From Bacillales bacterium UBA2450 (GTDB lineage Bacteria > Bacillota_I > Bacilli_A > RFN20 > CAG-826), in the NCBI GenBank assembly GCA_002342545.1, contig DDQE01000036.1:1183-65182 (forward strand): a DNA stretch of 64,000 bases, given 5' to 3'. Made by a program: the position numbers and the translations under genes. Positions within the stretch are counted from its first letter, which is position 1; every line of letters begins with the position of its first letter. The notes under the pieces were generated by a model. That model was not told where the DNA came from. It saw only the letters and a program-made list of their open reading frames with translations, and did not search any database. Below, piece after piece: positions 1 through 64,000 of this stretch.

Positions 1-1
1 G

Positions 2-265
2 AAGATTAAAGTTAATCCAGGAAACGGAGTGGGATATGTCATTCCTCAATTTATTGAGACTGATTTAGATCATGATGTCACTTTTAAATTTAGAGTGAGA
101 AAACCAATTAAAAATGTTTTTGTGAATTTCTCTAGTGGAGAGACTATTTTCCATAAAGTTGTTAAGCCAGTTCTTATTCCTAGTGAAATGGTGATGATTA
201 AAGTTAGTAAAGACAAGCTTGCTAATGTAAAAGGTGAGATAACTGTGTCATTGGAGGAAAGATAA
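2..265 (+). CDS. C-terminal fragment of an FAD/NAD(P)-dependent oxidoreductase, the usual partner of DUF1667 proteins; 5' end lies outside the window
   Basis: The frame is open from the window edge, so the GTG at 29 is probably internal. It ends 1 nt before the DUF1667 gene. The product is inferred from that conserved pairing only. Confidence 0.45.
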   Translation, partial: KIKVNPGNGVGYVIPQFIETDLDHDVTFKFRVRKPIKNVFVNFSSGETIFHKVVKPVLIPSEMVMIKVSKDKLANVKGEITVSLEER

Positions 266-266
266 T

Positions 267-608
267 ATGAAAGAATTTACTTGTATCGTCTGTCCTCGCG
301 GATGTCGATTAACAATTGATGATAAGCTAAATGTTACAGGAAATTCATGCCCAAGAGGGGCAGAGTACGCTAAAAATGAAGTGACCAATCCAAAAAGAAT
401 GATTACTTCATTTGTGAGGGTTAAAAATAGAGAGAACACAGTGGTTTCTGTTAAAACTTCTACTAGCATTCCTAAAGGTATGATTTTTGAAGTGATGGAA
501 GAAATTAATAAAGTAGGAGTTGACGCTCCTACCCATATTGGTGATATCGCCATTAAAAATGTTTTAAATACTGGTGCAGATATCATCATTACAAAAAACA
601 TTGATTAA
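267..608 (+). CDS. DUF1667 domain protein (Cys-rich, CxxCxxGC...CPRG)
   Basis: The N-terminus MKEFTCIVCPRGCRLTI...GNSCPRGAEYA is the typical DUF1667 signature. Confidence 0.7.
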   Translation: MKEFTCIVCPRGCRLTIDDKLNVTGNSCPRGAEYAKNEVTNPKRMITSFVRVKNRENTVVSVKTSTSIPKGMIFEVMEEINKVGVDAPTHIGDIAIKNVLNTGADIIITKNID

Positions 609-680
609 ATGTTTTAAACTTTTTAAAATATAGTTAACTATTAGTTATAGTCAATTTTCTATTTGTAAAAGGAGATTTTA

Positions 681-2369
681 ATGTCGGATCGAATTAAAGT
701 ATTTGCCCTTGCTGGCCTTGACGAAGATGGTAGAGATTGTTATGTCGTTGAGATTAACGATGATATTTTCGTTTTAGACGCAGGTAGTTCGCTTCCAGAT
801 AAAACTCTTCCTGGTGTTGACTATTTGCTACCTAATTTAGATTATCTTATTAATAATAAAAATCGTGTGAGGGGTTATTTTATCACTCACGGTCATGATG
901 AATCTTTTGGAGCACTGAGATATTTTTATAAATACGCTCCTAGTAAAGTATATTGCACTCAAACTACTAAAGTTATTATTGAAGGGCAATTATCAATCAT
1001 TGAAGCAAAAACTCAATTTGATTATGTGATTGTTAAGCCAACCGATGAAGTGATTGTTGCTAATCGTAAAATTAGATTTTTCCAAACATGTCATAACGCT
1101 GCTAACTCCTTTGGAGTTGCTATCTCTACTGATCAAGGAAATATTATCTATACTTCCGACTTTATTATTAACTTTGCTACTAATGAAACTGGTTATAGAT
1201 TTGACCTTGGAATGACTAGTGACCTTGCTAAAGAAGAAACATTACTTTTAATGGCGGAATCTAAAGCCGCTGATAAAAATGGATATTGTTCTCCTAAACA
1301 TCGAATTAATGACTTGGTAGAAAAATATTTTAAATTAGGCAAAAGAATGTTTGTGCTTTGCTATTGGCAAAACATGTATCGCTTAAGAGAAATCTGTAAA
1401 TTAGCTCAAAGATATAACAAGAGAATTTATTGCTATGACCAATATACCGAAACCGTGATGAAATATGTCATGGAGGCTACTGGAACTTCAACATTTGCCA
1501 AAGCTAATTTTGTTTCTAGAGAAGATTTGTTAAGAGTTAAGAGCACTGACTTATTAATTTTAATGGTTGGTCACTCCGATGACTTATTTAAAGAAACTGG
1601 TGCTTTAGCGCACGGCTTAAATTCTGATAAGCGTATCAAAGTTATGCCTGATGACATCTTTATGAATGTTGCAGTTCCTAGACCAATATTTGAAACAGCT
1701 TGTACTAGAAACATGGATGAGATTTATCGCACTGGTTGTCAAGTGGTGTGGCTTAAAGGAAAAGATGTCCATTCAATGCACGCTCAAGAGGATGATTTAA
1801 GATTTATCTTAAATATCTTTAGACCAAAATATTATTTCCCAGTTCGTGGACACTATACCAAAATTATGGAAAACGCTAAATTAGCGGTCTCTTTAGGAAT
1901 TGGCTTAAATCATATGAATGTCTTTGTTTTAGATAATGGGATGCAACTCATTTTTGAACCAGGTAAAAGACCAGTGATTTTGCCAAATGAAGTAACCGGA
2001 ATTGATATTTCTCCAGTTATTGTGGACGGCAAAGGTTTAACTAAAGACGCTACTGAGGTTGTAGAAACTAGACAAAAGCTTGGTGTAGATGGAACGGTGG
2101 TTATTGCCGCAACTGTTTCTATTAAAGATAAGAAAATTATTGCAGGACCGGACTGCCAGATGCGTGGATTTGTTTATGTAAAAGAAGCTGAGCCAATTTT
2201 TAAATCTATTACCCAAATCTTTGTTGAAGAAGTAAATGCGGCTTTAACAAAAGGGACTGATTTAGAAGAAGCAAAAAAGACAATCAAAGATCGCGCTCGA
2301 TGGTTTATTAGAAGAGAAAATGGTCGAGAACCTCTAATTGAACCGATTATCTTAGTTAACGACAAGTAA
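681..2369 (+). CDS. rnj: Ribonuclease J family protein (beta-CASP metallo-beta-lactamase) with degenerate metal-binding motifs
   Basis: 562 aa with RNase J architecture. SD aaggag lies upstream. Motif 2 reads THGHDESFG instead of HGHEDH, and a later motif reads PVRGHY instead of PVHGE. Confidence 0.8.
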   Translation: MSDRIKVFALAGLDEDGRDCYVVEINDDIFVLDAGSSLPDKTLPGVDYLLPNLDYLINNKNRVRGYFITHGHDESFGALRYFYKYAPSKVYCTQTTKVIIEGQLSIIEAKTQFDYVIVKPTDEVIVANRKIRFFQTCHNAANSFGVAISTDQGNIIYTSDFIINFATNETGYRFDLGMTSDLAKEETLLLMAESKAADKNGYCSPKHRINDLVEKYFKLGKRMFVLCYWQNMYRLREICKLAQRYNKRIYCYDQYTETVMKYVMEATGTSTFAKANFVSREDLLRVKSTDLLILMVGHSDDLFKETGALAHGLNSDKRIKVMPDDIFMNVAVPRPIFETACTRNMDEIYRTGCQVVWLKGKDVHSMHAQEDDLRFILNIFRPKYYFPVRGHYTKIMENAKLAVSLGIGLNHMNVFVLDNGMQLIFEPGKRPVILPNEVTGIDISPVIVDGKGLTKDATEVVETRQKLGVDGTVVIAATVSIKDKKIIAGPDCQMRGFVYVKEAEPIFKSITQIFVEEVNAALTKGTDLEEAKKTIKDRARWFIRRENGREPLIEPIILVNDK

Positions 2370-2397
2370 AAAGCACTAATTTAAGTGCTTTTTTTCT
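2369..2397 (+). terminator. Rho-independent terminator after rnj
   Basis: AAGCACT / AGTGCTT stem followed by a T-run. Confidence 0.7.
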
Positions 2398-2432
2398 TTA
2401 ACTTTAATGCGTGCACACATATAATATTACAT

Positions 2433-5009
2433 ATGGGCGAAAAAAAGAAATTCCAAATAAATTCCAAACTAGAAAACATGATCAAAGGTTTGACCCTTTG
2501 TTTGATTTCTATCATTTTGATTTTAAATGTTGGTAAAGTTGCTCGTACTTTCGCTTTTGTTCCTTTATATCTATTTGGAGCATCTTATTATATTTTATTT
2601 GCTTTAGTATTCTTATATGGCTTATTCAGAATTATTTTTAGAAGAAAAATTAAACTAAAGGAAGCGAATATCATTTTCTCTGTTCCTTTATTTTTCTTAT
2701 CGATGTTTTTCTTTTTAAGCGTTTATGACACTCCTTCATTTGATAGTGTTGGGAATGCGATTAATTCTTATCACGCCTCTTTAAATGGATATTACACGCC
2801 AGTGTTTTTTAATCCATTTAATTATTATGGTGGATTTAAACATGGTCTACTTGGTCTATCTTTAGGTGCCGGAATTAATAATAACACTGTAGCGATATTC
2901 TTAGGAATCATGCTATTAGTTGTTTCTTTATTAATCTTCTTTATGCCTTTAATTATCTCATGGATCAAAAATGACAAAAAGAAAGAAAAACCATTAAAAC
3001 TAATTCAGGAAGAGGAAAAAGAAGAAAAAGAAGTTGTGGCTATAAAAGAAGAAGAGCCGGCTCCTTCTTTAATTGCTCCTGAACCAGTTGAAGTTAAAAG
3101 AGGATTTGAAAGCGATCAAAGTCCATTCATTAATCAAAATAGTGGTTTCTCTAAGCCAACAATGTCTTTAGATGATAGTCATATGAGCGTTCACTCTCAA
3201 TCTGATTCTCGTGAATTTACTCCTTTAGTGTTCTCTAGACAAAGAAAAGTTGAAGTTATGAGCGCACCTATTAGTGAGCCTATTTCTACTAAAGTAGAAA
3301 TTGAACCAATTCAAGAAGAAACCTTAGAAGAACAGGTGGAAGTAGAGAACTTAATTGAAACTAGACCAGAAGTCGTTAATGAAGTAATCGAAGAAAAACC
3401 GCAAATTGATGAATCTTTAGTAAGAGCTCAACCAATTTTCTTAAACGAAGTTGAAAAAGAAGTAGCTCCTATAGAAAAGCCTCTTCCAATTATTGAAGAA
3501 CCTAAGAAAAAAGAACCAATTAACTGGGTTCCACCTTCTACTGATTTATTAATGACTTATGAAAATGACGATGCGAACGAATTAAATAATCAAGTCGCCG
3601 CAAATAGAGTAGAGGCCATTAACAATATTTTAGCTAACTTTAGAGTTGGAGCACATTGTACTGGCTATAAGATTGGTCCTAGCGTTACTCGTTATAACAT
3701 TGAATATGAACCAAACGTCACTATGAAATCTGTAGAGAAATTAGTAAGTGATATCTCTATGAGATTAGGTGGAGTAAGAACTAGATTTACTCCAATTGTC
3801 AGTGGAGAATCCTTCTCTGGCTTAGAAGCTCCTAACGCGAAAATCACTACAGTTAGTTTTAAAGAAGTGGTTGAAGCTCTTCCTGATGCCAAAAAACATC
3901 CCTTATCGGTTGGCTTTGGTAAGAATTTATCTGGCACAGTGATTTACGCTGATTTTAATAAATTTCCACATATTTTAGTTGCTGGTACCACTGGAAGTGG
4001 TAAATCTATTTTCATTCACTCGATTATCGCTTCTTTAATTATGAGAGCCTCACCTGATTTACTTAGAATCGTTTTAGTCGATCCAAAGATGGTGGAAATG
4101 TCTAAATATAAAGACATGCCTCATTTATTATGTCCAATTATTACTGAACCAGATAAAGCTAAAGTAATGCTTACTAAATTAGTCGATGAAATGAATCACC
4201 GTTATCAAATCTTTGCGGAAAACGGTATGGTTAGTGAAATTGACCAATATAACGAATGGGCTAGTGAAAACGGAAAAGAATTAATGCCGTTCATCGTTGT
4301 TGTTTTAGATGAATACGCTGATTTAGTGGATCGCTGTAAAGATATTGGTCTACCAGTAGTTTCTATTGCTCAAAAAGCTCGTGCTTGTGGAATTCATTTA
4401 TTAATTTCCACTCAAAGACCATCCACAAATATTATTACTGGTGTTATTAAAGGTAATTTACCAACTCACGTTGCTTTAAGAACTGCAAGCTATACTGACT
4501 CTATGACTATTATCGGAGAAGGTGGAGCAGAGCAGTTATTAGGTAAAGGCGATATGTTAGTGGAATCTCCAGTTGTATCTACTGAAGAAAAAGTAAGATT
4601 ACAAGGCTGCTTTGTACAAAATAAAGAAATACTTCGCGTTGTCGCCTATTTAAAAGAACATTATGAAACTAATTATGATCCTAACTTCTTAGATTTAGTG
4701 GATCATTCTAAAGAAGCAGGTAAACAATTAGTGGCTTCTGGAGAAGTACAAAAAGAGGCTGATGAAGCCGAAGAAATGAAGTATCAATCCGTTAAGGATT
4801 GGGTTTTAACTCAAAAATTTGTCTCGATGAGTAAGATTCAAAGAGAATGTATGGTGGGCTTTAATAGAGCTGGTAAATTCTTTAAACGTTTACAAATGGA
4901 AGGAATTGTTTCTACAGAAGTAGACGGCAACACCAAAGGATGCGCAGTTATTGGTGCCCCTAGCGATGATAATGAATATATTCCTAGTAGTGAGGAACTA
5001 ATTGGTTAA
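2433..5009 (+). CDS. ftsK: DNA translocase FtsK/SpoIIIE
   Basis: N-terminal TM helices, an E/P/V-rich linker, Walker A GTTGSGKS, a VVLDEYADL Walker B-like motif and a C-terminal gamma wHTH. Start moved to ATG 2433 (MGEKKK), which lies 7 nt after TATAAT at 2420-2425. Confidence 0.85.
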   Translation: MGEKKKFQINSKLENMIKGLTLCLISIILILNVGKVARTFAFVPLYLFGASYYILFALVFLYGLFRIIFRRKIKLKEANIIFSVPLFFLSMFFFLSVYDTPSFDSVGNAINSYHASLNGYYTPVFFNPFNYYGGFKHGLLGLSLGAGINNNTVAIFLGIMLLVVSLLIFFMPLIISWIKNDKKKEKPLKLIQEEEKEEKEVVAIKEEEPAPSLIAPEPVEVKRGFESDQSPFINQNSGFSKPTMSLDDSHMSVHSQSDSREFTPLVFSRQRKVEVMSAPISEPISTKVEIEPIQEETLEEQVEVENLIETRPEVVNEVIEEKPQIDESLVRAQPIFLNEVEKEVAPIEKPLPIIEEPKKKEPINWVPPSTDLLMTYENDDANELNNQVAANRVEAINNILANFRVGAHCTGYKIGPSVTRYNIEYEPNVTMKSVEKLVSDISMRLGGVRTRFTPIVSGESFSGLEAPNAKITTVSFKEVVEALPDAKKHPLSVGFGKNLSGTVIYADFNKFPHILVAGTTGSGKSIFIHSIIASLIMRASPDLLRIVLVDPKMVEMSKYKDMPHLLCPIITEPDKAKVMLTKLVDEMNHRYQIFAENGMVSEIDQYNEWASENGKELMPFIVVVLDEYADLVDRCKDIGLPVVSIAQKARACGIHLLISTQRPSTNIITGVIKGNLPTHVALRTASYTDSMTIIGEGGAEQLLGKGDMLVESPVVSTEEKVRLQGCFVQNKEILRVVAYLKEHYETNYDPNFLDLVDHSKEAGKQLVASGEVQKEADEAEEMKYQSVKDWVLTQKFVSMSKIQRECMVGFNRAGKFFKRLQMEGIVSTEVDGNTKGCAVIGAPSDDNEYIPSSEELIG

Positions 5010-5011
5010 TT

Positions 5012-7078
5012 ATGGATTATGGTTTAATAAACGCTGAACTCATTAATAAAAATAGTTTAGCAATCTTATATTATGGAGAATCTAGTGACATTAATGATAT
5101 TAATTTCAAATTAGAAGTTAATGGCACTAGCTATCCTTTAAGAATTAATAGATTTTCTAGAAGTGATAAATTATTTAGAATTGAAGCTAGTAGTGACGTT
5201 GATATTATTTTAGGTAACGTTAATAACGTTAAAACTAATGTTGGTGATGAAATTAGCTTAGATTATCGTAGCTACGTTACTAGTAAAGAATTTGATGAAC
5301 TATATTGTCCAATTGATGAAGAATTTGGAGCATTCTATTTTAAAGAAGAAACAGTCTTTAAATTCTGGAGTCCAATTAGTGATAAAGTGTTCCTAAAATT
5401 AGAAAAAAGCGATAATAACTTTGTTCTTTTACCAATGAAAAGAAAAGAAAAAGGTGTTTATAAATTAACGGTTAAAGGTGACCTATTTAACAAAAAGTAT
5501 AACTATGTTATATATCAAAGTGGCACTAGTAAAGAAATTAGAGATCCATATGGTATAGGAACTTCCTTAAATTCTAAATATTCTGCGGTTATTGATTTAT
5601 CCGCTTTAAATGTCATTGCTAAAGAAAAACCTAAATCTATTATTAATAAAGCTAACGAGGCTATTATTTATGAAATGGATATTAGAGACTTTACCGAAGC
5701 AGACAAGAACAATGAAAGTGCTGGAAAATATCTAGGTGTTTTAAATAAGATTGACTATTTAAAGAATTTAGGAGTCACTCACGTTCAACTTCTTCCAGTT
5801 CATGATTTCTTTGGAGTGGATGATATTGAAGTTGACCATTATAACTGGGGATATAATCCAACTAGCTATTTCTCTTTAGAAGGAAGTTATTCTAATTATC
5901 CAGAAGATCCTTTAGCGAGATTATTAGAATTTAAAAAGTTAGTTGCCGAATTACATAAAAATGATATAAGAGTTATTCTTGATGTGGTTTACAACCACAT
6001 TTACGAATATCAAAATAGTGATTTCCATAAGAATTTACCAAATTATTACTTTAGAAGACTTGGCAAAAAAATCTCTGAAGGTAGTGGATGTGGTAACGAT
6101 ATTGCTAGCGAAAGAAGCATGGTCAGAAAGCATATTTTAGATTCCTTAAAATATTTCACTGAAACATTTGATTTAGATGGATATCGTTTTGATTTACTTG
6201 GCTTAATTGATTTAGAAACTGCTAAAGAGGCTATTAAGGTTGTGAAATCTATTAAACCTGACGCTTTGATGTATGGAGAAGGTTGGGATATGATGACTGG
6301 CTTATCTAAAGATAAGAAGTGTTGTAGCGATAACGCGCATCAAATTCCAGAGATGGGATTCTTTAATGATCAATTCCGTGATGTCATTAAAGGTGGGACC
6401 TTTGATAAATATTCCAAAGGCTTCATCATGAATGAATTTTATAAAGATGATTTAAACAATGTTTTATGTGCTTGCTTATTAAAGAATCGATATGATAATG
6501 CGTCTCAATCTATTAACTATGTTGAGTGTCATGATAATCAAACTTTATTTGATAAAATTTCTTACTTCTCCGATAACGATGAACTTAACCTTCAAAGAGT
6601 TAAATTTGCTAATGCCATGACTTTACTTTCTGTTGGCGTTCCATTTATCCATATGGGCCAAGAAATTGGCTTATCAAAATGTATGCTTGATAATACTTAT
6701 AACGTTCCAAAAGTGAATAATATGGACTGGGATTTAGTGGAATCGCGTCATGAAATGGTCAAATTTATGAAAGAGTTAATTAAAGTCAGAAAAACTCTTC
6801 CGTTATTTAAAGCTAATTCCGCTAGCGAGTTAGAAAATGTTTATATTGATTATTTAGATAATGGGCTAGTAACTATTACCGTTACTGAAGAAAAATTATT
6901 ATTACCTGGCTTTAAAGAAGGCTTAATTATCATCAATCCAAGCGAGGAAGTAAAAACTTTAGAATTAAAAGATTATTATCAAGTATTCTTTGGCTGTAAC
7001 GGCATTGTAGAAGATGAATCCTATGCTAAAAATTTCACTTCTGCAGATTTATCGGTATCTATTTTAGGATTAAAATAA
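5012..7078 (+). CDS. pulA: Type I pullulanase / debranching enzyme (GH13), with no signal peptide
   Basis: GH13 motifs DVVYNH, GYRFDLLG, GEGWD and ECHDN, plus the pullulanase YNWGYNP motif. Confidence 0.8.
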   Translation: MDYGLINAELINKNSLAILYYGESSDINDINFKLEVNGTSYPLRINRFSRSDKLFRIEASSDVDIILGNVNNVKTNVGDEISLDYRSYVTSKEFDELYCPIDEEFGAFYFKEETVFKFWSPISDKVFLKLEKSDNNFVLLPMKRKEKGVYKLTVKGDLFNKKYNYVIYQSGTSKEIRDPYGIGTSLNSKYSAVIDLSALNVIAKEKPKSIINKANEAIIYEMDIRDFTEADKNNESAGKYLGVLNKIDYLKNLGVTHVQLLPVHDFFGVDDIEVDHYNWGYNPTSYFSLEGSYSNYPEDPLARLLEFKKLVAELHKNDIRVILDVVYNHIYEYQNSDFHKNLPNYYFRRLGKKISEGSGCGNDIASERSMVRKHILDSLKYFTETFDLDGYRFDLLGLIDLETAKEAIKVVKSIKPDALMYGEGWDMMTGLSKDKKCCSDNAHQIPEMGFFNDQFRDVIKGGTFDKYSKGFIMNEFYKDDLNNVLCACLLKNRYDNASQSINYVECHDNQTLFDKISYFSDNDELNLQRVKFANAMTLLSVGVPFIHMGQEIGLSKCMLDNTYNVPKVNNMDWDLVESRHEMVKFMKELIKVRKTLPLFKANSASELENVYIDYLDNGLVTITVTEEKLLLPGFKEGLIIINPSEEVKTLELKDYYQVFFGCNGIVEDESYAKNFTSADLSVSILGLK

Positions 7079-7863
7079 TGTGGCATATTTTAAGAGCAGT
7101 TTTATTATCATCAATTAGAATTATCTGTGGATATTTTTCTTGGATGATTTCTTATTCAAGAAAAAACTGCAAAACTCCAATTGAAAAAAGATATAAAAAA
7201 GCTAGAAAACTTATTTTAAAAGTTAATCACAATTTAAAGCTTGATGTTTTAGTAGAAGGAAAAGAAAATATTCCAGAAGAAACATGTTGTTTTTATTCAA
7301 ACCACATGGGAGCGGCAGACCCATTACTCTATTTTGCTGCTTTAGATAAGCCAACTACATTTGTTGCTAAAAAAGAAGTTAAAAACTTACCTTTTGTTGG
7401 TAAAGTCTTTAAAGCGATCAACGGACAATTTTTGGATCGAGCTGATTTAAAACAGTCTTTACGAGTGATGATGAAGGTTCAAGAATCCTTAGCTAAAAAG
7501 GAAATTAACTGGGTTATTTTCCCAGAAGGAAAAAGAACTAAAGACCATATGGAAAATATACTTCCTTTCCATCACGGCACTTTTAGGGCCGCTATGAAGG
7601 CTAAAGTTCCTCTAGTTCCTACTGTGGTATTTGGTAGCTTTAGAATTTTACATACAAAACATAATTTCAAAAGATATCCTACATATATTAAATTTTTAAA
7701 GCCAATTTATCCTAGTGAATATGAAGGAAAATCTACTGAAGAAATCGCAAAAGAAATTCAATCAAGAGTGCAAGCAGAATTAACTTTTGAAACAAGAAAA
7801 ATCGACCACAAGAGAATGGTCGAACTTCATGATAAGTATTATCGATTCAATCGAATCTATTAA
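7078..7863 (+). CDS. plsC: 1-acyl-sn-glycerol-3-phosphate acyltransferase
   Basis: NHMGAAD (HX4D) and FPEGKRT motifs. Confidence 0.8.
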   Translation: MWHILRAVLLSSIRIICGYFSWMISYSRKNCKTPIEKRYKKARKLILKVNHNLKLDVLVEGKENIPEETCCFYSNHMGAADPLLYFAALDKPTTFVAKKEVKNLPFVGKVFKAINGQFLDRADLKQSLRVMMKVQESLAKKEINWVIFPEGKRTKDHMENILPFHHGTFRAAMKAKVPLVPTVVFGSFRILHTKHNFKRYPTYIKFLKPIYPSEYEGKSTEEIAKEIQSRVQAELTFETRKIDHKRMVELHDKYYRFNRIY

Positions 7864-9125
7864 AATTTCTTTCTTAATCCCTTTGGATAATAATTTTTGA
7901 TTACTTGACCGTCAGTTTTAGCAATATCAACTGCGGTCTTTTTATACGTTAATAAAACGTAACCCTTATATGGATTAATTTTATTTAACTGTTCACCATA
8001 TAAATATTTCTTTAATTCTTCTAAAGTAAGTTCGATTATATCGAAACTATCTTTAGCGTAGCTTCTAGCGTAGTGAAGGTCATATTTAAAGATATCTTTT
8101 TTAAATTCGCCAACTTTCACTCCATATCTATAGATATTAAAGCCTTTTATATCTAGTCCGTTATTAACCGCAAATAAATAATCGTTTACTCTTTTAACGT
8201 CTTTATCTCCTTTTACTAATTGAGGGAATTTATTTATATGATTAAATTCGTTAATTTTAGAAGAACCTGGTTTTTTAAATTGGACGATATATTGACCTTC
8301 TCCTGAAAAATGAGACGGCATTAATCTAATTCCGATATCTTTAATATAAAAGCATTTATCTGAAGGTATATTAACTAGTTCAGCGTCGCTATTTTCTAAT
8401 AAATAATGAGCGACATCTTCATCTTCTTCTTTGGAGTAGCTACAAGTGGAATAAGATAATGTGCCTCCTGGTTTAAGCATATAATAGGCAATTAGAATTA
8501 ATTCTTTTTGAATTTCTTGATATTTATAAACTTTGTTTATACTCCAATCATTTATCATGGTGTCACTTTTTCTAAACATTCCGCTACCAGAACAAGGCGC
8601 ATCTAAAACGATCTTATCGAAGGTATTTTCATATTTAAGATAAGTCTTACTTAAATCATTATTAGTGATAATTACATTACCAATTCCTAGTCTTTCTAGA
8701 TTGTTACTAAGTAAGCCACATCTAGAAAAAGATAAATCATTAGAAATAATTAATCCTTTATCATTCATCTTAAAAGATGCTTGAATAGACTTTCCTCCAG
8801 GAGCAGCACACATATCAAGAACTAAATCGTCTTCTTTAAAATCAATTAAAGAAGAAACAACCATCGCACTTGGTTCTTGTAAGTAATAATAGCCAAGCTC
8901 ATGATAAATATGTTTTCCAAGTTCATAGGTTTCTTTATCGTAAATAAAAGCATGCTTCACAATTGGATGGGGCTTTACTAATGGGAATTCTTTTAAAAAT
9001 TCTTCATCACTAATTTTATTAGTGTTTAATAAAACTGCATGTTCACTTTTTTTACTTAAAGAATTAAGCAATAAATCTGCTTCGCTATCTCCAATTGAAT
9101 TAATTAAATGCTCTTTAAAAGTCAT
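7860..9125 (-). CDS. RsmB/RsmF-family rRNA cytosine-C5 methyltransferase (NOL1/NOP2/Sun)
   Basis: DMCAAPGGKS SAM motif and DAPCSGSGMFRK catalytic Cys motif. Start set to ATG 9125 (MTFKEHL), 6 nt downstream of TATAAT on the minus strand. Confidence 0.75.
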   Translation of the reverse strand: MTFKEHLINSIGDSEADLLLNSLSKKSEHAVLLNTNKISDEEFLKEFPLVKPHPIVKHAFIYDKETYELGKHIYHELGYYYLQEPSAMVVSSLIDFKEDDLVLDMCAAPGGKSIQASFKMNDKGLIISNDLSFSRCGLLSNNLERLGIGNVIITNNDLSKTYLKYENTFDKIVLDAPCSGSGMFRKSDTMINDWSINKVYKYQEIQKELILIAYYMLKPGGTLSYSTCSYSKEEDEDVAHYLLENSDAELVNIPSDKCFYIKDIGIRLMPSHFSGEGQYIVQFKKPGSSKINEFNHINKFPQLVKGDKDVKRVNDYLFAVNNGLDIKGFNIYRYGVKVGEFKKDIFKYDLHYARSYAKDSFDIIELTLEELKKYLYGEQLNKINPYKGYVLLTYKKTAVDIAKTDGQVIKNYYPKGLRKKF

Positions 9126-9217
9126 GCTGTTATTATAAAGTAGAGCAATATATATTTCAAAAATAAATGTATATAAATACATTATTTGTGATAACATATT
9201 AACGAGGTATATAACAT

Positions 9218-10531
9218 ATGAGAATGGTAGATTTAATCATTAAAAAAAGAGATGGTCATGAATTAACTGACGAAGAAATTAAGTTCTGGATTGATGGCTA
9301 CGTAAAAGGAGAAATTCCTGATTATCAATCTAGTGCGATGAATATGGCTATTTTCTTTAAAGGAATGACTAAAAGAGAAATTGCCACTTTAACTGACTAT
9401 ATGGAACATAGTGGTGAAGTTATTGATTTAAGTGAAATCGAAGGTATTAAAGTTGATAAACACTCTACAGGTGGAGTTGGTGATAAAACTTCTTTAGTTT
9501 TAGGACCAATGGTTGCCGCAGTAGGTGGAAAAGTCGCTAAAATGTCTGGTCGTGGATTAGGCCATACTGGTGGTACACTTGATAAATTAGAATCTATCCC
9601 AGGATTAATTATTGCTAAAAGCAAAGAACAAATGGTGGAGCAAGTTAATCGTATTGGCTTAGCTATTGTTGGTCAAACCAGCACCTTAGTTCCTGCTGAT
9701 AAAAAGTTATACGCTCTTAGAGATGTTACCGGAACTGTCGAGTCTATCCCATTAATCGCTGCTAGTGTCATGTCTAAAAAACTCGCTAGTGGAACCGATG
9801 TTATCCTTTTAGACGTCACTGTTGGTGAAGGAGCATTCATGAAAAACATGGATCAAGCTAGAGAACTAGCTAAAACCATGGTCGGTATTGGTAAGTCTTT
9901 AAATAGAGACACAGTCGCGGTATTAAGTGATATGAGTGAGCCATTAGGATTTGCCGTAGGCAACTCCTTAGAAGTTAAAGAGGCTATTGATTCTTTACAC
10001 GGTAAAGGACCAAAAGATTTAATGGAATTATGCTATACCTCTGGTAGTATCATGCTTGTTCAAGCAAAAGTCTGTAAGAGCATTGAAGAAGCCCGTAAGA
10101 AACTCCATGAAGTTATTGAAAATGGAGAAGCTTTTGAAAAATTCTGCTTAATGGTAGAAGCTCAAGGTGGAGATGTTAGTTATATTAGACATCCTGAAAA
10201 ATTTGAAATTAGCAAAAATATTGTTGAAATTAGATCTGAAAGAGATGGCTATATCAAAGAAATTAACGCTTTAGAGATTGGAATTAGCGCGATGAAACTC
10301 GGCGCTGGTAGAGAAACTCTTGAAGATGTCATTGATATGTCTGCTGGTATCGTATTAGCGAAAAAAGTTGGCGCTAAAGTTACTAGAGGCGACTTATTAT
10401 GCACTGTTTATACAAATAAAACCCCAGAAGAATATCTTCCAGTTTTAGATGAAATTAGACAAGCATATGCCTATAGCGATAAAGAAGTTAAAGAACTTCC
10501 AGTTATTAGAGAAATTATTAGAGAAGCTTAA
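9218..10531 (+). CDS. pdp: Pyrimidine-nucleoside phosphorylase
   Basis: MRMVDLIIKKRDG N-terminus and the KHSTGGVGDK motif. Confidence 0.9.
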   Translation: MRMVDLIIKKRDGHELTDEEIKFWIDGYVKGEIPDYQSSAMNMAIFFKGMTKREIATLTDYMEHSGEVIDLSEIEGIKVDKHSTGGVGDKTSLVLGPMVAAVGGKVAKMSGRGLGHTGGTLDKLESIPGLIIAKSKEQMVEQVNRIGLAIVGQTSTLVPADKKLYALRDVTGTVESIPLIAASVMSKKLASGTDVILLDVTVGEGAFMKNMDQARELAKTMVGIGKSLNRDTVAVLSDMSEPLGFAVGNSLEVKEAIDSLHGKGPKDLMELCYTSGSIMLVQAKVCKSIEEARKKLHEVIENGEAFEKFCLMVEAQGGDVSYIRHPEKFEISKNIVEIRSERDGYIKEINALEIGISAMKLGAGRETLEDVIDMSAGIVLAKKVGAKVTRGDLLCTVYTNKTPEEYLPVLDEIRQAYAYSDKEVKELPVIREIIREA

Positions 10532-10983
10532 TGAAAGTAGTATTACAAACTGTTAAAAGCGCTCGTGTAGATATATTAGGTAAAACCGTTGGAAGTATTT
10601 CTAACGGTTACCTTTTACTTACCGGTTTTACTATGGGTGATGATAAAGAAACCGTCACTAAGATGGCGGATAAAATTGTTAAACTTCGAGTGTTTGCGGA
10701 TGAAAAAAGACAAATTAATTTGTCTTTAGAGGCAGTGAATGGAAATATCCTTTCCATTAGTCAATTTACTTTATACGCGGACACCACCGGAGGTAGACGT
10801 CCATCTTTTGTTAACGCTCTTCATCCTCATGAAGCAGAACCATTATATGAATTCTTTAATGAAGAATTAGCTAGACTTAGCGGTAAACATATTGAAACTG
10901 GTGTATTTGGTGCCGATATGGATGTTTATAGCGTTAATGATGGACCATTCACTTTGGTGTTAGACAGCAAGGAATTATTTTAA
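10531..10983 (+). CDS. dtd: D-aminoacyl-tRNA deacylase
   Basis: 150 aa with SQFTLYAD and GPFTL motifs. Confidence 0.9.
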   Translation: MKVVLQTVKSARVDILGKTVGSISNGYLLLTGFTMGDDKETVTKMADKIVKLRVFADEKRQINLSLEAVNGNILSISQFTLYADTTGGRRPSFVNALHPHEAEPLYEFFNEELARLSGKHIETGVFGADMDVYSVNDGPFTLVLDSKELF

Positions 10984-12114
10984 ATGAAGGTTTTAGTAGG
11001 ATTATCGGGTGGCGTTGATAGTGCAGTAGCCGCGTATCTACTTCAAAAAGAAGGATACGAAGTAACTGCCTGTTTTATGCGTAACTGGGATAGCCTCGCT
11101 AATAATGACTATTTAGGTAATCCAAACATCAATAACTCGCAGTGTCCTCAAGAAAAAGATTATGATGACGCGGTAGCGGTAGCAAAAAAGCTAGGCATTG
11201 AACTATTAAGAATTGATTTTGTTAAAGAATACTGGGATGATGTATTCTCTTATTTAATCAGAGAATATGAAGCTGGTAGAACTCCAAACCCAGATATATT
11301 CTGCAATAAATATATTAAATTTGATGCTTTCTTAAAATTCGCTAAGTCAAAAGGCTTTGATATGATTGCTATGGGTCATTACGCAAAACGTATCGATAAA
11401 AATGATAAAGCCTATTTATGTAAGAGTTTTGATCAAAATAAAGATCAAACCTATTTCTTATCTCAAATTTCTCAAGAACAACTTAAATATTCATTATTCC
11501 CATTAGGAGATATTGATAAAAAAGAGGTTAGAAAAATTGCTCATGATTTAAACCTTGATATTGCTGATAAAAAAGACTCAACAGGCGTGTGCTTTATTGG
11601 AGAGAGAAACTTCAAAGAATTCTTAAAAAATTATATTCCTGCGAAAAAAGGAAATATTGTCGATATCGATACTAATAGAGTAATAGGCACTCATGATGGA
11701 GCGATGTATTATACAATTGGTCAAAGAAAAGGTCTTGGAATAGGTGGAATTCACGGAGAAACCGCTCAAGGTTGGTTTATTGTAAAAAAAGATATCAAAA
11801 ACAACATTTTATATGTTGCTAGTGGTCCAGAATCTGATCGACTCAATTCTGATTCTTGTTTAGTGAGTAATTTAAATTTCATCACTGATAAGCCAAAAGA
11901 AGGACAACATATCTATGCGAAATTTAGATATCGACAAAAAGATAATGGAGTCACTATTTTCTATAAAGGTGATGATCTAGTGGAATTAAAATTTGATGAG
12001 CCATATAAGGCTGTTACTCCAGGGCAAGCTGCTGTATTTTATGATGGAGATATCTGCTTAGGTGGAGGCTTAATTGACTCAACTTTTTATAAAGGCAAAA
12101 GAACAGATTTATAG
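10984..12114 (+). CDS. mnmA: tRNA 2-thiouridine(34) synthase
   Basis: GLSGGVDSAV PP-loop and the NPDIFCN motif. Confidence 0.9.
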   Translation: MKVLVGLSGGVDSAVAAYLLQKEGYEVTACFMRNWDSLANNDYLGNPNINNSQCPQEKDYDDAVAVAKKLGIELLRIDFVKEYWDDVFSYLIREYEAGRTPNPDIFCNKYIKFDAFLKFAKSKGFDMIAMGHYAKRIDKNDKAYLCKSFDQNKDQTYFLSQISQEQLKYSLFPLGDIDKKEVRKIAHDLNLDIADKKDSTGVCFIGERNFKEFLKNYIPAKKGNIVDIDTNRVIGTHDGAMYYTIGQRKGLGIGGIHGETAQGWFIVKKDIKNNILYVASGPESDRLNSDSCLVSNLNFITDKPKEGQHIYAKFRYRQKDNGVTIFYKGDDLVELKFDEPYKAVTPGQAAVFYDGDICLGGGLIDSTFYKGKRTDL

Positions 12115-12191
12115 GTTAATATTAGTAACTTAGCCAAATAATAGCCTCTAAAAGATGGAGGTTTTTTATTTTGAAAAAAAATATTCTTCAT

Positions 12192-12224
12192 GCGCGTCAT
12201 TCAAGGTTAATGACTGCGCGCGCG
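12192..12224 (+). other. GC-rich hairpin in the 5' region of the downstream membrane-protein gene
   Basis: GCGCGTCATT-caaggtt-AATGAC(T)GCGC forms a 10-bp stem with one bulge. It is followed by GCGCGAGGC, which stands out in an AT-rich spacer. Confidence 0.4.
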
Positions 12225-12295
12225 AGGCTTAAAAAATAACTTTTTTATAGAATCTAATTATGTAAAAATAATGACATCTGATCGGAGAACTATTT

Positions 12296-13018
12296 ATGGA
12301 AAACAAAAAGAAATTTTTATCTATTTTATTCCCAGTTTTGTTTTATGGAGCGCTTTGGGGAATTTTTGAAGCTACTCTAGGTACTTTATTACATCTTCCT
12401 GCTTTTGAAGCTGGCGGATTATTTACTAAGAGTAGCATTATTATGGTCCCTGTCGCCTTCTTAATTATGACTTTATGTTATAAGAAGACTGGTTCATTAA
12501 TTTCTGTTGTGTTTGCAGGATTAATTTCCGCCACAATTAAATTAAGTACTGGAATTATCGTACCATTTGGAATTTATGTCTATTTCCCAGCAATTTATAT
12601 TGTAGTGGAATCCTTAGCAATGTTTGGCGCATTAGCAATCTTTAGACCATCTAATGTATTAAGTACTAAAACATTTGCCGCATTTGTCGTAGCTGCTGTT
12701 ACTTATCAATTTACTTATATAAGTATTTGTTCAATTACCGCAGTTGCTGCTCCAGGACTTACTGGAAATATCAATGCTTTTGAAAGTATGGCAAACTGGA
12801 AGAAAGTTGGAGAAAAATACTTATTCACCTATAACGGAGTTGCTATTATTTATGCCTTAGCTCTTGGTGGAGCGGCATATGGCGTTAGTAAACTTTTAAC
12901 AAAGTTAAATGTTGAAACTAAATTTGACTATAAGAAAATTTTTAACTCTCCAATTACTGCTTCTGCCACTTTAGCAGTTGCCTTTGCGTTAACTATTTCT
13001 TTATCTTTGGTCAAATAA
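12296..13018 (+). CDS. Polytopic membrane protein, family not recognised
   Basis: 240 aa with about 6-7 hydrophobic segments. SD ggag lies upstream. Confidence 0.5.
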   Translation: MENKKKFLSILFPVLFYGALWGIFEATLGTLLHLPAFEAGGLFTKSSIIMVPVAFLIMTLCYKKTGSLISVVFAGLISATIKLSTGIIVPFGIYVYFPAIYIVVESLAMFGALAIFRPSNVLSTKTFAAFVVAAVTYQFTYISICSITAVAAPGLTGNINAFESMANWKKVGEKYLFTYNGVAIIYALALGGAAYGVSKLLTKLNVETKFDYKKIFNSPITASATLAVAFALTISLSLVK

Positions 13019-13558
13019 TTAATTTGCTTTCTTGATATACTGTTTAGCCATCTGGCCGTAGCAGTGGATAAATAAAGATAAATAATCCTCAAAACTTACT
13101 TGGTGCGATCCATGATACACTGTGTCATAACGGACACCATATTCACAGGTTTTGAGGATATTTTCTTTAAATCCGTTTCTATAATAGAAATCTCTTCTTC
13201 TTTTTCTTAACTGGTTATCACTATATTTATCATCAACTTCTTCAAAACAAAGTACGAAAGTTTTATCAGGATATTTTTTAAATACTTCTTGGATGATTTG
13301 ACTGCCATATCCTTTATTTCTATAACTTGGAGAAACCGCTAAAAAGAAGATATAGCAGAGATCTTTATGAAATAAAAGGTTAGTAAATCCTATAAAAGAG
13401 TCATTATCATACACCGCGTATATGTCATTATCTTCCTTTAATGCAAAAGAGAAAAACATCTCTACTGGTGGTCTTTCTTCTTCTGGAAAGCTAGAGACAT
13501 ATAATGGCTCGATATCTTTTTTGATATTTTGATTTGTTTTGTAATTTATGAATTTCAT
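13019..13558 (-). CDS. GNAT-family N-acetyltransferase
   Basis: The motif A region LAVSPSYRNKGYGSQI (R/Q-x-x-G-x-G/A). The start is uncertain: MKFINYK at 13558 is preferred over 13594. Confidence 0.65.
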   Translation of the reverse strand: MKFINYKTNQNIKKDIEPLYVSSFPEEERPPVEMFFSFALKEDNDIYAVYDNDSFIGFTNLLFHKDLCYIFFLAVSPSYRNKGYGSQIIQEVFKKYPDKTFVLCFEEVDDKYSDNQLRKRRRDFYYRNGFKENILKTCEYGVRYDTVYHGSHQVSFEDYLSLFIHCYGQMAKQYIKKAN

Positions 13559-13596
13559 TAGATTAATTCTATCACTAGGATGATAATATATCATAT

Positions 13597-15240
13597 ATGC
13601 TTGTAAAAGATTTAGCGACTGCGATTATATTTCTATTCTTAGGTGTCACTGTTTTTATCGTCGGCATGAATCTTATGTCAGGTGGACTAAAAAAAGCGAC
13701 AGGTAAATCTCTTAAGAAAATATTTAAAAAAACACAAAATAGCCCTTTTGCGTGTTTAGGAATTGGTAGTGGAGTTACCGCTTTAATTCAAAGTAGTGCG
13801 GCTACTTGTGTACTTACAGTTGGCTTTATTAATGCCGGCGTGATGACTCTATATCAAGGAGTGAATATCATGCTTGGTTCTTTTATTGGTACCACAGTTA
13901 CAGGCATATTAGTATCACTTTCATCATTTAGTATTGGTTTATATTTAGCCCTTATTGCTTTTATTGGCATTGTGATGATGTTCTTTAACAAAGAAAAAGT
14001 CAAAAATTTAGGTGAAGTTCTTACTGGATTTGGTCTAGTTTTCTTAGGTTTAGACTTATTAAAAAGCGCTTTTAGTCAGGCTGATATTAATAACGCTACT
14101 CAACAATTATTCTCTTCAGTTAGTTTCCCATTATTACTTCTTTTAATTGGCATTGTTTTGACGGCTTTAGTGCAGTCTAGTAGTGCAGTTACTGGTATTG
14201 CGATTGTCATGGTCTCTAGTGGAGCAATTCCTTTTTCTAGTGCGATATATATCGCTTTAGGAGCGACAATTGGAACTTGTATTACCACTTTAATTGCCAC
14301 TATTGGAGGCACAGTTAACGCCAAAAGGTCAGGCTTTATTTCTTTGGTGATAAAAGTAGTTGCGGCCTTAATCGCCATTGCGATTATTTGGCCTTTATCT
14401 ACTCCAATTTCTAATTTCTTCTCCTCTAGCTTTGGTTCTTCTGGCTTAGGCTTAGCGATGTTTACATTACTTTATAGTGTGGTTTTCTTTGTTGCTTCTA
14501 TGCCTTTAGTGAAACCTTTAATTAAAGTATCTGAAAGAGTTATCAAAGATAAAGATTTAGAAAATAAGAAGAATTTACTTTTATATATCGATGATAGATT
14601 ATTAAACACTCCTGATATCGCTGTGATGCAAGTGAAAAATGAAATTTTACATATGTATAATCTCGCGATGCTTAATTTTAGATATGGCTATGAATGCTTA
14701 GTAAAAGGCGATAAGACTAATTCAGGATCTATCGCTGATACTGAAAGCAATATTGATTATATCAATAGTAAAATTACTGAATATTTAATCTCTTTATCTA
14801 ATAAAGTTAGCAAAGAAGATTCTAAAGTTGTGGGTTCTTATTTCCACGTTATTAATGATATTGAGCGTATTGGAGACCATGCCTATAACTTCTATGAAAA
14901 CTCTAAGAGATTAGAAGAAAGTGATTTAAGATTCTCTAATGTCGCCGTTAAAGAGATAGATGTTTTCTTTGATTTAATTATGGATATGTCTGATTTAACT
15001 ATGGGCATCTTTAAAAACGAAGAATATCAAAAACTAGATAAACTCCATGAATTAGAAGATAGAAGCGATGTCCTTGCTAAAGAGTTAAGTGATAACCATT
15101 ATAAGCGAATGACTGCGAATGAATGTAACGGGGCTCTTTCAGATGACTTTGCCACTTTAATTAGCGAACTAGAAAGAGTGGCGGACCACTTAACTAATAT
15201 CGGTTATTCTGTTATTAACCCAACTGGAGACGAAGAATAA
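13597..15240 (+). CDS. Na/Pi cotransporter family protein with C-terminal PhoU-like repeats
   Basis: Duplicated NaPi-II membrane repeats (QSSSA) and C-terminal IERIGDHA / LERVADHL PhoU motifs. ATG lies 7 nt after TGaTAATAT. Confidence 0.8.
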   Translation: MLVKDLATAIIFLFLGVTVFIVGMNLMSGGLKKATGKSLKKIFKKTQNSPFACLGIGSGVTALIQSSAATCVLTVGFINAGVMTLYQGVNIMLGSFIGTTVTGILVSLSSFSIGLYLALIAFIGIVMMFFNKEKVKNLGEVLTGFGLVFLGLDLLKSAFSQADINNATQQLFSSVSFPLLLLLIGIVLTALVQSSSAVTGIAIVMVSSGAIPFSSAIYIALGATIGTCITTLIATIGGTVNAKRSGFISLVIKVVAALIAIAIIWPLSTPISNFFSSSFGSSGLGLAMFTLLYSVVFFVASMPLVKPLIKVSERVIKDKDLENKKNLLLYIDDRLLNTPDIAVMQVKNEILHMYNLAMLNFRYGYECLVKGDKTNSGSIADTESNIDYINSKITEYLISLSNKVSKEDSKVVGSYFHVINDIERIGDHAYNFYENSKRLEESDLRFSNVAVKEIDVFFDLIMDMSDLTMGIFKNEEYQKLDKLHELEDRSDVLAKELSDNHYKRMTANECNGALSDDFATLISELERVADHLTNIGYSVINPTGDEE

Positions 15241-15249
15241 AAATAAAAT

Positions 15250-15268
15250 GGTAAGTCTATGACTTACC
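15250..15268. terminator. Hairpin between convergent genes
   Basis: GGTAAGTC-tat-GACTTACC. The U-run lies on the minus-strand side. Confidence 0.55.
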
Positions 15269-15734
15269 AATTAACTTCAATTACTTCATCCACTAGATCA
15301 AGGACTTCTTGACTAGGGGCTTCAAATTTATTAACAAGGCCCACTAATATATCATCAGGAACTCGTAAGGCGACTTCTCTTAAGTTGTTATATTTTCTTG
15401 ATTTTTCTAGGGTATTTGGGAATAAGACTAAAATCTTTTTATCGAATTCTGGAGTAGTGGATAAGTATTTTAATCTTACAGCGTTAACATCATTAAGAGC
15501 GTCTACAATAACTGTAACATCTTCACCTTTAGCGGCATATTCATGAATTCTTTTTTCAAAAAGTTCCCAAACTTCTTTTTGTTTTGAGTGGTCTTGAAAA
15601 TCTCCATGAGTAACTTCCATTCTTACCTCATCACTATTAACAATATAAGTGTTTGGGTGAGTCGCTTGATACTCTTTTGCCCAGGTCGATTTCCCAGACG
15701 CAGGTATCGCGCTTAACATAATCATTGTTTTCAT
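15264..15734 (-). CDS. Small P-loop kinase-like ATPase (AAA_33 / polynucleotide-kinase-like)
   Basis: Walker A AIPASGKST at the N-terminus and a Walker B-like VIVDALN. 156 aa. Confidence 0.6.
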   Translation of the reverse strand: MKTMIMLSAIPASGKSTWAKEYQATHPNTYIVNSDEVRMEVTHGDFQDHSKQKEVWELFEKRIHEYAAKGEDVTVIVDALNDVNAVRLKYLSTTPEFDKKILVLFPNTLEKSRKYNNLREVALRVPDDILVGLVNKFEAPSQEVLDLVDEVIEVNW

Positions 15735-15871
15735 AAGCTTCTCCTTAAGTGTCCAACCTTCAAAAGGAATAAGAACGAATTAAATATAAGGGATAATCTA
15801 TCTTCTTTCAAATATTTATTTGATTATTTGGGAAAATATCGAATTGTTACTATATCTCCAATTTCTAAATA

Positions 15872-15889
15872 TTGCATGAAAACGTGCAA
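15872..15889. promoter_or_regulatory. Palindromic operator copy 1: TTGCATG-aaaa-CGTGCAA
   Basis: Imperfect inverted repeat seen directly. A near-identical second copy lies 53 bp downstream. Confidence 0.6.
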
Positions 15890-15924
15890 TAAATCGATAT
15901 AAATAAGTAAAACATAACTAAAAG

Positions 15925-15952
15925 TTGCATGAAATCGTGCAAATGATATAAT
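15925..15952 (+). promoter_or_regulatory. Promoter of the DUF3990 operon overlapped by operator copy 2 (TTGCATG-aaat-CGTGCAA)
   Basis: -35 TTGCAT at 15925-15930, a 16-nt spacer, and extended -10 TGaTATAAT at 15944-15952. ATG 15959 lies 6 nt after the -10. Confidence 0.6.
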
Positions 15953-15958
15953 AGAGAC

Positions 15959-16606
15959 ATGGAAAAACTATTTCATGGTTCAGACAAAGAAATAATTAAG
16001 CCTATCTATGGTTATGGAAGAAATGATTGTGACTATGGATCTGGTTTTTATTTATGTAAAGAACTCGATATAGCTCGTATGTGGGCGTGTCAATATCCTG
16101 AAGGCGGATATATCAATTCCTATGTCATTAATATGGACAAATTGAATGTTTTATGGCTCAACCACGTAACTGATAAAGATATCTTAACTTGGATCGCCTT
16201 ATTATGCGCTAATAGGATAGATCAACAGACTAAATCAAATTCGAAAGAAGAAATTGATTTTTTAATCAAAAACTTTTTGCCTAATTTAAATGGTGTCGAT
16301 ATGATTGTTGGCTATCGTGCGGATGATTCTTATTATCAATATACTCGAGCGTTTTTAAATAACGATTTACCTTTAGAATTATTAAAAGAATCTATGGAAT
16401 TAGGAAAACTTGGTCTTCAATACGTTTTAATTAGTAAAAAAGCTTTTGATGAGATTAGATTTATTGATTCTTTATTTGTTCCTAGTTCAAATGAATATCA
16501 AATAGTGGAAGAGACCGCTAATAAGGAATATGAGCAAATATTAAGAAAGAGAAATGTCAACCAGACATATTTGAGGGATATTATCCGTGAAATCAGTAAA
16601 CATTAA
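15959..16606 (+). CDS. DUF3990-like protein with PARP/ART-like HGS...GFY motifs
   Basis: N-terminus MEKLFHGSDKEIIKPIYGYGRNDCDYGSGFYLCKELDIARMWA matches my recollection of the DUF3990 N-terminus. Confidence 0.6.
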   Translation: MEKLFHGSDKEIIKPIYGYGRNDCDYGSGFYLCKELDIARMWACQYPEGGYINSYVINMDKLNVLWLNHVTDKDILTWIALLCANRIDQQTKSNSKEEIDFLIKNFLPNLNGVDMIVGYRADDSYYQYTRAFLNNDLPLELLKESMELGKLGLQYVLISKKAFDEIRFIDSLFVPSSNEYQIVEETANKEYEQILRKRNVNQTYLRDIIREISKH

Positions 16607-17474
16607 TGAAATTAAAAATAAATTTGGATATCTTCTTTCCTTTTTACATTTACAGTGTGAATTAGATAGCGATTCAATATCTAATGTAATTGTGAAATCT
16701 AATTTTTTTGATTTTTTAGAAAATAATGATGTTGAATCATTTTTATCTAAGGATATTGTGACTATCTCTAAAAATATTTTTAGAGCCAGCCAAAAAAAAT
16801 ATTCCCCGAATTTTTTGAACGATTATGTTTACGCTGGAGAATGTTATATTTCAATATCAATATCTTTATGTATTCCTTTAAGACAGTTATTTCTAATTTA
16901 TCCTTTATCAAAAATGCTTTCTTTATATCCTTTATATCATGAGGTCGCTCAATTTAGAGTAATTGAAAAAGTGAGAAATGATATCTCTACAAAAACAGCG
17001 TTTTCTATTCTTTTAGAAAAAAGCGAATATAGTGTTCTTTCGGTTTCTAAAATATGTGACATAAATAGAAATTATTTATCGTCCTTATTAAAAGAGGCAA
17101 AACAAGAAGATAAATTAACATATTTACAAATAAGTAAGTTATCTGATTTATTTGGTGTTGATAAGATATTTTTTACAAGTAGTAATTTTGTTCCGTATTA
17201 TTCTTCCTTATGGAATGACTATCAATTTGTAATTTTTGTGATTAAACACCTTTCTTTAATATGTGAGAATAAACATGTATATTTTGATTTTGATGGAAAT
17301 AGACTAGAAGCTAGTAAAAACAAAACATATATTGTGATATCCCCTGATGAAGCTTATTTATATAAAAAAAATAATAGGAGCAAAATTCCTAATGCAAAAT
17401 TTGATTTAGCAATCAAACTTTCCTTAATAGAATATAGAGAATATTGTCTTAATAAAAGCATTGCCTTTTGCTAA
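16587..17474 (+). CDS. DUF3791-like N-terminal domain fused to an XRE-type helix-turn-helix and an unknown C-terminal domain
   Basis: GTG start preceded by GAGGG. It overlaps the upstream stop by 20 nt. The HTH segment is LLEKSEYSVLSVSKICDINRNYLSSLLKEAKQEDKLTYLQISKLSDLFGV. Confidence 0.55.
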   Translation: MKSVNINEIKNKFGYLLSFLHLQCELDSDSISNVIVKSNFFDFLENNDVESFLSKDIVTISKNIFRASQKKYSPNFLNDYVYAGECYISISISLCIPLRQLFLIYPLSKMLSLYPLYHEVAQFRVIEKVRNDISTKTAFSILLEKSEYSVLSVSKICDINRNYLSSLLKEAKQEDKLTYLQISKLSDLFGVDKIFFTSSNFVPYYSSLWNDYQFVIFVIKHLSLICENKHVYFDFDGNRLEASKNKTYIVISPDEAYLYKKNNRSKIPNAKFDLAIKLSLIEYREYCLNKSIAFC

Positions 17475-17597
17475 TTCGTTTTCTAAGTAATATCAGACTT
17501 TTTATTTGCCTATTTATTAAAGTTCAATCAGATTATTAATTATTGTTTATTAAAAATTATAAATTTGTAATAATAGTGGTTGAGGTAATTAACTATT

Positions 17598-18104
17598 ATG
17601 AAAACATTAATTGTATATTTCTCACGTACTGGAGAGAATTCTGTTAATGGCGAAATGGAAGTAATCACCAAAGGTTTTACAGAAATCGTTGCGGAAAAAA
17701 TCGCTGCTAAAACTGGTGGTGAATTATTTAAATTAGAACCAGAAATCCCATATCCAACTAATTATGAGGAATGTGTAAAAAGAAGCAAAATTGAAGATCA
17801 ATATAATGAAAGAGTGGCTTATAAAAATCCACTTTCATCTTTAGATGAATATGATGTGATTTATTTAGGCTTCCCTTGCTGGTGGAGAACCTATCCTAGA
17901 ATTGTCGCTAGCTTTATAAAAGATCATTCTTGGCTTGGAAAGACTGTTTATCCTTTTGCCACTAACGAAGAAGGGGCGTTAGGCTTAGCTGAACTTGAAC
18001 TTAAAGGCTCTTTAAAAGGAGCATTAATTAAAAAAGGATTTGCTTGTAAAGGGAGCGAAGTAAATCAAATTGATGACAAGCTTAATGCTTGGATAGGAGC
18101 CTAA
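17598..18104 (+). CDS. Flavodoxin-family protein
   Basis: MKTLIVYFSRTGEN N-terminus. 168 aa. Confidence 0.75.
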   Translation: MKTLIVYFSRTGENSVNGEMEVITKGFTEIVAEKIAAKTGGELFKLEPEIPYPTNYEECVKRSKIEDQYNERVAYKNPLSSLDEYDVIYLGFPCWWRTYPRIVASFIKDHSWLGKTVYPFATNEEGALGLAELELKGSLKGALIKKGFACKGSEVNQIDDKLNAWIGA

Positions 18105-18106
18105 TT

Positions 18107-19912
18107 ATGAAGAATGTCACAAAAGATATTTATTATGTTGGGGTTAATGACCATCAAATAGATTTATTTGAAGGCCAATATGTTGTTCCTTTAGGAATGG
18201 CGTATAACTCTTATGTCATTGTTGATGATTTAGTGGTGGTCATGGACACAGTTGACCAACATTTCACTAAAGAATGGTTAGCGAATATCAAAGAAGTGCT
18301 AGGGGCTAGAAAACCTGACATCTTAGTAGTTCAACATATGGAACCAGACCATTCAGCGAATATCATCAACTTCTTAAAAGAATATCCATCCGCAAAAGTT
18401 TTAGGTAACGCGAAAACATTTAAGATGATGGAACAATTCTTCCATGAAGAGATTAAAAATAGAATTGTTGTTAATGAAGGTGATACCTTAAATTTAGGTA
18501 AGCATATCTTAACATTTGTTTTTGCACCTATGGTGCACTGGCCAGAAGTAATGGTCACATATGATAGTTATGATAAAGTCTTATTCTCAGCGGACGGGTT
18601 TGGCAAATTTGGCGCTAACGACGTTGAAGATCCTGAAGGGTGGGATTGCGAAGCTAGAAGATACTATATCGGTATCGTTGGTAAATACGGCGCCCAAGTC
18701 CAAGCTTTATTAAAGAAAGCAGCAACTTTAGATATTCAAATTATTTGTCCATTACACGGACCAGTATTAGACCATGATTTAGGTCACTATTTAAAACAAT
18801 ATGACACATGGAGTTCTTATAGAACTGAATCTGAGGGGGTTGCAGTCTTTTATACTTCCGTATATGGCCACACTAAAAAGGCAGTGGAGTTCTTGTGTGA
18901 AGAATTAAAAAGACTTGGTTGTCCAAAGGTTGCTTGTAGTGATTTAGCGCGTGATGATATGCCTGAATGTGTTGAAGACGCGTTTAGATATGGAAAAATT
19001 GTTTTAGCCACAACTACATATAACGCGGGAATCTTCCCATTTATGGATACCTTTATTGCTCACTTAGTGGAGCGTAACTTCCAAAATAAGAAAATCGGCT
19101 TAATTGAAAATGGTACCTGGGCCCCAATGGCGGCTAAAGTTATGAGCGATAAACTCTCTGGTTGCAAGAATGTGGAAATTATCGAGCCAAAAGTTAGAAT
19201 CTTATCAGCGATGACTGAAGAAAATAAAGCGCAAATTTCTGCTTTAGCAGAATCGTTATGTGCTGAATATAAAGCTCATAAAGAAATTAAGGAAGAAAAG
19301 AAACCAGAACTTGATCCAAAAGCTTTATTTAAAATCGGATATGGCTTATATGTTGTAACTTCTAAAGACGGAAGTAAAGATAATGGCTTAATTGTGAATA
19401 CAGTTTCTCAATTAACTGATTCTCCTCTTAGAGTCGCGGTTAATATCAATAAAGCCAATTATTCTCATGACATCATTAAAAAGACTGGTGTTCTTAATGT
19501 GAACTGTTTAAATATTGAAGCACCTTTTTCAGTGTTTCAAGAGTACGGCTTTGTTTCTGGCAAAGACAAAGATAAATTTGCGGGTAAAGAAGTGATTAGA
19601 AGTGAAAACGGCTTAGTAGTCTTACCTAACTATGTTAATGCTTTCATTTCCTTAAAAGTTGATAACTATGTTGATTTAGATACTCACGGCATGTTTATTT
19701 GCTCTGTTACTGAAAGTAAGATTATCAATAACGTTGAGACCATGACTTATAATTATTATCAAGCAAATGTTAAACCTAAACCAGACACTAATAAAAAGAA
19801 AGGCTACGTCTGTAAGGTGTGCGGCTATGTCTATGAAGGAGAGGAACTCCCAGAAGATTTTGTCTGTCCACTTTGTAAACATGGCGCGGCTGATTTTGAA
19901 CCAATAAAATAA
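18107..19912 (+). CDS. Multidomain flavodiiron protein: MBL-like diiron core, flavodoxin domain, flavin-reductase-like domain and C-terminal rubredoxin
   Basis: The diiron motif region HMEPDHS, a flavodoxin-like middle, a flavin-reductase-like segment (GLYVVTSKDG...) and a C-terminal CKVCGY...CPLCKH. Start moved to ATG 18107 after aggag. Confidence 0.8.
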   Translation: MKNVTKDIYYVGVNDHQIDLFEGQYVVPLGMAYNSYVIVDDLVVVMDTVDQHFTKEWLANIKEVLGARKPDILVVQHMEPDHSANIINFLKEYPSAKVLGNAKTFKMMEQFFHEEIKNRIVVNEGDTLNLGKHILTFVFAPMVHWPEVMVTYDSYDKVLFSADGFGKFGANDVEDPEGWDCEARRYYIGIVGKYGAQVQALLKKAATLDIQIICPLHGPVLDHDLGHYLKQYDTWSSYRTESEGVAVFYTSVYGHTKKAVEFLCEELKRLGCPKVACSDLARDDMPECVEDAFRYGKIVLATTTYNAGIFPFMDTFIAHLVERNFQNKKIGLIENGTWAPMAAKVMSDKLSGCKNVEIIEPKVRILSAMTEENKAQISALAESLCAEYKAHKEIKEEKKPELDPKALFKIGYGLYVVTSKDGSKDNGLIVNTVSQLTDSPLRVAVNINKANYSHDIIKKTGVLNVNCLNIEAPFSVFQEYGFVSGKDKDKFAGKEVIRSENGLVVLPNYVNAFISLKVDNYVDLDTHGMFICSVTESKIINNVETMTYNYYQANVKPKPDTNKKKGYVCKVCGYVYEGEELPEDFVCPLCKHGAADFEPIK

Positions 19913-19927
19913 GAAAGGAAAATCACA

Positions 19928-20086
19928 ATGAAATACGTTTGTACTGCATGTGGATTCGTCTATGACGAAGATGAGGGATGCCCAGAAATGGGAATCGCTC
20001 CTGGAACTAAATTTGAAGATCTTCCAGAAGACTTTACTTGCCCATGGTGTGGCGTCGGTAAAGACATGTTTCAAAAATCTGAATAA
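19928..20086 (+). CDS. rub: Rubredoxin (52 aa; below the ORF-track cutoff)
   Basis: My translation is [52 protein letters not shown], with CxxCG...CPxCG motifs. Confidence 0.9.
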
Positions 20087-20104
20087 TCTAGGCTAACATA
20101 GAGG

Positions 20105-20129
20105 GAACGCTTAAAGCGTTCTTTTCTTT
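20105..20129 (+). terminator. Rho-independent terminator after rubredoxin
   Basis: GAACGCT-taa-AGCGTTC followed by a T-run. Confidence 0.75.
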
Positions 20130-20201
20130 TGCCCGATTTATTCTATTAATATTGTATCGAATTGTATTTTTTTGTATAATTTTGTTGAAAGGAAGAAAAG
20201 T

Positions 20202-20570
20202 ATGATCAAATGGTTTAATGTCAAAGACCGGAATGGCGTTGCTTCTTTAAATATAAATAGCATCGTTTTAAATACAACCGCTATGTATCCTTTTGATAGC
20301 GCGTATCGAGTGCAAGTGGGGATTGAAGATAAAAAAATTATTGTTAAGCCTCTAACAAAAGATGTAGTGGATTCTGGAATATTAGATGAATGTTGTTTAT
20401 TAAAATTAGAGATTCATAAGAGTTTTTCAAGAATTTCTTCAACTCAATTGATGAATCAAATTGCAGATGAATTATCGATCAAATTTGATAAAAAGCCGAT
20501 TAGATTTATTTCAAGTTGGGATAGCGTTAATAACTATTTGATAATTGATACTTCAAAGGAGGCTAATTGA
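20202..20570 (+). CDS. Hypothetical protein, first gene of the NfeD/SPFH operon
   Basis: ATG 20202 follows gaaaggaag. The track start at 20172 sits inside the TATAAT promoter box. No family recognised. Confidence 0.45.
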   Translation: MIKWFNVKDRNGVASLNINSIVLNTTAMYPFDSAYRVQVGIEDKKIIVKPLTKDVVDSGILDECCLLKLEIHKSFSRISSTQLMNQIADELSIKFDKKPIRFISSWDSVNNYLIIDTSKEAN

Positions 20571-20572
20571 TT

Positions 20573-21016
20573 ATGGAACAATATATGTGGATTATCTGGC
20601 TATCATTATTCGTTTTGATGATTATTATTGAAGCAAGTGGGCCAGCATTAATCTCAATTTGGTTTGCTTTTGGAGCATTAATATCATTAATCGTTTCAGT
20701 TATTCCTGGAGCGCCTTGGTGGTCAGAATTAATTATCTTTATCGTGATATCTATCTCCACCTTATTAGCGTTAAGACCAATATTTAAGAAGTATCTTAAA
20801 CGGAACACTGTTAGAACTAATATTGATAGCTTTATTGGTAAAAAAGGATATGTAATTGAAGATATTTCATTTCTTCGCCCAGGAGCTATTAAAATTGGAG
20901 ATATTAGTTGGACTGCGATACCAGCAAACGAAAAAGAAACAATCAAGGAAGATGAAATAGTTGAAGTAGTCTCCTTAAACGGAAACAAAGTTATTGTTAA
21001 GAAAGTCGAGGATTAA
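20573..21016 (+). CDS. NfeD-family membrane protein
   Basis: N-terminal TM helices plus a C-terminal OB-like domain, immediately upstream of the SPFH gene. AGGAGG lies 10 nt upstream. TTG 20567 is an alternative start. Confidence 0.7.
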   Translation: MEQYMWIIWLSLFVLMIIIEASGPALISIWFAFGALISLIVSVIPGAPWWSELIIFIVISISTLLALRPIFKKYLKRNTVRTNIDSFIGKKGYVIEDISFLRPGAIKIGDISWTAIPANEKETIKEDEIVEVVSLNGNKVIVKKVED

Positions 21017-21019
21017 AAT

Positions 21020-21946
21020 ATGATTGCGTTAATTGTTATCTTATCTATCTTAGGAGCGATTTTATTAATTGTTATTCTCAGCTCCATTAAAATTGTCAAA
21101 CAAACAGAAAAAGTGATCGTTGAAAGATTAGGTGCATATCGTACCACTTGGAATGTGGGTATTCATATGTTACTTCCATTTTTTGATCGTGTAGCGTTGC
21201 GTGTTTCAATGAAGGAACAAGTTAAGGATTTTGAACCACAATCAGTTATTACAAAAGATAATGTTACAATGGAAATTGATACGGTTGTCTTCTTTGTAGT
21301 TACAGATGCAAAATTATATGCTTATGGTGTAGAAGATCCTCTTAGTGCTATTAGTTATTTAAGTGCTACAACATTAAGAAACATTATTGGAGAACTTGCC
21401 CTTGATGAATGTTTGACTTCTAGAGAAATCATTAATGAAAAAATGAGAAAGATTCTTGATGAAGCAACTGATCCTTGGGGTATTAAAGTTAATCGTGTTG
21501 AAGTTAAAAATATTCTTCCACCAAAAGATATACGCGAAGCAATGGAAAAGCAAATGCGTGCTGAACGTGAAAAAAGAGAAAAAATACTTCTTGCTGAAGG
21601 TGAAAAACAATCCGCTATTTTAGTGGCTGAAGGCGAAAAACAATCTGCAATTTTAAAAGCTGAAGCTGATAAACAAATGACGATTCTACGTGCTGAGGGT
21701 GAAGCTGAAAGTTTAAGACAAGTCAAACAAGCTGAAGCAGACTCCATTAAAATGGTCAAACAAGCTGAAGCAGAAGGCTTGAAACTAATTAACGAATCTA
21801 AACCAAGTCAAGAAGCTTTACAACTAAGATACTACGAAGCCTTAACCAAAGTTGCAGACGGACAATCTACAAAAATCTTCCTACCAAGTGACGGACTAAA
21901 GATTGGTTCAATTGCTTCTATTGCTAAAGAAGTAAGTAAAGATTAA
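21020..21946 (+). CDS. SPFH/band-7 (stomatin/prohibitin-like) protein
   Basis: N-terminal TM helix, an SPFH core and an A/E/K-rich coiled coil with duplicated AEGEKQSAIL. Confidence 0.85.
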   Translation: MIALIVILSILGAILLIVILSSIKIVKQTEKVIVERLGAYRTTWNVGIHMLLPFFDRVALRVSMKEQVKDFEPQSVITKDNVTMEIDTVVFFVVTDAKLYAYGVEDPLSAISYLSATTLRNIIGELALDECLTSREIINEKMRKILDEATDPWGIKVNRVEVKNILPPKDIREAMEKQMRAEREKREKILLAEGEKQSAILVAEGEKQSAILKAEADKQMTILRAEGEAESLRQVKQAEADSIKMVKQAEAEGLKLINESKPSQEALQLRYYEALTKVADGQSTKIFLPSDGLKIGSIASIAKEVSKD

Positions 21947-21960
21947 TTATTAAATCATAT

Positions 21961-21986
21961 AACGCTCCTTGCGAGCGTTTTTCTTT
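21961..21986 (+). terminator. Rho-independent terminator
   Basis: AACGCTC-cttgc-GAGCGTT followed by a T-run. Confidence 0.75.
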
Positions 21987-22080
21987 TATATTTTTTTGAT
22001 TATCCCAAATATGTTTTAATAAAAAAGATTGTCTTTTAGTTTTGACTAATTATAATTGTAGCACTAGGAGGATGTAAGAC

Positions 22081-22761
22081 ATGAGTAATACAAGAAACAA
22101 GAAAATCATCTTATTAGCTTCTACAGGTCTAGTCACCTTATCAACCATGGCAGTTGTCTTATTAGGACAAAATGATGTGGAACTTATGCCATCAAAAGCG
22201 GCTGCTACTCCAGGAAGAGTAGTTACCGTTAATAAAGACAATCGTATCTTAAATTATTATGATGACGGAAACCAAAATTATGGTGGTGCAATTTTTCTAT
22301 TGGATGATAAATTAGCCTATGGCTATGTTGATGCTTTACAAAGCCAAAAAGACGTACATCAAAATAAAAATAATTGCGTTATTTGCTTATGGGGCGATTA
22401 TAATGCCGGATTTGGGTGTGCTTTCTATGTTAACATTGAAAGATTTTACAATGATGATGTATATTCTTTAGATGGACAACATGGAATTGATGTAGTTCCT
22501 TTTAGACATCTCACTGGAATAGATTTTACACTAGAAAAAGGAAGCGATCGTCTAACTACTTTAAGAGGTAAACATCCAGATCATACAACCGGAACAATGA
22601 CAACGATTGCGGATACAAACGATTATATGAAATATCATTGGACTCCTCAAGGCGGTTATCTTGATAGCGATTCAAATGCTTATTTCGAGCCAGACGAACC
22701 ATTCGGAACTGAACATAAAGCCTTATGGATCACAGAAATGACTTTCTATTACGATTGTTAA
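22081..22761 (+). CDS. Hypothetical secreted or membrane-anchored protein
   Basis: aggagg SD and an N-terminal hydrophobic signal/anchor (KKIILLASTGLVTLSTMAVVLLG). No family recognised. Confidence 0.5.
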   Translation: MSNTRNKKIILLASTGLVTLSTMAVVLLGQNDVELMPSKAAATPGRVVTVNKDNRILNYYDDGNQNYGGAIFLLDDKLAYGYVDALQSQKDVHQNKNNCVICLWGDYNAGFGCAFYVNIERFYNDDVYSLDGQHGIDVVPFRHLTGIDFTLEKGSDRLTTLRGKHPDHTTGTMTTIADTNDYMKYHWTPQGGYLDSDSNAYFEPDEPFGTEHKALWITEMTFYYDC

Positions 22762-22781
22762 TCAAATTAATCATAGAAATT

Positions 22782-22808
22782 AACGCTCCTCGTGAGCGTT
22801 TTTTTTCT
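22782..22808 (+). terminator. Rho-independent terminator, near-duplicate of the one at 21961
   Basis: AACGCTC-ctcgt-GAGCGTT followed by a T-run. Confidence 0.75.
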
Positions 22809-22822
22809 TGGAATTGAAAAAC

Positions 22823-22934
22823 TATAATTCGCCAAAAGTTGGTAAAAATAGTCATTTCTGGCGGATTATCCATATAAAAAATGCCTATAATTCGCCAAAA
22901 GTGGCTAAAAATAGTTGATTCTGGCGGATTATCC
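22823..22934 (+). repeat. Upstream 112-bp repeat made of two tandem 49-bp hairpin-capable units (22823-22871 and 22886-22934)
   Basis: Each unit reads TATAATTCGCCA-N26-27-TGGCGGATTATC. Unit 2 is identical over 49 bp to 24439-24487. Confidence 0.85.
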
Positions 22935-22961
22935 TGTTTTAATATATGTGAGGATTTAAAA

Positions 22962-24380
22962 ATGATTATCGGGAGAAAAAATCAAATTAATTTGCTTAAT
23001 CAAACACTTGAAAGCGATAAATCAGAATTTGTAGTAGTGTATGGAAGAAGAAGAGTTGGCAAAACTTTTTTGATTGATGAATTCTTTAATGGCAATTATG
23101 CCTTTTACGCTACTGGAGTTGTTGAAAGAAATCAAAAAAATCAACTAAAAGTATTTGAGCGTTTTTTATTGAAATATGGTCATAATAAGAATAAAACCCC
23201 ATCTGATTGGTACGAAGCTTTTGATTTGCTTATAAATATTCTCGAATCAGATAATGTTAATAGAGAAATTTCTAGCAACAAAAGAATTGTATTTTTGGAT
23301 GAGCTTCCATGGATGGATACTCCTAAATCGAATTTTAAATCTGCGCTTGATTATTTTTGGAATAGTTATGCATCTAAACACAAAGATATAGTGCTGATAG
23401 TCTGTGGATCGGCAACATCTTGGATTTTGAACAATTTATTAAATTCTAAAACCGGTTTTTACAACCGTGTAACTAAAAAGATTTTGTTGGAGCCTTTTAC
23501 ATTAAAAGAAACATATGAATATCTATTATCCAAGGGATTTCAATATACAAAACAAACTGTCATTGATGCTTATATGGTTTTTGGTGGTGTTCCATTTTAT
23601 TTAGAAATGTTGTCTCCAAGATTGTCATTAGATCAAAATATTGAGAAATTATGTTTTGAAGAAAAAGGCGATCTTCACTACGAATTAAATAATTTATTTA
23701 AATCTTTGTTTAAGAATCATAATAAACATTTGGAAGTGATTTTATCATTAAGCAAAGTTAAATCAGGAATAACCAGACAACAAATTATCGAAAAAACAAA
23801 GATAAATGGGCAAACATTGACTGATATTTTACTTGAGTTAGAGCAATGTTCTTTTATAAGAAAGTTCACCAATTTTACAATGCAAAAAAACGGTAGCTTT
23901 TATCAAATAATTGATCCGTTTATTTTGTTTTCTTTAAAATTTGATTTTGCAAATAAAAAGATTTCTTGGCTTTCATTTATAAATTCTTCTGATTATTATT
24001 CCTGGTGCGGATTGGCTTTTGAAAAAGTATGTTTAAATAACATCAATTCAATTAAGATGGCGCTCGGAATCTCTTCAATTGAAACAGAAGTTTTTTCTTG
24101 GAGAAGCAAGAATTCTGAAACCGGTGCACAAATTGACTTGGTTATTGATAGAGGTGATCGAACAATTAATATTTGTGAAATGAAGCATTCGATTTCTGCC
24201 TTTGAAATAGATAAAAAGTACGCTGAAAATCTATTGAATAAGAGAGCTGTTTTTATAAATGAAACTAAAACAAATAAATCTGTGCAAATTTCTTTGTTTA
24301 CTGTTAACGGACTAAAAAAGAACCAGTATTCAAATATAGTCCAAAACAGTTTTGATTGTGACTCTTTATTTTTAATATAA
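22962..24380 (+). CDS. AAA+ ATPase (Arch_ATPase/DUF234-type) with a C-terminal PD-(D/E)xK nuclease-like motif
   Basis: MIIGRKNQI start after a gagga SD, Walker A GRRRVGKT, Walker B IVFLDELPW, and C-terminal IDLVIDRGDRTINICEMK. The track start at 22881 reads through the repeat and is rejected. Confidence 0.75.
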   Translation: MIIGRKNQINLLNQTLESDKSEFVVVYGRRRVGKTFLIDEFFNGNYAFYATGVVERNQKNQLKVFERFLLKYGHNKNKTPSDWYEAFDLLINILESDNVNREISSNKRIVFLDELPWMDTPKSNFKSALDYFWNSYASKHKDIVLIVCGSATSWILNNLLNSKTGFYNRVTKKILLEPFTLKETYEYLLSKGFQYTKQTVIDAYMVFGGVPFYLEMLSPRLSLDQNIEKLCFEEKGDLHYELNNLFKSLFKNHNKHLEVILSLSKVKSGITRQQIIEKTKINGQTLTDILLELEQCSFIRKFTNFTMQKNGSFYQIIDPFILFSLKFDFANKKISWLSFINSSDYYSWCGLAFEKVCLNNINSIKMALGISSIETEVFSWRSKNSETGAQIDLVIDRGDRTINICEMKHSISAFEIDKKYAENLLNKRAVFINETKTNKSVQISLFTVNGLKKNQYSNIVQNSFDCDSLFLI

Positions 24381-24487
24381 TTCGCCAGAAGTACGCGGAA
24401 AATAATAGTTTTGGCGGATTATCTATATAAAAAATGCGTATAATTCGCCAAAAGTGGCTAAAAATAGTTGATTCTGGCGGATTATCC
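24376..24487 (+). repeat. Downstream 112-bp repeat made of two tandem units (24376-24424 and 24439-24487), in direct orientation to 22823-22934
   Basis: Same two-unit architecture and the same ATATAAAAAATGC linker. It overlaps the ATPase stop codon. Confidence 0.85.
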
Positions 24488-24554
24488 GTTTTAAAAATTT
24501 TTAATTGAATAAATTCTTTATTGGATTATAAATTGATAAATGTAATAATATCTA

Positions 24555-24765
24555 GCGAAGGAAAGAAATTTATTTCTTCTATTCTAAGAGAGCGTTACAT
24601 TGGTGCAATAACGTAATAGAGAATAAATGGGCCACTCCTTGTCGTGTGGGTAATGCCACCGTAAAGTTAACGAAATAACTATTAATTAAGTGTCTCTCCC
24701 AATTTGGAGAGGAAATAGGATGGTATCGCGGACTTGTTCGTTCCTAAAAGGAACGTTTTCTTATA
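24555..24765 (+). promoter_or_regulatory. T-box leader controlling alaS
   Basis: AGAGAG bulge at 24587-24592; distal loop GGTGCAA flanked by CGTTA/TAACG; T-box core AAATAGGATGGTATCGCGG at 24713-24731; terminator CGTTCCT-aaa-AGGAACG plus TTTT at 24739-24759. A possible GCC-A specifier at 24631-24634 is tentative. Confidence 0.75.
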
Positions 24766-24781
24766 TTTGGAGGAAAAAAAT

Positions 24782-27382
24782 ATGAAAAAGATGTCTTCAA
24801 GTGAAATTAGACAAATGTGGTTAGACTTCTTTAAAAGTAAAGGACACCACGTCGAACCAGGTAGTTCTTTAATTCCTAAAAATGATCCAACTTTACTTTG
24901 GATTAACGCTGGAGTTGCGGCTTTAAAGAAATATTTTGATGGTAGTGAAGTCCCACCAAGTAGAAGAATTACCAATGCTCAAAAATCAATTAGAACTAAC
25001 GATATTGAAAATGTGGGTGACGCCACTCACTTAACTTTCTTTGAAATGCTTGGTAATTTCTCTATTGGAGATTACTTTAGAAAAGAAGTTATCCCTTGGG
25101 CATGGGAGCTTCTAACTAGTGAAAAATGGTTTAACTTTCCAAAAGAAAAATTATATGTTACATATCATCCAGATGATTTAGAAACTAAAAAATGTTGGTT
25201 AGATGTTGGAGTCGAAGAATCTCATTTAATCAAAAAAGAAGATAACTTCTGGGAAATTGGAGAAGGGCCTTGTGGACCTGATACTGAAGTCCATTTTGAT
25301 CGTGGAGAAAAATTTGATCCAGAACATGTTGGAGTGAAATTACTAGAAGAAGATTTACCAAACTTTAGATATGTCGAAATTTGGAATATCGTTTTCTCTC
25401 AGTTCAATAGTGAAATTGGTAAGAAAAGAAGCGAATATAAAGAACTTCCAAGTAAAAACATCGATACTGGCGCGGGCTTAGAAAGATTTGCCTGTGTCAT
25501 TCAAGAGACTGATACAGCCTATGAAACCGATTTATTCTGGCCAATTATTAAAAAGACAGAAGAAATATCAAAAAAAGAATATTCCTCAAATAAACGCGCT
25601 TTTAGAGTGATTGCTGACCATATTAGAACCATTACCTTTGCTTTAGCAGATGGAGAAATGTTCTCTAACGAAGGTAGAGGCTACGTCTTACGTAGATTAC
25701 TCCGTAGAGCGGAAAGATATGGACACGTATTAGGAATAGATACTCATTTCTTACATAAACTTGTTCCAGTAGTAGCGGAGATTATGAAATCCTACTACCC
25801 ATATTTATTAGATAAACAAGAATTTATCTCTAAGATGGTGCAAGCTGAAGAAGAAAAATTCTTAAAGACACTTCAAAATGGTGAATCTTTACTTATGTCT
25901 TTAATTAAAGATAGTAAATCTTTATCTGGTAAAGACATGTTTAAACTCTATGACACATTTGGTTTCCCTAAAGAACTAACTTTAGAAATCTGTGAAGAAA
26001 ATGGTGTCACAGTCGATGAAAAAGAATTTGAAGAAGAAATGAATAAACAAAAAGAGCGAGCGAGAGCCGCTCGTGGTGATCAACAATCTATGAACAAACA
26101 ATCTATAGATTTAATGAATTTCAAAGAACGAAGTTCTTTCAATTATGAAAAAGCTGAATTAGAAAGCGAAGTTATTGGCTTATTTGTTAATGGAGAAAAA
26201 GTAGATTCATTATCTGGAGAAGGCGACTTAATCGTTAAAGAAACTCCATTCTACGCAGAAAGCGGAGGACAAGTTTCTGATATTGGCACTATCTCAAATA
26301 AATCTATGGAAGCAAAAGTTATTTCTGTTTCTAAAGCTCCTAATAAACAACATTTACATCATGTCACTGTTTTATTTGGAGAAATTAAAGTCGGCGATAA
26401 AGTTAATTTAAAAATTGACTCCTATAATCGTGAATTAATTAGAAGAAATCACTCTTCAGTCCATTTACTTCAAAGTGCTTTAACTGAAGTCCTTGGTGAT
26501 CACGTCGCTCAAAAAGGTAGTTATGTCTGTGCTGATTATATTCACTTTGACTTCTCGCACTTTAAAAAGATGAGTGAAGAAGAAATTGCCGAAGTGGAAA
26601 GAAAGGTTAATAGATGGATCTCTGAAGCAATTGAAGAAGAGACTAAAGTCTTATCCATTGACGAGGCTAAAAAGATTGGGGCAAAAGCCTTGTTTGATGA
26701 TAAATATGGAGACATCGTTAGAGTAGTTTGTTTTGGCGAGGTTTCTAAGGAATTCTGTGGTGGCACTCACGTTAGTAACACAAGAGATATTGGTGTCTTT
26801 GTCATTGAAAGTGAAGAATCAGTTGCTAGTGGAGTTAGACGTATTGTTTCTAGAACCTCCATTGGCGCTTATGAATTACTTAAAAAACGTGAAAATATGC
26901 TTGTACAAGCTAGAAATAGCTTAGGTGCAGGTTCAATTAGTGAAGTGAACATTAGACTTAACGCTTTATTAGTAGAGAAATCTGAACTTAAGAAAACTGT
27001 CGAATCATTAAGCCAAAAGCTCGCGAATGCGGAAAGTGCTTCATTAGATGGAGAATTTGTCTCTTGTAACGATAAAGAAGTATTAATTAAACACATCAAA
27101 GATGCGGATAGAAACGCCTTAGTATCTTTAGTTGATAAACTTAAAGTTACTCATAAAGATTCTGTGATTATCTTTGTCGGTGGCGGTAAAGATTCTATCC
27201 CTGTAGTTTGTAGTGTAAATGGTAACGCTCAAAAAGCTTATAGAGCAGGTGATTTAGTTAAGTCTGTTGCTACTATATTAGGAGGTTCTGGAGGAGGAAG
27301 ACCAGACTTCGCTAGCGGAGCAGGTAAAGACGCTACTAAGATTTCTGAAGCTTTAGAAGCCGCTAAAGGATTAGTGAAATAA
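24782..27382 (+). CDS. alaS: Alanine--tRNA ligase
   Basis: MKKMSSSEIRQMWLDFFKSKGH N-terminus, the editing-domain HSSVHLL...CGGTH motifs and a C-terminal DHHA1-like domain. Start at 24782 after ggagg. Confidence 0.95.
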   Translation: MKKMSSSEIRQMWLDFFKSKGHHVEPGSSLIPKNDPTLLWINAGVAALKKYFDGSEVPPSRRITNAQKSIRTNDIENVGDATHLTFFEMLGNFSIGDYFRKEVIPWAWELLTSEKWFNFPKEKLYVTYHPDDLETKKCWLDVGVEESHLIKKEDNFWEIGEGPCGPDTEVHFDRGEKFDPEHVGVKLLEEDLPNFRYVEIWNIVFSQFNSEIGKKRSEYKELPSKNIDTGAGLERFACVIQETDTAYETDLFWPIIKKTEEISKKEYSSNKRAFRVIADHIRTITFALADGEMFSNEGRGYVLRRLLRRAERYGHVLGIDTHFLHKLVPVVAEIMKSYYPYLLDKQEFISKMVQAEEEKFLKTLQNGESLLMSLIKDSKSLSGKDMFKLYDTFGFPKELTLEICEENGVTVDEKEFEEEMNKQKERARAARGDQQSMNKQSIDLMNFKERSSFNYEKAELESEVIGLFVNGEKVDSLSGEGDLIVKETPFYAESGGQVSDIGTISNKSMEAKVISVSKAPNKQHLHHVTVLFGEIKVGDKVNLKIDSYNRELIRRNHSSVHLLQSALTEVLGDHVAQKGSYVCADYIHFDFSHFKKMSEEEIAEVERKVNRWISEAIEEETKVLSIDEAKKIGAKALFDDKYGDIVRVVCFGEVSKEFCGGTHVSNTRDIGVFVIESEESVASGVRRIVSRTSIGAYELLKKRENMLVQARNSLGAGSISEVNIRLNALLVEKSELKKTVESLSQKLANAESASLDGEFVSCNDKEVLIKHIKDADRNALVSLVDKLKVTHKDSVIIFVGGGKDSIPVVCSVNGNAQKAYRAGDLVKSVATILGGSGGGRPDFASGAGKDATKISEALEAAKGLVK

Positions 27383-27804
27383 TGGAAAAATATCTTGGAC
27401 TAGATTTAGGAACAACTACCTTAGGTGTTGCTAGTAGTGATGTCTTAGGATTTGTACACGGAGTAGAGACCTTTAGATTTCCTAAAGAAGCTTATTCGCA
27501 AGCTAGAGACTATGTTCATAAGTTAGTGGAAAAAACCGGTGTTAAAAATTTAGTAATTGGTTTACCAATTAATATGGATGGAACTCAAGGCTTTAGAGCG
27601 GATTCTTCTAAAAGATTTAAAGAAGACCTTCTAAAAGAAGATCCAACTCTAAAAATTGAACTTGTGGATGAGCGCTTAACCACAGTGTCTGCGCATAAGA
27701 CACTTAACCAATTAAATGTTTCAGGACAGCAAAGAAAAGGTGCTGTTGATCGAATTGCGGCCTGTGAAATATTAGATTTCTATTTAAGAATGAAAGGAAG
27801 ATGA
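27382..27804 (+). CDS. ruvX: Pre-16S rRNA nuclease / Holliday junction resolvase-like YqgF
   Basis: YLGLDLGTTTLGVA N-terminus, immediately downstream of alaS as in Bacillus. Confidence 0.9.
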   Translation: MEKYLGLDLGTTTLGVASSDVLGFVHGVETFRFPKEAYSQARDYVHKLVEKTGVKNLVIGLPINMDGTQGFRADSSKRFKEDLLKEDPTLKIELVDERLTTVSAHKTLNQLNVSGQQRKGAVDRIAACEILDFYLRMKGR

Positions 27805-27808
27805 GCAA

Positions 27809-28063
27809 ATGATTGAAGATGAAAAACAAATAACTATCCGTGATGAAGAGGGAAATGAACATTTAATGGAAATTCTTTTCACCTATGAACACGATGAAAG
27901 AAAGAAAAAATACGTCTTCTTATATAATAAAGAAACCCCAGAAGACATAATGTGTATGGAATATAACGACAAAGGCGAATTATTTGAAATCGAATCTGAT
28001 GAAGAATATGAAGAAGTTGAAGAAGTCTTCAATGCCTTTATGGATGAAAACGCGGCCGATTAA
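27809..28063 (+). CDS. DUF1292 family protein
   Basis: Small acidic protein (ITIRDEEGNEH...YVFL...E) in the conserved position after ruvX. Confidence 0.75.
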   Translation: MIEDEKQITIRDEEGNEHLMEILFTYEHDERKKKYVFLYNKETPEDIMCMEYNDKGELFEIESDEEYEEVEEVFNAFMDENAAD

Positions 28064-28635
28064 ACGGTAAAGATAATTATTCCAAGTAATGCTGATAAGC
28101 CTAGAAGTTTAATAGCTCCTAGGTTTTTCTTTTTGATTTTTTTATAAATAAATAGCATCGAGGAAAGAATTACTAATAAAGTGAAACTTCTAATATCAAA
28201 TTCAAATTCTCCTTTAAAGGAGGTGCCTCTAAAGAAGAGAACTTTGATAAATAAAACTAAAGCAGTGGATAAGATTAGAGCAAGAACAACTGGCCTAACT
28301 CCAGATAACGCTCCTTGAACATATTTATTCTTCATAAACTTCTTCATAATCATCGCAATAATTAAAATGATGATAATTGAAGGAAGAATAACTCCAATAG
28401 TGGAACAAATTGCTCCAAACACACCTCCAACGGAATTACCAACGAAAGTGGAGATGTTAATGGCAAATGGTCCAGGAGTTGCTTCACTCACTGCGATAAA
28501 GTCTGTGAGACTAGATTCACTAATCCAGCCTTTAGAAACAACTTGTTCTTGAATCATTGGAATCATCGCGTAGCCTCCACCAAAGGTGAATAAGCCAATT
28601 AGAAAGAAGGTATAGAAAAGTTCAAAGAAAATCAT
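28060..28635 (-). CDS. chrA: Chromate transporter (CHR) half-size subunit
   Basis: FGGGYAMIP and EATPGP motifs. Paired with the adjacent half-size gene. Confidence 0.8.
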   Translation of the reverse strand: MIFFELFYTFFLIGLFTFGGGYAMIPMIQEQVVSKGWISESSLTDFIAVSEATPGPFAINISTFVGNSVGGVFGAICSTIGVILPSIIIILIIAMIMKKFMKNKYVQGALSGVRPVVLALILSTALVLFIKVLFFRGTSFKGEFEFDIRSFTLLVILSSMLFIYKKIKKKNLGAIKLLGLSALLGIIIFTV

Positions 28636-29222
28636 TTACTATCCTCCTTTTTATTAGCGATTAAAGTTAAAACAATTCCGGTGATTATTCCTAATAAAAT
28701 TAGGGATAAAGATAAATATTTAAAACCAATATCGATGAAGGAGAAGATAAGCATTATGCTTAGGGCAGAAACAAATAAAATGGTGCCCACTAAGTTGACT
28801 TTAACGCCTTTTCTTAATCTTAAAACAGCAGAGAATAATAAAATTATGACTCCAACTTTTAAGCCTTTAAACATTGCGGAGATTACTGGCCACTTCATAA
28901 AGTCTTGATAGAAGAAAGAAATAACAAAAATAATGACAAAAGAAGGAATGGTGAGACCGATAGTGGCAACTATCCCTCCAACTATCCCTGCAACTTTATA
29001 GCCAACATAAGTAGCGGTATTAACAGCGATTGGTCCAGGAGTAGACTCGCTTATAGCGAGAATATCCATGATTTCTATTTCACTAATCCATTTCCTTTTT
29101 TTGGTGACTTCTTCTTCGATAATTGGAATCATCGCGTAGCCTCCACCAAAGGTGAGTGCCCCAATTTTCATAAAAGTCAGAAATAGAATTAGTAGCTTAA
29201 ATAGATAAGAATTCTTCTTCAT
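28632..29222 (-). CDS. chrA: Chromate transporter (CHR) half-size subunit
   Basis: FGGGYAMIPII and ESTPGP motifs. 4-nt overlap with its partner. Confidence 0.8.
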   Translation of the reverse strand: MKKNSYLFKLLILFLTFMKIGALTFGGGYAMIPIIEEEVTKKRKWISEIEIMDILAISESTPGPIAVNTATYVGYKVAGIVGGIVATIGLTIPSFVIIFVISFFYQDFMKWPVISAMFKGLKVGVIILLFSAVLRLRKGVKVNLVGTILFVSALSIMLIFSFIDIGFKYLSLSLILLGIITGIVLTLIANKKEDSK

Positions 29223-29353
29223 AACGGACTTATTATATACGAAGTCAATAGATTAATCTATTTGAACCAAGTATATGTATTTTGAAAAAATCTTGGAATA
29301 TGTAACTCGTTATTGCTATAATAACGCTTGACTGAATTTGTGAGGTATTAATA

Positions 29354-29836
29354 ATGGCAGAAAAAGTAATCTTAACAAAAGCTGGTAAAGAAGAACTTGA
29401 AAAAGAACTTCGTGAATTAATTGATAACACCAGAGAAGAAGTAAAAAGACAATTAACTGAAGCTCGTGCACAAGGCGACTTAAGTGAAAACGCTGACTAC
29501 GATGCTGCAAGAAATAGACAAGCTGAAGTCGAAGGTCGTATTAAAGAGATTGAAAACATCCTCTCCAATGCTGAAATTATCGATGATGAAGCAAAAGCTA
29601 AAAAAGGTGGCAATAAAGTTGCCCTTGGTTCAACTGTTACAGTGAAGTTCATTGAAACAGGTAAAGAAGGCAAATACATGATTGTTGGTACTGTTGAAAG
29701 CGACCCATTCAATAACAAAATTTCCAACGCTTCTCCATTAGGTGAGGCTTTAATTGGAAAAGTTGTTGGTGATGTCATTGATGTCAAAGGACCAAAAAAA
29801 GTCTACAAAGTAGAAGTCCTAAAAATAGGCGCCTAA
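29354..29836 (+). CDS. greA: Transcription elongation factor GreA
   Basis: The coiled-coil motif ARAQGDLSENADYDAA and a C-terminal FKBP-like domain. Confidence 0.9.
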   Translation: MAEKVILTKAGKEELEKELRELIDNTREEVKRQLTEARAQGDLSENADYDAARNRQAEVEGRIKEIENILSNAEIIDDEAKAKKGGNKVALGSTVTVKFIETGKEGKYMIVGTVESDPFNNKISNASPLGEALIGKVVGDVIDVKGPKKVYKVEVLKIGA

Positions 29837-29837
29837 A

Positions 29838-29884
29838 AAAATTTTTTTGCAAAAAAATCGCAAAACCTCCCTCTTTATATAATG
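29838..29884 (+). promoter_or_regulatory. 47-bp promoter module with perfect palindrome TTTTTTTGCAAAAAAA (29842-29857) and TATAAT (29878-29883), upstream of comEA-comEC
   Basis: 42 of 47 positions are identical to 50364-50410. The palindrome centre is about 40 nt upstream of the predicted TSS. Confidence 0.6.
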
Positions 29885-29902
29885 AAGGAGGTTTTTAATT
29901 TT

Positions 29903-30433
29903 ATGTTTAAAATCCTGATTGGGGTCGTAGTTGTGACAATCGCCGTCATTGCCGCATTTGTGATGATCGACCCAAAGTCGCAAATTCAGTCTGCTGGGAC
30001 AGTTACTGAGGTTGCGAATACCTTTACCGTTGCTATTGAAGGTGAGGTTTATAAGACTGGCAATTTTACAATGAAAGATGGTAGCACTATGCTCGATTTA
30101 ATTGAGACTGCTGGTGGTACAACTGTTAATGCTGATTCTAGAGCGTATTATGATGAAGCCCTTTTAACTAAAGGCATGACTTACTATATTGCCTCTAGAT
30201 ATGATACTAGTGATGTTTGTAGTGCTAGTGAAGTTAGTAAAGTGAATATCAATATTGATGATGCTGAAACTTTAGCTACAGTAAGTGGTATTACTTCCAC
30301 AATTGCTAATTCCATTATTACTTATCGAGAGACTAATGGAATATTTGCTACTTTAGAAGAGCTAATGGAAGTATACGGCATTGGTAATGCTACTTATCGT
30401 AAGATCCGTAACTATGTAATTCTTCACGCGTGA
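29903..30433 (+). CDS. comEA: Competence protein ComEA (SLBB plus helix-hairpin-helix DNA receptor)
   Basis: N-terminal TM helix and a C-terminal HhH region (ATVSGITSTIANSIITYRETNGIFATLEELMEVYGIGNATYRKI). Start at ATG 29903 after AGGAGG; the track start at 29882 lies in the -10 box. Confidence 0.8.
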   Translation: MFKILIGVVVVTIAVIAAFVMIDPKSQIQSAGTVTEVANTFTVAIEGEVYKTGNFTMKDGSTMLDLIETAGGTTVNADSRAYYDEALLTKGMTYYIASRYDTSDVCSASEVSKVNINIDDAETLATVSGITSTIANSIITYRETNGIFATLEELMEVYGIGNATYRKIRNYVILHA

Positions 30434-32433
30434 GTTTATTAGTTCTATTTGTTCTTCTATATCTTGGTATTAATGTTCGAGTATCAATAATTCTAGGAGT
30501 CATAGAACTAGTAATTGTTCTTGCTTTTGCCTTTTATCGCTTCGGTAAGAAAGTATTTATTGCTGGGATGATATCTTGCCTCATTGGTGTTGGTTTGTCC
30601 TTTATAAGGCCTAATTTCAATAAGAGCGAATATAGCGGAATAGTGGAAGAAGTTAAAGAAAACTATTTCATCTTTAATTCCACTTTTGAAAAACTTTATG
30701 TTTATCAAAGAGAACATTCTTTTGAAATAGGGGATATCTTATCGATAAAAGGTAGTAAAGTTCCTTTGGATTTTGAGATTTTAGAATCAAACTTCAATTT
30801 CCAAAAATACCTCAATAATAAAGGGGTATATTCCCAGATGTATCCCACATCAATTGAGGTTAAATTTAGAAACCCAATTAGAGTCTTATCTTTTAAAAAG
30901 GAATTTCTTTCTCATTTTTCTAGTAATTCTAAAGCTTTAATTGGCTCATTTCTTTTCTCTATGGGAAGTGATGAAGATGTCTATAGTGAGATGAGATCGC
31001 TTCATTTAAATCGTCTATTATCTAATAGCGGATTTTATTTAACGATTTTATATTCATTTTTAGCGTTTTGTGTTTCTAGATTCATTAAAAAAGACAAATA
31101 TAAAGACTTAGTACTTATAGGGCTATTCTTACCTACTTTTATCTTGTCTTATCCACGGTTTGTGGTCATTAAATTTGTCTTTTTAAAACTCTTAAGGTGG
31201 ATCAATAATCATTTATTAAAAAAGAAGTTTTCTTATTTAGAATTAGTCTCCTTTTCTGGAATATTCTTTTTAATTATTAATCCGTTTTACGCTTATCAAG
31301 ATGGATTCTTGTTAACTTATCTAATCCCCATTAGCGCTTTTTTCTTTCAGAATTCCTTCAAAGGATATAAACCCTTTCAAAAGAAACTACTCATTAGTGG
31401 ATTGATTCTAATAGAGTTTATTCCTTTTGCCTTAGCTTTTTACCAAGAGATCTCCATAGTTTCTATTATTTATCACATTATTTTATCTCCGTTTTTTGTT
31501 TTATATTATTTTCTTTCCTTATTATCTATTACCCATATTCCGATATATGGGATAGTTAATGGTTATGGAGATTTCTTATCTCAGGCGATATCTTTCTTTT
31601 CTAAATATAACCTCACAATATATGGAATAGAAATGAGTAATTTAACGATTCTTTTATTTGAAGTTCTATTCTTTATTGTCGTTTATTTTTTATCTAGTCG
31701 CTTTAAGCCAATGATCTACGCTTCTAGTGGGCTATTATTAATTCTTAATCTATTTTATTTTATTCCTCTAAATAGTTTATTTAATGACCAAGTATTTTTT
31801 ATCAATGTAGGTCAAGGAGATGCGACATTAATTAGAAGAAAAGATACCGCTATTTTAATTGATACCGGTGGACATAAAAGTATTAATATGGCAAAAGAAA
31901 CATTGATTCCGTTTTTTAAAAAGAATCAGATTTACGATATTGATTTATTAATTACCACTCATGATGACTTCGACCATTCTGGAGCGGTTAATTCTTTAAT
32001 TGAGAATTTTACAGTGAAACGTTACGAAAAAGATTATAAATCTTTTCCTATTAGTATAGGAGGATTTAATTTGACTAATTATAATATCTATCCTGAATTA
32101 TGGAATGAAGAAAACGATCGTTCGTTAGTGATTGGATTTAACACTAAAGAATATCATTATCTCATTATGGGTGATGCTCCTAAAAAGATTGAATCTAGGA
32201 TAATGAAAGATAATGTTTCTATTCCTTGTGACATTTTAAAGGTGGGACACCATGGGTCAAACACTTCTAGCGGTGACGCTTTTATTAAATATCTTTCTCC
32301 AAAAGTTGGAGTGATATCGTGTGGAAAAAAGAATAAATACGGACATCCTCATAGTGAAGTAGTAGCGATTTTAAATAAATATAAAGTCCGAATTCGAAGA
32401 ACTGATTTAGAAGGAACAATAACTTATTACTAG
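30430..32433 (+). CDS. comEC: DNA internalisation channel ComEC/Rec2
   Basis: Polytopic competence domain plus a C-terminal MBL domain (VGQGDATLI, THDDFDHSG, VGHHGS). Confidence 0.85.
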   Translation: MSLLVLFVLLYLGINVRVSIILGVIELVIVLAFAFYRFGKKVFIAGMISCLIGVGLSFIRPNFNKSEYSGIVEEVKENYFIFNSTFEKLYVYQREHSFEIGDILSIKGSKVPLDFEILESNFNFQKYLNNKGVYSQMYPTSIEVKFRNPIRVLSFKKEFLSHFSSNSKALIGSFLFSMGSDEDVYSEMRSLHLNRLLSNSGFYLTILYSFLAFCVSRFIKKDKYKDLVLIGLFLPTFILSYPRFVVIKFVFLKLLRWINNHLLKKKFSYLELVSFSGIFFLIINPFYAYQDGFLLTYLIPISAFFFQNSFKGYKPFQKKLLISGLILIEFIPFALAFYQEISIVSIIYHIILSPFFVLYYFLSLLSITHIPIYGIVNGYGDFLSQAISFFSKYNLTIYGIEMSNLTILLFEVLFFIVVYFLSSRFKPMIYASSGLLLILNLFYFIPLNSLFNDQVFFINVGQGDATLIRRKDTAILIDTGGHKSINMAKETLIPFFKKNQIYDIDLLITTHDDFDHSGAVNSLIENFTVKRYEKDYKSFPISIGGFNLTNYNIYPELWNEENDRSLVIGFNTKEYHYLIMGDAPKKIESRIMKDNVSIPCDILKVGHHGSNTSSGDAFIKYLSPKVGVISCGKKNKYGHPHSEVVAILNKYKVRIRRTDLEGTITYY

Positions 32434-32464
32434 TAGAACTGAAAATAAGTTATAATAGTTAGCG

Positions 32465-33445
32465 ATGATTTATTTTGTTTACGGTAATCAAGGACCAAAT
32501 ATTAAGTCGCAAATCCGAAAGATTGGCGAATCTTTTTTAGAGGAAGAAAAACCAGATGAACTTAATTTTATTAAGTTAGATGGCCATAATGTCTTAATCC
32601 AAGATGCAGTTGATGAATGTAAATATGTAGCCTTAGGTTATGAAAAGAAAGTTGTTTCATTAGAAAACTGTTATTTTCTTTTAAAACCAAAGCCAAAAAA
32701 CAAAATTGAATCTGATCAAAATTATGACGAGCTATTAAACTATATTGAAAACAGTTCTCAGGACTTAGAATCATGCTTGATACTTTCAGTATGTAGTTCT
32801 TCTATTGATGAAAAAAGCACTCTATTTAAATTGTTAAAAGAAAAAGCAAAAGTTATTCAAATAGTGGATCCAGATGAAAAAGGCTGGAATGAATATGTAA
32901 GAGCTTATTTAGCTAAAAAAGGAATCGTTATCGATAGAGACGCGATTATGGAACTCGCAGAACGTACCTCTGGAGATGTTTCTTTATTTCAAAATAGTGT
33001 CCAAATCTTAACTTTATATACCGACCACATTCGTTATAAAGATGTTATTTTGATGATTAATAAACCATTAGAAGATAACGCTTTCTTAATCTTTAATTTA
33101 TTAGTGGATAATAAAAACGCTGAAGCGATTGGTTTATTCCGTGATTTGCAAGTTAAGAATATTCAATCTCCAACTTTAATTGCTCAACTTGGTAATCAAT
33201 TTCGCTTATTATCAGAGATTAGTTACTTAAGCAAAAAGAGAATGCCTAAAGAAGAGATTGCTAATGAATTAAAAATTAAACCAGGTAGAGTCTATGTTCT
33301 TTCTAAACTCTTGCCAATGATTTCTGATAAAGCCATCAAAAGAACTTTAGACGATTTATATCAACTAGATTTCGACATAAAAAGCGGCCTTGTCGACCGC
33401 AATTATGGTTTTGAATTGTTTTTAATAAAGTTTAAAACGCAATAA
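32465..33445 (+). CDS. holA: DNA polymerase III delta subunit
   Basis: 326 aa in the conserved comEC-holA-rpsT position. ATG lies 8 nt after TATAAT at 32451-32456. Confidence 0.7.
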   Translation: MIYFVYGNQGPNIKSQIRKIGESFLEEEKPDELNFIKLDGHNVLIQDAVDECKYVALGYEKKVVSLENCYFLLKPKPKNKIESDQNYDELLNYIENSSQDLESCLILSVCSSSIDEKSTLFKLLKEKAKVIQIVDPDEKGWNEYVRAYLAKKGIVIDRDAIMELAERTSGDVSLFQNSVQILTLYTDHIRYKDVILMINKPLEDNAFLIFNLLVDNKNAEAIGLFRDLQVKNIQSPTLIAQLGNQFRLLSEISYLSKKRMPKEEIANELKIKPGRVYVLSKLLPMISDKAIKRTLDDLYQLDFDIKSGLVDRNYGFELFLIKFKTQ

Positions 33446-33452
33446 GGTTTAC

Positions 33453-33716
33453 TTATTTAATAGAGTTAACTAATCTTTGGATCTCGCTTTTTTGTCTTGC
33501 AGCGGTGTTTTTGTGTTGAACACCATCAGAGACGGATTTATCGATTAAACGATATGCTTCTAATAAAGCTTTTTCAGCTTCTTCTTTTTTGCCAGCTTCA
33601 ACTGCAACTTTTACTTTCTTAATAGAAGTTCTAATTGCACTTTTTGCAGCCTTGTTTCTTAAGCGTGCTTTTTCGTTTGTACGATTACGTTTGATTTGAG
33701 ATTTAATGTTTGCCAT
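33453..33716 (-). CDS. rpsT: 30S ribosomal protein S20
   Basis: MANIKSQIKRNRTNEKARLRNK N-terminus. Confidence 0.95.
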   Translation of the reverse strand: MANIKSQIKRNRTNEKARLRNKAAKSAIRTSIKKVKVAVEAGKKEEAEKALLEAYRLIDKSVSDGVQHKNTAARQKSEIQRLVNSIK

Positions 33717-33788
33717 GTGTATACCTTCTTTTTTGCGTCAGCGTTAATGATACTAAATGCTTATAAATAATGCAAATAATATTTGTAA

Positions 33789-35789
33789 TTATTTCTTCTT
33801 CTTTTGTAATGAAACAATTTCTTCAGCGAAATCATTAATACAAGTTAATTTACCATAAGATGTTTCTGGAATGGTGACTTTGAATTGATCTTGAACAGTG
33901 GTGATTAATTCCACATAACTCATGGAATCTCCTCCTAAAGCATCAATCCAGTGTGCGTCATCATCAATCTTAAATTCTGGAAGAATTAAGATTTTAGAGA
34001 AGATTTTTCTTAATGGTTCAACAACTTTCTCCATAGTTTCTTTAGAGAAGTTTTTGTTGCCTTTAACTTCTTTTTTGAAATCAAATGGGATATAGTCGCC
34101 GTTCATTGTTTCAATACTCTTTTTAACAACGAAACGTTTAACTTTCATGTTGTTAGCGATTGGTAATTTATTTCTTGCGAAATAGAATTCTGTAATCTTT
34201 GTGCCTTTTGGTAAATTGAGTCCGGCTTTCTTAACTTCTTCTTTTAAAGCATCGATTTCATCGCTAGAAATGCTGTTATCAATTTCTACTGCACAAACAA
34301 TTCTTTGATTCTTTGTACCTTTTTGATCAACACCTAAGACACAGACAGCTTGGATATGAGGAATCTTCTTAAAGAAGATTTCAAGTTCGTCAGGGAAGAT
34401 GTTTTCTCCATCCGCATTAATGATGACGTCTTTCATTCTACCTTTTAAATAATATCTATTTGTGGCATCGACTTCAGCGATATCGCCAGTAGAGAAATAT
34501 CCGTCTTTATCAAGCTGAGTTTCTCTTTCTACTCCACCGATAATTTCTCTAATATGAGTGATATCAGATTTAACTAATAATTCACCAGTACGTCCTTTGC
34601 CATTTGTTGGTTTAATCTTATAGGACACGCCATGAAGTGGGATGCCGATAGAACCTTTAAGTCTTAATTCCACAATTGGAGATAATTCAACAGAAGTAAT
34701 ACCGATTTCTGTCATTCCATATCCATTATATAATGGATAACCAACACCATTAATCACGGTTTGAGTCTTGCTATCTAGATATCCGCCACCGGAAATACAG
34801 AAGCGAATTTTATTACCTAATAATTTCTTTTGAATAGTGTTTTGAACCATTTTTACTGGGCCAGCTTCTTCTTTTAAGATTTTGCCAGTGTTATAGCCAA
34901 TTAATTTATCTATGTATTGTTGTCTAGTTGGAGTCTCTAAGGCCTTCTTTCTTTCTAAACCTTGGGCTAAAGAATCCCAAAATAGTGGGACAGAGAAGAC
35001 GTGAGTGACTTTACATTTTTGACAGACACTTTGAACTTCTGATGGGGCTAAATTACGAACAAAAACGAAGTTTGCTCCATAATAGAAATACCATAAGAAA
35101 GTGGCGATGAAGCCAAAGATATGATGGAATGGAATCATTGCTAAAACTTTGAGTGGTCCCATTGATTTTGGATATAAGAGGTCTTTAGAAGTCTCAGCAA
35201 AATCTAAAGCTGCTAAGATTTGATGGCATAAGTTTTCGCCGTTAAAGACCATAAGCTTCACATCACCAGTAGTGCCGCTAGAACAGAAGATGACTTCGTT
35301 TTCCCAGTTAGGAGCGAATTCGTAACTATGTTTTTCTTGTAATAAGTCTCTTAAAGAGAACTTAGGAACATCATATGTATTGTTATCATCTGTAATAATA
35401 GCAATAGCCTTACCTTGCTTAATTAAGTTTTCAGTTCCTTCTTTAGATGTTTTTGCGTCAACTAATAATGGCTTGTAGCCAGTCATTAAAATCGCCCAGA
35501 AAATCTCTCCCCAGTGTGGTCCATTATTCGCTTTAAGAACAATAGGAACATTCTTAGGCTGTTGAATCATGAAATTAGATAAAATAGACGCGATTTCAAA
35601 GGCGTGCTTTCTAAATCTTGAATATTTGTATTTCTTTAATTTACCTTCGTTATTAGTGTAGGTAACTGCGATTCTTTTTAAATTTCTTTTTGTGGATAAG
35701 ACAAATATGTCTTCCATAGTTCTTGATGTGTTAAGAAGTAAGTTTGCTTCTTCCGCACAGGATTTAACTTTTTTGTATTCAGGGTACAT
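33789..35789 (-). CDS. Stand-alone adenylation (AMP-binding) plus carrier-protein didomain enzyme
   Basis: Adenylation motifs SSGTTGDVK, YGMTE, STGDIAEVD, GRMKDVIINADGENIFPDELE and NNMKVKR. C-terminal carrier motif LGGDSMSYVEL. Start at ATG 35789 after aaggag. Confidence 0.75.
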   Translation of the reverse strand: MYPEYKKVKSCAEEANLLLNTSRTMEDIFVLSTKRNLKRIAVTYTNNEGKLKKYKYSRFRKHAFEIASILSNFMIQQPKNVPIVLKANNGPHWGEIFWAILMTGYKPLLVDAKTSKEGTENLIKQGKAIAIITDDNNTYDVPKFSLRDLLQEKHSYEFAPNWENEVIFCSSGTTGDVKLMVFNGENLCHQILAALDFAETSKDLLYPKSMGPLKVLAMIPFHHIFGFIATFLWYFYYGANFVFVRNLAPSEVQSVCQKCKVTHVFSVPLFWDSLAQGLERKKALETPTRQQYIDKLIGYNTGKILKEEAGPVKMVQNTIQKKLLGNKIRFCISGGGYLDSKTQTVINGVGYPLYNGYGMTEIGITSVELSPIVELRLKGSIGIPLHGVSYKIKPTNGKGRTGELLVKSDITHIREIIGGVERETQLDKDGYFSTGDIAEVDATNRYYLKGRMKDVIINADGENIFPDELEIFFKKIPHIQAVCVLGVDQKGTKNQRIVCAVEIDNSISSDEIDALKEEVKKAGLNLPKGTKITEFYFARNKLPIANNMKVKRFVVKKSIETMNGDYIPFDFKKEVKGNKNFSKETMEKVVEPLRKIFSKILILPEFKIDDDAHWIDALGGDSMSYVELITTVQDQFKVTIPETSYGKLTCINDFAEEIVSLQKKKK

Positions 35790-35817
35790 GCTAGTCTCCT
35801 TTGTTTCCTTGTGTATT

Positions 35818-36279
35818 TTAAACCATTTGTTCATTTATGAGAATATCTTTTGCTTCTATATCATAAACTATGATAGAGCTAGAACCTTCATTAATATCCA
35901 TAATCATAAATGTTCCATTAGTGTTGTCTCTAGGAAGAGTAGTAGAGCCAGGATTTAAAAAAATCTTGTCTCCTTCTATATAAAATTTATATTGATGGGT
36001 GTGTCCATTAATAAGAAATTTATTATCTTTAATTTGTTCATTAGTAAAAGACGGCTTATGTTTCATTAATAAATATCCCTTGGGAGTGTAGATTCTTATC
36101 AATTCATCAAACGGATAATAATCGGTATTTCCTTTAACTGATTCAAAAGGGTATAGAGTATCTCTATCTAGCCCGCTATCACCAGCGTGTAAATAATAAT
36201 CCATATTTGGATAAGCATTAACAAGCTCTTTTAATATCTTCTCGTCTCCATGAGAGTCACTAACCACTAAAATTTTCAC
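35818..36279 (-). CDS. yfcE: YfcE-family metallophosphoesterase
   Basis: KILVVSDSHGD, HAGD and NGHTH motifs. GTG start lies 7 nt after TATAAT on the minus strand. Confidence 0.8.
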   Translation of the reverse strand: MKILVVSDSHGDEKILKELVNAYPNMDYYLHAGDSGLDRDTLYPFESVKGNTDYYPFDELIRIYTPKGYLLMKHKPSFTNEQIKDNKFLINGHTHQYKFYIEGDKIFLNPGSTTLPRDNTNGTFMIMDINEGSSSIIVYDIEAKDILINEQMV

Positions 36280-36338
36280 GATAAATATTATACTCTTTTC
36301 TCTTTATAGTTAGTATCTTTAAGTATATAATTATTCTT

Positions 36339-37271
36339 ATGAATAAGAAGCGCATCATTTTTATGGGAACTCCAGAAATATCCGCTACTGTTTTAGAGGG
36401 TATTATTTCTAGTGGGTATAATGTGGTTGCTGTTATCGCTCAACCTGATCGCCCAGTTGGTAGAAAAAAGATATTGATGCCTGTTCCTACTAAAGAAGTA
36501 GCGTTAAGACATAACATCCCAGTATATCAACCTATTAAGATCAGAAAAGAATATGAATTTGTTAAAGAATTAAACCCAGATGTCATTATCACTTTAGCGT
36601 ATGGACAAATTGTTCCTCAAGGCTTGTTAGATATTCCTTCTTTAGGGTGCTTAAATCTTCATGGAAGCTTACTTCCAAAATATCGAGGTGCCGCTCCGAT
36701 ACAATACGCACTTATGAATAACGACAAAGTGACCGGAATGACCTTAATGAAAATGGTTAAGGAAATGGATGCCGGAGAGATGTATGCGACTGAAGAAGTG
36801 ATAATCGAAGAAAGTGATAATTCAACTTCTTTATTCAAAAAGATGGGTGAGGCTGCTCTTAGATTAATTCTTAAAGAATTACCAAATATTCTAGAAGGAA
36901 AGTTAGTGGGAACCTCACAAGATGAATCTATGGTGAGTTTTGCTCCAAGCATCAAACCTGAAGAGGAAAAACTTGATTTAAATAAATCAAAAGAAGAGTT
37001 ACATGGTTATATTAGAGCCTTAAGCGATGTTCCTGGAGCCTATTTATATTTAGAAGGTCTTAAATTTAAAATTTATCGTTCTTCTATTGTTTCTGACGAA
37101 CTAATTGGAAAAGTTGGAGAAATTGTTAAAGCAGATAAAAAAGGACTACATCTACAAACCAAAAATGGGGTTTTAGCCTTATTAGATGTTCAACTTGAAG
37201 GCAAAAAAAGAATGGATTATATGTCCTTTATTAATGGACATCCAAATTTATTACACGAATTATTGCAATGA
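36339..37271 (+). CDS. fmt: Methionyl-tRNA formyltransferase
   Basis: RIIFMGTPE N-terminus and the NLHGSLLPKYRGAAPIQ motif. ATG lies 7 nt after TATAAT at 36326-36331. Confidence 0.9.
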   Translation: MNKKRIIFMGTPEISATVLEGIISSGYNVVAVIAQPDRPVGRKKILMPVPTKEVALRHNIPVYQPIKIRKEYEFVKELNPDVIITLAYGQIVPQGLLDIPSLGCLNLHGSLLPKYRGAAPIQYALMNNDKVTGMTLMKMVKEMDAGEMYATEEVIIEESDNSTSLFKKMGEAALRLILKELPNILEGKLVGTSQDESMVSFAPSIKPEEEKLDLNKSKEELHGYIRALSDVPGAYLYLEGLKFKIYRSSIVSDELIGKVGEIVKADKKGLHLQTKNGVLALLDVQLEGKKRMDYMSFINGHPNLLHELLQ

Positions 37272-39622
37272 AAATAGAAAAGAAAGCTCATATTGAACTA
37301 TCAGTCCATCAATTGGTGGATTTTCTTTTAAGAAGCGGCGATATTGACAACCGCGTTTTTAATCGTTCTAGTCAAACCGAAGGAAGTAGACTTCATTCTG
37401 TTTATCAATCTAGTCAAGGCAAGAACTATATTTCCGAATACCCATTAAGAAAGCAATTCCTAATTGATAATATCGAAATTGTTCTACAAGGTAGAGCGGA
37501 CGGGATTATTAAAAAAAGCGAAAAAGAATATATTATTGATGAAATCAAAACCACAGTGATTGAACTTGATGAATTTCGTGAAGAAAACCTTGAATGGCAT
37601 CTAGGCCAGGCTAAATGTTATGCCTATATGTTCGCGGACGCCCTTAAATTAGACTCTATCGGAATTAGGCTAACTTATATTAAGCAAGGCAAAAATAGCA
37701 AAAAGTTAATTGATGAGTATTATTTTCAATTTCCGGAATTAGAAAAAGACATTCTTAACTATCTAGATAATTATTTAGAGTTCTATCACGTCATTATGCG
37801 TTTAAATGAGCAAAGAAACGTCTCTATTGAACAATTGGTTTTCCCATTTAAAAGTTATCGTAAAGGACAAAAAAGCTTCTCTAAAGCGGTTTATGAGGCT
37901 GCACAAAATAAAGAAAAAATCTTTATTGAGGCACCAACTGGCATTGGAAAAACCATGTCAGCAATTTATCCATATGTAAAATATTTAAAAGAAGATGAAC
38001 AAAGTAAGATATTTTATCTTACTGCGAAGGCTACAGGAAAAGAAAACGCTCATAAAGCATTAACTATTTTAAAGGAAAATGGGCTTAGCATTACCGATAT
38101 AGTGATCACCTCGAAAGAAAAAATATGTTTTTGCAAAGGTAAAAGCTGTAACCCCGATGAATGTCCATTCACTAAAGGTTATTACAATAAAATTAAAACG
38201 ATCATTAAGGAATCTATCTTAAGATATGATGATTTTGATTATGACACGATTTGTCATATCGCTCGTAAAAATGAAATATGTCCTTTTGAATTAGAATTAG
38301 ATTTGTCTTTATATTCTGATGTTATTATATGCGATTATAACTATGTTTTTGATCCAATTTCATATATGAAACGCTATTTTGATGAAGATGCATCTCATTA
38401 TTTAGTTTTAGTAGATGAGGCTCATAATTTAGTGGATCGTAGCAAAGATATGTATTCAGCATCTGTAGATAAGAATTTATTTTTAAAGGCTAAACAAAGT
38501 TTAAGAGGTGTTTCTAATCGTAAAATCAAAAATGCCTTAGCAAGAGTTAATAAAGTATTTTTGTATTATGAAGACACTTTTGAAATTGGTACGGTTAATT
38601 TAGATGATTTCTCTTTGGAAACATATAAAGAATTCAATCACTTTATCACCTCTTATCAGGAAGTGAGCAAAGAAGAAAATAAATCAATTAGTAAAGAGCT
38701 TACTGATTTGTATATTGAAGTTAACAAATTTGTTAAAATATCAGAATTAATTTCTGATCATTTCTTAACATATGTCAAAAAAGAAACTGACAACGTGATT
38801 TTAAAAATATATTGCCTAGACGCATCAAGATTTTTAGCGTCAACTTATTCAAGAGTTAATTCAACTGCCTTGTTCTCTGCAACATTATCTCCAATTGATT
38901 ACTACGTTAATGTATTGGGCGGAGATATAAACAAGAATCAAAGCATGATTTTAGAATCTCCATTTCCAAAAGAAAATTTAAAATTAATCATCGCTCCAAA
39001 AATTTCAACGAGATATAAAAATAGAGAAAAAAGCTACGCAGATGTCGCTAACTACATTAAAACATTTGTTTCCAGTAAGATTGGTAACTATTTTATTTAT
39101 TTACCAAGCTACGAGTATTTAGATAACATTCTTCCTCTAATTGAATTCGACGAAAACGTTGATGTTTATATTCAAAAAAAGGACATGAGCGAACAAGAAA
39201 AACAAACGTTTATCTCTAATTTTCATCAGATTGATGAAAGAAGTAAAGTAGGACTCGCGATTATTGGCGGAGCGTTTGGCGAAGGAATTGACCTTGTGGG
39301 TGATGCTTTAATCGGAGTGGCAATTGTTGGAATTGGTTTACCAAAGATTAATTTTGAGAGTGATCACGTTGCTGAATATTATAAAAACAATAATGTTGAT
39401 GGCTTTAGTTATGCCTATACGTATCCAGGTATGAATAAAGTTATGCAGGCAGTTGGTAGATTAATTAGAACTGAGTCTGATCGAGGGGCTGCTTTATTAA
39501 TTGATGAAAGATATATGTGGAATGATTACAAATCTCTTTTTAAAAAAGAGTGGAGTGATTATGAAGTAGTCTTATCGGTTGATGAACTAAAGAAGACTCT
39601 ACAAAACTTTTTCAAATCCTAA
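37268..39622 (+). CDS. Fusion of an N-terminal PD-(D/E)xK (RecB/Cas4-like) nuclease domain with an XPD/DinG-type Fe-S DEAH helicase
   Basis: Nuclease motifs GRADGII...YIIDEIKT and QAKCY. Walker A APTGIGKT, Cys cluster ICFCKGKSCNPDECPF...EICPF, DEAHNL, and the C-terminal helicase motif QAVGRLIRTESDRG. Confidence 0.75.
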   Translation: MKIEKKAHIELSVHQLVDFLLRSGDIDNRVFNRSSQTEGSRLHSVYQSSQGKNYISEYPLRKQFLIDNIEIVLQGRADGIIKKSEKEYIIDEIKTTVIELDEFREENLEWHLGQAKCYAYMFADALKLDSIGIRLTYIKQGKNSKKLIDEYYFQFPELEKDILNYLDNYLEFYHVIMRLNEQRNVSIEQLVFPFKSYRKGQKSFSKAVYEAAQNKEKIFIEAPTGIGKTMSAIYPYVKYLKEDEQSKIFYLTAKATGKENAHKALTILKENGLSITDIVITSKEKICFCKGKSCNPDECPFTKGYYNKIKTIIKESILRYDDFDYDTICHIARKNEICPFELELDLSLYSDVIICDYNYVFDPISYMKRYFDEDASHYLVLVDEAHNLVDRSKDMYSASVDKNLFLKAKQSLRGVSNRKIKNALARVNKVFLYYEDTFEIGTVNLDDFSLETYKEFNHFITSYQEVSKEENKSISKELTDLYIEVNKFVKISELISDHFLTYVKKETDNVILKIYCLDASRFLASTYSRVNSTALFSATLSPIDYYVNVLGGDINKNQSMILESPFPKENLKLIIAPKISTRYKNREKSYADVANYIKTFVSSKIGNYFIYLPSYEYLDNILPLIEFDENVDVYIQKKDMSEQEKQTFISNFHQIDERSKVGLAIIGGAFGEGIDLVGDALIGVAIVGIGLPKINFESDHVAEYYKNNNVDGFSYAYTYPGMNKVMQAVGRLIRTESDRGAALLIDERYMWNDYKSLFKKEWSDYEVVLSVDELKKTLQNFFKS

Positions 39623-39648
39623 CATAAATGTTATAATGCATAGCAAAT
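39621..39648 (+). repeat. 28-bp direct repeat copy 1 (AACATAAATGTTATAATGCATAGCAAAT), containing an extended -10
   Basis: 27 of 28 positions are identical to 40803-40830. Confidence 0.85.
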
Positions 39649-39686
39649 CTATATATGATACGTATAATTATTCAAGGACCAATTAG

Positions 39687-40781
39687 ATGAAAAGTTGTTT
39701 AGTTGTCATTCAAAATTTAACTAAAAGTGGCTCACCACAAACATTTTTGCATGTAATTGAAGCCTTAAAAAAAGAAGGTTTTGTAGTCGATACTTATGCC
39801 TATTCGGTGTTTGATGATAAAGCAGATTTAGCAATGCTAAAAGCGTATCAAGATGTTTGCAGAAACATTTATTTTAATAAAATTAATGGGAACTCTCTTT
39901 TATATAGATTCTTTCCTTTCTTGCTTCTTTCTAGTATTAAAAAACTAATCAAGAAAGGGCAGTATGATATGTTTTTAACAAACAATTTTTATATCTCTGC
40001 TTATGTTGCAAAAAAAGAATATGGAAAAATCAAAAATATCTATTATTCTCTTGGAAACGTAAATCAAAAGAGCAAATATTGGATCTTTAGAAGAAAAGAT
40101 ATTTATATTAAAAAACTAGTCACTAAAGTTGATGCTTATATTGGAATATCAAATTTAGCTTTTTTTGATGATATTGAAATTCCGAATAATAAAAAATTTG
40201 TTTTAATGGATTATCCAAACGAATGTTATCCAAACATTGTTAAAGACAATAAGCAAGATTTAACTATTGGACAAATTGGATATTTTTCTCAAAACAAGAA
40301 TCAGCTTTTTACGATAGAACTGTTTAACAAAGTTAAAGAATGCTTTCCAAATGCAACTTTGTTATTTGTTGGATATCAATCATCTGATGAACCAAATTAT
40401 ATTGAGGAAGTTAAAAAGAGAGTTGCTGATTTAGGACTTTCTAGTAGCGTTATCTTTCTTCCGCCTAATTATGATAAAGAAGCATTATTTAAACAGATTG
40501 ATGTATTGCTTCTTCCTTCATTTCTTGAAGGCCTTCCAATTTCGTTGATGGAAGCACAATTCTCAAATACACCTTGTATTGCTTCCGAATTTATTTCTAG
40601 TGATGCAGATTTTGGTTTATTAAAAAGATTACCGCTCAACACTGATGAATGGTTAAAAGAAATAAGAAACACTGATTATAAAATTCCTAGACGTCCGAAG
40701 TATATTTATACTTCTGAAGAATTTAAAAAACGTATTAAGCACATAATTGATTACGTTTTTAAGTCATCAAGTCAATCTTAA
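39687..40781 (+). CDS. Glycosyltransferase, GT4-like (GT-B fold)
   Basis: The C-terminal segment LLLPSFLEGLPISLMEAQ, an E-x7-E type motif. Confidence 0.7.
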   Translation: MKSCLVVIQNLTKSGSPQTFLHVIEALKKEGFVVDTYAYSVFDDKADLAMLKAYQDVCRNIYFNKINGNSLLYRFFPFLLLSSIKKLIKKGQYDMFLTNNFYISAYVAKKEYGKIKNIYYSLGNVNQKSKYWIFRRKDIYIKKLVTKVDAYIGISNLAFFDDIEIPNNKKFVLMDYPNECYPNIVKDNKQDLTIGQIGYFSQNKNQLFTIELFNKVKECFPNATLLFVGYQSSDEPNYIEEVKKRVADLGLSSSVIFLPPNYDKEALFKQIDVLLLPSFLEGLPISLMEAQFSNTPCIASEFISSDADFGLLKRLPLNTDEWLKEIRNTDYKIPRRPKYIYTSEEFKKRIKHIIDYVFKSSSQS

Positions 40782-40802
40782 TAAACCTCTATTTATAAAT
40801 TT

Positions 40803-40830
40803 AACATAAATGTTATAATGCTTAGCAAAT
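40803..40830 (+). repeat. 28-bp direct repeat copy 2, which is the lepA promoter (TGtTATAAT at 40811-40819)
   Basis: AACATAAATGTTATAATGCTTAGCAAAT lies immediately 5' of the lepA ATG. Confidence 0.85.
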
Positions 40831-42645
40831 ATGAATTTTGATCAAAAATACACAAGAAATTTCTCAATTATCGCTCATATCGATCACGGCAAGAGCACAC
40901 TTGCTGATCGTATTTTAGAATCGACTGGGGCGGTCTCTTCTAGAGAAATGAAAGATCAAATCCTTGACTCTATGGATTTAGAAAGAGAGCGAGGAATCAC
41001 TATTAAGTTAAATGCAGTGACATTATCCTACACTAGTGATGATGGAAACACTTATATTTTTAATTTAATAGACACTCCTGGGCATGTTGACTTTACTTAT
41101 GAAGTGTCACGTTCTTTAGCAGCTTGCGAAGGAGCGGTCTTGGTGGTGGATGCTACTCAAGGAGTAGAAGCTCAAACATTAGCAAATGTCTATCTAGCAA
41201 TTGATAATGATTTAGCAATTTTACCTGTAATCAATAAAATTGATTTACCAAGCGCTATGCCAGAATGGGCAAAAGAAGAAATCGAAAAGCGTATTGGAAT
41301 ATCTAGTGAAGAAGCAGTGGAAGTCTCCGCTAAAACTGGTTTTCATATCCATGAATTATTAGAAGCAATTGTTAAAGAAATTCCTGCTCCTAATGGAGAT
41401 GAATCTGCTCCACTTAAAGCGCTTATTTTTGATTCATATTACGACTCTTATAGAGGTGTAGTAATTCTTATTAGAATTAAAGAAGGCTCAGTTAAAGTTG
41501 GAGACCATATTAAATTAATGCAATCAAACAAGGACTATATTGTTACCGAACTTGGAATTAGATCCCCTGATGAAATTAAACTCAAAGAGTTAAAGTGCGG
41601 ACAAGTTGGCTACTTATGCGCGCAAATAAAAGACATCCGTGATGTGCGTCCTGGTGACACTGTAACTTCATTTGATAACCCTGCTAATAAAGCTCTATCT
41701 GGATATCGAGATATCAACCCGATGGTGTTTTGCGGACTATACCCAGTAGATAGTGACGATTATCAAGATTTAAAAGATGCTTTAGAGAAGTTATCTCTAA
41801 ATGATGCTTCATTACAATTTGTTCCTGAAACTTCTCAAGCCTTAGGCTTTGGCTTTAGATGTGGCTTTTTAGGACTCCTTCATATGGATGTCATTCAAGA
41901 AAGGCTTGAAAGAGAATATAATATTGACCTAATTTTAACTGCACCTTCGGTGATATATCATGTTTATCTCACTAATGGAGAGATGGTGCCAATTGATAAC
42001 CCATCTAAACTTCCAGACTCTTCTAAGATCAATAGAATCGAAGAACCATATGTTAAGGCTAATATTATGACTCCAAAGGAGTATGTAGGCCCAATCATGG
42101 AACTTTGCCAAGAGAAGCGTGGCATTTATTTAGATCTACAATATTTTGATGACACTAGAATGATATTGGTTTATGAATTACCATTATCTGAAATTGTTTA
42201 CAATTTCTTTGATAAACTAAAAAGCTGCACTAAAGGTTATGCTTCATTTGATTATGAACCATCCATTTATCGACCAAGTGATTTAATTAAGATGGATGTT
42301 TTATTAAACGGACAAGTAGTAGATGCTTTGTCTAGTATTGTTTATAGACCTCAAGCTTATAATAGAGGCTTAGGAATAATTCGAAGAATTAAAACTGTTA
42401 TTCCTCGTCAACAATTCGAAATTCCTATTCAGGCAGCAATAGGTGGTAAGATTATCGCTCGTGTAGATGTAAAGGCTGTGCGCAAAGACGTTCTCGCTAA
42501 GTGTTATGGTGGAGATATATCCCGTAAAAAGAAGCTTTTGGAGAAACAAAAAGAAGGTAAGAAGCGCATGAAGAAAGTTGGATCTGTAGAAGTTCCTCAA
42601 GAAGCATTCATGTCAATCTTATCGATTGACGAAGAAGAAAATTAA
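40831..42645 (+). CDS. lepA: Elongation factor 4
   Basis: The [29 protein letters not shown] and NKID motifs, plus the LepA C-terminal domain. Confidence 0.95.
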
Positions 42646-42739
42646 TAATAATTTGGTAAAAAATTAGTAGGTTTTTAGTTTTGCTATTGTAAAACAAATC
42701 TGCTTTTTTTATAATGTAAACAGCAAAGGAGTTTATTTT

Positions 42740-44191
42740 ATGGGTGTTAATGATATTGCAGTAAGATTTACTGAAGATAAATACGCTACTAAAAACGAAG
42801 TATCACGTGAATTAAAAATCTCTGTGATTGATGGTGTTTGGGATAAGATTTTATCTTATCGTGCTCCATTTTGTCATTATTTAGCAATTAGAGGAACAGA
42901 TAAGAACCAATTAAGAGTTTGCTTATGTCCAACTATTTCCAGCAATTTAAATACAGTCGAGGCTAAATTATTAAGAATTGTTAGCGAAGCAAACAAACTA
43001 GATAGCGTGAATAGCGATAAACAATATTTCCGTCAGTCTTGCTTAGTGAAGAGTTTACAAAATATTGCTTTAGCAAATCTCGCCGTTAGCGATGAACAAC
43101 ATGTTAGAGGCGTTTTGCTAGGATCAACTAATGATATTGCTTTAGCAAATTATCTAAAAGCTTTGAAATATGTTGAATCAAAGCATGAAGAACCTCTTGA
43201 TGTTGATTATTTAGCTGAACTTTATAGTAGAGTTACAGGCAATGATGAATTAACCTCTTTCTATCGTACAAAAGAAATGGAAGATAGTGGGGCTAATGTT
43301 CTTATTTCCCGTGTTTATAAATGCGCACCAACCCATTTAATTGAACCAATGATGGATTCATTATTCAACTTTGTTGAAAAATCCAATATATCTCCTTTAT
43401 GCCGCGCTTTGATTAGCTATTACTATATTCAATTTGTTAAGCCATTTGATAAATGTAATAATGAGATTTCAACTTTATTTGCCAAAGCTGTACTTGCTCA
43501 TTATTCATTGGGGGAATTTGCTATTTACATTCCTTTTGAAGCCTTCCTTAATGAGAGTGAAGGTGAAATGGAAAAGATTTTACACGATGTTCAGACAAGT
43601 TCAGATGTCACTTATTTCTTAACTTTTGCCTTAAGATTTATTGGCAAAGAATTCGATAAAATGCTTGATTCTTTAGCGGAATATTCTACTAAGGTCATCA
43701 AAGATGACTTCTATCAACTTGACGAAGAAGAAAAGTCAGATCAAATAAGTTTATTCTCTATCGAACCAGAGCCAGTTAAAGAAGAGCCTAAGCCAGAACC
43801 AAAGCCTGCGGTTGAACCTGCTCCAGCTATAAAAGAAACTCCAAAAGTGGAGCCTGTCAAAAAAGAAGTTGAAGTTAAAACTTCGCCAATTATTGAAAAA
43901 CCAGCGGGTCTTGCTGTATCTTATATCCCAGAAGAACTCGATGAGAAAACCGCTGCTAGATTAGAAAGACATCTACTTGAATTAGATGTAAGATTATCTA
44001 AGGGGCAAGCTCATTTCTATGCTAGACACTGCACCCTTGGTATGTATTACACAATTGATCAATACAAAAAAGCGACTAGATGTGTCTATGAAACAGCGAG
44101 AACTTCGATGGATAAACTCGTAGAGTTTGGTTATTATGCCAAAACACAGGCCGGGAAGAAATTTGTTTATACTCCAGTAAAAAGAAATTAA
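42740..44191 (+). CDS. Fic-fold protein with a degenerate catalytic motif, a P/E/K-rich linker and a C-terminal winged-helix domain
   Basis: PLCRALISYYYIQFVKPFDKCNNEISTLFAKAVL aligns to the Fic core (HPFxDGNGR becomes KPFDKCNNE). The linker is EPEPVKEEPKPEPKPAVEPAP. The C-terminus is TARTSMDKLVEFGYY. Confidence 0.55.
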   Translation: MGVNDIAVRFTEDKYATKNEVSRELKISVIDGVWDKILSYRAPFCHYLAIRGTDKNQLRVCLCPTISSNLNTVEAKLLRIVSEANKLDSVNSDKQYFRQSCLVKSLQNIALANLAVSDEQHVRGVLLGSTNDIALANYLKALKYVESKHEEPLDVDYLAELYSRVTGNDELTSFYRTKEMEDSGANVLISRVYKCAPTHLIEPMMDSLFNFVEKSNISPLCRALISYYYIQFVKPFDKCNNEISTLFAKAVLAHYSLGEFAIYIPFEAFLNESEGEMEKILHDVQTSSDVTYFLTFALRFIGKEFDKMLDSLAEYSTKVIKDDFYQLDEEEKSDQISLFSIEPEPVKEEPKPEPKPAVEPAPAIKETPKVEPVKKEVEVKTSPIIEKPAGLAVSYIPEELDEKTAARLERHLLELDVRLSKGQAHFYARHCTLGMYYTIDQYKKATRCVYETARTSMDKLVEFGYYAKTQAGKKFVYTPVKRN

Positions 44192-44212
44192 TCAGAAAGT
44201 GAGATAAATATT

Positions 44213-44449
44213 ATGACATTAGCAGCATTAAATGGTGGAATCATATTCCTAATCATCTTAGGCGCCGCAGCAATTATTGCGTTAATCGCCTTCTTGATTT
44301 ACTTATATTTGAAACCAAAACTAAAAAAAGATGATAAACCAACCGAAGAACAAATTGTTCGTGAGGAAATTGAACGAGTTTTGAAACCAATTGATGACGA
44401 AGAAACCGCTAAGGCGGTTGAACAATATAAGGATGAGGACGAAGACTAA
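44213..44449 (+). CDS. Small single-pass membrane protein with an acidic tail
   Basis: 78 aa with a TM helix (IIFLIILGAAAIIALIAFLIYLYL). gtgag lies upstream. Its 3' end overlaps the hemW start. Confidence 0.4.
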   Translation: MTLAALNGGIIFLIILGAAAIIALIAFLIYLYLKPKLKKDDKPTEEQIVREEIERVLKPIDDEETAKAVEQYKDEDED

Positions 44450-45539
44450 TTTTCCTAAAGCCTTATATATTCACATTCCTTTTTGTGAATCAATATGTGA
44501 TTACTGTGACTTTACGAAGTTGCAGTATTTTCATTCTTTCGCTGAAAAATATCTAGTAGCGTTAAAAAAAGAACTAAATGAAAAGGTGACTAATAAAGAA
44601 TTAGACACCATTTATATAGGTGGGGGAACTCCTACATCTTTAAACGATGAGCAATTTGAAGAACTGCTTAAAATGGTGGATCCACTAGCTAAAAGTGTTA
44701 AAGAATATACAGTAGAAGCTAATCCGGAATCATTAACTTTATCAAAGATAAAATTATTAAAGAAATATGGAGTTAACCGTGTTTCTATTGGAGTAGAATC
44801 GACCAATAATCAAATTTTAAAATCTATTAATCGTAAGCATACTTTTGAAGATGTTAAAACCGCTGTTGATAATTTAAGAGAAAATGGAATTAACAACATT
44901 AATCTTGATTTAATTATTGGTTTGCCAAATGTTTCATTCAAAATGTTAGAAAAAGATATTTGTAATATCTTATCATTAAATCCAAATCATATTTCTTGCT
45001 ATAGTTTAACAGTGCATGAACATACAGTGTTTTATATCAATAAGATTGAAGAACCTAATGAAGAATATTCCTATGAAGCATACAAAACAATAAATTCATT
45101 ATTAGAAGAAAATGGATTTATCCATTATGAAGTTTCTAATTGGTCTAAGCCTGGATTTGAAAGTCTACATAATTTAACTTATTGGCGTAATGAACAATAT
45201 TATGGTCTTGGACTAGGCGCTAGTGGATATATCGATAATATTAGATATAAAAATACCACAAACTTTAATAAATATATTTCATTTAAAAATGAAATAGAAC
45301 AGGAAGTAGTGACATTAGAAGATAATAGACAATACGAAATCATGCTTCGTTTAAGAACAAAAGAAGGAATTGATGTCTTAGATTTTAAAGATAAATTTGG
45401 CTATGACATTTATGAAAGAAATAAAGATGTTATCGATGACTATATTAATAGAGGCTATTTATTAACAAGCGCTAGAAGAATTGTTCCAACATTTGAAGGA
45501 ATGATGATATTAGACAAAATTTATCTAGATCTTGCCTAA
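44433..45539 (+). CDS. hemW: Radical SAM heme chaperone HemW (HemN-like)
   Basis: LYIHIPFCESICDYCDF (CxxxCxxC). ATG 44433 is preferred; 44391 is possible. Confidence 0.8.
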   Translation: MRTKTNFPKALYIHIPFCESICDYCDFTKLQYFHSFAEKYLVALKKELNEKVTNKELDTIYIGGGTPTSLNDEQFEELLKMVDPLAKSVKEYTVEANPESLTLSKIKLLKKYGVNRVSIGVESTNNQILKSINRKHTFEDVKTAVDNLRENGINNINLDLIIGLPNVSFKMLEKDICNILSLNPNHISCYSLTVHEHTVFYINKIEEPNEEYSYEAYKTINSLLEENGFIHYEVSNWSKPGFESLHNLTYWRNEQYYGLGLGASGYIDNIRYKNTTNFNKYISFKNEIEQEVVTLEDNRQYEIMLRLRTKEGIDVLDFKDKFGYDIYERNKDVIDDYINRGYLLTSARRIVPTFEGMMILDKIYLDLA

Positions 45540-45613
45540 AAATATAAAAATATAAGGATATATAGGCGCGTAAAGGCGTCTTTTTTCATATTTTTACTTC
45601 GTAATTAAAAAAA

Positions 45614-45640
45614 TTAGCACTTATGTGTTGACAGTGCTAA
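45614..45640 (+). promoter_or_regulatory. CIRCE element 1 (TTAGCACTT-N9-CAGTGCTAA), overlapping -35 TTGACA at 45628-45633
   Basis: Matches the CIRCE consensus TTAGCACTC-N9-GAGTGCTAA. TATAAT at 45650-45655 lies 16 nt downstream of the -35. Confidence 0.9.
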
Positions 45641-45659
45641 CAAAGAAGTTATAATAGTA

Positions 45660-45686
45660 TTAGCACTTGAAAATGAGGAGTGCTAA
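45660..45686 (+). promoter_or_regulatory. CIRCE element 2 (TTAGCACTT-N9-GAGTGCTAA) in the hrcA 5' UTR
   Basis: Near-perfect CIRCE consensus, directly before the aaaggagg SD. Confidence 0.9.
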
Positions 45687-45699
45687 AAGGAGGTCAAAA

Positions 45700-46731
45700 A
45701 TGTCATTAACAAGAAGCGAAGCCATCTTAAAGATGATAGTGGAATATTTCATTAAAACCGCTGAACCTGTTGGCTCCCATACCCTTATTGAAGAATATCA
45801 ACTTCCTTATAGTAGCGCGACCATTAGAAATGAGATGAGTGCTCTAGAGAAGATGGGGTATCTTGAAAAGCCTCACACAAGCGCAGGCAGAATTCCTTCT
45901 TCTAAAGGATATGAATATTATTGCGAACATTTAAGAGACAAAGATGTTGATGATCAACTTAGATATTCACTTCAAAATGTCTTATCTAGCAAGATTCAAA
46001 GTATTGAAGAAGTAATCAAACAAAGCTGCGAGATTATATCACATATGACTAATCTCGTTAGTGTGGTCTCTCGAAGTGATGAAGATCTTGAAAGACTAGC
46101 GTCAGTGCAATTAATTCCAATTAACGAGAATACAATTACCGCAATCTTTGTGACTGATAAAGGCTATGTTCAAAATAAAACATTCATCTTAAGCGAGAAC
46201 ATCAAATCAGAAGACATCGTAAAGTGTGTTGAACTTCTTAATCAAAGATTAAAAGGAACTCCAATTGGCGAATTAGTGCCAAAGATGGAACTAATTAAAC
46301 CAATTCTCTCGGATTACGTTATCTCTCATGATGCGGTGTATCAAGCTTTATTAGAAACATTTGTAAGATTTGCGGGAGATCGATTATCGCTTTATGGAAG
46401 AGAAGAATTATTCTCTCACCCAGAATTCAAAAATGATACTGAAGCGTTAATTAGAGTAATGAAACTCCTTGATGATGCCTCCTTATTTAAAAAAGTAGAT
46501 ATGAAGGCTCTTGGAGAAAAAGAACCAGTAGTGAACATCGGAGATGTTGAAGGTAACCCAGATGTTGCTCTTATCACAGCGAAAATTAAAGTTGGCGATG
46601 AAGAAAACACCATCACCTTGGTGGGACCAAAAAGAATGGACTACGATAAAGCAATGTCCGCTCTAGAATATCTCTCCGAAGAATTAGATAAGTATTTCAA
46701 CGATAAAGGAGGAAATGAAAGTGGAGAATAA
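45700..46731 (+). CDS. hrcA: Heat-inducible transcription repressor HrcA
   Basis: LTRSEAILKMIVEYFIKTAEPVGS N-terminal wHTH. Start at ATG 45700 after aaaggagg; the track start lies inside CIRCE 2. Confidence 0.9.
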   Translation: MSLTRSEAILKMIVEYFIKTAEPVGSHTLIEEYQLPYSSATIRNEMSALEKMGYLEKPHTSAGRIPSSKGYEYYCEHLRDKDVDDQLRYSLQNVLSSKIQSIEEVIKQSCEIISHMTNLVSVVSRSDEDLERLASVQLIPINENTITAIFVTDKGYVQNKTFILSENIKSEDIVKCVELLNQRLKGTPIGELVPKMELIKPILSDYVISHDAVYQALLETFVRFAGDRLSLYGREELFSHPEFKNDTEALIRVMKLLDDASLFKKVDMKALGEKEPVVNIGDVEGNPDVALITAKIKVGDEENTITLVGPKRMDYDKAMSALEYLSEELDKYFNDKGGNESGE

Positions 46732-47284
46732 AGAAGAATTACACGAAGAACTCCCTAAAAAAGAAAAAAAGAAATTAGAAAAAGCTAATGACGAAATTGA
46801 AAAGTTAAAAGCGGAAGCTAACCACTGGAAAAACGAATATTATCGAGCCTACGCTGATACAAAGAACTTAAGAAATAATCTTGAACAAGATTACAAAAAC
46901 GCTCTTAAGTATCGTAGCGAAGGATTTATCGAAGAACTTCTTCCGATATTAGATAGCTTCCATATGGCTCTTGCTAACGAGCCATCTGATCCGACACTTA
47001 AGAATTACTTAACTGGATTCCAATATGTTTATCGAAACATGGTGGCGGTATTAGAGAACGAAGGAGTGAGTGAACTCGTTCCTGAAGTTGGCAAAAAATT
47101 CGATCCAAATACTATGGACGCTGTTGATACAGTTGAAGGAGAACAAGATAACATTGTTCTAAAGGTCTATGGTAACGGATATAAATTACATGATCGCATT
47201 ATTCGCCCAGCGAAAGTGCAGGTCGCAATCTTAAAACCAATAAAAGAGGAAAAAACCGAAGAAAAAGCATCATTTGATGCATAG
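46715..47284 (+). CDS. grpE: Nucleotide exchange factor GrpE
   Basis: Coiled-coil N-terminus and the GYKLHDRIIRPAKV C-terminus. GTG 46721 is an alternative start with better SD spacing. Confidence 0.9.
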   Translation: MKVENKEELHEELPKKEKKKLEKANDEIEKLKAEANHWKNEYYRAYADTKNLRNNLEQDYKNALKYRSEGFIEELLPILDSFHMALANEPSDPTLKNYLTGFQYVYRNMVAVLENEGVSELVPEVGKKFDPNTMDAVDTVEGEQDNIVLKVYGNGYKLHDRIIRPAKVQVAILKPIKEEKTEEKASFDA

Positions 47285-47297
47285 GAGGAAATAAATT

Positions 47298-49121
47298 ATG
47301 GCAAAAGAAATTATCTTAGGTATCGACCTTGGAACTACTAACTCAGTAGTATCCTATTTACAAGCAGATGGCACTGTGAAAGTCATCCCTTCTCCAGAAG
47401 GAACAATGACCACTCCATCAGTTGTTGCCTTTAAGGCAAATGGTGAAGAAATCGTTGGTAACGCTGCTAAAAGACAAGCAATTACTAACCCTGATACAGT
47501 CGCCTCTATTAAAAGAAAAATGGGTAGTGCAGAAAAAGTTCACATTAACTGTGTGAATAAAGACTTCACCCCACAAGAAATCTCTGCAAAAATTCTTGCT
47601 TACATGAAGAAATATGCAGAAACTAACATTGGCCACAAAGTGGAAAAAGCAGTTATTACTGTTCCTGCTTACTTCAACGACGCTCAAAGACAAGCGACTA
47701 AAGACGCTGGTCAAATCGCTGGATTAGATGTTGTCCGTATTATTAACGAACCAACCGCTGCTGCCTTAGCCTATGGCTTACAAACCGAAAAATCTGAAAA
47801 GATCTTAGTGTTTGACTTAGGTGGTGGTACATTCGATGTCTCTATTCTTGATATTGGAGATGGCACATTCGAAGTTGTTTCTACCGCTGGAGATAATAAA
47901 CTCGGTGGTGATGACTGGGATGCTGTAGTCGCTGATTATATCAAAGCTCAAATTAAGATGGATTGTGGTGTTGATATCACTGATAAAGGTAGCTTACAAA
48001 GAATTAAAGAAGCTGCTGAAAAGGCCAAGATTGAATTATCTTCATCCTTAGAAACAGTGGTCTCCTTACCATTCATTTCTATGACCAGTGCTGGCCCTGT
48101 GAACTTTGAACACACTTTAACCCGTGCTAAGTTCCAAGACTTAACAAGACATCTCTTGAAGAGATGTGAAGAACCAGTTAGACGTGCCTTAAGCGACGCT
48201 AATATGAAAGCTAGCGAACTTGATCAAGTCTTATTAATCGGTGGTTCTATCCGTATGCCAGCGGTTCAAGAATTAGTGAAAACTTTAACTGGCAAACAAC
48301 CAAACTTATCTGTTAACCCAGATGAAGCTGTCTCAATCGGTGCAGCTTATCAAGGTGGTGTTGTTTCTGGTGATGTTAAAGATGTTGTTCTTCTTGATGT
48401 TACCCCATTAACCTTAGGCATTGAAACTTTAGGTGGTGTGTTGACTCCTCTTATTAAGAGAAATACCACAATTCCAACCACTCAAAGTCAAATCTTCTCA
48501 ACCGCTGCTGATAATCAACCTGCAGTTGATATCATGGTTTATCAAGGTGAAAGACCAATGGCCCATGATAATAAATTACTTGGTCACTTCCAATTAACTG
48601 GTATTAAACCAGCTAGACGTGGCGAACCTCGAATTGAAGTTACATTCTCTATTGACGTTAACGGTATCGTTAAAGTGTCCGCTAAAGACTTAGATACTCA
48701 AAAAGAACAAGAAATTACCATCACCGGTAGTAATGGACTTTCTAAAGAAGACATCGATAGAATGGTCAGAGAAGCCGAAGAAAATGCTGAAGCTGATGCT
48801 AAACGTAAAGAAGAAACCGAAGTGAAGAATAAGGCCGAATCCTTAATTAACGATATCGATATTTCTTTACAAGAAAAAGGCGACAGCATTGATCCTACCC
48901 AAAAAGAACAAACTCAAAAATTAAGAGATGAACTCAAGACTGCGTTAGATAATAACGATATTGAAACTCTTAAAAAGAGAATCTCTGAATTAGAGCAAGC
49001 AGCAGCCTACATGGCTAACGCTCAAGCTGGCAAAGGTCAACAAGCTGGTCAAGAAGGCACCCCAGGAAGCAATCCTGATGATGTCGTTGATGCTGACTTC
49101 TCAGACAAAAACAAAGCGTAA
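47298..49121 (+). CDS. dnaK: Molecular chaperone DnaK
   Basis: The [18 protein letters not shown] and [11 protein letters not shown] motifs. Confidence 0.97.
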
Positions 49122-49148
49122 TTTGTATTATATAAATTTCCTTTCGCT

Positions 49149-49166
49149 AGAGGGCTTCGGCCCTCT
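49149..49166 (+). terminator. Stable UUCG-tetraloop hairpin between dnaK and dnaJ (attenuator or stabiliser; weak U-tail)
   Basis: AGAGGGC-ttcg-GCCCTCT followed by only TT. Confidence 0.45.
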
Positions 49167-49191
49167 TTAGCCTAAGGAAGAAAGGACTAAC

Positions 49192-50325
49192 ATGGCAAAA
49201 AGAGATTATTATGAAGTTTTAGGTGTTAGCAGGACTGCATCTAAAGATGAAATCAAATCTGCCTATCGTAAATTAGCGAAAAAATATCACCCAGATAATA
49301 AAGAAACTGGTGATGAAGCAAAATTTAAAGAAGTGCAAGAAGCCTATGATATTTTGTTCGATGATCAAAAGCGTGATGCCTATAATCAATTTGGCCATGC
49401 GGCATTTGAACAAACTGGAGGAGGCCCTGGTGGAGGCAATCCATTTAGTGGTGGATTCTCTGGTTTTGGTGAAGATATCAATTTAGGTGATATATTCTCT
49501 TCCTTCTTTGGAGGAGGCTCTGCTAGAAGAAACGCTAGTAGAACTGGCCCTCAAAGAGGAGATGACATCTTAATGAAACATCGTGTCGATTTTATGGATA
49601 CGGTGAACGGTAAAGATGAAGAAGTGTCATTCGACTACGATGAAGATTGCCCACATTGTCACGGCACAGGGGCTGAAAGTCCTAGTGACATCAAAACCTG
49701 TTCTAGATGTAGCGGCAAAGGAACAATTATTCGTCAACAACGTGGCATCTTTGGAATGATGAATACTGAAACCATTTGTCCTGATTGTAATGGGGCAGGT
49801 AGAACAATTCTTAAGAAATGTTCTGTTTGTGGTGGAAGCGGTCATAAACGTACCAAAAAGACCATGAAAATTCATATCCCAGTTGGTATTCAAAACGGAC
49901 AACAAATTCGTTTACAAGGAATGGGCGCTGCTGGAACTAATGGTGGGGAGCACGGAGATTTATATATTGAAATTTCTGTTAAACCACACCCATATTTCCA
50001 AAGAGAAAGAAATGATATTCATCTTACTATCCCTATCGACTTTGTCGATGCAATATTAGGGGCAAAGATTGAAGTTCCTACTGTTAATGGAAACGTTTAC
50101 TTAACAATTCCAGAAGGAACTCAACCTGGTCAAACTCTAAGAATGCGCGGACAAGGTATTAAAGATTTAAGAACTGGTAAGCCTGGTGATCAATATGTGC
50201 ACCTTGATATTAAATCCCCAACTTCGCTTAATAGGAAACAAAAAGAAGCTCTTAAAGCCTATAAGGAGAATACCAAGGAGAGCGATGATCCTTACTACAA
50301 GTTCCAAAAAAACTTTAAAAAATAA
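49192..50325 (+). CDS. dnaJ: Molecular chaperone DnaJ
   Basis: J domain (DYYEVLGV...HPD), G/F region and four CxxCxGxG zinc motifs. Confidence 0.97.
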   Translation: MAKRDYYEVLGVSRTASKDEIKSAYRKLAKKYHPDNKETGDEAKFKEVQEAYDILFDDQKRDAYNQFGHAAFEQTGGGPGGGNPFSGGFSGFGEDINLGDIFSSFFGGGSARRNASRTGPQRGDDILMKHRVDFMDTVNGKDEEVSFDYDEDCPHCHGTGAESPSDIKTCSRCSGKGTIIRQQRGIFGMMNTETICPDCNGAGRTILKKCSVCGGSGHKRTKKTMKIHIPVGIQNGQQIRLQGMGAAGTNGGEHGDLYIEISVKPHPYFQRERNDIHLTIPIDFVDAILGAKIEVPTVNGNVYLTIPEGTQPGQTLRMRGQGIKDLRTGKPGDQYVHLDIKSPTSLNRKQKEALKAYKENTKESDDPYYKFQKNFKK

Positions 50326-50350
50326 GACCCTTTGGGTCTTTTCTTTTTTT
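50324..50350 (+). terminator. Rho-independent terminator of the dnaK operon
   Basis: AAGACCC-ttt-GGGTCTT followed by a T-run. Confidence 0.8.
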
Positions 50351-50363
50351 GAGACACCTTTTT

Positions 50364-50410
50364 AAAATTTTTTTGCAAAAAAATCGCATTTTTTCCCTCT
50401 TTATATAATG
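50364..50410 (+). promoter_or_regulatory. Second copy of the 47-bp T7GCA7-palindrome promoter module
   Basis: AAAATTTTTTTGCAAAAAAATCGCA-N6-CCCTCTTTATATAATG. It is identical to 29838-29884 except for 5 nt in the central hexamer. Confidence 0.6.
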
Positions 50411-50438
50411 TAGGGACATTCTCTACAAAGGAGGAAAA

Positions 50439-51656
50439 ATGTACTTCATATCCCAAGTCGGCCAACATGATTGTGCCTTTGCTTGTCTAAAGATGTTATT
50501 GGCCAATTATCATCATGACAAGAATTATTTATTTTTGCAGTGCGAGGATAAGCCATATAGTTTTATGGACTTAAAGAAAATCGCAGCCACGTATCATATG
50601 GATGTATCAGGCGTCCGAGTAGAAGGATCTAAAGAGCTTGAGAATAATAAGCAATATCCTTTTATTGTCACATTAGAGAAAAAGAAAGGAGTGAAACATA
50701 GCGTTCTCGTTCTAGGAATGAGCCGGAAATACGTAAAAATATACGATCCGGAAACTGGCAAAAGGAAAATCCTTTCTGAAATCTTTTATGGTCAATGGGA
50801 CCGTAAAGCTTTAATAGTCAATAAAGAAAAAGGCTACCAAAAGTTTAAATGTGATGTGCAAATCAATGATTTCATTGATAAGAAAGATAAAATCACCATC
50901 CCATTATGGCAAATTATTAGTTCCATATCTTTAGCGGTGGGAATGTATTTTATTAACGCTAATTCATATTTCTTTCTCCCAATTATCTTTTTAGCGTTAT
51001 TCATTATCTTTGAATTGATGTTTAGAAAAAATTTGATTTCCGCGATGCAAAGGATGGATGACAACATTTTCAACTACAAGATCAAAGCAGAAAAGAAAGA
51101 GTTTTACGATTTCTTTAAAGTGATGGAAAAATATCGTTATGTCTCTTTAACGATTATTCCGAACTTACTTTATGTAGTTTTAATTTCTGTGTTTGTCACT
51201 ATGGTGTTAGTGATGAATAGCACAATAAATATAATTTATGTTTTGCTTTCTTTATTACTCGCTTTCATCCATGTTTATATTTATCTCCCATATCAAAAAA
51301 ATAAATATGATGAAGCAATTGAAAAAGAAGCAGAAGTTAAAGAAGTGGAAAATCAATTTCAATTTCGTTCAGTAATTAACACCGCTCATGAGAGCGCTTA
51401 TAAGCTAGGTTTGTTTAAAAATGCCTTAACTTATATTGAAATTGCGGTTTTACTGATGAGTATTATCACGGTGATGGCAGTGTCACACATTGTGAACATT
51501 ACCTATGTTATTTTCTATTTATGCATATCTGTTTATCTAAAAGATAATTTCATTCGTCTAATGCAATATTCAGATAGCAGTGAAGATTATAATAATCAAT
51601 TGGCCAAATTACTTCATTATATCGATTTGTCGATTAAAAATAATCCCGTGGATTGA
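50439..51656 (+). CDS. C39 peptidase-domain membrane protein lacking an ABC ATPase domain
   Basis: N-terminus QVGQHDCAFACLKML (catalytic Cys) with later KHSVLVLG...KIYDP (His/Asp), followed by 4-6 TM helices. There is no Walker motif. Confidence 0.65.
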   Translation: MYFISQVGQHDCAFACLKMLLANYHHDKNYLFLQCEDKPYSFMDLKKIAATYHMDVSGVRVEGSKELENNKQYPFIVTLEKKKGVKHSVLVLGMSRKYVKIYDPETGKRKILSEIFYGQWDRKALIVNKEKGYQKFKCDVQINDFIDKKDKITIPLWQIISSISLAVGMYFINANSYFFLPIIFLALFIIFELMFRKNLISAMQRMDDNIFNYKIKAEKKEFYDFFKVMEKYRYVSLTIIPNLLYVVLISVFVTMVLVMNSTINIIYVLLSLLLAFIHVYIYLPYQKNKYDEAIEKEAEVKEVENQFQFRSVINTAHESAYKLGLFKNALTYIEIAVLLMSIITVMAVSHIVNITYVIFYLCISVYLKDNFIRLMQYSDSSEDYNNQLAKLLHYIDLSIKNNPVD

Positions 51657-51683
51657 GTTTATTATCTATGATAAGATATTCTC

Positions 51684-52139
51684 ATGGAATTAGATTTTAA
51701 TTCAAAATTCGCTGAATGCGAATCATATGAAGATTTTTATTTAGAATTGATGGATGTGACTTTTAAAAAGTTAAACATCAAATGCGACCCAATTGTGTCG
51801 GTCAGTATTGTTGACAACCGTTATATCCATAAAATCAATAAAAAATATCGTCATATTGATCGCCCAACAGATGTCATTAGTTTTGCCTTCCTTGATAGCG
51901 AGAATAATTATGATAAAGTTTTGTTTTCGCCAGGACCAGTAGTGCTAGGAGATATTTATATCTCTTTAGAAAAAGCTAAAGAACAGGCTGAGGAATATGG
52001 ACATAGTCTACACCGCGAGTTATCATTCTTATTTGTACATGGCCTACTCCATCTATTGGGATACGACCATATGAATGAGGAAGACGAAAAAGAAATGTTC
52101 CAATTACAAGAAGAAATCTTATCTGACAAAGGAGTATAA
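51684..52139 (+). CDS. ybeY: rRNA maturation endoribonuclease YbeY
   Basis: The HGLLHLLGYDH zinc motif. Confidence 0.92.
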   Translation: MELDFNSKFAECESYEDFYLELMDVTFKKLNIKCDPIVSVSIVDNRYIHKINKKYRHIDRPTDVISFAFLDSENNYDKVLFSPGPVVLGDIYISLEKAKEQAEEYGHSLHRELSFLFVHGLLHLLGYDHMNEEDEKEMFQLQEEILSDKGV

Positions 52140-52143
52140 TCTC

Positions 52144-52545
52144 ATGGACAAAAATCAATTAATCATCAAAGCTAAAGAAGCAAGAAGCTTATCTTATTCT
52201 CCCTATAGCCATTTCGCTGTTGGGGCCGCGCTTTTAACAAAAGATGGAAAAGTCTTTGTTGGCGCTAATATTGAAAACTCCAGTTATCCATTATGTATGT
52301 GTGCTGAAAGAAACGCATTATACAATGCGATGATGAATGGCTATAAAAAAGAAGACTTTGTGGCTTTAGCTTTATCTGCAGATACTGACGAGCCATGTTC
52401 CCCTTGTGGAGCATGCCGCCAAGTGATTAGTGAACTTTTTCCTAGAGAAGCTCCTATCTATATGAGCAATCTTAAAGGAGATGAAAAAGAGACAACAATC
52501 GATGAACTTCTCCCATTTGCGTTCTCTGGAGATGATCTTAAATAA
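52144..52545 (+). CDS. cdd: Cytidine deaminase
   Basis: The CAERNA and PCGACRQ zinc motifs. Start at ATG 52144. Confidence 0.9.
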   Translation: MDKNQLIIKAKEARSLSYSPYSHFAVGAALLTKDGKVFVGANIENSSYPLCMCAERNALYNAMMNGYKKEDFVALALSADTDEPCSPCGACRQVISELFPREAPIYMSNLKGDEKETTIDELLPFAFSGDDLK

Positions 52546-53432
52546 TGAAATCTGGGTTTGTAACAATTTTAGGACATCCAAATGTTGGCAAGTCGACCAT
52601 TTTAAATGGTTTAATCAACCATAAGATATCGATTGTCACTGATAAAAGTCAAACTACGAGAAATATTATCAAAGGTATTTATCGCGGTGCAGATTCACAA
52701 ATTATCTTCATTGACACCCCTGGTATTCATAAGCCTCACGCTAAATTAGGCGAAGAGATGAATGCTATGGCTTATTCAAGTGCACATGATGCTGATGTAA
52801 ATATTTTAGTGGTGGATGCTTCTAAACCGTTTGGTGAAGGAGATCAATATCTATTAGACCATTTAGATATAAAAAACGCCCCTTTAGTTATTGTTTTTAA
52901 TAAAATTGATCAAGCAAGAATTGATAAAGTCGAAAAGTTAAAAGCAATCTACAAAGAAAAACTTCCAGAAAGCCACTTTATTGACACTGTGGCGAGCGAA
53001 AAGTTCAATTTGGATTTGCTCATCAAAGTAGTGGAAAATCTCCTTCCAGAAGGCCCAGAATATTATCCAGGTGAAGAAATCACTGATAAGGATGAAGTTT
53101 TCCAAATTAAAGAAATTATTAGAGAGAAAGCTTTAAATATCCTTAGAGATGAAGTGCCACATAGCATTGCGATTTATGTAAATAACATTGATTATGAATC
53201 TAAACCAATGCACATCGTTGCTTCAATTATTGTAGAAAAAGATTCCCAAAAGGGAATAGTAATTGGTAGTGGCGGCAAACGCATTAAACTCATCGGACAA
53301 AAAGCCCGACAAAGCATAGAAAAATATTTAGGCAAACATGTCTATTTAGAATTATTTGTAAAGGTGCAATCAGATTGGCGTAACGACGATGCTTCATTAG
53401 AAGCATATGGATATAAGAACAAAAAGAAATAA
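52545..53432 (+). CDS. era: GTPase Era
   Basis: GHPNVGKST, DTPG and NKID motifs with a C-terminal KH domain. Confidence 0.95.
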   Translation: MKSGFVTILGHPNVGKSTILNGLINHKISIVTDKSQTTRNIIKGIYRGADSQIIFIDTPGIHKPHAKLGEEMNAMAYSSAHDADVNILVVDASKPFGEGDQYLLDHLDIKNAPLVIVFNKIDQARIDKVEKLKAIYKEKLPESHFIDTVASEKFNLDLLIKVVENLLPEGPEYYPGEEITDKDEVFQIKEIIREKALNILRDEVPHSIAIYVNNIDYESKPMHIVASIIVEKDSQKGIVIGSGGKRIKLIGQKARQSIEKYLGKHVYLELFVKVQSDWRNDDASLEAYGYKNKKK

Positions 53433-53433
53433 C

Positions 53434-54156
53434 ATGAAAGTTATTATTTTAAGCAAAAGCAATTATAAAGAAAAAGATTGTATTTATAACGCTCTTAGCC
53501 AAGAAGGATTAATTTCTTTTATGGCTAAAGGAGCGCAAGATCCAAAAAGCAAGTATGTATGGCTCAACAACCCATTAACAATAGTGGATGTCGATTTTCT
53601 TTCAGATGGGCGATATAAGCACAAAGTAATTAATAGTGCAGTTCTAATATCATCGCCAATGCAAAAATCCACTAACTATGAGTATTTAGTGGCAATTAAT
53701 GTTCTAACTGAACTTAGTAAAAACGTTTTGGCAGATGAAGAAAAACATCTCATTATTAATGAAGTAGAAGCTGCACTAAATGCTTTAAGGAATGATAAAG
53801 ACCATTATATGGTCATCCTTGTGTATTTGGCCAAATTAATTAAATTAGGTGGAGCAGAATTAGAAGTTGACAAATGTGTTTTCTGCGGTAGCAAACAAGA
53901 CATTGTTGCTTTTAGTTTTGAAGATGGCGGATTTGTTTGCAGAAATTGTTTGAATAAAGAAACAGTTAGAGATCTTAATGGAACACAACTACATCTAATT
54001 AGATACATTTTTAAAGCAAACGATTATTCTTTACCAGAAATCGATAAATATTCATTAGATGACAAAAAGGTAATTTTATTAAAATTAAAAGATTTCGTCG
54101 ATGAATATATGGGAGTGAAACTTAACTCCCTTGATGCATTAATCCAAATACAATAA
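53434..54156 (+). CDS. recO: DNA repair protein RecO
   Basis: An OB N-terminus and the CVFCGS...CRNC zinc motif, in the conserved position after era. Start at ATG 53434. Confidence 0.8.
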   Translation: MKVIILSKSNYKEKDCIYNALSQEGLISFMAKGAQDPKSKYVWLNNPLTIVDVDFLSDGRYKHKVINSAVLISSPMQKSTNYEYLVAINVLTELSKNVLADEEKHLIINEVEAALNALRNDKDHYMVILVYLAKLIKLGGAELEVDKCVFCGSKQDIVAFSFEDGGFVCRNCLNKETVRDLNGTQLHLIRYIFKANDYSLPEIDKYSLDDKKVILLKLKDFVDEYMGVKLNSLDALIQIQ

Positions 54157-54235
54157 TAAAATACACTGATAATAGGTTGACAAGATACATAACAAATCAT
54201 ATACTTTTTCCTGCAGTTTTTTGGAGGTTTATCAC

Positions 54236-55609
54236 ATGAGTGATTTTAGTTTTGATAAAGTATGTAGTCATTTAATTTCATCTGGTTATTATTACCAAGG
54301 AAGTGAGATTTATGGTGGCTTATCAAATACATGGGATTATGGACCATTAGGTTCGGAAATTAAGAATAACATTCGTAGAATGTGGTGGAAAAAATTTGTT
54401 CAAGAAAGCCCAACTAACGTCGGTATTGACGCTGCTATTTTAATGAATCCAAAAGTTTGGGAAGCAACTGGACACGTTTCTACATTTAATGATCCATTAA
54501 TTGATTGTAAGAAATGTAAGCAACGTTTCAGAGCCGATCAATTAATTGAAGCGGCTGATCCAAGTGCTCCAGTGACATCCATGAACAACGATCAAATGAT
54601 GGAATATATTCGTTCACATCATATAACATGTCCAAATTGTGGAGATGAGGATTTCACTGATATTCGTCAATTCAATATGATGTTTAAAACACATATTGGT
54701 GTTACTGAAGATTCTAAATCTACAGTTTATTTAAGACCAGAAACCGCTCAAGGCATGTTTGTGAATTTTAAAAACGTCTGTAGAACAACAAGAAGAAAAT
54801 TACCTCTAGGTATTTGTAATGTCGGTAAAGCTTTTAGAAATGAAATCACTCCAGGTCAAATGACATTCAGAATGCGTGAATTTGAACAAATGGAAATGGA
54901 ATTCTTCTGCAAACCAGGAGAAGACTTAAAATGGTTTGAACATTGGAAAAAAGAATGTTTAGAATTTATTAATACCTTAGGTATTAAGAATGAAAACCTC
55001 CGTTACCGTGATCATGACCCAGAAGAACTTGCTTTCTATTCTAAAGCCACAACTGATATTGAATACTTATTCCCATTTGGATGGGGTGAAGTATGGGGCA
55101 TTGCCGATAGAACTGATTATGATTTAAAACGTCATATGAGCTATAGCGGAGAATCTCTAGAATATTTAGATCCAGAAGACAATACAAAATATGTTCCATA
55201 TTGTATTGAACCATCAGTTGGATTAGATAGATTGGTATTAATGGTTTTATCTGATGCATACGATGAAGAAGTGCTTGAAAATGGTGAAACCCGTATTGTA
55301 ATGCACTTATCTCCATTAGTGGCGCCTGTTAAAGCAGCAATCTTACCTTTATCCAAAAAACTAGAGGATAAAGCAAGAGACATCCAAAGAATCTTGTCTA
55401 AGTATATGCCTGTCGTCTATGACGACACTGGTAGTATCGGAAAGAGATATCGTCGTCAAGATGCAGTGGGAACTCCATTCTGTATTACTGTTGACTTTGA
55501 GTCTCTTGATGATAATCAAGTTACAATTAGAGAAAGAGATTCAATGAACCAAATTAGATTACCGATTGAAAAACTTGTTGAGTATCTTGGAGTCAAAATC
55601 TTTTATTAG
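54236..55609 (+). CDS. glyQS: Glycine--tRNA ligase (homodimeric class II type)
   Basis: RGFIYQGSEIYGG-like N-terminus (SGYYYQGSEIYGGL), LRPETAQG, FRNEITP and GLDRL motifs. Start follows ggagg. Confidence 0.93.
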   Translation: MSDFSFDKVCSHLISSGYYYQGSEIYGGLSNTWDYGPLGSEIKNNIRRMWWKKFVQESPTNVGIDAAILMNPKVWEATGHVSTFNDPLIDCKKCKQRFRADQLIEAADPSAPVTSMNNDQMMEYIRSHHITCPNCGDEDFTDIRQFNMMFKTHIGVTEDSKSTVYLRPETAQGMFVNFKNVCRTTRRKLPLGICNVGKAFRNEITPGQMTFRMREFEQMEMEFFCKPGEDLKWFEHWKKECLEFINTLGIKNENLRYRDHDPEELAFYSKATTDIEYLFPFGWGEVWGIADRTDYDLKRHMSYSGESLEYLDPEDNTKYVPYCIEPSVGLDRLVLMVLSDAYDEEVLENGETRIVMHLSPLVAPVKAAILPLSKKLEDKARDIQRILSKYMPVVYDDTGSIGKRYRRQDAVGTPFCITVDFESLDDNQVTIRERDSMNQIRLPIEKLVEYLGVKIFY

Positions 55610-55650
55610 TTTGTTTTTAGTATTAAATTAGTAGTTTTATAATTTATTAT

Positions 55651-57444
55651 ATGGCATACAATAAATCAATTGCAGAAGACGTATTAAAGCATGCGGATAT
55701 TGTTCAAGTCATCTCTTCATTCATTCCATTAATCAAACAAGGAAAGAATTATAAGGCGGTTTGTCCGTTCCATGATGACACAAATCCATCTTTGGTGGTG
55801 TCTCCTGAAAAGCAATTCTTTAAATGTTTCGTTTGCGGAACAAGTGGAACCGCCATTTCCTTTGTTCAAAAATATAAAAAAGTCTCCTATGGAGAAGCGA
55901 TTAAAATTGTCGCTGATATAGTTGGATATCATCCAGAAGGACTTGATTCTATTGCTAAACCTAAAAAGGTTGACGAAAAAAGAGAATCTTTGCTCAAATG
56001 CCTTCATGACTTAAGCCTATATTATCAATTTGCATTGAATACTCCTGAAGGAAAAGAGGGTTTAGATTATTTTGAATCTCGTCATTTAGATGCTCCAATC
56101 AGAAATAAATATAAATTAGGCTATGCCTATAAAGATGGAAAAGCCACAATTGCGTATTTGCAAAAGAAAGGACATTCAATCAAAACTATCGAAGATACAG
56201 GTGTTGCTAAAATGTTATCTGTCGGTAATTATGCTGATATGAATGAGGGCAGAGTGATATTCCCGATTTGCGATATTGATGGCAATGTTGTTGGTTTCAG
56301 TGCTCGAAGATTAGTGGATGATGATACCGCTAAATATATGAACACTCCTGAAACGTATTTATTTCATAAATCGAGCAATTTATATAACATTCATATCGCA
56401 AAAGACGCAGCCAAATTAAAAGGTTATATCTATATCTGTGAAGGCTTTATGGATGTTTATGCATTAAGCAAAATTGGAATAGATGCCGCCGTTGCGATTA
56501 TGGGAACATCGTTGACTAGCGAGCACATTCAGATATTAAGATCGTTGAATGTTGAAATTAGACTTTGTCTAGATGGTGATTTGCCAGGGCAAAGCGCAAT
56601 GATGAAGTATTCCAAATTATTATCTAAGGCTGGATTAAAATATCGTGTAGTGGATAACCAAGGCAGTTCAAAAGATCCAGATGAGATATTAAATGAAGAT
56701 GGAAAAGAAGCTCTTGAAGCATATGTAAATAATCTTATTTCTCAAGTGGATTTTGCTCTTAATTATTATTCAAGGTCCAATCCACTTAAAACAATAGATG
56801 AGAAAAAGGCACTAATTAAAGAGTTTTTACCAATATTATCAAAGATAAATAGTCAAATTGAACTAGACACGTATATTCGTAAGTTGGCAAGAATCACAGG
56901 ATTTGATGTTGAATCTATAAGAGGTGTTGTTAGAAGAACGAGATTATCGACTGCAGATGATAATGTAGTGGCAACAACAAAAATTATGGAAGAGTATCGT
57001 CCTGAAAACAAGGAGCTCCAGAAGCTCTTAACAGCAGAGAGAGAACTTTTATACCAAATGACACAAAACAAGTCTGCTGTGAGCTTTTATGAAGAAAAAA
57101 CGCCAGGATTCTATGATGATATCTATCGCACAATTGCAAATTTTGTCATTGAATATGCTGCAAACCACGAAATGATGGATGATGCTGGCTTACTTGCCTT
57201 ACTTGAATCTAGTGATTTAGAAAATAAGGAAAGAATTATTCGAGATTTGGTTAATATTTATTCTGAAACACATCCAAAAATATGTACTGACGAGCTTCTT
57301 AACAACTTGTTAGAGACTATCGAAGATGAAAGAAAACGTATTAGTGATGAAGATGTCTTGTCTCAATCACTAGAAGGCAAGTCCGAATTAGAAAAAGCAA
57401 GGATCATTAACGAGTTTAATCGTCGAATGGTCTCTAAGAAATAA
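55651..57444 (+). CDS. dnaG: DNA primase
   Basis: The zinc ribbon CPFHDDTNPSL...CFVCG and a TOPRIM domain (CEGFMDV...DGDLPG). ATG lies 7 nt after TATAAT at 55638-55643. Confidence 0.93.
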   Translation: MAYNKSIAEDVLKHADIVQVISSFIPLIKQGKNYKAVCPFHDDTNPSLVVSPEKQFFKCFVCGTSGTAISFVQKYKKVSYGEAIKIVADIVGYHPEGLDSIAKPKKVDEKRESLLKCLHDLSLYYQFALNTPEGKEGLDYFESRHLDAPIRNKYKLGYAYKDGKATIAYLQKKGHSIKTIEDTGVAKMLSVGNYADMNEGRVIFPICDIDGNVVGFSARRLVDDDTAKYMNTPETYLFHKSSNLYNIHIAKDAAKLKGYIYICEGFMDVYALSKIGIDAAVAIMGTSLTSEHIQILRSLNVEIRLCLDGDLPGQSAMMKYSKLLSKAGLKYRVVDNQGSSKDPDEILNEDGKEALEAYVNNLISQVDFALNYYSRSNPLKTIDEKKALIKEFLPILSKINSQIELDTYIRKLARITGFDVESIRGVVRRTRLSTADDNVVATTKIMEEYRPENKELQKLLTAERELLYQMTQNKSAVSFYEEKTPGFYDDIYRTIANFVIEYAANHEMMDDAGLLALLESSDLENKERIIRDLVNIYSETHPKICTDELLNNLLETIEDERKRISDEDVLSQSLEGKSELEKARIINEFNRRMVSKK

Positions 57445-57489
57445 CGAAGTTAAAAAGAAATCTTATTGATTTGAAGGGAGAACAAAACA

Positions 57490-58791
57490 ATGGGAAGACC
57501 AAAAAAAGTGGCTGAAGAGCCAAAGAAAGCAACTGCTAAAAAAGAAGCTAAACCTGCAAAGGCTAAGTCCGGTGCTGCTAGTGGTTCTAAGAAAAGAAAC
57601 ACCAAAACTTTAACCACATTAGCGGAAATTGAAAGCAAGCTTCTAAAAAAAGCAAAAAACAATGGGGATTGTATTGATCAAGATGAAATCTATGATGCAT
57701 TATCGCAATACGAACTTGACGATGATGTAATTGAGGATTTAATTAAATACTTCGCTGATCATGACATTGAAGTTTTATCTTCTGATGAAGATGAAGATGA
57801 AGATCTTGATGCTGAAGAAGATGAAGAATTTGATGAAAGTAAAATGTCTTTAGAAGACGATGAAGACGATTATTATGACAGCGATGAGACTGATGAAAGC
57901 GAAGAAATAGATTTTGATATCGATCATTTCGACACATCAGTTGGCAGCGACGTTAAAGTAAATGATTCAGTTAAGATTTATCTTAAAGAGATTGGTAAAT
58001 TTGATCTTTTAAAACCTGAAGAAGAACCAATTCTTGCTGCTAAAATCTTAGAAGGTGATGAAGAAGCCAAGCAAAGATTAATTAACGCTAACTTGAGATT
58101 GGTTGTTAATATTGCTAAACATTATGTTGGACGTGGTATGTTGTTCTTGGATTTAATTCAAGAAGGTAACCTTGGTTTAATGAAAGCTGTTGATAAATTT
58201 GACTATACTAAAGGTTTTAAATTTTCAACTTATGCGACATGGTGGATTAAACAAGCTATTGCTAGAGCAATTGCTGATCAGGCACGTACCATTCGAATTC
58301 CTGTTCATATGGTCGAAACAATCAATAAAATGACCAAAGTCCAGAGACAATTAGTCCAAGACTTAGATAGAGATCCAACTGCTGAAGAAATTTCTGAAGC
58401 GATGGGTGGAGAACTTACTCCAAAAAGAATTAGAGAGATTCAAAGAATTGCCCTTGAACCAGTTTCATTTGAAACCCCAATCGGCGAAGAGGATGATTCT
58501 CATTTAATTGATTTTATCGAAGATAAAGATAATGAATCTCCTGTTGAATATACAACAAAAAGACTTCTTAAGGAAGAACTTGACTCTATTCTTACGGAAT
58601 TAACAGATAGAGAAGAAAGAGTTTTAAGACTTAGATATGGTCTAGATGACAATCGTCCTAGAACTCTAGAAGAAGTTGGAAAAGAATTTGGCGTTACTCG
58701 TGAACGTATTCGTCAAATCGAAGCTAAGGCTATTAAGAAATTAAAGCATCCAACAAGACGTAAAAAATTAGGAGACTATCGTAGCTCATAA
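57490..58791 (+). CDS. sigA: Primary sigma factor with a long acidic region 1
   Basis: Region 2 reads [36 protein letters not shown] and region 4 reads [23 protein letters not shown]. Confidence 0.96.
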
Positions 58792-59450
58792 TGAAATTAT
58801 CAAAAAGATTACAAGCCATTTATGATATGGTTCCTAACGGTGTCGTCGCTGACATTGGTAGTGACCATGGGAAATTAATAATTTCCTTATTTCAAAATGG
58901 CATTATCTCTAAAGGATACGCTATAGAAAATAAAAAGGGTCCATATTCCAGATTAGTGAAAGCAATTGAAGATAGTGGATGTTCTGATTCTATTGTTCCA
59001 ATGTTTTCCGACGGAATAAGTGAATTACCAAGTGACGTTGACACAATTGTTATCGCAGGAATGGGAGGTTTCAATATAATTGAAATTTTAAAAGCTCATC
59101 CATTAAAACTTAAAAATGTTAGAACAATTATTGTTGATGCTCACAATTCCATTCCAGAGATGAGAAAACAAATTTGCTATATGGGTTACATCATTGCTGA
59201 TGAAGATATAGTCAATGATGGTGGAAAATATTACGAAATCATCAAATTTATTGCTGGAGAGTGTGCTTATCTAGATAATAATGATTTTGAATTTGGACCA
59301 GTTCTAAGAAAAGAAAAATCATTAACTTTTAAAGAAAAATATCAATCTAGAATTGCCGAAATTGATAATTTATTATCAACAAAGAAACTATCTGGCGATA
59401 GAATTCTAGACCTTGATAAAGAAAAAGAAAGAATTAGAAGAGTACTATGA
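58791..59450 (+). CDS. trmK: tRNA (adenine22-N1)-methyltransferase
   Basis: LSKRLQAIYDMV...ADIGSDHG N-terminus, in the conserved position after sigA. Confidence 0.85.
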   Translation: MKLSKRLQAIYDMVPNGVVADIGSDHGKLIISLFQNGIISKGYAIENKKGPYSRLVKAIEDSGCSDSIVPMFSDGISELPSDVDTIVIAGMGGFNIIEILKAHPLKLKNVRTIIVDAHNSIPEMRKQICYMGYIIADEDIVNDGGKYYEIIKFIAGECAYLDNNDFEFGPVLRKEKSLTFKEKYQSRIAEIDNLLSTKKLSGDRILDLDKEKERIRRVL

Positions 59451-60217
59451 AAACTAAAGATCTTTTAAGAAAACTATCTAAGATGTTCCCAAAGCGTTAC
59501 GCCAAAATGAATCATGACTATGTTGGTCTTGCTGTTGGTAAGCTCCCAGAGGAAGTTCACAAAGTTTTTTTATGTTTAGATTGTGATTGGGAAATATTCC
59601 CAATTATTGAAAAAGAAAGACCAGATTTGGTTATTACACATCATCCTTTTATTTATGGTACTAAAACTCGAGTATTTAAAAGAGATCCTAGCAAAAAGGT
59701 TTTGTTCGACACATTAGCGAAGCTAAATATTCCTGTCTATAGCTATCATACGAACTTTGATACTGGATTAGGTGGAATGAATGATGCCTTGGCTAATGCT
59801 TTAGATTTGCAAGACATTAAAATAATTGAAAATTGCATTATGATGCGAGGTGGTAGACTTAAAAAGTCTATGCCTGTTGAAGAATTCGCTAAATACGCTA
59901 AAAATGCGTTAGGCGTCGATTATGGCTTGTTGATAGCTTGCGGAAAGCCTGTTGTGGAATCTGTAGCTGTAATTGGCGGTGGCGGCTCTGGGCACTGGGT
60001 CGAAGCTAAAGAAGCTGGATATGATATTTATATTTCAGGCGACGCACCTCATCATGTAAGAAGAGAAATCGTTAACGCTAAATATAATTATTTAGATGTT
60101 CCGCATGAAGTCGAAAAAATCTTTATTCCAACTATGAAAAAAATCCTCGAGGGATATGATAATTCATTAGAAATTGTGACTGTTGATCACGAAAAAATGC
60201 CAAAAGTTATTTGTTAA
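59447..60217 (+). CDS. Nif3-like dinuclear metal centre protein (YqfO family)
   Basis: The ITHHPFI motif and C-terminal ISGDAPHH. Confidence 0.85.
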   Translation: MKTKDLLRKLSKMFPKRYAKMNHDYVGLAVGKLPEEVHKVFLCLDCDWEIFPIIEKERPDLVITHHPFIYGTKTRVFKRDPSKKVLFDTLAKLNIPVYSYHTNFDTGLGGMNDALANALDLQDIKIIENCIMMRGGRLKKSMPVEEFAKYAKNALGVDYGLLIACGKPVVESVAVIGGGGSGHWVEAKEAGYDIYISGDAPHHVRREIVNAKYNYLDVPHEVEKIFIPTMKKILEGYDNSLEIVTVDHEKMPKVIC

Positions 60218-61073
60218 CCAAATAACTATATATTTCATCCACAACATATTGTGGAGTTGAAGCCCCTGATATAACAGCGGCTTTTTTCTTGCTTCCAACC
60301 TGACTAAATGATTGTAATTCTTTTAGATCATTTACCATTAAAACTAAGGCAGATGGATAATTTGATTTTGCAATTTCAAATAATTTATTTGAATTGCTGG
60401 ACTTTTGGTGACCAACTACGATAATTAAATCAGTATCTTTATCAATTTTAGTAACAGCCTCTTGTCTTAATCTGGTGGCAGCGCAAACTTCGTTTTCAAT
60501 TCTAGCGCCAGGAATATGCTCTAAAATATCGGAATAATACTTGTCCAGACTCTTATAATTAAGGGTTGTTTGATTGATTACATACGGATTTGTATCAGTA
60601 ATTAAATAGTAGTTAATTAGTAATTGTGTATCATATAATGATACATTTTTTGAAACTGATAAGGCAGCATTTGTTTCTTTATGCCCTTTTTGTCCTATAT
60701 ATATAACTTGATGACCTGATTCTATTTCTCTTTTTATTTTTTCTAAGTTACTTTTAACTTTAAAACACGTCGCATCATAAATAATTAAACCCTTTTGTTT
60801 TGCTTTTTCTTCTATAGCGTCGTTATGACCATGCGCAGTAAAGATTAATACATCTCCTGGATTCAAAGAATAGATTGCAGCAAATTCATCTTTGTCATCT
60901 AATGTAATTAATCCTTCTTTTGCTAGGTCATCAGTCAATGTTTTGTTATGAGCAAGCATTCCTAAAATATATATATTCTTATTAGGATGTTCTAATCTTG
61001 CTTTTTTCGCTATCGAAACTGCTTTTAATACACCTGAACAAAATCCTTGAGGTTTTACTAGAGTAACTTTCAT
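60207..61073 (-). CDS. ispH: 4-hydroxy-3-methylbut-2-enyl diphosphate reductase
   Basis: The PQGFCSGV N-terminal motif. 288 aa. Confidence 0.88.
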   Translation of the reverse strand: MKVTLVKPQGFCSGVLKAVSIAKKARLEHPNKNIYILGMLAHNKTLTDDLAKEGLITLDDKDEFAAIYSLNPGDVLIFTAHGHNDAIEEKAKQKGLIIYDATCFKVKSNLEKIKREIESGHQVIYIGQKGHKETNAALSVSKNVSLYDTQLLINYYLITDTNPYVINQTTLNYKSLDKYYSDILEHIPGARIENEVCAATRLRQEAVTKIDKDTDLIIVVGHQKSSNSNKLFEIAKSNYPSALVLMVNDLKELQSFSQVGSKKKAAVISGASTPQYVVDEIYSYLVNK

Positions 61074-61109
61074 GAAAATATGTTAACATATTCCAGAGGA
61101 TAGCAAAAT

Positions 61110-61991
61110 ATGGAAAAAACTGAATTATATATAGGAAGCCATGTGAGTATGAATGCTCCTGATTTTTTTGTAGGAAGCGTTAAAGAGGCAATATCTTATG
61201 GTTCAAACACATTTATGTTTTATACTGGTGCTCCGCAAAACTCTTTTCGCAAGCCTTTAAATGAATTAAAGATTGAAGAAGGAAGAAAGCTTCTAAAAGA
61301 AGCTGGTTTTGATGAAACAAAATTAATTGTCCACGCTCCATATATTATTAATGCCGCAAATTATACAAAACCAGATTTATGGGAAATGTCTATTAATACA
61401 ATTGTTAGTGAACTTCGAAGAACTGCAGCTTTTGGAGTTAAAACATTAGTTTTACATCCTGGAAGTCATGTTGGGATGGGTGCTGAAAATGGTATTTTGG
61501 CTTTAGCTAAAGCATTGGACTTGGCATTTACCGCTGACGGTACGGATGTAAAAATTGCATTAGAGACAATGGCGGGAAAAGGACATGAAATAGGAATCAC
61601 TTTTGAGGAGATTCGTTCTATTATAGATCACTGTAACCACAAGGAACGTTTAGGCGTTTGCCTAGATACATGTCACATTAATGATGCTGGATATAATGTT
61701 GAAAATTTTGACGAAATTCTTAAAGAATTCGATAAAGTCATAGGATTAGACAGATTACTAGTTGTTCATGTTAACGATTCAAAAAATCCGATCGGCGCCC
61801 ATAAAGATCGCCATGAAAATATTGGTTATGGCTATTTAGGATTTGATACCTTATATAAAGTTGTGCATCATCCTCTTTTAAAAGGCGTACCGATGATTCT
61901 TGAAACTCCTTATTACAATGAAAAAGCTCCTTATAAGCAAGAAATTGAAATGCTTAGGAGTGGTAAATTCATTAAAGGATGGAGAGATTAG
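61110..61991 (+). CDS. nfo: Endonuclease IV
   Basis: The HAPYIINAA, LHPGSH and CLDTCH motifs. Confidence 0.92.
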   Translation: MEKTELYIGSHVSMNAPDFFVGSVKEAISYGSNTFMFYTGAPQNSFRKPLNELKIEEGRKLLKEAGFDETKLIVHAPYIINAANYTKPDLWEMSINTIVSELRRTAAFGVKTLVLHPGSHVGMGAENGILALAKALDLAFTADGTDVKIALETMAGKGHEIGITFEEIRSIIDHCNHKERLGVCLDTCHINDAGYNVENFDEILKEFDKVIGLDRLLVVHVNDSKNPIGAHKDRHENIGYGYLGFDTLYKVVHHPLLKGVPMILETPYYNEKAPYKQEIEMLRSGKFIKGWRD

Positions 61992-63040
61992 AATTTATTT
62001 ATTTCTTCAATTAAAGCTTCCAGAGCATCAGCTTCTGGAACTTTTTTAATAACTTTATCTTTTTTAAAGATAACATATTCGTGATGCCCGCCAGCAATCC
62101 CAATATCAGCGTTTTTGGCTTCTCCTGGTCCATTTACAACACAACCCATAACAGCGACATGAATTGGCTTATTAACTGTTTCTAGATATTCCATGACTTT
62201 TCTAGCTAATTGTTCAACATTAACTTGGGTTCTTCCACAAGTTGGACAAGCAACTAAAGTTGGATAGTTTGGATATAGCCCACAATCATGAAGTAATTGC
62301 TTACAAACTTTAATTTCATCTTTAGGATCGCCAGAAATCGAAATTCTGATTGTGTCTCCAATTCCTTCTAAAAGCAAAGGAGCTAATCCAGCAGAACTTC
62401 TAACCATAGATATTTCTTTATACCCAGCTTCTGTAATTCCTAAATGAAGTGGGTATGGAAATGTTTTAGAAGCTAATCGATAGGCTGCAATTGTTTCTAA
62501 AATGTTAGATCCTTTCAAGGATATGACTACGTCATAAAATCCTAGATTTTCTAATATTTCAACATGCTTTTTAGCAGATGCTACTAACTTTTCTGCGGTA
62601 TATTGACTTGAATAATCATGAATTGTTTTGTCTAATGAACCTGAATTCACGCCTATACGAATTGGAATATGCTTTTCTTTGGCCATGGCGACAACTTTTT
62701 TGACATTTTCAATATCGCCTATATTTCCTGGGTTGATTCTAATCTTATCGACCCCATTTTCCATAGCGAGTAAAGCTAAACGATAATCAAAATGAATATC
62801 CGCTACTAAAGGAACAGAAATTCTTTTCTTAATTTCTTTTATAGCAGCGGCATCTTTTTCATCCATAACTGAAACGCGCATTAATTCGGCTCCAATTTTA
62901 GCGCATTCATTTATTTGCTCGCTTACAGCGAGATAATTTTCAGTCTTGATGTTACACATTGATTGAATAACAACTCTGTTTTGTCCGCCAATTGCTAAAT
63001 CTTTGACTTTTACTTGTCTAGTTAATTCTCTTTTTGTCAT
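61988..63040 (-). CDS. ispG: 4-hydroxy-3-methylbut-2-enyl diphosphate synthase
   Basis: The VIQSM, RINPGN and CPTCGR motifs. ATG 63040 is preferred because it lies 7 nt after TGcTAAAAT on the minus strand. GTG 63061 is possible. Confidence 0.88.
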   Translation of the reverse strand: MTKRELTRQVKVKDLAIGGQNRVVIQSMCNIKTENYLAVSEQINECAKIGAELMRVSVMDEKDAAAIKEIKKRISVPLVADIHFDYRLALLAMENGVDKIRINPGNIGDIENVKKVVAMAKEKHIPIRIGVNSGSLDKTIHDYSSQYTAEKLVASAKKHVEILENLGFYDVVISLKGSNILETIAAYRLASKTFPYPLHLGITEAGYKEISMVRSSAGLAPLLLEGIGDTIRISISGDPKDEIKVCKQLLHDCGLYPNYPTLVACPTCGRTQVNVEQLARKVMEYLETVNKPIHVAVMGCVVNGPGEAKNADIGIAGGHHEYVIFKKDKVIKKVPEADALEALIEEINKF

Positions 63041-63135
63041 CTTTTGTATTTTAGCACTCACTATAATAAAAATGTACTTTTATTATTTTAAGTGATGTGA
63101 TAACATAACATACGCAATTCAAGGAGACAATATCT

Positions 63136-63303
63136 ATGGCCAAAAAAGAAGATAGAATTTCTATAACATTAAAATGCACAGAATGTGGTGAAGAAAATTA
63201 CCTTACTTCAAAAAACAAAAGAGCAAATCCTGATAGATTAGAAAAATTGAAGTATTGCCCACGTTGCCAAAAGAAAACACTTCACAAAGAGAAAAAGAAA
63301 TAG
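63136..63303 (+). CDS. rpmG: 50S ribosomal protein L33 (55 aa; below the ORF-track cutoff)
   Basis: My translation is [55 protein letters not shown]. aaggag SD upstream. Confidence 0.9.
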
Positions 63304-63334
63304 GGTAACACCTATTTTTATTTTATAAAAATAT

Positions 63335-63967
63335 ATGGAAATCTATAAGTTTGATTATAATCCTATCGATGATTTAGTCAGCAACACATATGTTCTTGCT
63401 GATAGTGATTTAAACTGTATCATCATCGATCCGGGAAAAGGAAATGATAAGCTTATAGATTTTATTAATAGACACAACTTAAAACCATTAGCGATTCTTT
63501 TAACTCATGGGCATATAGACCATATTCGCGGAGTTGATCGTTTGGCAAAAGTCTTTAAAGTAAAAACATATATTCATTATTTAGATGAAGAAATGATTAA
63601 GGATAGCGAGTTAAATTTATCTAACCAATTAGGAGAACCATTAAAAGTTGAATCAGACATTATCACAGTTTCTGATAATGAAGAGCTAAATCTTTTCAAA
63701 GAAAAGATAATTGTGATTCACACGCCTTTTCACACCAAAGGTAGTGTCTGCTATTATCTTCCAGAAGAAAAAGCTTTATTTACTGGAGATACTTTATTTA
63801 AACAATCGATTGGTAGAGATGATTTACCAAACAACGATAAACATCAAAGAGCGGAATCGCTCAACAAAATAAAGAAACTACCTAGCGATATAACTATTTA
63901 TCCTGGGCATGGTCCTAACACAACTTTAGAAAGTGAATTATTAAATAATCACTTTTTAATATATTAA
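63335..63967 (+). CDS. MBL-fold metallohydrolase (glyoxalase II-like)
   Basis: The LLTHGHIDHIRG motif. 210 aa. Confidence 0.8.
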   Translation: MEIYKFDYNPIDDLVSNTYVLADSDLNCIIIDPGKGNDKLIDFINRHNLKPLAILLTHGHIDHIRGVDRLAKVFKVKTYIHYLDEEMIKDSELNLSNQLGEPLKVESDIITVSDNEELNLFKEKIIVIHTPFHTKGSVCYYLPEEKALFTGDTLFKQSIGRDDLPNNDKHQRAESLNKIKKLPSDITIYPGHGPNTTLESELLNNHFLIY

Positions 63968-64000
63968 TAGTTTGGTATAATACCAAAGGAATTTAAAGAA

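What the first reader, a model, noticed from the sequence alone, without database searches (positions are those of the whole stretch)
15264..17474. Candidate new toxin-antitoxin or defence-type module: DUF3990-like protein with PARP-like motifs, translationally coupled to a DUF3791-like/XRE-HTH protein, beside a divergent P-loop kinase
**Seen in sequence**
- Two + strand genes overlap by 20 nt. A GTG at 16587, preceded by GAGGG, lies inside the 3' end of the first gene.
- Gene 1 starts MEKLFHGS...GSGFYL. HGS and G-x-Y are the first two strand motifs of the H-Y-E class of ADP-ribosyltransferases (PARP, DarT-like). A later VGYRADD could supply the acidic third position.
- Gene 2 has three parts: a DUF3791-like N-terminus, a clear XRE helix-turn-helix (SVLSVSKICDINRNYLSSLLK...LTYLQISKLSDLFGV), and about 100 unassigned C-terminal residues.
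- A 156-aa P-loop kinase (ASGKST) is transcribed divergently from the same intergenic region.
- The block sits between a phosphate transporter gene and an oxidative-stress cluster, with no functional link to either.

**Inference**
- An enzyme-like first gene plus a DNA-binding second gene with an autoregulatory operator is toxin-antitoxin or abortive-infection architecture, as in DarT-DarG or RES-Xre.
- As far as I know, no function has been demonstrated for the DUF3990/DUF3791 pair.
Basis: partly seen in the sequence, partly recalled or inferred. Interest (0 to 1): 0.72.

Follow-up and report, generated by a model that had tools for sequence, protein, structure and literature searches.

The report
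ART-like toxin with repressor partner
This is a self-contained, horizontally mobile two-gene cassette: a predicted ADP-ribosyltransferase-fold protein (DUF3990) translationally coupled to a DNA-binding partner that probably represses their shared promoter. It looks like a toxin-antitoxin or phage-defence module that databases have already flagged but nobody has tested.

Summary
Two + strand genes (15959-16606 and 16587-17474) overlap by 20 nt, with GAGGG 9 nt before the GTG.

- **Gene 1** is a full-length Pfam DUF3990. Its high-confidence model matches ADP-ribosyltransferase (ART) folds, best the phage ART-PolyVal domains.
- **Gene 2** has three parts: a helical N-domain, an XRE helix-turn-helix (HTH) and a clade-specific C-terminal domain of about 100 aa. 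It gives no DUF3791 hit.
- **The pair is conserved.** A partner gene overlaps the 3' end of the DUF3990 gene in 79 of 80 genomes from several phyla, in unrelated flanks. The pair also occurs on phage contigs, and DUF3990 genes occur on plasmids.
- **The promoter carries operators.** There are two copies of TTGCA-N8-TGCAA, 53 bp apart, and these are the only two in the 64 kb window. Related loci carry lineage-specific palindromes that track the HTH recognition helix.
- **The kinase is not part of it.** It is absent from all other loci and mostly deleted in the nearest relative.

Best reading: an autoregulated toxin-antitoxin-like cassette built like MqsRA, with an ART-fold toxin.

The idea is not new. 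DUF3990 sits in Pfam's ART clan, its apparent clade (Tox-ART-HYD2) was predicted to form toxin-antitoxin systems, and PADLOC lists DUF3990 plus the partner N-domain as unpublished candidate PDC-M42. I found no experimental work. The window's long partner escapes PADLOC's partner model, so I call it a new variant of a known, untested kind.

The parts
15862..15958 (+). Regulatory region of the cassette: the promoter plus two operator-like palindromes. It is conserved base for base in the nearest relative, starting just upstream of the distal operator. Upstream of that point the relative carries a deletion.
   Evidence: Alignment of the window with L001; repeats.
15872..15889 (+). Distal operator-like palindrome, TTGCATGAAAACGTGCAA (TTGCA-N8-TGCAA).
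   Evidence: The pattern occurs only twice in the 64 kb window, against 0.07 expected from shuffles.
15925..15942 (+). Proximal operator-like palindrome, TTGCATGAAATCGTGCAA, 53 bp from the distal copy. It overlaps the weak -35 (TTGCAT) and the spacer of the promoter.
   Evidence: The same two-copy layout with 52-53 bp spacing is seen in L110, L111, L113 and L003.
15944..15952 (+). Extended -10 element, TGaTATAAT. It ends 6 nt before the ATG of gene 1 and there is no Shine-Dalgarno sequence, so a leaderless mRNA is predicted.
   Evidence: Read from the sequence. The same geometry, a -10-like AT-rich hexamer followed by 6 nt and the ATG, is seen in L110, L111, L113 and L003. The consensus promoter scan did not list it because its -35 matches only 3 of 6.
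15959..16606 (+). Gene 1, 215 aa: a DUF3990 / ADP-ribosyltransferase-fold protein and the predicted toxin or effector. Key codons are H6 (15974-15976), Y31 (16049-16051), D114 (16298-16300) and D122-D123 (16322-16327).
   Evidence: Pfam E 9e-33; PADLOC PDC-M42A E 1e-34; AlphaFold pLDDT 93.7; Foldseek; invariant residues.
16573..16577 (+). Shine-Dalgarno sequence (GAGGG) for gene 2. It lies inside the 3' end of gene 1, 9 nt before the GTG start.
   Evidence: An overlapping partner start is conserved in 79 of 80 loci.
16587..16991 (+). Gene 2 N-terminal helical domain (aa 1-135). It is homologous to the PDC-M42B-type partner domain and is the predicted domain that binds and neutralises the DUF3990 protein. 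H118 is the only residue invariant in all 79 partners.
   Evidence: hhalign probability 99.4%, E 1.6e-21; an HTH-less partner in Treponema equals this domain alone; invariant H118.
16992..17177 (+). Gene 2 XRE-type helix-turn-helix (aa 136-197), the predicted operator-binding domain.
   Evidence: Foldseek against PDB; weak profile match to C.BclI; alignment to HTH_3-bearing partners.
17178..17474 (+). Gene 2 C-terminal alpha/beta domain (aa 198-295) plus the stop codon. It is specific to the roughly 275-330 aa 'long partner' subfamily and its function is unknown. A sensor or oligomerisation role is possible.
   Evidence: Secondary structure of the model; no family or fold match; conserved in many long-form representatives.

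Best explanation
Bases 15862-17474 hold an autonomous, horizontally acquired two-gene cassette of the toxin-antitoxin (TA) type.

**Gene 1** encodes an ADP-ribosyltransferase-fold protein. It is Pfam DUF3990. By inference this equals the Tox-ART-HYD2 / ART-PolyVal clade, with His on strand 1, Tyr on strand 2 and Asp at strand 5. I infer that it uses NAD+ to ADP-ribosylate a cellular or phage macromolecule and is growth-inhibiting when free.

**Gene 2** is translated by coupling from a start codon inside gene 1. It encodes a three-domain partner:
- a helical N-domain, inferred to bind and neutralise the gene 1 protein;
- an XRE helix-turn-helix (HTH), inferred to bind two TTGCA-N8-TGCAA operators 53 bp apart (five helical turns), the proximal one lying over the promoter, and so repress the operon;
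- a clade-specific C-terminal domain, which may oligomerise the repressor or sense a trigger.

Loss or inactivation of the partner would free the enzyme. This could follow loss of the element, proteolysis or phage infection. The architecture is that of MqsR-MqsA: toxin gene first, then an antitoxin with an N-terminal toxin-binding domain and a C-terminal HTH, and paired palindromes in the promoter. The MqsRA comparison rests on my own knowledge.

**Shown here:** gene structure and coupling, family and fold assignments, conservation of the pair, the operators and their covariation with the HTH, mobility, and independence from the kinase.

**Inferred:** enzymatic activity, toxicity, neutralisation by the N-domain, repression, and the trigger.
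For: 1. **Fold and family.** Pfam DUF3990 at E 9e-33. DUF3990 is in Pfam's ART clan (PMC7955679). The model has pLDDT 93.7. Six BFVD matches reach E<=1e-3, and the named ones among them are ART-PolyVal. Most of the top PDB matches are ART folds: PARP1/2/4, ParT, Arr, a RES toxin and diphtheria toxin.
2. **Motifs.** The invariant residues D25, G29-F30-Y31, W42/W78, R86 and D114 match the published Tox-ART-HYD2 signature 'H, D, GFY, W, R' and its phyletic range (PMC3482391). [quoted passage not shown]
3. **Toxin use elsewhere.** DUF3990 is the C-terminal toxin domain of T6SS Rhs proteins (PMC4524185, PMC10763514).
4. **Obligate pair.** 79 of 80 genome loci from Firmicutes, Bacteroidales, Spirochaetes, Victivallales, Fibrobacter, Parasutterella and Elusimicrobia have a partner ORF overlapping the 3' end of the DUF3990 gene. 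So do 21 of 24 viral loci.
5. **Partner homology.** Gene 2 residues 6-192 align with the common 213-aa partner at 99.4% probability. 71 of 79 partners carry HTH_3 and 72 of 79 hit PDC-M42B. An HTH-less partner consists of the N-domain alone. The N-domain is therefore the constant part that travels with DUF3990.
6. **Operators.**
   - The window motif occurs 2 times against 0.07 expected.
   - Perfect 6-N-6 palindromes lie upstream in 50 of 79 loci, against 19.1 +/- 3.4 in shuffles. Two or more sites occur in 21 loci, against 2.8 +/- 1.6.
   - Half-sites track the recognition helix: TACTTC with R-T-L-Q-Q/E (22 of 22), TATCAC mostly with RSIQM, TATCGT mostly with RMIQL, TATCGC mostly with RQIQL.
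   - The 52-53 bp two-copy layout is conserved in the long-partner clade although the operator sequences differ.
7. **Mobility.**
   - Flanks are unrelated: 163 Pfam families in 139 neighbouring genes.
   - Viral contigs carry the pair next to terminase, portal and integrase genes.
   - 31 plasmids carry a DUF3990 gene, 25 of them conjugative.
   - GC falls to 0.23-0.29 in the cassette against 0.32-0.35 in the flanks.
   - Other TA genes sit next door in L110, L113 and pBF9343.
8. **One hint of ADP-ribose chemistry.** An ADP-ribosylglycohydrolase gene lies directly upstream of the 73%-identical homologue in L110.
Against: - There is no experimental evidence for toxicity, NAD+ use or repression, here or in the literature I could search.
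- The strand-1 His is Tyr in 48 of 96 close homologues. This is unusual for an active H-Y-[ED] ART, although the window protein has His.
- PDB structural matches are below significance (best E 0.04, TM 0.3-0.46). A profile search against PDB sequences found nothing.
- I could not superpose the model on an NAD-bound ART. The identity of the acidic residue (D114 or D122/D123) and the existence of a pocket are therefore unverified.
- In the window and in L111 the cassette sits among housekeeping genes, not in a defence island or prophage.
- Only a minority of neighbouring genes elsewhere are defence-related.
- The covariation of operator and recognition helix is confounded by phylogeny.
- The partner (295 aa) is larger than the proposed toxin, which is atypical for classical type II antitoxins.
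Confidence: 0.6

Rival explanations
1. It is a dedicated anti-phage abortive-infection system rather than a housekeeping or addiction-type toxin-antitoxin module. The partner holds the ART-fold effector inactive until a phage cue is sensed, perhaps through the extra C-terminal domain. The effector then ADP-ribosylates phage or host nucleic acid or protein, as DarT does. This overlaps with the best explanation and differs only in biological role.
For: - PADLOC lists the pair as phage-defence candidate PDC-M42 and related DUF3990 pairs as M10 and M13.
- Some loci lie next to restriction enzymes, a CBASS cyclase, ToxN/AbiQ or a HEPN nuclease.
- Prophage and phage contigs carry the pair as an accessory gene next to integrase and repressor genes.
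- DarTG is a precedent for an ART toxin that defends against phage (cited in PMC9503650).
Against: - PDC systems are unpublished and unvalidated candidates (PMC11811056).
- The window's own locus, and L111, are in housekeeping surroundings.
- Most immediate neighbours in 73 loci are not defence genes.
- The window's partner does not hit PADLOC's M42B model.
Confidence: 0.3
2. It is a non-toxic enzyme with its own transcription factor. DUF3990 would be an Arr-like small-molecule or regulatory ADP-ribosyltransferase, for example one that inactivates an antibiotic. Gene 2 would be a ligand-responsive repressor that only controls its expression and does not neutralise it.
For: - The Foldseek hit list includes the rifampin ADP-ribosyltransferase Arr, at 21-23% identity over 65-80 residues.
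- Gene 2 has two extra domains that could bind a ligand.
- The operator-over-promoter design is common to ordinary repressors.
Against: - Overlapping, coupled translation is conserved in 79 of 80 loci.
- Partners that lack the HTH altogether still accompany DUF3990. The conserved N-domain therefore acts on the protein, not on DNA.
- DUF3990 is used as the toxic tip of Rhs effectors.
- The distribution is patchy and mobile, often beside TA genes.
Confidence: 0.12
3. It is an offensive or counter-defence effector of a mobile element. Like the ART-PolyVal domains of phage and conjugative-element polyvalent proteins, the DUF3990 protein would modify host proteins for the benefit of an invading element, and the pair in this chromosome would be a remnant of such an element.
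For: - The closest structural matches are ART-PolyVal domains and polyvalent proteins.
- Those domains are postulated to modify host proteins on entry (PMC5512222).
- Homologues occur on conjugative Bacteroides plasmids and on phage contigs.
Against: - Here the protein stands alone. It is not fused to MuF, portal or other polyvalent modules.
- It always comes with an overlapping partner and its own repressible promoter.
- It is found intact in many chromosomes with no element nearby.
Confidence: 0.08
4. The DUF3990 protein is a catalytically dead ART-fold scaffold (a pseudoenzyme) that acts by binding, not by ADP-ribosylation.
For: - The strand-1 position is Tyr instead of His in half of the close homologues. 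This resembles inactive PARP-family members, a comparison from my own knowledge.
- There is no significant match to any solved, active ART.
Against: - A large set of polar residues is strictly invariant across 96 homologues: D25, Y26, Y31, R86, D114, R120, D122, D123, Q154. This is typical of an active site.
- The window protein itself keeps His.
- The clade is predicted to be active in the literature.
Confidence: 0.1

Closest known systems
PADLOC candidate system PDC-M42 (unpublished phage-defence candidate; A = DUF3990, B = 138-position helical partner domain)
   Same: Gene 1 hits PDC-M42A at E 1e-34 over its whole length. 72 of 79 partners of its homologues hit PDC-M42B. Gene 2 residues 6-192 are homologous to those partners (hhalign 99.4%).
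   Different: Gene 2 itself gives no PADLOC hit at E<=1, and neither do the other long partners L003, L004 and L016. It carries an HTH and an extra C-terminal domain of about 100 aa that the M42B model does not cover. PDC-M42 has no published validation.
Tox-ART-HYD2 / ART-PolyVal clade of ADP-ribosyltransferase domains (Zhang et al. 2012, PMC3482391; Iyer et al. 2017, PMC5512222)
   Same: The conserved signature is the same (H, D, GFY, W, R), and so is the phyletic spread. The best structural matches are ART-PolyVal proteins. One close homologue also carries a precomputed PF18760 (ART-PolyVal) hit. The clade was already linked to predicted toxin-antitoxin systems.
   Different: Those descriptions concern toxin tips of polymorphic toxins and domains inside giant polyvalent proteins. 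Here the domain stands alone with a dedicated HTH partner. The equivalence of DUF3990 and Tox-ART-HYD2 is my inference from motifs, not a stated mapping. Nothing in the clade has been tested biochemically, as far as I could find.
DUF3791-DUF3990 pairs on Bacteroides conjugative plasmids (for example pBF9343, NC_006873; PADLOC PDC-M13/M10)
   Same: A DUF3990 ART-like gene overlaps a small helical partner gene, on mobile DNA next to a zeta-toxin module.
   Different: The gene order is reversed, with the partner first and a 4-nt overlap. The DUF3990 protein is shorter (159 aa, 24% identity). The partner is DUF3791 (two units of about 70 aa, no HTH) and shows no significant profile similarity to gene 2 or to the M42B-type domain.
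MqsR-MqsA type II toxin-antitoxin system (own knowledge)
   Same: The toxin gene comes first. The antitoxin has an N-terminal toxin-binding domain and a C-terminal XRE HTH. The promoter holds two palindromic operators. Five of 79 partners even hit the Pfam MqsA_antitoxin model through the HTH.
   Different: The toxin is an ART-fold protein, not a RelE-like RNase. The N-domain is helical, not a zinc ribbon. There is no sequence homology outside the HTH.
ParT-ParS / RES-Xre and DarT-DarG (ART-fold toxins in toxin-antitoxin systems)
   Same: An ART-superfamily toxin is paired with a cognate neutraliser. ParT and a RES toxin appear in the Foldseek list (TM up to 0.46). DarTG defends against phage.
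   Different: There is no Pfam RES or DarT hit. In RES-Xre the antitoxin gene comes first. The DarG antitoxin is a macrodomain hydrolase, and no macrodomain is present here. The active-site configuration also differs: R-E-S for RES (own knowledge), predicted H-Y-D here.

Membership tests
Pfam DUF3990 (PF13151) | Score above the family's gathering cut-off over the full profile | tested here: met
   113.5 bits against a cut-off of 32.2, E 9.2e-33, profile positions 2-152 of 152.
ADP-ribosyltransferase superfamily, H-Y-[ED] division (Tox-ART-HYD2 / ART-PolyVal clade) | ART fold (split beta-sheet core) | tested here: met
   The model has pLDDT 93.7. Six BFVD matches reach E<=1e-3, the best at 6.4e-9, and the named ones among them are ART-PolyVal. 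The top PDB matches are mostly ART folds but all at E>=0.04. Pfam places DUF3990 in the ART clan.
ADP-ribosyltransferase superfamily, H-Y-[ED] division (Tox-ART-HYD2 / ART-PolyVal clade) | His on strand 1 (HG[ST]) | tested here: inconclusive
   The window protein has H6-G7-S8 on strand 1. However, the position is His in 48 and Tyr in 48 of 96 homologues.
ADP-ribosyltransferase superfamily, H-Y-[ED] division (Tox-ART-HYD2 / ART-PolyVal clade) | Tyr on strand 2 (the GFY motif of Tox-ART-HYD2) | tested here: met
   G29-F30-Y31 lies on strand 2 (residues 30-33). F30 and Y31 are invariant and G29 is present in 95 of 96.
ADP-ribosyltransferase superfamily, H-Y-[ED] division (Tox-ART-HYD2 / ART-PolyVal clade) | Acidic residue (Asp) on strand 5 facing the NAD site | tested here: inconclusive
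   Invariant D114 immediately precedes the fifth strand (115-119). Invariant D122 and D123 follow it. No residue-level superposition on an NAD-bound ART was possible with these tools.
ADP-ribosyltransferase superfamily | NAD+-dependent ADP-ribosyl transfer or NAD+ hydrolysis | not testable with these tools
   This needs biochemistry.
PADLOC PDC-M42 candidate system | A component (DUF3990-type) and B component both detected, adjacent | tested here: inconclusive
   A is met (E 1.4e-34). The B model does not hit gene 2 at E<=1. Gene 2 is nevertheless homologous by profile-profile comparison to proteins that do hit B.
Type II toxin-antitoxin system | Two adjacent co-transcribed genes, conserved as a pair, patchily distributed and mobile | tested here: met
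Type II toxin-antitoxin system | The antitoxin binds DNA and autoregulates through operators in the promoter | tested here: inconclusive
   The HTH fold, the promoter-embedded palindromes and the covariation of operator with recognition helix are all present in silico. Binding and repression were not tested.
Type II toxin-antitoxin system | The toxin inhibits growth and the antitoxin neutralises it by direct binding | not testable with these tools
   No complex prediction or experiment was available.
Pfam DUF3791 (PF12668), for the gene 2 N-terminus | Match to the family model or profile | tested here: not met
   No Pfam hit at E<=1. Two of 79 relatives give marginal hits. hhalign of a 32-sequence DUF3791 profile against the partner profiles gives probability 0.7-3.3%.
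XRE / Cro-C1 helix-turn-helix | Five-helix HTH_3-type fold | tested here: met
   No direct Pfam hit for gene 2. Foldseek probability is 0.99-1.0 at rmsd 1.5-3.5 A to CapH-NTD, C.BclI, SinR and Stl. Residues 139-192 align with the HTH_3 region of the common partners.
DarT-DarG / RES-Xre (ParST) | DarT (DUF4433) or RES domain toxin; macrodomain or upstream Xre-DUF2384 antitoxin | tested here: not met
   There are no such Pfam hits for gene 1 or gene 2. The gene order and partner domains differ. Only distant fold similarity to ParT is seen.

The most novel reading that the evidence does not exclude
The cassette is a working anti-phage or stress-triggered suicide module. An H-Y-D ART of a biochemically unexplored clade (DUF3990 / Tox-ART-HYD2) ADP-ribosylates a new target. 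It is held in check by a three-domain repressor-antitoxin whose clade-specific C-terminal domain is the sensor. If so, one experiment would give a function to DUF3990, to the toxin tips of several T6SS Rhs effectors, and to the ART domains of phage polyvalent proteins.
Probability: 0.3. Interest if true: 0.7.

Novelty: new variant of a known kind. Interest (0 to 1): 0.5.

Why it matters
DUF3990 is a widespread ART-fold family in gut and rumen bacteria, plasmids, phages and T6SS Rhs toxins, and it has no demonstrated activity. This locus offers a compact and well-defined test case:
- a clear enzyme candidate with named residues (H6, Y31, D114, D122/D123);
- a partner with separable domains;
- mapped operators;
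- a predicted leaderless promoter.

Showing toxicity, the ADP-ribosylation target and neutralisation would turn a database candidate (PDC-M42) and a decade-old computational prediction into a characterised system. It would also inform the related toxin and polyvalent-protein domains.

The finding is not a conceptual surprise. ART toxins with cognate antitoxins are known (DarTG, ParST, RES-Xre), and this pair has already been flagged computationally.

Tried and rejected
- **Kinase as a third component: rejected.** tblastn found no homologue in 82 related loci. A relative whose gene 1 is 99% identical has lost about 480 bp of the kinase gene while keeping the cassette and its operators intact.
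- **An RNA-repair link** (polynucleotide-kinase-like kinase plus a Tpt1-like ART) was dropped for the same reason.
- **DUF3791 homology of gene 2: not supported.** I tested it by Pfam scan, a single DUF3791 sequence against the partner profiles and profile against profile. Only short motif-level likeness remains (FxFLxxN and LH[ET]).
- **Profile searches against PDB sequences.** Nothing for gene 1, and only weak C.BclI and XCC1541 hits for gene 2.
- **NCBIfam and PHROGs.** No useful hit for either gene.
- **A conserved third gene or a defence-island context.** The flanks are heterogeneous.
- **RNA elements.** No Rfam or tRNA hits in the region or in the whole window.
- **The consensus promoter scan** did not list the promoter, because its -35 matches only 3 of 6. 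I read it by eye instead.
- **Literature.** 'PDC-M42' and 'PF13151' gave no papers. The Aravind 2015 ART review (PMC6126934) is not held, so its description of the TA class could not be read.
- **One script timed out** and was rewritten.
- **Not possible with the tools or caps:** a residue-level structural superposition, and a prediction of the complex.

Full report
**1. What is in the sequence**

The ORF scan confirms three genes:
- a 156-aa ORF on the minus strand, 15264-15734;
- a 215-aa ORF, 15959-16606 (+);
- a 295-aa ORF, 16587-17474 (+), starting with GTG.

The two plus-strand genes overlap by 20 nt. GAGGG (16573-16577) lies 9 nt before the GTG. All homologues of gene 2 start (M/V)KS(V/I)N, so the start is genuine. 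The flanks are a Na/Pi cotransporter-PhoU gene upstream and a flavodoxin / flavodiiron-type / rubredoxin cluster downstream. No Rfam family or tRNA is present.

**2. Gene 1**

- *Family.* It is a full-length Pfam DUF3990 (E 9.2e-33). It also hits PADLOC's PDC-M42A (E 1.4e-34) and the related M13 and M10 models.
- *Spread.* The word-indexed search found 1,573 homologues.
- *Fold.* An AlphaFold model built on 96 sequences is confident (pLDDT 93.7, pTM 0.88).
  - Against PDB, most of the top 50 matches are ADP-ribosyltransferase (ART) folds: PARP1/2/4, ParT, a RES toxin, Arr and diphtheria toxin. None is significant (best E 0.04, TM 0.3-0.46).
  - Against BFVD, six matches reach E<=1e-3 (best 6.4e-9). 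The named ones among them are 'ART-PolyVal' ADP-ribosyltransferase domains. Further matches are large multidomain phage proteins, presumably polyvalent proteins.
- *Classification.* Pfam places DUF3990 in the ART clan (PMC7955679).
- *Conserved residues.* Invariant in 96 homologues are G7, D25-Y26-G27, F30-Y31, G50, W78, R86, D114, G118-Y119-R120-A121-D122-D123, Y125 and Q154.
- *Match to a published clade.* These residues fit the signature given for Tox-ART-HYD2 ('H, D, GFY, W, R'). The phyletic range given there also fits: bacteroidetes, fibrobacteres, firmicutes, lentisphaerae, spirochaetes and others (PMC3482391). That is the range I see among the genome loci. [quoted passage not shown]
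- *Placement in the model.* H6 is on strand 1, Y31 on strand 2, and invariant D114 sits at the N-terminal edge of the fifth strand (115-119). 'D133/D134' in the finding is a misnumbering.
- *A caveat.* Position 6 is His in 48 and Tyr in 48 of the 96 homologues.
- *Use as a toxin.* DUF3990 forms the C-terminal toxin tip of T6SS Rhs proteins in Serratia and Enterobacter. Its function is called unknown in papers from 2015, 2023 and 2025.

**3. Gene 2**

It has no Pfam, NCBIfam or PADLOC hit. The word-indexed search found only nine homologues.

The exhaustive profile search found 202 cluster representatives at E<=1e-3. The stronger hits are mostly 275-330 aa proteins, many aligned along most of their length. 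The weaker ones are forms of about 200 aa aligned over residues 1-195.

The model (pLDDT 87) shows three parts:
- a helical N-domain;
- a five-helix bundle that Foldseek matches to XRE helix-turn-helix (HTH) domains: CapH-NTD, C.BclI, SinR and Stl, at probability about 1 and rmsd 1.5-3.5 A;
- a C-terminal alpha/beta domain (aa 198-295) with no match.

Profile-profile comparison shows that residues 6-192 are homologous to the common 213-aa partner of DUF3990 genes (99.4%, E 1.6e-21). Of 79 such partners, 71 carry Pfam HTH_3 and 72 hit PADLOC PDC-M42B.

The M42B model has 138 positions and corresponds to the N-domain alone. An HTH-less 142-aa partner on the Treponema plasmid pTS1 matches it at 2.9e-51.

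The DUF3791 label is not supported. Genuine DUF3791-DUF3990 pairs do exist, for example on pBF9343. There the gene order is reversed, the pair lies next to a zeta toxin gene, and PADLOC calls it PDC-M13.

**4. The pair is the unit**

- In 80 genome loci from at least six phyla, 79 have a partner ORF whose start lies inside or next to the 3' end of the DUF3990 gene, typically overlapping by 16-50 nt.
- In 24 IMG/VR contigs, 21 have the partner.
- Immediate neighbours are unrelated from locus to locus. There are 163 Pfam families in 139 genes, and none occurs in more than four of them.
- A minority of neighbours are integrases, resolvases, terminases, restriction enzymes or other PADLOC hits.
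- On viral contigs the pair lies among terminase, portal, integrase and repressor genes.
- 31 plasmids carry a DUF3990 gene, and 25 of them are conjugative.
- In the window, GC falls to 0.23-0.29 across the cassette against 0.32-0.35 in the flanks.
- In the closest clade the contexts also differ:
  - housekeeping genes in the window, L001 and L111;
  - a HigBA pair and an ADP-ribosylglycohydrolase gene directly upstream in L110;
  - a Phd/YefM antitoxin gene in L113.

**5. The kinase is a bystander**

It is a P-loop AAA_33/KTI12-type kinase, polynucleotide-kinase-like. No homologue occurs in any of 82 related loci. In L001, whose gene 1 is 99% identical, about 480 bp of the kinase gene are deleted. 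The cassette and everything from about 15862 onward are retained unchanged.

**6. Regulation**

- *Window operators.* The intergenic region holds two copies of an 18-bp palindrome, TTGCA-N8-TGCAA, at 15872-15889 and 15925-15942, 53 bp apart. These are the only two occurrences in the 64 kb window, against 0.07 expected.
- *Promoter.* The proximal copy overlaps a weak -35 and the spacer of an extended -10 (TGaTATAAT, 15944-15952). The -10 ends 6 nt before the ATG and there is no Shine-Dalgarno sequence, so a leaderless transcript is predicted.
- *Conservation in the long-partner clade.* L110, L111, L113 and L003 share the layout: two copies 52-53 bp apart, then a -10-like AT-rich hexamer, 6 nt and the ATG. 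Their operator sequences differ.
- *The wider family.*
  - 16-bp palindromes of the 6-N4-6 type sit between the -35 and -10, often with a second copy downstream.
  - Perfect 6-bp-arm palindromes occur in 50 of 79 upstream regions, against 19.1 +/- 3.4 in shuffles.
  - Two or more sites occur in 21 regions, against 2.8 +/- 1.6.
- *Covariation.* Half-sites follow the HTH recognition helix. TACTTC goes with R-T-L-Q-Q/E in 22 of 22 loci. TATCAC goes mostly with RSIQM, TATCGT mostly with RMIQL, and TATCGC mostly with RQIQL. This is what autoregulation by the partner predicts, although shared ancestry contributes to the pattern.

**7. Interpretation**

The best-supported model is an autoregulated toxin-antitoxin-type cassette:
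- an ART-fold effector;
- a partner whose constant N-domain neutralises it;
- an HTH that represses the operon from paired operators;
- in this clade, an extra C-terminal domain of unknown role.

The layout is that of MqsRA (my own knowledge). The enzymatic activity, toxicity, neutralisation, repression and trigger are all inferred.

The rivals are:
- a dedicated abortive-infection defence role, which is compatible with the main model;
- a non-toxic enzyme with an ordinary repressor;
- a counter-defence effector of a mobile element;
- a pseudoenzyme.

**8. Novelty**

Pfam's clan assignment, the 2012-2017 computational work on the clade that DUF3990 appears to match, and PADLOC's PDC-M42, M13 and M10 all anticipate it. 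PDC systems are unpublished candidates, and I found no experimental paper.

The window's version is a variant whose long partner escapes PADLOC's partner model. It therefore might not be called by that tool.

I rate it a new variant of a known but untested kind, of moderate interest, with concrete experiments available.

Noticed in passing
window 15264-15734 (-) and L001 7767-7900: The P-loop kinase gene is a presence/absence polymorphism. A relative whose gene 1 is 99% identical carries a deletion of about 480 bp. Only about 65 nt of the kinase 3' end remain, and the neighbouring cassette is untouched.
   Followed up: yes
window 15944-15961; also L110, L111, L113 and L003 upstream of the DUF3990 start: A -10-like AT-rich hexamer ends 6 nt before the ATG and there is no Shine-Dalgarno sequence. 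Gene 1 of the long-partner clade is therefore probably translated from a leaderless mRNA. Most other family members have a normal GGAGG leader.
   Followed up: partly
window 15249-15269: A hairpin lies between the convergent Na/Pi transporter and kinase genes. The scan scored it as a minus-strand terminator (T-run at about 15239-15248). With A/T-rich runs on both sides, it could terminate both genes.
   Followed up: no
L110 1080-1928 (+), directly upstream of the 73%-identical DUF3990 gene: An ADP-ribosylglycohydrolase (PF03747) gene lies next to the cassette, with a HigB/HTH pair just beyond it. This hints at ADP-ribose chemistry, but it was seen in one locus only and is not among the recurrent neighbours elsewhere.
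   Followed up: partly
Alignment A1, position 6 of gene 1 (window 15974-15976): The strand-1 'catalytic' position is split exactly, His in 48 and Tyr in 48 of 96 homologues. The neighbouring G7 is invariant and position 8 is Ser or Ala. Whether the Tyr forms are active is unknown.
   Followed up: partly
Alignment A3 (79 partner proteins); window gene 2 residue H118 (16938-16940): A single His, in a Y-P-x-L-H-E motif at the end of the N-domain, is the only residue invariant in all partners. DUF3791 proteins have an invariant His in a similar E-M-L-H-T-Q motif, yet the two families show no significant profile similarity.
   Followed up: partly
L083 (pBF9343, NC_006873) 2552-4612: On conjugative Bacteroides plasmids a DUF3791-DUF3990 pair (reversed order, 4-nt overlap) lies immediately upstream of a zeta-toxin family gene. 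This makes a small cluster of toxin-type modules.
   Followed up: partly
L055 25-1056: In one genome locus the DUF3990 reading frame runs on for 343 aa with no separate partner ORF. This could be a fusion or a frameshift/assembly artefact. L105 and L106 (viral) have a different 167-aa downstream ORF instead of the usual partner.
   Followed up: no
Flanking genes of L003-L082 (alignment A4): One neighbouring gene is itself a strong PDC-M42A (DUF3990) hit (E 6e-120), so at least one genome carries two DUF3990 genes side by side. AAA_14/DUF4143 ATPases (PADLOC PDC-S01) recur next to three loci, and an ATPase_2/AAA_14 gene also lies about 4.6 kb downstream of the cassette in L001.
   Followed up: no
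window 21545-21676 and 24376-24498: Tandem repeats unrelated to the finding: a 33-nt period array (about 4 copies) and a 63-nt unit repeated twice.
   Followed up: no
L001 9643-9831: The close relative has an extra called 62-aa ORF between the partner gene and the flavodoxin gene. The window's equivalent spacer (17475-17597) is only 123 nt.
   Followed up: no

What the first reader, a model, noticed from the sequence alone, without database searches (positions are those of the whole stretch)
22823..24487. AAA+ ATPase gene boxed in by 112-bp direct repeats built from 49-bp hairpin units: a possible mobile or recombining cassette
**Seen in sequence**
- The ATPase CDS (22962-24380) is flanked by two direct repeats, 22823-22934 and 24376-24487.
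- Each repeat is two tandem units joined by the same ATATAAAAAATGC linker.
- Each unit reads TATAATTCGCCA-N26-27-TGGCGGATTATC. Its 11-nt arms are inverted repeats.
- The promoter-proximal unit (22886-22934) and the last unit (24439-24487) are identical over 49 bp. The other two units keep the arms but differ in the loop.
- On the + strand the arms pair perfectly if one G-U (G-T) wobble is allowed. On the minus strand that position is a C-A mismatch, so any single-stranded structure would be strand-specific.
- The downstream repeat starts inside the stop codon.

**Inference**
- Same-orientation subterminal hairpins at both ends resemble IS200/IS605-type or REP/PATE-like ends, or the recombination sites of a gene cassette.
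- No transposase or integrase is present in the window.
- The units could instead be binding sites for a regulator.
Basis: partly seen in the sequence, partly recalled or inferred. Interest (0 to 1): 0.7.

Follow-up and report, generated by a model that had tools for sequence, protein, structure and literature searches.

The report
Palindromic boxes flanking a defence-type ATPase gene
The repeats boxing in this ATPase-nuclease gene are real and are the local version of a 48-bp palindromic DNA box found beside this candidate anti-phage gene family across bacterial phyla, most likely its own control or binding site rather than a transposon end, though the repeats also let the gene be lost by recombination.

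Summary
Four 48-nt units (TATAATTCGCCA-N24-TGGCGGATTATC), two on each side, flank a 472-aa ATPase gene. They occur nowhere else in the 64-kb window.

- **The gene:** it is a full-length PADLOC PDC-S27 candidate defence gene. It has an Orc1/Cdc6/STAND-like AAA+ and winged-helix fold plus a C-terminal PD-(D/E)XK nuclease motif.
- **New here:** the units belong to the gene family, not to the genome.
  - 85% of protein-selected homologues (39-52% identity; Bacillota, Bacteroidota and others) carry one to five ~48-bp palindromes just upstream. The figure is 23% for other genes.
  - About 22% also carry one just after the stop codon.
  - Arm sequences differ by lineage but stay symmetric.
  - Unit length and tandem spacing (about 52 or 63 bp) are fixed.
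  - The core promoter lies inside the gene-proximal unit.
- **Best reading:** double-stranded DNA boxes bound by the encoded protein, for autoregulation or assembly.
- **Recombination:** as direct repeats the units also recombine. One relative keeps a single unit pair and no gene. A more distant relative has a naive site with no units.
- **Excluded:** IS200/IS605, REP and attC membership all fail.

A self-mobilising cassette is not excluded.

The parts
22782..22800 (+). Intrinsic terminator of the upstream 226-aa gene. In relatives, homology to other contexts breaks about 20 nt downstream of it.
   Evidence: 7-bp stem plus T run
22823..22870 (.). Unit U1 (48-nt imperfect palindrome), distal upstream box
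   Evidence: 48.3 bits, E 1e-8
22871..22885 (.). U1-U2 linker CATATAAAAAATGCC. It contains the ATG at 22881 that gene callers wrongly use as the start.
22886..22933 (.). Unit U2, the gene-proximal box, identical to U4
22915..22945 (+). Inferred ATPase promoter. The -35-like TTGATT (22915-22920) lies in the U2 spacer. The right arm of U2 fills the promoter spacer. The -10-like TTTAAT/TAATAT lies at 22938-22945.
   Evidence: Read from sequence. The 78%-identical homologue L004 has TTGATT-18-TATAAT in the same layout. The consensus scan does not list it, so this is an inference.
22950..22954 (+). Ribosome-binding site GAGGA
22962..24380 (+). CDS of the 472-aa PDC-S27-type ATPase-nuclease (Pfam ATPase_2)
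23043..23066 (+). Walker A GRRRVGKT (residues 28-35)
   Evidence: Invariant in A1 and A2
23298..23303 (+). Walker B D113-E114 (FLDELPW)
23712..23915 (+). Winged-helix domain (residues about 251-318). The presumed recognition helix is 283-295 and the wing is 299-316.
   Evidence: AF2 model, Foldseek, co-variation
24135..24185 (+). PD-(D/E)XK nuclease core, D392 ... E406-x-K408
   Evidence: Invariant columns. The family is listed as PD-(D/E)XK in PMC3424549.
24376..24423 (.). Unit U3. Its TATAAT contains the stop codon.
24424..24438 (.). U3-U4 linker TATATAAAAAATGCG
24439..24486 (.). Unit U4, identical to U2. It is the direct-repeat partner for deletion.
   Evidence: the scar in L033
24544..24748 (+). 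T-box leader of alaS. This is context, not part of the cassette.
   Evidence: 84 bits, E 3e-18, below Rfam gathering 93

Best explanation
The four units are the local copies of a roughly 48-bp palindromic double-stranded DNA box that travels with PDC-S27-type genes. These genes encode an Orc1/Cdc6/STAND-like AAA+ and winged-helix ATPase fused to a PD-(D/E)XK nuclease.

**Proposed mechanism.** The gene-proximal box overlaps the gene's own core promoter. The encoded protein most likely binds these boxes, as dimers or phased oligomers on one or more boxes. Binding would repress or otherwise control its own expression, and perhaps nucleate its assembly on DNA.

**Downstream boxes.** In this lineage a second box pair sits directly after the stop codon. 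It may act as an auxiliary site for looping or insulation.

**Side effect.** Because both pairs are direct repeats, host homologous recombination between them converts units (U2 = U4), deletes the gene and leaves one pair, and allows cassette exchange between strains.

**Shown:**
- the association of boxes with the gene family;
- the box geometry;
- the promoter overlap, at sequence level;
- the deletion scar and the naive empty site.

**Inferred:**
- that the ATPase itself is the binding protein;
- that binding represses;
- that the gene is a defence gene.
For: 1. **The box follows the gene across phyla.** The exact-pattern genome scan found it beside ATPase homologues of 35-53% identity in Bacteroidota, Lachnospiraceae and Synergistaceae.
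2. **Enrichment in a protein-selected sample.**
   - 69/81 homologues have a large palindrome within 220 nt upstream.
   - Comparisons: 21/92 for other genes, 8% of control windows and 6% of shuffles.
   - The covariance model R1 places all but about 4 of roughly 70 sites within 300 nt upstream or 150 nt downstream of the gene.
3. **Arm words are lineage-specific and occur only beside the gene**.
   - Two paralogues on one contig (L141, L154) have different boxes.
   - No other neighbouring gene is conserved; the largest neighbour family is in 6/87 loci.
   - The ATPase is therefore the only constant partner of the boxes.
4. **Geometry typical of protein binding to double-stranded DNA.**
   - Symmetry is sharp from -24 to -7 around the dyad.
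   - The outer TATAA sits at a constant distance from the dyad.
   - There is no strand bias.
   - Tandem periods are 51-56 or 61-63 bp, about 5 or 6 helical turns.
5. **The promoter is embedded in the box.**
   - In Bacteroidota the TAnnTTTG -7 box forms the spacer/right-arm junction, 14-29 nt before the start codon.
   - In this lineage the -35 TTGATT lies in the unit spacer.
6. **Fold.** The best structural matches are 2qen, then DNA-bound Orc1/Cdc6 (2qby), ORC and STAND proteins.
7. **Co-variation.** Of the 20 protein columns that co-vary most with the half-site, 7 lie in the winged-helix recognition helix and wing. That region holds 29/272 columns (p about 0.002). Control traits gave 2-3 of 20.
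8. **Recombination consequences.** See the L033 scar, the naive site L199 and unit conversion.
Against: - No binding data exist.
- Winged-helix identity is not higher among proteins that share the CGCCAAA core.
- The presumed recognition helix is not basic.
- The co-variation signal is post hoc and confounded by phylogeny.
- Symmetry persists through positions that vary between lineages. All 18 pairs show double-sided changes. That would equally fit a cruciform or hairpin.
- The tight placement of downstream boxes, 0-33 nt after the stop codon, has no firm regulatory rationale.
- Flanking direct repeats, including duplicated host sequence, occur in 17/77 genes versus 1/93 controls. This hints at an insertion mechanism the operator model does not explain.
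- The window promoter is inferred and not mapped.
Confidence: 0.55

Rival explanations
1. **Self-contained or trans-mobilised mobile cassette.** The boxes are recombination or cleavage sites. The ATPase-nuclease itself, or a recombinase encoded elsewhere, would cut or synapse them, so that box-gene-box excises and inserts.
For: - Filled, scarred and naive versions of the same site exist.
- The cassette is 98-99% identical where core flanks are 85-96% identical, and it sits in at least three different contexts with breakpoints within about 25 nt of the outer units.
- Flanking direct repeats of at least 18 nt occur in 17/77 genes versus 1/93 for other genes. These include duplicated host sequence in L072, L122, L063 and L022.
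- Solo units lie in unrelated intergenic regions in L056 and L015.
- L004 shows a T-tail duplication resembling a target-site duplication, compared with the empty site.
- The protein carries a nuclease.
- PDC genes were discovered because they are embedded inside other systems.
Against: - Only about 14-28% of homologues have any downstream box, while 85% have upstream boxes, often in arrays of 2-5.
- The promoter is built into the box.
- There is one locus per genome and no multi-copy spread.
- No recombinase is present in the window.
- High identity between the window and L037 runs on past the cassette into alaS. That is what ordinary homologous recombination would give.
- RecA-type deletion between the 49-bp identical U2 and U4 suffices to explain L033.
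Confidence: 0.2
2. **Structure-specific DNA element.** The palindromes extrude as cruciforms, or fold as hairpins on either strand. The nuclease domain or host factors would recognise them by shape rather than sequence.
For: - Contiguous 14-18-bp symmetry is kept through lineage-variable positions.
- There are 134 double-sided changes versus 38 in shuffles.
- The centre is A/T-rich.
- Many PD-(D/E)XK enzymes cut junctions (established knowledge).
- The simple winged-helix similarity test was negative.
Against: - The sequences were chosen for their symmetry.
- The TATAA, GCC and AAA sub-motifs sit at fixed distances and are conserved across lineages, which points to sequence read-out.
- Helical phasing of tandem units has no role in a hairpin model.
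- A promoter sits inside the unit.
Confidence: 0.12
3. **Strand-specific RNA or single-stranded DNA hairpins.** These would be IS200/IS605-like ends, attC-like sites, or mRNA 5'/3' stabilisers or terminators.
For: - In this lineage every unit has its G.T on the coding strand, and the + strand folds better.
- U3 and U4 would be transcribed at the 3' end of the mRNA, and no intrinsic terminator follows the gene.
Against: - Family-wide, G.T versus A.C counts are 75 versus 57.
- Unit orientation relative to the gene is mixed in Bacteroidota.
- Upstream units lie at or upstream of the promoter.
- There is no U tail.
- No Rfam family matches.
- No HUH or IntI gene is present.
Confidence: 0.05
4. **Generic host repeat.** The units would be REP/BIME-like, MITE-like, or a host-factor site that merely happens to lie here.
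For: - The size and palindromic shape resemble REPs.
- Some homologues (L131) sit among other repeats.
Against: - The exact pattern occurs at one locus in each matching genome.
- There are only four sites in 64 kb.
- The same box follows the gene into other phyla, and differs between paralogues in one genome.
Confidence: 0.03

Closest known systems
PADLOC PDC-S27 candidate single-gene defence system (Payne et al., bioRxiv 10.1101/2024.01.29.577857; survey in PMC12988326)
   Same: The protein matches the PDC-S27 HMM end to end (E 3.6e-180). It has the ATPase plus PD-(D/E)XK architecture described for the family.
   Different: - The papers read describe only the protein. They mention no flanking palindromes or cis-elements.
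- Anti-phage activity of PDC-S27 is untested according to those papers.
Archaeal Orc1/Cdc6 initiators and their origin recognition boxes (for example PDB 2qby)
   Same: - Both have an AAA+, lid and winged-helix fold.
- In both, the gene lies next to inverted repeats that flank an A/T-rich spacer (established knowledge for ORB elements).
   Different: - This protein carries a nuclease domain.
- The boxes overlap the gene's promoter inside a housekeeping region.
- Nothing here suggests replication initiation.
- Binding is unproven.
Autoregulatory palindromic operators of defence genes (controller C-protein boxes of restriction-modification systems; BrxR-type regulators). From established knowledge.
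   Same: A palindrome overlaps the promoter of a potentially toxic nuclease gene, and the operator travels with the gene.
   Different: - Here there is no separate small regulator, so the effector itself would have to be the binder.
- The boxes are much longer (about 48 bp), often tandem and phased, and sometimes also sit downstream.
Integron gene cassettes with attC sites
   Same: An imperfect palindrome with conserved ends and a variable centre lies at a gene boundary, and gene presence or absence varies.
   Different: - There is no IntI, attI or Pc.
- The GTTRRRY core is absent.
- The boxes accompany one gene family only.
- The gene carries its own promoter.
- There is no strand specificity.
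IS200/IS605 elements and REP/RAYT repeats
   Same: Subterminal or extragenic hairpin-forming palindromes.
   Different: - No Y1 HUH gene is present.
- The units at both ends are identical.
- The units are single-locus.
- There is no strand bias.
pdif (Xer-dependent) modules of Acinetobacter plasmids. From established knowledge.
   Same: Single genes are boxed by short palindromic recombination sites, without a recombinase of their own.
   Different: - dif-like sites have an 11-6-11 layout and occur with many gene types.
- There is no similarity to dif here.
- No test was possible.

Membership tests
PDC-S27 (PADLOC candidate defence system) | Full-length match to the PDC-S27 profile | tested here: met
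   PDLC04984, E 3.6e-180; residues 2-470 align to profile positions 4-473 of 474
PDC-S27 (PADLOC candidate defence system) | P-loop ATPase with intact Walker A and Walker B motifs | tested here: met
   GRRRVGKT and FLDELPW are invariant; Pfam ATPase_2 E 3e-15
PDC-S27 (PADLOC candidate defence system) | C-terminal PD-(D/E)XK nuclease domain | tested here: met
   D392...E406-x-K408 is invariant, on an alpha/beta C-terminal domain in the model. Pfam DUF234 itself did not score at E<=0.001.
PDC-S27 (PADLOC candidate defence system) | Protection against phage | not testable with these tools
   The literature read says validation is pending
IS200/IS605 | Y1 HUH transposase (TnpA), with or without TnpB, in the element | tested here: not met
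   The only gene between the repeats is the ATPase. No transposase domain appears in 56 window ORFs.
IS200/IS605 | Distinct, strand-specific left-end and right-end hairpins; multiple copies | tested here: not met
   U2 = U4. Family-wide G.T 75 versus A.C 57. One locus per genome.
REP/BIME with RAYT | Tens to hundreds of dispersed extragenic copies | tested here: not met
   Four sites in 64 kb, all at this gene. The exact pattern is found at a single locus in the L037 and L033 genomes (exact-match scan only).
Integron cassette / attC | IntI integrase, attI and Pc nearby; promoterless cassettes | tested here: not met
   No integrase in the window. The promoter is embedded in the proximal unit.
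Integron cassette / attC | attC sites accompany unrelated genes and act on one strand | tested here: not met
   Units accompany only this ATPase family. No strand bias.
MITE / PATE | Terminal inverted repeats, target-site duplication, multi-copy | tested here: not met
   Single locus. The units are tandem, promoter-bearing boxes.
Orc1/Cdc6-type initiator with origin boxes | AAA+, lid and winged-helix fold | tested here: met
   Foldseek hits 2qby, 1w5t and ORC chains, E 1e-8 to 1e-7, prob 1.00. TM-scores are only 0.3-0.47.
Orc1/Cdc6-type initiator with origin boxes | Sequence-specific binding to the adjacent boxes; origin function | not testable with these tools
   Only indirect co-variation is available
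Autoregulatory operator (generic kind) | Palindrome overlapping the regulated gene's core promoter | tested here: met
   TAnnTTTG is fused to the right arm in 11 Bacteroidota-type loci. TTGATT in the spacer plus TATAAT follows in L004. Promoters were not mapped experimentally.
Autoregulatory operator (generic kind) | The gene product binds the palindrome and changes transcription | not testable with these tools
   Inference only

The most novel reading that the evidence does not exclude
PDC-S27 genes could be a recombinase-free kind of mobile defence cassette. The Orc1/Cdc6-like ATPase-nuclease would recognise its own lineage-specific palindromic boxes, assemble on them, and cut or synapse them. 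The box-gene(-box) unit would then excise, be lost, or insert into new sites. This would explain why these genes turn up embedded in operons and other defence systems, and why they so often carry flanking duplications.
Probability: 0.13. Interest if true: 0.9.

Novelty: new variant of a known kind. Interest (0 to 1): 0.65.

Why it matters
PDC-S27 is reported among the most abundant predicted defence genes in bacteria and archaea, yet nothing is known about how it is controlled or what it recognises.

**What the box offers:**
- It is conserved, lineage-specific and promoter-overlapping, which gives a first concrete handle.
- It predicts the cognate DNA ligand for each homologue.
- It provides natural 'specificity swaps' between lineages for binding and regulation experiments.
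- It suggests an ORC-like mode of DNA engagement for an immune ATPase.

**Consequences of the boxes as direct repeats:**
- They explain the rapid gain and loss of the gene within a species complex.
- They cause annotation errors, such as the 27-residue over-extended ORF and assembly chimeras.

If the rival reading (self-mobilisation) were true, it would be a new mechanism for embedding defence genes.

Tried and rejected
1. **Rfam.** No family covers the units, at gathering or E-value thresholds, in the window or in 16 related loci. Only the T-box, tRNAs and a group II intron elsewhere were found.
2. **Exact-protein lookup.** The lookup of the 472-aa protein found nothing, because public calls use the 499-aa ORF.
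3. **Winged-helix similarity.** I asked whether proteins sharing the CGCCAAA core have more similar winged-helix domains. The result was negative (-0.108 versus -0.073). A later column-wise test gave only a modest, post-hoc signal.
4. **tRNA-integration idea.** For the Bacteroidota cassettes, ARAGORN found tRNAs near only 3 of 21 loci and none in L022, so I dropped the idea.
5. **Cassette-limited transfer.** I looked for a sharp drop in identity at the cassette's right border between the window and L037. High identity continues into alaS, so transfer limited to the cassette is not shown.
6. **Literature.** Searches for DUF234, PF01637, COG1672 and PDC-S27 found no description of the palindromes. 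The DUF234 term mostly hit DUF2345 papers.
7. **PDB sequence search.** The family profile found no solved relative.
8. **L003.** This methylase-ATPase fusion is treated as a probable chimeric metagenome contig and was not pursued.
9. **First palindrome control.** The control windows were mostly coding sequence (8%). I replaced this with upstream regions of other genes (23%).
Full report
**1. The observation**

- The region reads as described. A 123-nt direct repeat (22823-22945 and 24376-24498, 85% identity, 1553 bp apart) brackets one gene.
- Each repeat holds two 48-nt units, TATAATTCGCCA-N24-TGGCGGATTATC, joined by a 15-nt A-rich linker. The four units are at 22823-22870, 22886-22933, 24376-24423 and 24439-24486, all on the + strand. 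None of 100 shuffles gave a match.
- U2 and U4 are identical. The stop codon TAA (24378-24380) lies inside the TATAAT of U3.
- Each unit has one T.G position, so the + strand folds a little better than the - strand: U2 gives -17.0 versus -13.8 kcal/mol.
- The longest ORF (22881-24380, 499 aa) starts at an ATG in the U1-U2 linker, and public protein sets use it. All homologues begin M-x-I-I-G-R at the position of 22962, so the 472-aa CDS is right.
- The window is a housekeeping region of an uncultured gut Bacilli/Erysipelotrichaceae-like bacterium. It encodes RNase J, FtsK, MnmA, GreA, ComEC, LepA, the dnaK operon, Era, RecO, DnaG, SigA and IspG/H.
- None of its 56 ORFs of at least 110 aa is a transposase, integrase or HUH protein.

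**2. The gene**

- The protein matches Pfam ATPase_2. It matches the PADLOC profile PDC-S27 end to end, E 3.6e-180.
- PDC-S27 is a candidate single-gene anti-phage system. It was predicted because such genes are found embedded in other defence systems. It is described as an ATPase fused to a PD-(D/E)XK domain, is abundant in bacteria and archaea, and is not yet validated.
- Walker A (GRRRVGKT), Walker B (FLDELPW) and D392...E406-x-K408 are invariant among homologues.
- An AlphaFold2 model (pLDDT 88.8) shows an AAA+ domain, a helical lid, a winged-helix domain (about residues 251-318) and an alpha/beta C-terminal domain.
- Its best PDB matches are the Pyrococcus ATPase 2qen, then Orc1/Cdc6 bound to origin DNA (2qby), ORC subunits, and STAND proteins including Apaf-1, CED-4, plant NLRs and Avs3.
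- A profile search of PDB sequences found nothing.

**3. The units belong to the gene family, not the genome**

- I scanned one genome per species with TCGCCARAA-N19-23-TGGCGGATTAT. In the two closest genomes the scan found only this locus.
  - L037 (Bacilli bacterium RGIG3320) has four units around a 98.5%-identical ATPase.
  - L033 (Erysipelotrichaceae RUG11432) has two units.
- In 15 further loci the pattern sat directly beside ATPase homologues of only 35-53% identity (L018 only partly covered by its locus). These came from Bacteroidota (Chitinophaga, Crocinitomicaceae, Vicingaceae, Arachidicoccus, Taibaiella, Fluviicola), Lachnospiraceae and Synergistaceae.
- In the Bacteroidota group the layout is usually one unit 8-15 nt before the start codon and one unit 3-7 nt after the stop codon.
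- A 78%-identical homologue (L004) has the same 2+2 layout, with conserved arms and different spacers.

**4. An unbiased sample**

I collected 80 metagenome loci and 59 viral-contig loci by protein similarity alone. After removing duplicates the results were as follows.

| Region scanned (at least 11 Watson-Crick pairs, loop 6-26) | With palindrome |
|---|---|
| 220 nt upstream of PDC-S27 homologues | 69/81 (85%) |
| 220 nt upstream of other genes in the same loci | 21/92 (23%) |
| Control 220-nt windows of the same loci | 113/1385 (8%) |
| Shuffles of the upstream regions | 17/282 (6%) |
| 150 nt downstream of PDC-S27 homologues | 18/83 (22%) |

- **Arms differ by lineage.** Examples are CGCCAAAA, GCTGAAA, CAGCGGTAAG, CGCTACATCT, CCACTGG and GAGAAATC. 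In each locus the arm word occurs only next to the gene, with two exceptions in about 70 loci.
- **Paralogues differ.** Two paralogues on one viral contig (L141, L154) have different units.
- **No conserved neighbour.** The largest neighbour family is present in 6 of 87 loci.
- **Distant subfamily.** A subfamily at about 25% identity also carries a 50-nt ATTATACTCGTAA...TTACGAGTATAAT palindrome at -72.
- **Covariance model.** I built model R1 from 32 units of different lineages.
  - In the window it hits only the four units.
  - In 465 kb of protein-selected loci it gives about 70 sites, all but about four within 300 nt upstream or 150 nt downstream of the ATPase.
- **Rfam.** No Rfam family matches.

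**5. Anatomy of the box**

- Aligned on the dyad, left and right halves agree at 70-95% of loci from position -24 to -7. Agreement falls to background inside -6 and outside -25.
- Across lineages only three features are conserved: an outer A/T block (TATAA, -23 to -20), GCC (-16 to -14) and AAA (-12 to -10). The positions between them vary but stay symmetric.
- All 18 pairs show double-sided changes, 134 cells versus 38 in shuffles. The caveat is that these sequences were chosen for their symmetry.
- Outer-to-outer length is constant at about 46-48 bp, whereas the split between stem and loop varies.
- Tandem units repeat every 51-56 bp (18 cases) or 61-63 bp (8 cases). Four further cases repeat at about 98-116 bp, and one pair lay only 25 bp apart. 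The two main periods are close to five or six helical turns.
- Mismatch types show no strand preference: G.T 75 versus A.C 57 on the coding strand. Unit orientation relative to the gene is mixed in Bacteroidota.
- These features favour a double-stranded, protein-bound element over a strand-specific RNA or single-stranded DNA hairpin.

**6. Promoter overlap**

- In eleven Bacteroidota-type loci the junction of spacer and right arm reads TAnnTTTG(GCG). This is the Bacteroidetes -7 promoter motif (established knowledge), and it lies 14-29 nt before the start codon.
- In the window lineage a -35-like TTGATT lies in the spacer of the gene-proximal unit, and the right arm fills the promoter spacer.
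  - L004 shows TTGATT-18-TATAAT.
  - The window shows TTGATT-17-TTTAAT. The consensus scan does not list this weaker site.
- A protein bound to the proximal box would therefore occlude the promoter.

**7. Who binds?**

- The ATPase is the only constant partner of the boxes, and it has an Orc1/Cdc6-like fold.
- A simple test was negative. Winged-helix identity is not higher among proteins that share the CGCCAAA core.
- A column-wise test was weakly positive. Of the 20 protein columns that co-vary most with the symmetric half-site positions, 7 lie in the recognition helix and wing (residues 280-316, 29 of 272 variable columns; hypergeometric p about 0.002).
- Control traits gave 2-3 of 20. The controls were gene GC content, spacer bases and column entropy.
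- The region was delimited after seeing the model, and phylogeny is not controlled. I count this as suggestive only.

**8. Recombination at this locus**

Relatives give a small population series.

| State | Loci | Notes |
|---|---|---|
| Filled | window, L001, L002, L203 | Same context as the window |
| Filled, other upstream gene | L037 | Upstream gene is a List_Bact_rpt surface protein |
| Filled, other downstream genes | L198 | Its U4 resembles the L004 type |
| Filled, divergent | L004 | ATPase 78% identical; rubredoxin directly upstream |
| Scar | L033 | Flanks 94% identical to the window |
| Naive empty | L199, L200, L202 | alaS 85% identical to the window |

- The L033 scar reads: 228-aa gene, terminator, U1-like unit, linker, U2/U4-like unit, alaS leader. 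No ATPase is present. This is the product expected from recombination between U2 and U4.
- The naive empty site reads: 228-aa gene, terminator, alaS promoter. It has no unit at E<=1 with R1.
- The units therefore arrive with the gene, and the single pair in L033 is a deletion scar.
- U4 equals U2 in the window but is U1-like in L037 and L003, which indicates conversion among units.
- The cassette is 98-99% identical among genomes whose alaS and ruvX are 89-96% identical. Against L037, however, the high-identity tract runs on into alaS, as ordinary homologous recombination would give.

**9. Evidence that keeps the mobile-cassette reading alive**

- Direct repeats of at least 18 nt, one copy within 350 nt upstream and one within 340 nt downstream, flank 17 of 77 PDC-S27 genes. 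The figures are 1 of 93 for other genes and 1 of 127 for displaced controls.
- Nine of these are unit-based. The others are duplicated local sequence, often a terminator: L072 40 nt, L122 42 nt, L063 24 nt, L022 25 nt. L131 lies among other repeats.
- Solo units occur between argB and an M20 peptidase gene in Moheibacter (L056), and in L015.
- Relative to the naive site, L004 shows a short T-tail duplication at both cassette borders.
- Against this reading:
  - most homologues have boxes only upstream, often in arrays;
  - the promoter is inside the box;
  - there is a single locus per genome;
  - no recombinase is at hand.

**10. Verdict**

- The units are best explained as cognate double-stranded DNA boxes of an Orc1/Cdc6-like ATPase-nuclease. 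They overlap its promoter and are probably autoregulatory. As flanking direct repeats they also drive conversion, loss and exchange of the gene.
- Membership in IS200/IS605, REP, MITE or integron families fails on defining features.
- I found no description of these boxes in the sources searched.
- I rate this a new variant of a known kind: a self-operator on a defence gene. A minority possibility, about 0.13, is a new type of nuclease-driven cassette.

Noticed in passing
window 22881-22961: Public gene calls (P0001, 499 aa, a cluster of 50 sequences) start the ATPase at an ATG inside the U1-U2 linker. This adds 27 spurious residues translated from unit U2. Homologues and the GAGGA ribosome-binding site support the start at 22962.
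   Followed up: yes
window 24544-24748: The T-box leader upstream of alaS scores 84 bits (E 3e-18). That is below Rfam's gathering score of 93, so the default scan of the window reports no RNA family at all.
   Followed up: partly
window 24352-24381: The best sigma-70-like match in the region (TTGATT-18-TATAAT, 10 of 12) uses the TATAAT of U3 as its -10. Its -35 lies inside the last codons of the ATPase. It would fire through U3 and U4 towards the alaS leader. Whether it is functional or a by-product of coding constraint is unknown.
   Followed up: no
L003 1-2753 (junction near 1030): A 2.7-kb metagenome contig fuses an N6/N4 DNA methylase N-terminus in frame to residues 108-472 of this ATPase, followed by U3, U4 and alaS. 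This is probably an assembly chimera, but a real rearrangement is not excluded.
   Followed up: partly
window 20172-22761, compared with L004, L198, L199, L203 and L205: The stretch between the rubredoxin gene and the cassette is a variable spot.
- The NfeD/SPFH operon is present in the window, L033 and L205. It is absent in L004, L198, L199 and L203.
- A SHOCT gene is present in L199.
- The 226-aa protein of unknown function ranges from 54% to 100% identity among genomes whose fprA and alaS are about 95% identical.
   Followed up: partly
L198 4095-4420 and L037: In L198 the cassette is followed by a 337-aa gene and a List_Bact_rpt surface-protein gene. The same surface-protein gene lies upstream of the cassette in L037. 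Either a 3.6-kb insert sits on different sides of the cassette in the two genomes, or it is bracketed by two cassette copies. The U4 of L198 has an L004-type spacer.
   Followed up: partly
L072 2337-2376 and 3987-4026; L072 6173-6225: A 40-nt direct repeat (98% identical) brackets unit, ATPase and terminator. It contains a half-box-like TATTATCGCCAAC. A further box-like palindrome (TATAATCAGCTAAATC...GATTTGGCTAGATAT) sits directly upstream of a different, truncated ORF 2.2 kb downstream.
   Followed up: partly
L088 about 2160-2480 and 4979-5260: Five tandem boxes with an exact 52-nt period lie upstream of the ATPase homologue. A group II intron (D1-D4 domains) lies about 1 kb downstream of it.
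   Followed up: no
L056 5497-5536; L015 5565-5605; L044 436-577: Box-like units occur without a detectable ATPase nearby.
- L056 (Moheibacter lacus): a solo unit between argB and an M20 peptidase gene.
- L015 (Candidatus Colivivens): a solo unit.
- L044: three tandem units upstream of holB, close to the left end of the stored stretch, so a gene may lie just outside it.
   Followed up: partly
L169-L186 (IMG/VR contigs), about -72 from the gene start: Homologues at about 25% identity on viral or proviral contigs carry a 50-nt palindrome, ATTATACTCGTAA...TTACGAGTATAAT, upstream. The box habit may therefore extend beyond PDC-S27 proper.
   Followed up: partly

Follow-up and report, generated by a model that had tools for sequence, protein, structure and literature searches.

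A lineage-specific promoter box that very probably marks the natural-competence regulon of an uncultured rumen bacterium

The ComX/SigX cin-box regulon of streptococci comprises comEA/EC, comFA/FC, dprA, recA and radC together with pilus genes and killing or bacteriocin-type genes (PMC5167698, PMC9300618). SigH promoters follow a different layout, a 9-mer and a 7-mer separated by 11-12 nucleotides (PMC4754846), and in Staphylococcus aureus an inverted repeat in the 5'-UTR blocks translation of sigH (PMC3486894). Sigma-20 (MG428) of Mycoplasma genitalium and M. pneumoniae has promoters with a spacer of 18-19 nucleotides and a short distance to the start codon, and their -35 differs between the sister species (TTGTCA versus TTGGCR); its regulon includes recA, small proteins of unknown function and MG_390, termed an ABC transporter (PMC4446450, PMC6105099).

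Competence-sigma promoters as such are thus already known, and the competence promoter box described here is a new variant. The window, the whole 64,000-nucleotide stretch of DNA that was analysed, carries a 47-bp module at two sites, 29838-29884 and 50364-50410, which are identical at 42 of 47 positions. Both copies read AAAATTTTTTTGCAAAAAAATCGCA, a variable hexamer (AAACCT or TTTTTT) and CCCTCTTTATATAATG, and both contain TTTTTTTGCAAAAAAA, a perfect 16-bp palindrome abbreviated T7GCA7 (Table 1). A search with a 21-mer, allowing up to three mismatches, found two places in the window where 0.04 were expected, a third match being the reverse reading of one of the same two. TTGCAA lies 25 nucleotides upstream of TATAAT, and the hexamer 17 nucleotides upstream of TATAAT is AAATCG, so that no TTGACA-like -35 stands at that spot; here the preliminary description was correct, as it was in assigning the downstream genes. 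ComEA has HHH_3 and SLBB domains and ComEC the Competence and Lactamase_B domains in Pfam. The C39 protein is found in all 23 congeners, and its best NCBIfam match is the Mbov_0121-family peptidase-domain ABC transporter, over the N-terminal part only. A terminator of the preceding gene insulates the C39 box.

Table 1. Coordinates of features at the two window copies of the box
Feature	Position	Strand	Comment
Competence box before comEA-comEC	29838-29891	+	-46 to +8 relative to predicted start G 29884; one of 13 near-identical copies
T7GCA7 palindrome	29842-29857	.	TTGCAA at 29847-29852 (-37 to -32), candidate -35-like element; palindrome not conserved
TCG, preceded by A-run	29858-29860	+	-26 to -24; upstream block most widely shared across the genus (dprA/recA upstream alignments, 21-22 congeners)
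CCCTCT	29869-29874	+	-15 to -10; most informative positions of the box; proposed -10-like element of an alternative sigma
Local inverted repeat	29863-29870 / 29887-29894		AAACCTCC / GGAGGTTT; CCCTCT within the anti-Shine-Dalgarno arm; fold -10.6 kcal/mol
TATAAT	29878-29883	+	-6 to -1; A+T-rich stretch with invariant T at its end; read as not the -10
Predicted transcription start G	29884	+	By positional homology with other box copies whose helices begin at this G
comEA leader			GAAGGAGGUUUUUAAUUUU, 19 nt; Shine-Dalgarno GGAGG at 29887-29891
comEA and comEC	29903-32433	+	comEA 29903-30433, comEC 30430-32433; Pfam domains
Intrinsic terminator of gene upstream of C39 box	50326-50351	+	GACCC-TTT-GGGTC, then T-run; read from sequence; kept in relatives
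Competence box before C39-peptidase gene	50364-50417	+	T7GCA7 50368-50383, TCG 50384-50386, CCCTCT 50395-50400, TATAAT 50404-50409, predicted start G 50410
5'-terminal RNA hairpin of C39 leader	50409-50427	+	UGUAGGGA 50409-50416 pairs with UCUCUACA 50420-50427; RNAfold -8.1 kcal/mol
Shine-Dalgarno of C39 leader	50430-50434		GGAGG
C39-peptidase gene	50439-51656	+	405 aa; N-terminal Peptidase_C39 (PF03412, E 1.6e-20) and membrane region

Genome scans and a position weight matrix found at least 17 copies in the 1.34-Mb genome, 13 near-identical and 4 variant. All 17 are intergenic and oriented toward a gene, and conservation by position spans about -46 to +8, giving a box of about 55 nucleotides with the 47-bp module as its core. 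T7GCA7 occurs ten times in the genome, against an expectation of 0.008 from base composition and 0.04 from a first-order Markov model. The genes behind the boxes include those for DNA uptake (comEA-comEC), for recombination (dprA, recA, and radC together with a gene for a 60-residue double-glycine-leader peptide) and a pilus operon of the Tad/VirB11 type with a T2SSE/VirB11-like ATPase. One box precedes a yhcG nuclease gene with comFA/FC 1.7 kb further downstream, and profile searches place a ComFA-like helicase and a ComFC phosphoribosyltransferase among the open reading frames downstream of boxes. Two more YhcG nuclease genes (YhcG_C/DUF1016), the C39 peptidase gene, an ABC protein gene, two small genes that match no family and several toxin-like mini-ORFs are likewise box-preceded. 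The dedicated competence box postulated in the preliminary description is borne out by these genes, and we consider it very probable that this lineage-specific promoter box, with the 47-bp module at its core, marks the regulon for natural competence in the uncultured rumen bacterium.

The box changes markedly across congeners, whose public labels are Erysipelotrichaceae, Bacillales or Bacilli. Orthologous genes keep it at the same place genus-wide, and its sequence shifts in step within each species. The exact T7GCA7-TCG form is found in 3 of 23 congeners, and in sister species the equivalent place is taken by the non-palindromic TTTTTTCACAAATTTTCGAAAAA, with such sister-clade variants at 4-8 places per genome (both strands counted); where TTGCAA stands here they read TTCACA or TTAGCA. 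The TATAAT position becomes ATAAAT, AATAGT, TTAAGT, ATTTGT and similar in relatives. In most congeners CT(A/C)TT at -13 to -9 and TCG at -26 to -24 keep their register to the start G, that of TCG being read from aligned dprA and recA upstream sequences of 21-22 congeners, and the highest information in the box falls on C-13 and C-11 (2.4 bits each). In two gene families the CCTC arm and the A+T stretch are separated by a 21-nucleotide palindrome, which would move the upstream elements two helical turns away and is left unexplained by a strict -35/-10 reading. This palindrome was rejected as a dispersed operator: a pattern with 9-nucleotide arms, which covers the form in a KilA-N-like cassette and not the shorter form in peptide-gene boxes, occurs about once per genome and always in that same cassette. 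The box-bearing cassette, whose gene was called by eye, is near-identical across distant congeners.

The box fits no known competence consensus. None of the 17 box regions matches the cin-box (TACGAATA, YTACGAAYW or TTNCGAATAA), the SigH consensus RMAGGRWWW-N11-12-RRMGAAW (17 matches genome-wide), the sigma-20 promoter TTGTCA/TTGGCR-N18/19-ATTWAT/ATTYAT or paired ComK boxes (AAAA-N5-TTTT), and no ComK protein (PF06338) is matched in the genome, which is 97% complete. The preliminary description had excluded ComX and ComK, and SigH can be added. There are nevertheless likenesses to each of the sigma-driven systems. As in the streptococcal regulon, a short box precedes late competence genes for DNA uptake, DprA, RecA, RadC and a pilus, the candidate driver is a small, fast-evolving alternative sigma, and the promoters have an upstream T-rich tract with, in most copies, a CGAA core. 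Unlike the cin-box, the box here extends over about 55 nucleotides, is conserved throughout and has its top positions, C-13 and C-11, in the CNCTCT block, and its pilus operon is Tad/VirB11-like rather than ComG. As with SigH of the non-sporulating Bacilli S. aureus, Latilactobacillus sakei and Listeria monocytogenes, the candidate sigma gene follows cysS-rlmB and the best matches of its product, all below threshold, are SigH models; an A-run with TCG followed about 10-11 nucleotides later by CNCTCTT recalls the 9-mer/7-mer layout, and a covarying hairpin that holds the sigma gene's own Shine-Dalgarno parallels the inverted repeat in the S. aureus sigH 5'-UTR. The SigH consensus, however, is missing from every box, and the sigma here scores under all SigH model cut-offs.

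The geometry of sigma-20 promoters also recurs, as does a -35-like element that varies between sister species, with TTGCAA, TTCACA or TTAGCA placed 18-19 nucleotides upstream of CTCTTT (TTGCAA-N18-CTCTTT here), though the sequence differs. As in the sigma-20 regulon, recA is included, and the C39 protein of the window best matches the mycoplasma Mbov_0121 family. MG_390 may carry a C39 peptidase domain and be related to the window's C39 protein. The 405-residue protein has no ABC ATPase, and the regulon here has the full DNA-uptake machinery (comEA/EC, comF, dprA, pilus) that M. genitalium lacks.

The position of the transcription start is suggested by the leader RNAs. For 18 of 19 species, minimum-energy folding of the leader of the peptide gene pairs the G that follows the invariant T (nucleotide 1) with the segment immediately preceding the Shine-Dalgarno. 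Adding 28 upstream nucleotides to the fold does not draw nucleotides 1-6 away from their downstream partners toward the upstream arm. The 8-bp helix is 97% paired and shows compensatory changes in four pairs, which none of 500 shuffles equalled. Within the genome itself, the C39, tox1 and tox2 leaders likewise allow 5'-proximal helices beginning at this G. Orthologous C39 leaders of the same clade and of genome G022 have a helix from this G, those of G005, G007 and G014 have one that begins 2-3 nucleotides further in, and in a distant ortholog the hairpin position reads GAGG/CCUC, a compensatory change. Across about 20 species, the only Shine-Dalgarno of dprA, recA, comEA and yhcG consists of the bases right after TATAAT, 5-10 nucleotides ahead of the start codon.

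Because this G is paired in covarying RNA helices, it is presumably transcribed, and because the base next to TATAAT is transcribed and paired, TATAAT is probably not the -10. On balance we favor the G directly after TATAAT as the predicted transcription start, rather than a site about 7 nucleotides downstream as earlier proposed. A processed longer primary transcript or an unpaired 5' tail may also be compatible with the helices. Related strains (95-99% identity) are present in four metatranscriptome-labelled runs as assembler contigs, which end at the repeated box; most runs show flat, DNA-like coverage, one long contig crosses the recA box uninterrupted, and further searching near the peptide gene yielded no informative public RNA run.

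The best explanation overall is probably a private competence promoter that starts at the G after TATAAT and is read by a sigma of the SigH/ComX type. The start would be the purine right after the invariant T, and CNCTCT(T) at -15 to -9 (CNCTCT at -15 to -10) would serve as a -10-like element. Upstream contacts would be made by the A-run with TCG at -31 to -24 and by TTGCAA, which with the revised start site falls at the ordinary -35 position (-37 to -32). TATAAT itself would be a mere A+T-rich spacer linking the -10-like element to the start. The transcript would then begin with G(A/U)(A)GGG, acting as the Shine-Dalgarno in short-leader genes (dprA, recA, comEA, yhcG) and as the base of a 5'-terminal helix in long-leader genes. 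Counting against this arrangement, no described -10 element resembles CNCTCT, the box lacks every published SigH, ComX and sigma-20 consensus, and in the window copies TCG is followed by C, not A (TCGCA).

Only two sigma-70-family genes were detected in the genome, rpoD and a gene for a 201-residue protein (G000:C64:19254-19859) located on another contig in the genomic position of SigH, adjoining cysS-rlmB. With the Sigma70_r2 or r4_2 profiles alone only rpoD passes; the 201-residue protein surfaced only with TIGR02937, at 35.6 bits against a cut-off of 42.9. Its best sub-threshold matches are SigH models (NF006147, 28 bits, cut-off 212), below every SigH cut-off, and its best PDB match is sigma-H (3mzy, E 0.0012). 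Identity is 93-100% in two species with an identical box, 60-66% in four species with the TTTTTTCACAAATTTTCGAAAAA variant and at most 37% elsewhere, falling to about 27% within the genus, whereas RecA identity in the same comparison is 83-97%. The changes cluster in the recognition helix of region 4, which reads KSYYQIRYK here and STYNKVRYR in the sister clade, and region 2 is conserved, which appears to mirror the altered upstream half and the kept downstream half of the box. That sigma divergence seems to track the box variants is a correlation over a few clades. Taken together, this divergent putative member of the SigH/ComX family, which seems to evolve fast together with the box, is the likely candidate for its reader.

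A rather unlikely alternative is a ComX-style promoter placed further upstream, in which the T-tract with (A)TCGAAAA plays the part of the streptococcal T-rich tract and cin-box, transcription starts about 7 nucleotides past TCGAAA at the C-rich arm, and the conserved downstream half is a 5'-UTR hairpin, CCNCUC-AU loop-GAGG, holding the Shine-Dalgarno. Such a hairpin is adopted by all 20 dprA upstream regions (-6.4 to -13.3 kcal/mol); cognate arms average -9.3 kcal/mol against -6.8 for interspecies swaps, none of 2000 random pairings reaches the cognate mean, and this co-variation speaks for a transcribed hairpin no less than for the sigma-box model. The 21-nucleotide palindrome is nested in the loop with the outer arms intact, and CGAA is common to TCGAA and the cin-box TTNCGAATAA. 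However, the box has no cin-box match, and the bases after TCG vary across the genus, whereas a -10 element would be conserved. In the peptide-gene leader the G-rich arm finds its partner downstream rather than in the C-rich arm, also in folds that contain the latter; local 5' helices beginning at the G after TATAAT are available in the C39 and toxin leaders as well, and arm complementarity, read from the sequences, is weak in the recA copies. C-13 and C-11, the most conserved positions, would be left without a role in the peptide, C39 and toxin genes.

The model of the preliminary description, a sigma-A promoter with TATAAT as -10, no -35 and a dimeric activator on T7GCA7, fares worse and now looks quite improbable. 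All 13 main copies have a perfect TATAAT, AAATCG stands exactly 17 nucleotides upstream of it, and M. genitalium sigma-20 promoters end 15-17 nucleotides from start codons, with the mapped start of MG_414 9 nucleotides downstream (PMC4446450). Yet the first 6-8 nucleotides past TATAAT are paired in the covarying helices, and hence presumably lie within the transcript, and the same stretch is the sole Shine-Dalgarno of the short-leader genes. In the dprA and recA upstream regions of relatives, the second position of the hexamer is not A in about half of the cases, the supposed class II activator site is a clade-specific palindrome with non-palindromic replacements elsewhere, and ComK is absent. 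That the box is simply a dispersed repeat or mobile promoter cassette, duplicated without a common dedicated regulator, is highly improbable: identity of about 90% over about 50 nucleotides does exceed what most binding sites need and the KilA-N-like cassette is near-identical in distant congeners, but the targets are the canonical transformation set, the box is retained at orthologous genes while changing in step per species, its orientation toward the downstream gene is constant, and flanking repeats and transposase genes are absent.

A broader reading goes further, joining a private and fast-drifting sigma-promoter code with translational locks, a peptide-peptidase pair and kinship to sigma-20; as a joint claim it is doubtful. 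Natural transformation in this uncultured rumen lineage would be gated by a code drifting rapidly among species, each re-synchronizing about 15-20 promoter copies to its own SigH-like sigma. Anti-Shine-Dalgarno locks on the sigma gene and ahead of targets under tight control, dprA among them, would limit translation to transcripts begun inside the box, downstream of the lock. A tie between the lock and absence of an upstream terminator is speculation; 13 sites of this genome show no clear trend. The order-wide conserved 60-residue double-glycine-leader membrane peptide would be co-expressed with the "orphan" C39 peptidase, its would-be processor, and with toxin-like mini-proteins. If so, this lineage and the mycoplasma sigma-20/MG_390 recombination regulon would be two descendants of one ancestral program, and the regulon would bridge that of sigma-20 and the competence regulons of Firmicutes.

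The highly conserved 60-residue membrane peptide is the best candidate substrate of the C39 peptidase, a formerly orphan gene that now has a regulon as well; cleavage would be predicted after ...QQVSG. Because this candidate is not a variable pheromone, the echo of pheromone-controlled competence suggested earlier finds no support; the box targets the C39 gene, which is no sign of upstream peptide signalling. The apparent co-evolution of sigma and promoter is unusually clear, since in one genus the box has been rewritten and sigma identity drops to about 27% while RecA keeps 83% or more. A complete, testable parts list for inducing natural transformation in a large set of small-genome Bacilli of rumen and gut, uncultured or hard to handle, would consist of one sigma gene and about 17 promoters. 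Forced expression of the orthologous sigma made S. aureus transformable (PMC3486894) and, in Latilactobacillus sakei, activated competence genes (PMC3364868), and the same approach could make this lineage genetically accessible.

Among six box-bearing loci searched against Rfam, the toxin-like leaders had no match, and an L21 leader downstream of radC was the sole match above threshold. One yhcG copy carries the sister-clade box and is 89% identical to the sister species, compared with 82.5% at the dprA locus, which is at most suggestive of a recent transfer.

The 47-bp module occurs twice in the window, identical at 42 of 47 positions, with all five differences within one hexamer. As stated in the preliminary description, TTTTTTTGCAAAAAAA is perfectly palindromic, with its TTGCAA 25 nt away from the TATAAT. 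The modules are followed by genes for ComEA and ComEC and for a Peptidase_C39-domain protein of 405 aa that also has a membrane region, respectively. For the 21-mer T7GCA7TCGCA, 0.04 occurrences are expected in the window, and the 16-mer T7GCA7 was seen 10 times in the genome against 0.008-0.04 expected. The assembly containing the window (as contig C52) comprises 1.335 Mb at 32.8% G+C and is 97% complete; its near relatives are metagenome-assembled rumen genomes labelled 'uncultured Erysipelotrichaceae', 'Bacillales' or 'Bacilli'. Pattern and matrix scans of this genome recovered 13 near-identical copies of the promoter box (consensus AAAYTTTTTTTGCAAAAAAATCGAAAAAAWCCACTCTTTATATAATGTAGGGAC) and four more divergent ones, all 17 intergenic and oriented toward a gene. 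This genome-wide search, proposed at the outset, places the box before a canonical transformation gene set, so the initial guess at competence was right: the box defines a competence regulon.

The genes behind the boxes include recA, dprA-topA, comEA-comEC-holA, the C39 peptidase gene, an ABC protein gene, the gene for a 60-aa peptide with radC, two small genes (135 aa and 121 aa) without family match, and three YhcG/DUF1016 nuclease genes, one of which has comFA-comFC 1.7 kb further downstream (linked by position only). Another copy precedes an operon whose products are a protein of 99 aa, two of 322 and 127 aa that match no family, a VirB11/TadA-like ATPase (356 aa), two membrane proteins of the TadB/C type and a pilin-like protein of 75 aa (MAMSEIKGQLLGIILTLMVFAAV…). 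In this genome the pilus for transformation seems to be Tad-like, not ComG-like. The remaining five copies drive leaders of two families, tox1 and tox2. Four end in hydrophobic ORFs of 24-28 aa resembling type I toxins, whereas the fifth, on contig C16, is a tox2-type leader in truncated form, with a basic protein of 172 aa behind it. The toxin-like leaders are ~150 nt long, with a hairpin after each terminal ORF (MKEIIVALFEIIIILLIIKKDPPSDKR; METLLILFLLCLLASIIKGPNPKG), and no Rfam match was found for them; the mini-ORFs apparently belong to the competence regulon. The yhcG copy on C56 carries the sister-clade variant of the box (TTTTTTCACAAATTTTGAAAAAA) and is 89% identical to its counterpart in the sister species, compared with 82.5% for the dprA locus. 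In comFA, the N-terminal zinc-finger part is out of frame with the start codon after its Shine-Dalgarno (ATGCAATATAGAAAACTATAA…), which may reflect a frameshift, a misassembly or an atypical start.

Positions of the features discussed (G000, genome containing the window; other G-numbers, congeners; C-numbers, G000 contigs; L-numbers, loci)
Feature	Position	Strand	Remark
Module before comEA-comEC	window 29838-29884		
Module before C39 peptidase gene	window 50364-50410		
rpoD	window 58066-59382 (C52:59248-59931 region)		438-aa open frame
SigH-like sigma gene with upstream region	G000:C64:19254-19903	minus	44-nt gap after rlmB
60-aa peptide gene	G000:C34:36619-36798	minus	upstream of radC
Pilus operon behind box	G000:C14:~4800-9464	minus	
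YhcG/DUF1016 PD-(D/E)xK nuclease genes	G000:C9:7939-, C54:80+, C56:175+		competence box before each
comFA	G000:C54:~1700-1960		
tox leaders with toxin-like mini-ORFs	G000:C3:~21000-21194(-), C54:25309-25560(+), C7:~8830-9028(-), C37:~8470-8668(-)		
Nested palindrome	L149-L155 (G008, G001, G012, G003, G015); L125, L127, L134 (G011, G016, G021)		

The exact sequence T7GCA7TCG is found in this genome and in only 2 of 22 congeners. The variant TTTTTTCACAAATTTTCGAAAAA occurs at 5-8 places per genome in four sister species, and TTTTTTAGCAAATTTTCGAAAAA at four places in a fifth (both strands counted), with zero matches for the reversed patterns. What the upstream regions of dprA (22 genomes), recA (21), the peptide gene (20) and the C39 gene share is an A-run with TCG, 6-8 variable bases, a C-rich block with CT(A/C)TT at its end, an A+T stretch ending without exception in T, and a purine run, mostly GAGG. 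The A+T stretch is TATAAT in the clade of this genome only; other relatives show forms such as ATAAAT, AATAGT, TTAAGT and ATTTGT. The palindrome had been proposed as an activator site, but because its exact form is so limited and variants occur in sister species, it is a clade-specific accident of T-runs and A-runs around GC, not as a conserved dimer site.

TATAAT had been taken as a -10 element, a reading that predicted RNA helices contradict. Nucleotide 1 of the peptide-gene leader (70-140 nt), the G after the invariant T, is paired in the minimum-energy folds of 18 of 19 species with a segment whose end lies immediately 5′ of the Shine-Dalgarno, and nucleotides 1-6 are all still paired downstream in 17 of 19 with 28 upstream nucleotides added. 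With the partner segment picked from the predicted fold, the first eight pairs are 97% paired over 13 distinct sequences, slid registers reach only 38-81%, and none of 500 shuffles was as good. Compensatory changes occur at four positions (for example, GAGAGGGG/CCCCTCTC, GTGGGGGG/CCCCCCAC and GAGGGGCC/GGCCCCTC). Helices can be drawn from the same G in this genome's leaders of C39 (UGUAGGGA/UCUCUACA; GAGG/CCUC in a distant ortholog), tox1 (GUAGGGACUU/AAGUUUCUAU) and tox2 (GUAGGG/UUCUAC), the last two paired by hand; in the more distant C39 orthologs of G005, G007 and G014 the helix begins 2-3 nt further in. Helices from this G imply that it is transcribed, in which case TATAAT, ending one base upstream, cannot be the -10 of that RNA. 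The purine run here also serves dprA, recA, comEA and yhcG as their sole Shine-Dalgarno, 5-10 nt before the start codons in ~20 species. With several unrelated helices starting at this G or a few nucleotides away, it is probably the transcript 5′ end, a well-motivated assignment. Stable mRNAs of Firmicutes typically have such terminal 5′ helices.

Alternatively, transcription would start further upstream and the C-rich block and purine run would form a leader hairpin holding the Shine-Dalgarno. The two arms are complementary and co-vary between species in dprA, as fits such a hairpin. With the start at the G, which we prefer, the C-rich arm would lie outside the box-driven transcript and, speculatively, act as a lock on transcripts that read through from the adjacent upstream gene. 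By eye the arms are weak in the recA copies, which would fit a lock because recA needs basal expression. The preferred start and sigma model does not account well for a 21-nt palindrome that two gene families have between the C-rich block or CCTC arm and the A+T stretch. It reads GGAAAATAC-N3-GTATTTTCC in a KilA-N-like cassette (named by eye), nearly identical in distant congeners, and GGAATTAC-N3-GTAATTCC in three species at the box of the peptide gene; from species to species the two arms change jointly.

Numbered from the G as +1, C-15, C-13, T-12, C-11 and T-10 form the most informative block (2.4 bits each for C-13 and C-11), in a register kept throughout the genus. TCG falls at -26 to -24 and TTGCAA (TTCACA or TTAGCA in sister clades) at -37 to -32. 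TTGCAA had seemed too far away for a -35 box; with the revised start it would sit where a -35 is normally found, 18 nt before CTCTTT, and the puzzle is gone. This spacing resembles the N18/19 of mycoplasma sigma-20 promoters (PMC4446450), and the ~10-11 nt between the A-run-TCG and CNCTCTT give the same layout as SigH promoters (9-mer, N11-12, 7-mer; PMC4754846).

ComK is absent from this genome, and the sigma-70-family genes detected there are rpoD and one other, located directly after cysS-rlmB, the SigH position. Its 201-aa product reaches 35 bits against TIGR02937; below threshold, SigH models are its best matches, and in the PDB its best match is a sigma-H factor. The protein diverges very fast among congeners (RecA, 83-97%). 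Its identity to the G000 protein is 100% and 93% in the two congeners with an identical box, 60-66% in the four sister species with the TTTTTTCACAAATTTTCGAAAAA variant, 37% in G010 with the TTTTTTAGCAAATTTTCGAAAAA box and 26-32% in other congeners with more divergent boxes. Between this genome and the sister clade, substitutions concentrate in the recognition helix of region 4 (KSYYQIRYK in this genome, STYNKVRYR in the sister clade) with region 2.3/2.4 almost unchanged, while the upstream half of the box is rewritten and the downstream CTCTTTATATA retained. The sigma changes thus appear to mirror the box changes, a correlation that sigma-promoter co-evolution predicts, and the protein is a well-motivated candidate for the reader of the box. 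The sigma gene's own Shine-Dalgarno, GGGAG, belongs to a hairpin whose other arm is a UCUCC further upstream, with covariation in five congeners (for example, GUACUCC/GGGAGUAU). The hairpin looks like a translational lock, similar to that of S. aureus sigH, in which an inverted repeat in the 5′-UTR blocks translation (PMC3486894).

In its working, the system resembles the ComX, SigH and sigma-20 regulons, although the box failed all sequence-based membership tests for their promoter consensuses. The literature searched contained no account of a competence sigma or competence box in this lineage. The regulon itself is solid, and there are good grounds for both the sigma assignment and the start site.

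The C39 gene, itself a box target, is found in 23 of 23 congeners. The 60-aa peptide (MKYELLSDSEMEQQVSG|EALTLTAVMAVLATAIIAVIVYKMFLSDKGNATVPGGWKFSWN), driven by a second box, has a leader that matches the double-glycine pattern (L-12, S-11, E-8, M-7, S-2, G-1). Across the order the peptide can be detected in 38 of 41 genomes; within the genus it is 60-100% identical over its whole length, the mature part being strongly conserved. The leader ends in …SEMEQQVSG before E…, and the mature part consists of a very conserved membrane helix and PGGWKFSWN. Given this conservation and the leader, the peptide is a plausible candidate for processing by the orphan C39 peptidase of the window. The suggested echo of peptide pheromones is not supported, as the peptide resembles a structural or membrane component. 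The best match of the window's C39 protein is the mycoplasma Mbov_0121 peptidase-ABC family, and MG_390 of M. genitalium presumably carries a C39 peptidase domain. MG_390, termed an ABC transporter, is a member of the sigma-20 regulon, as the C39 gene is of the competence regulon here, and its loss lowers recombination-dependent transformation tenfold (PMC4446450).
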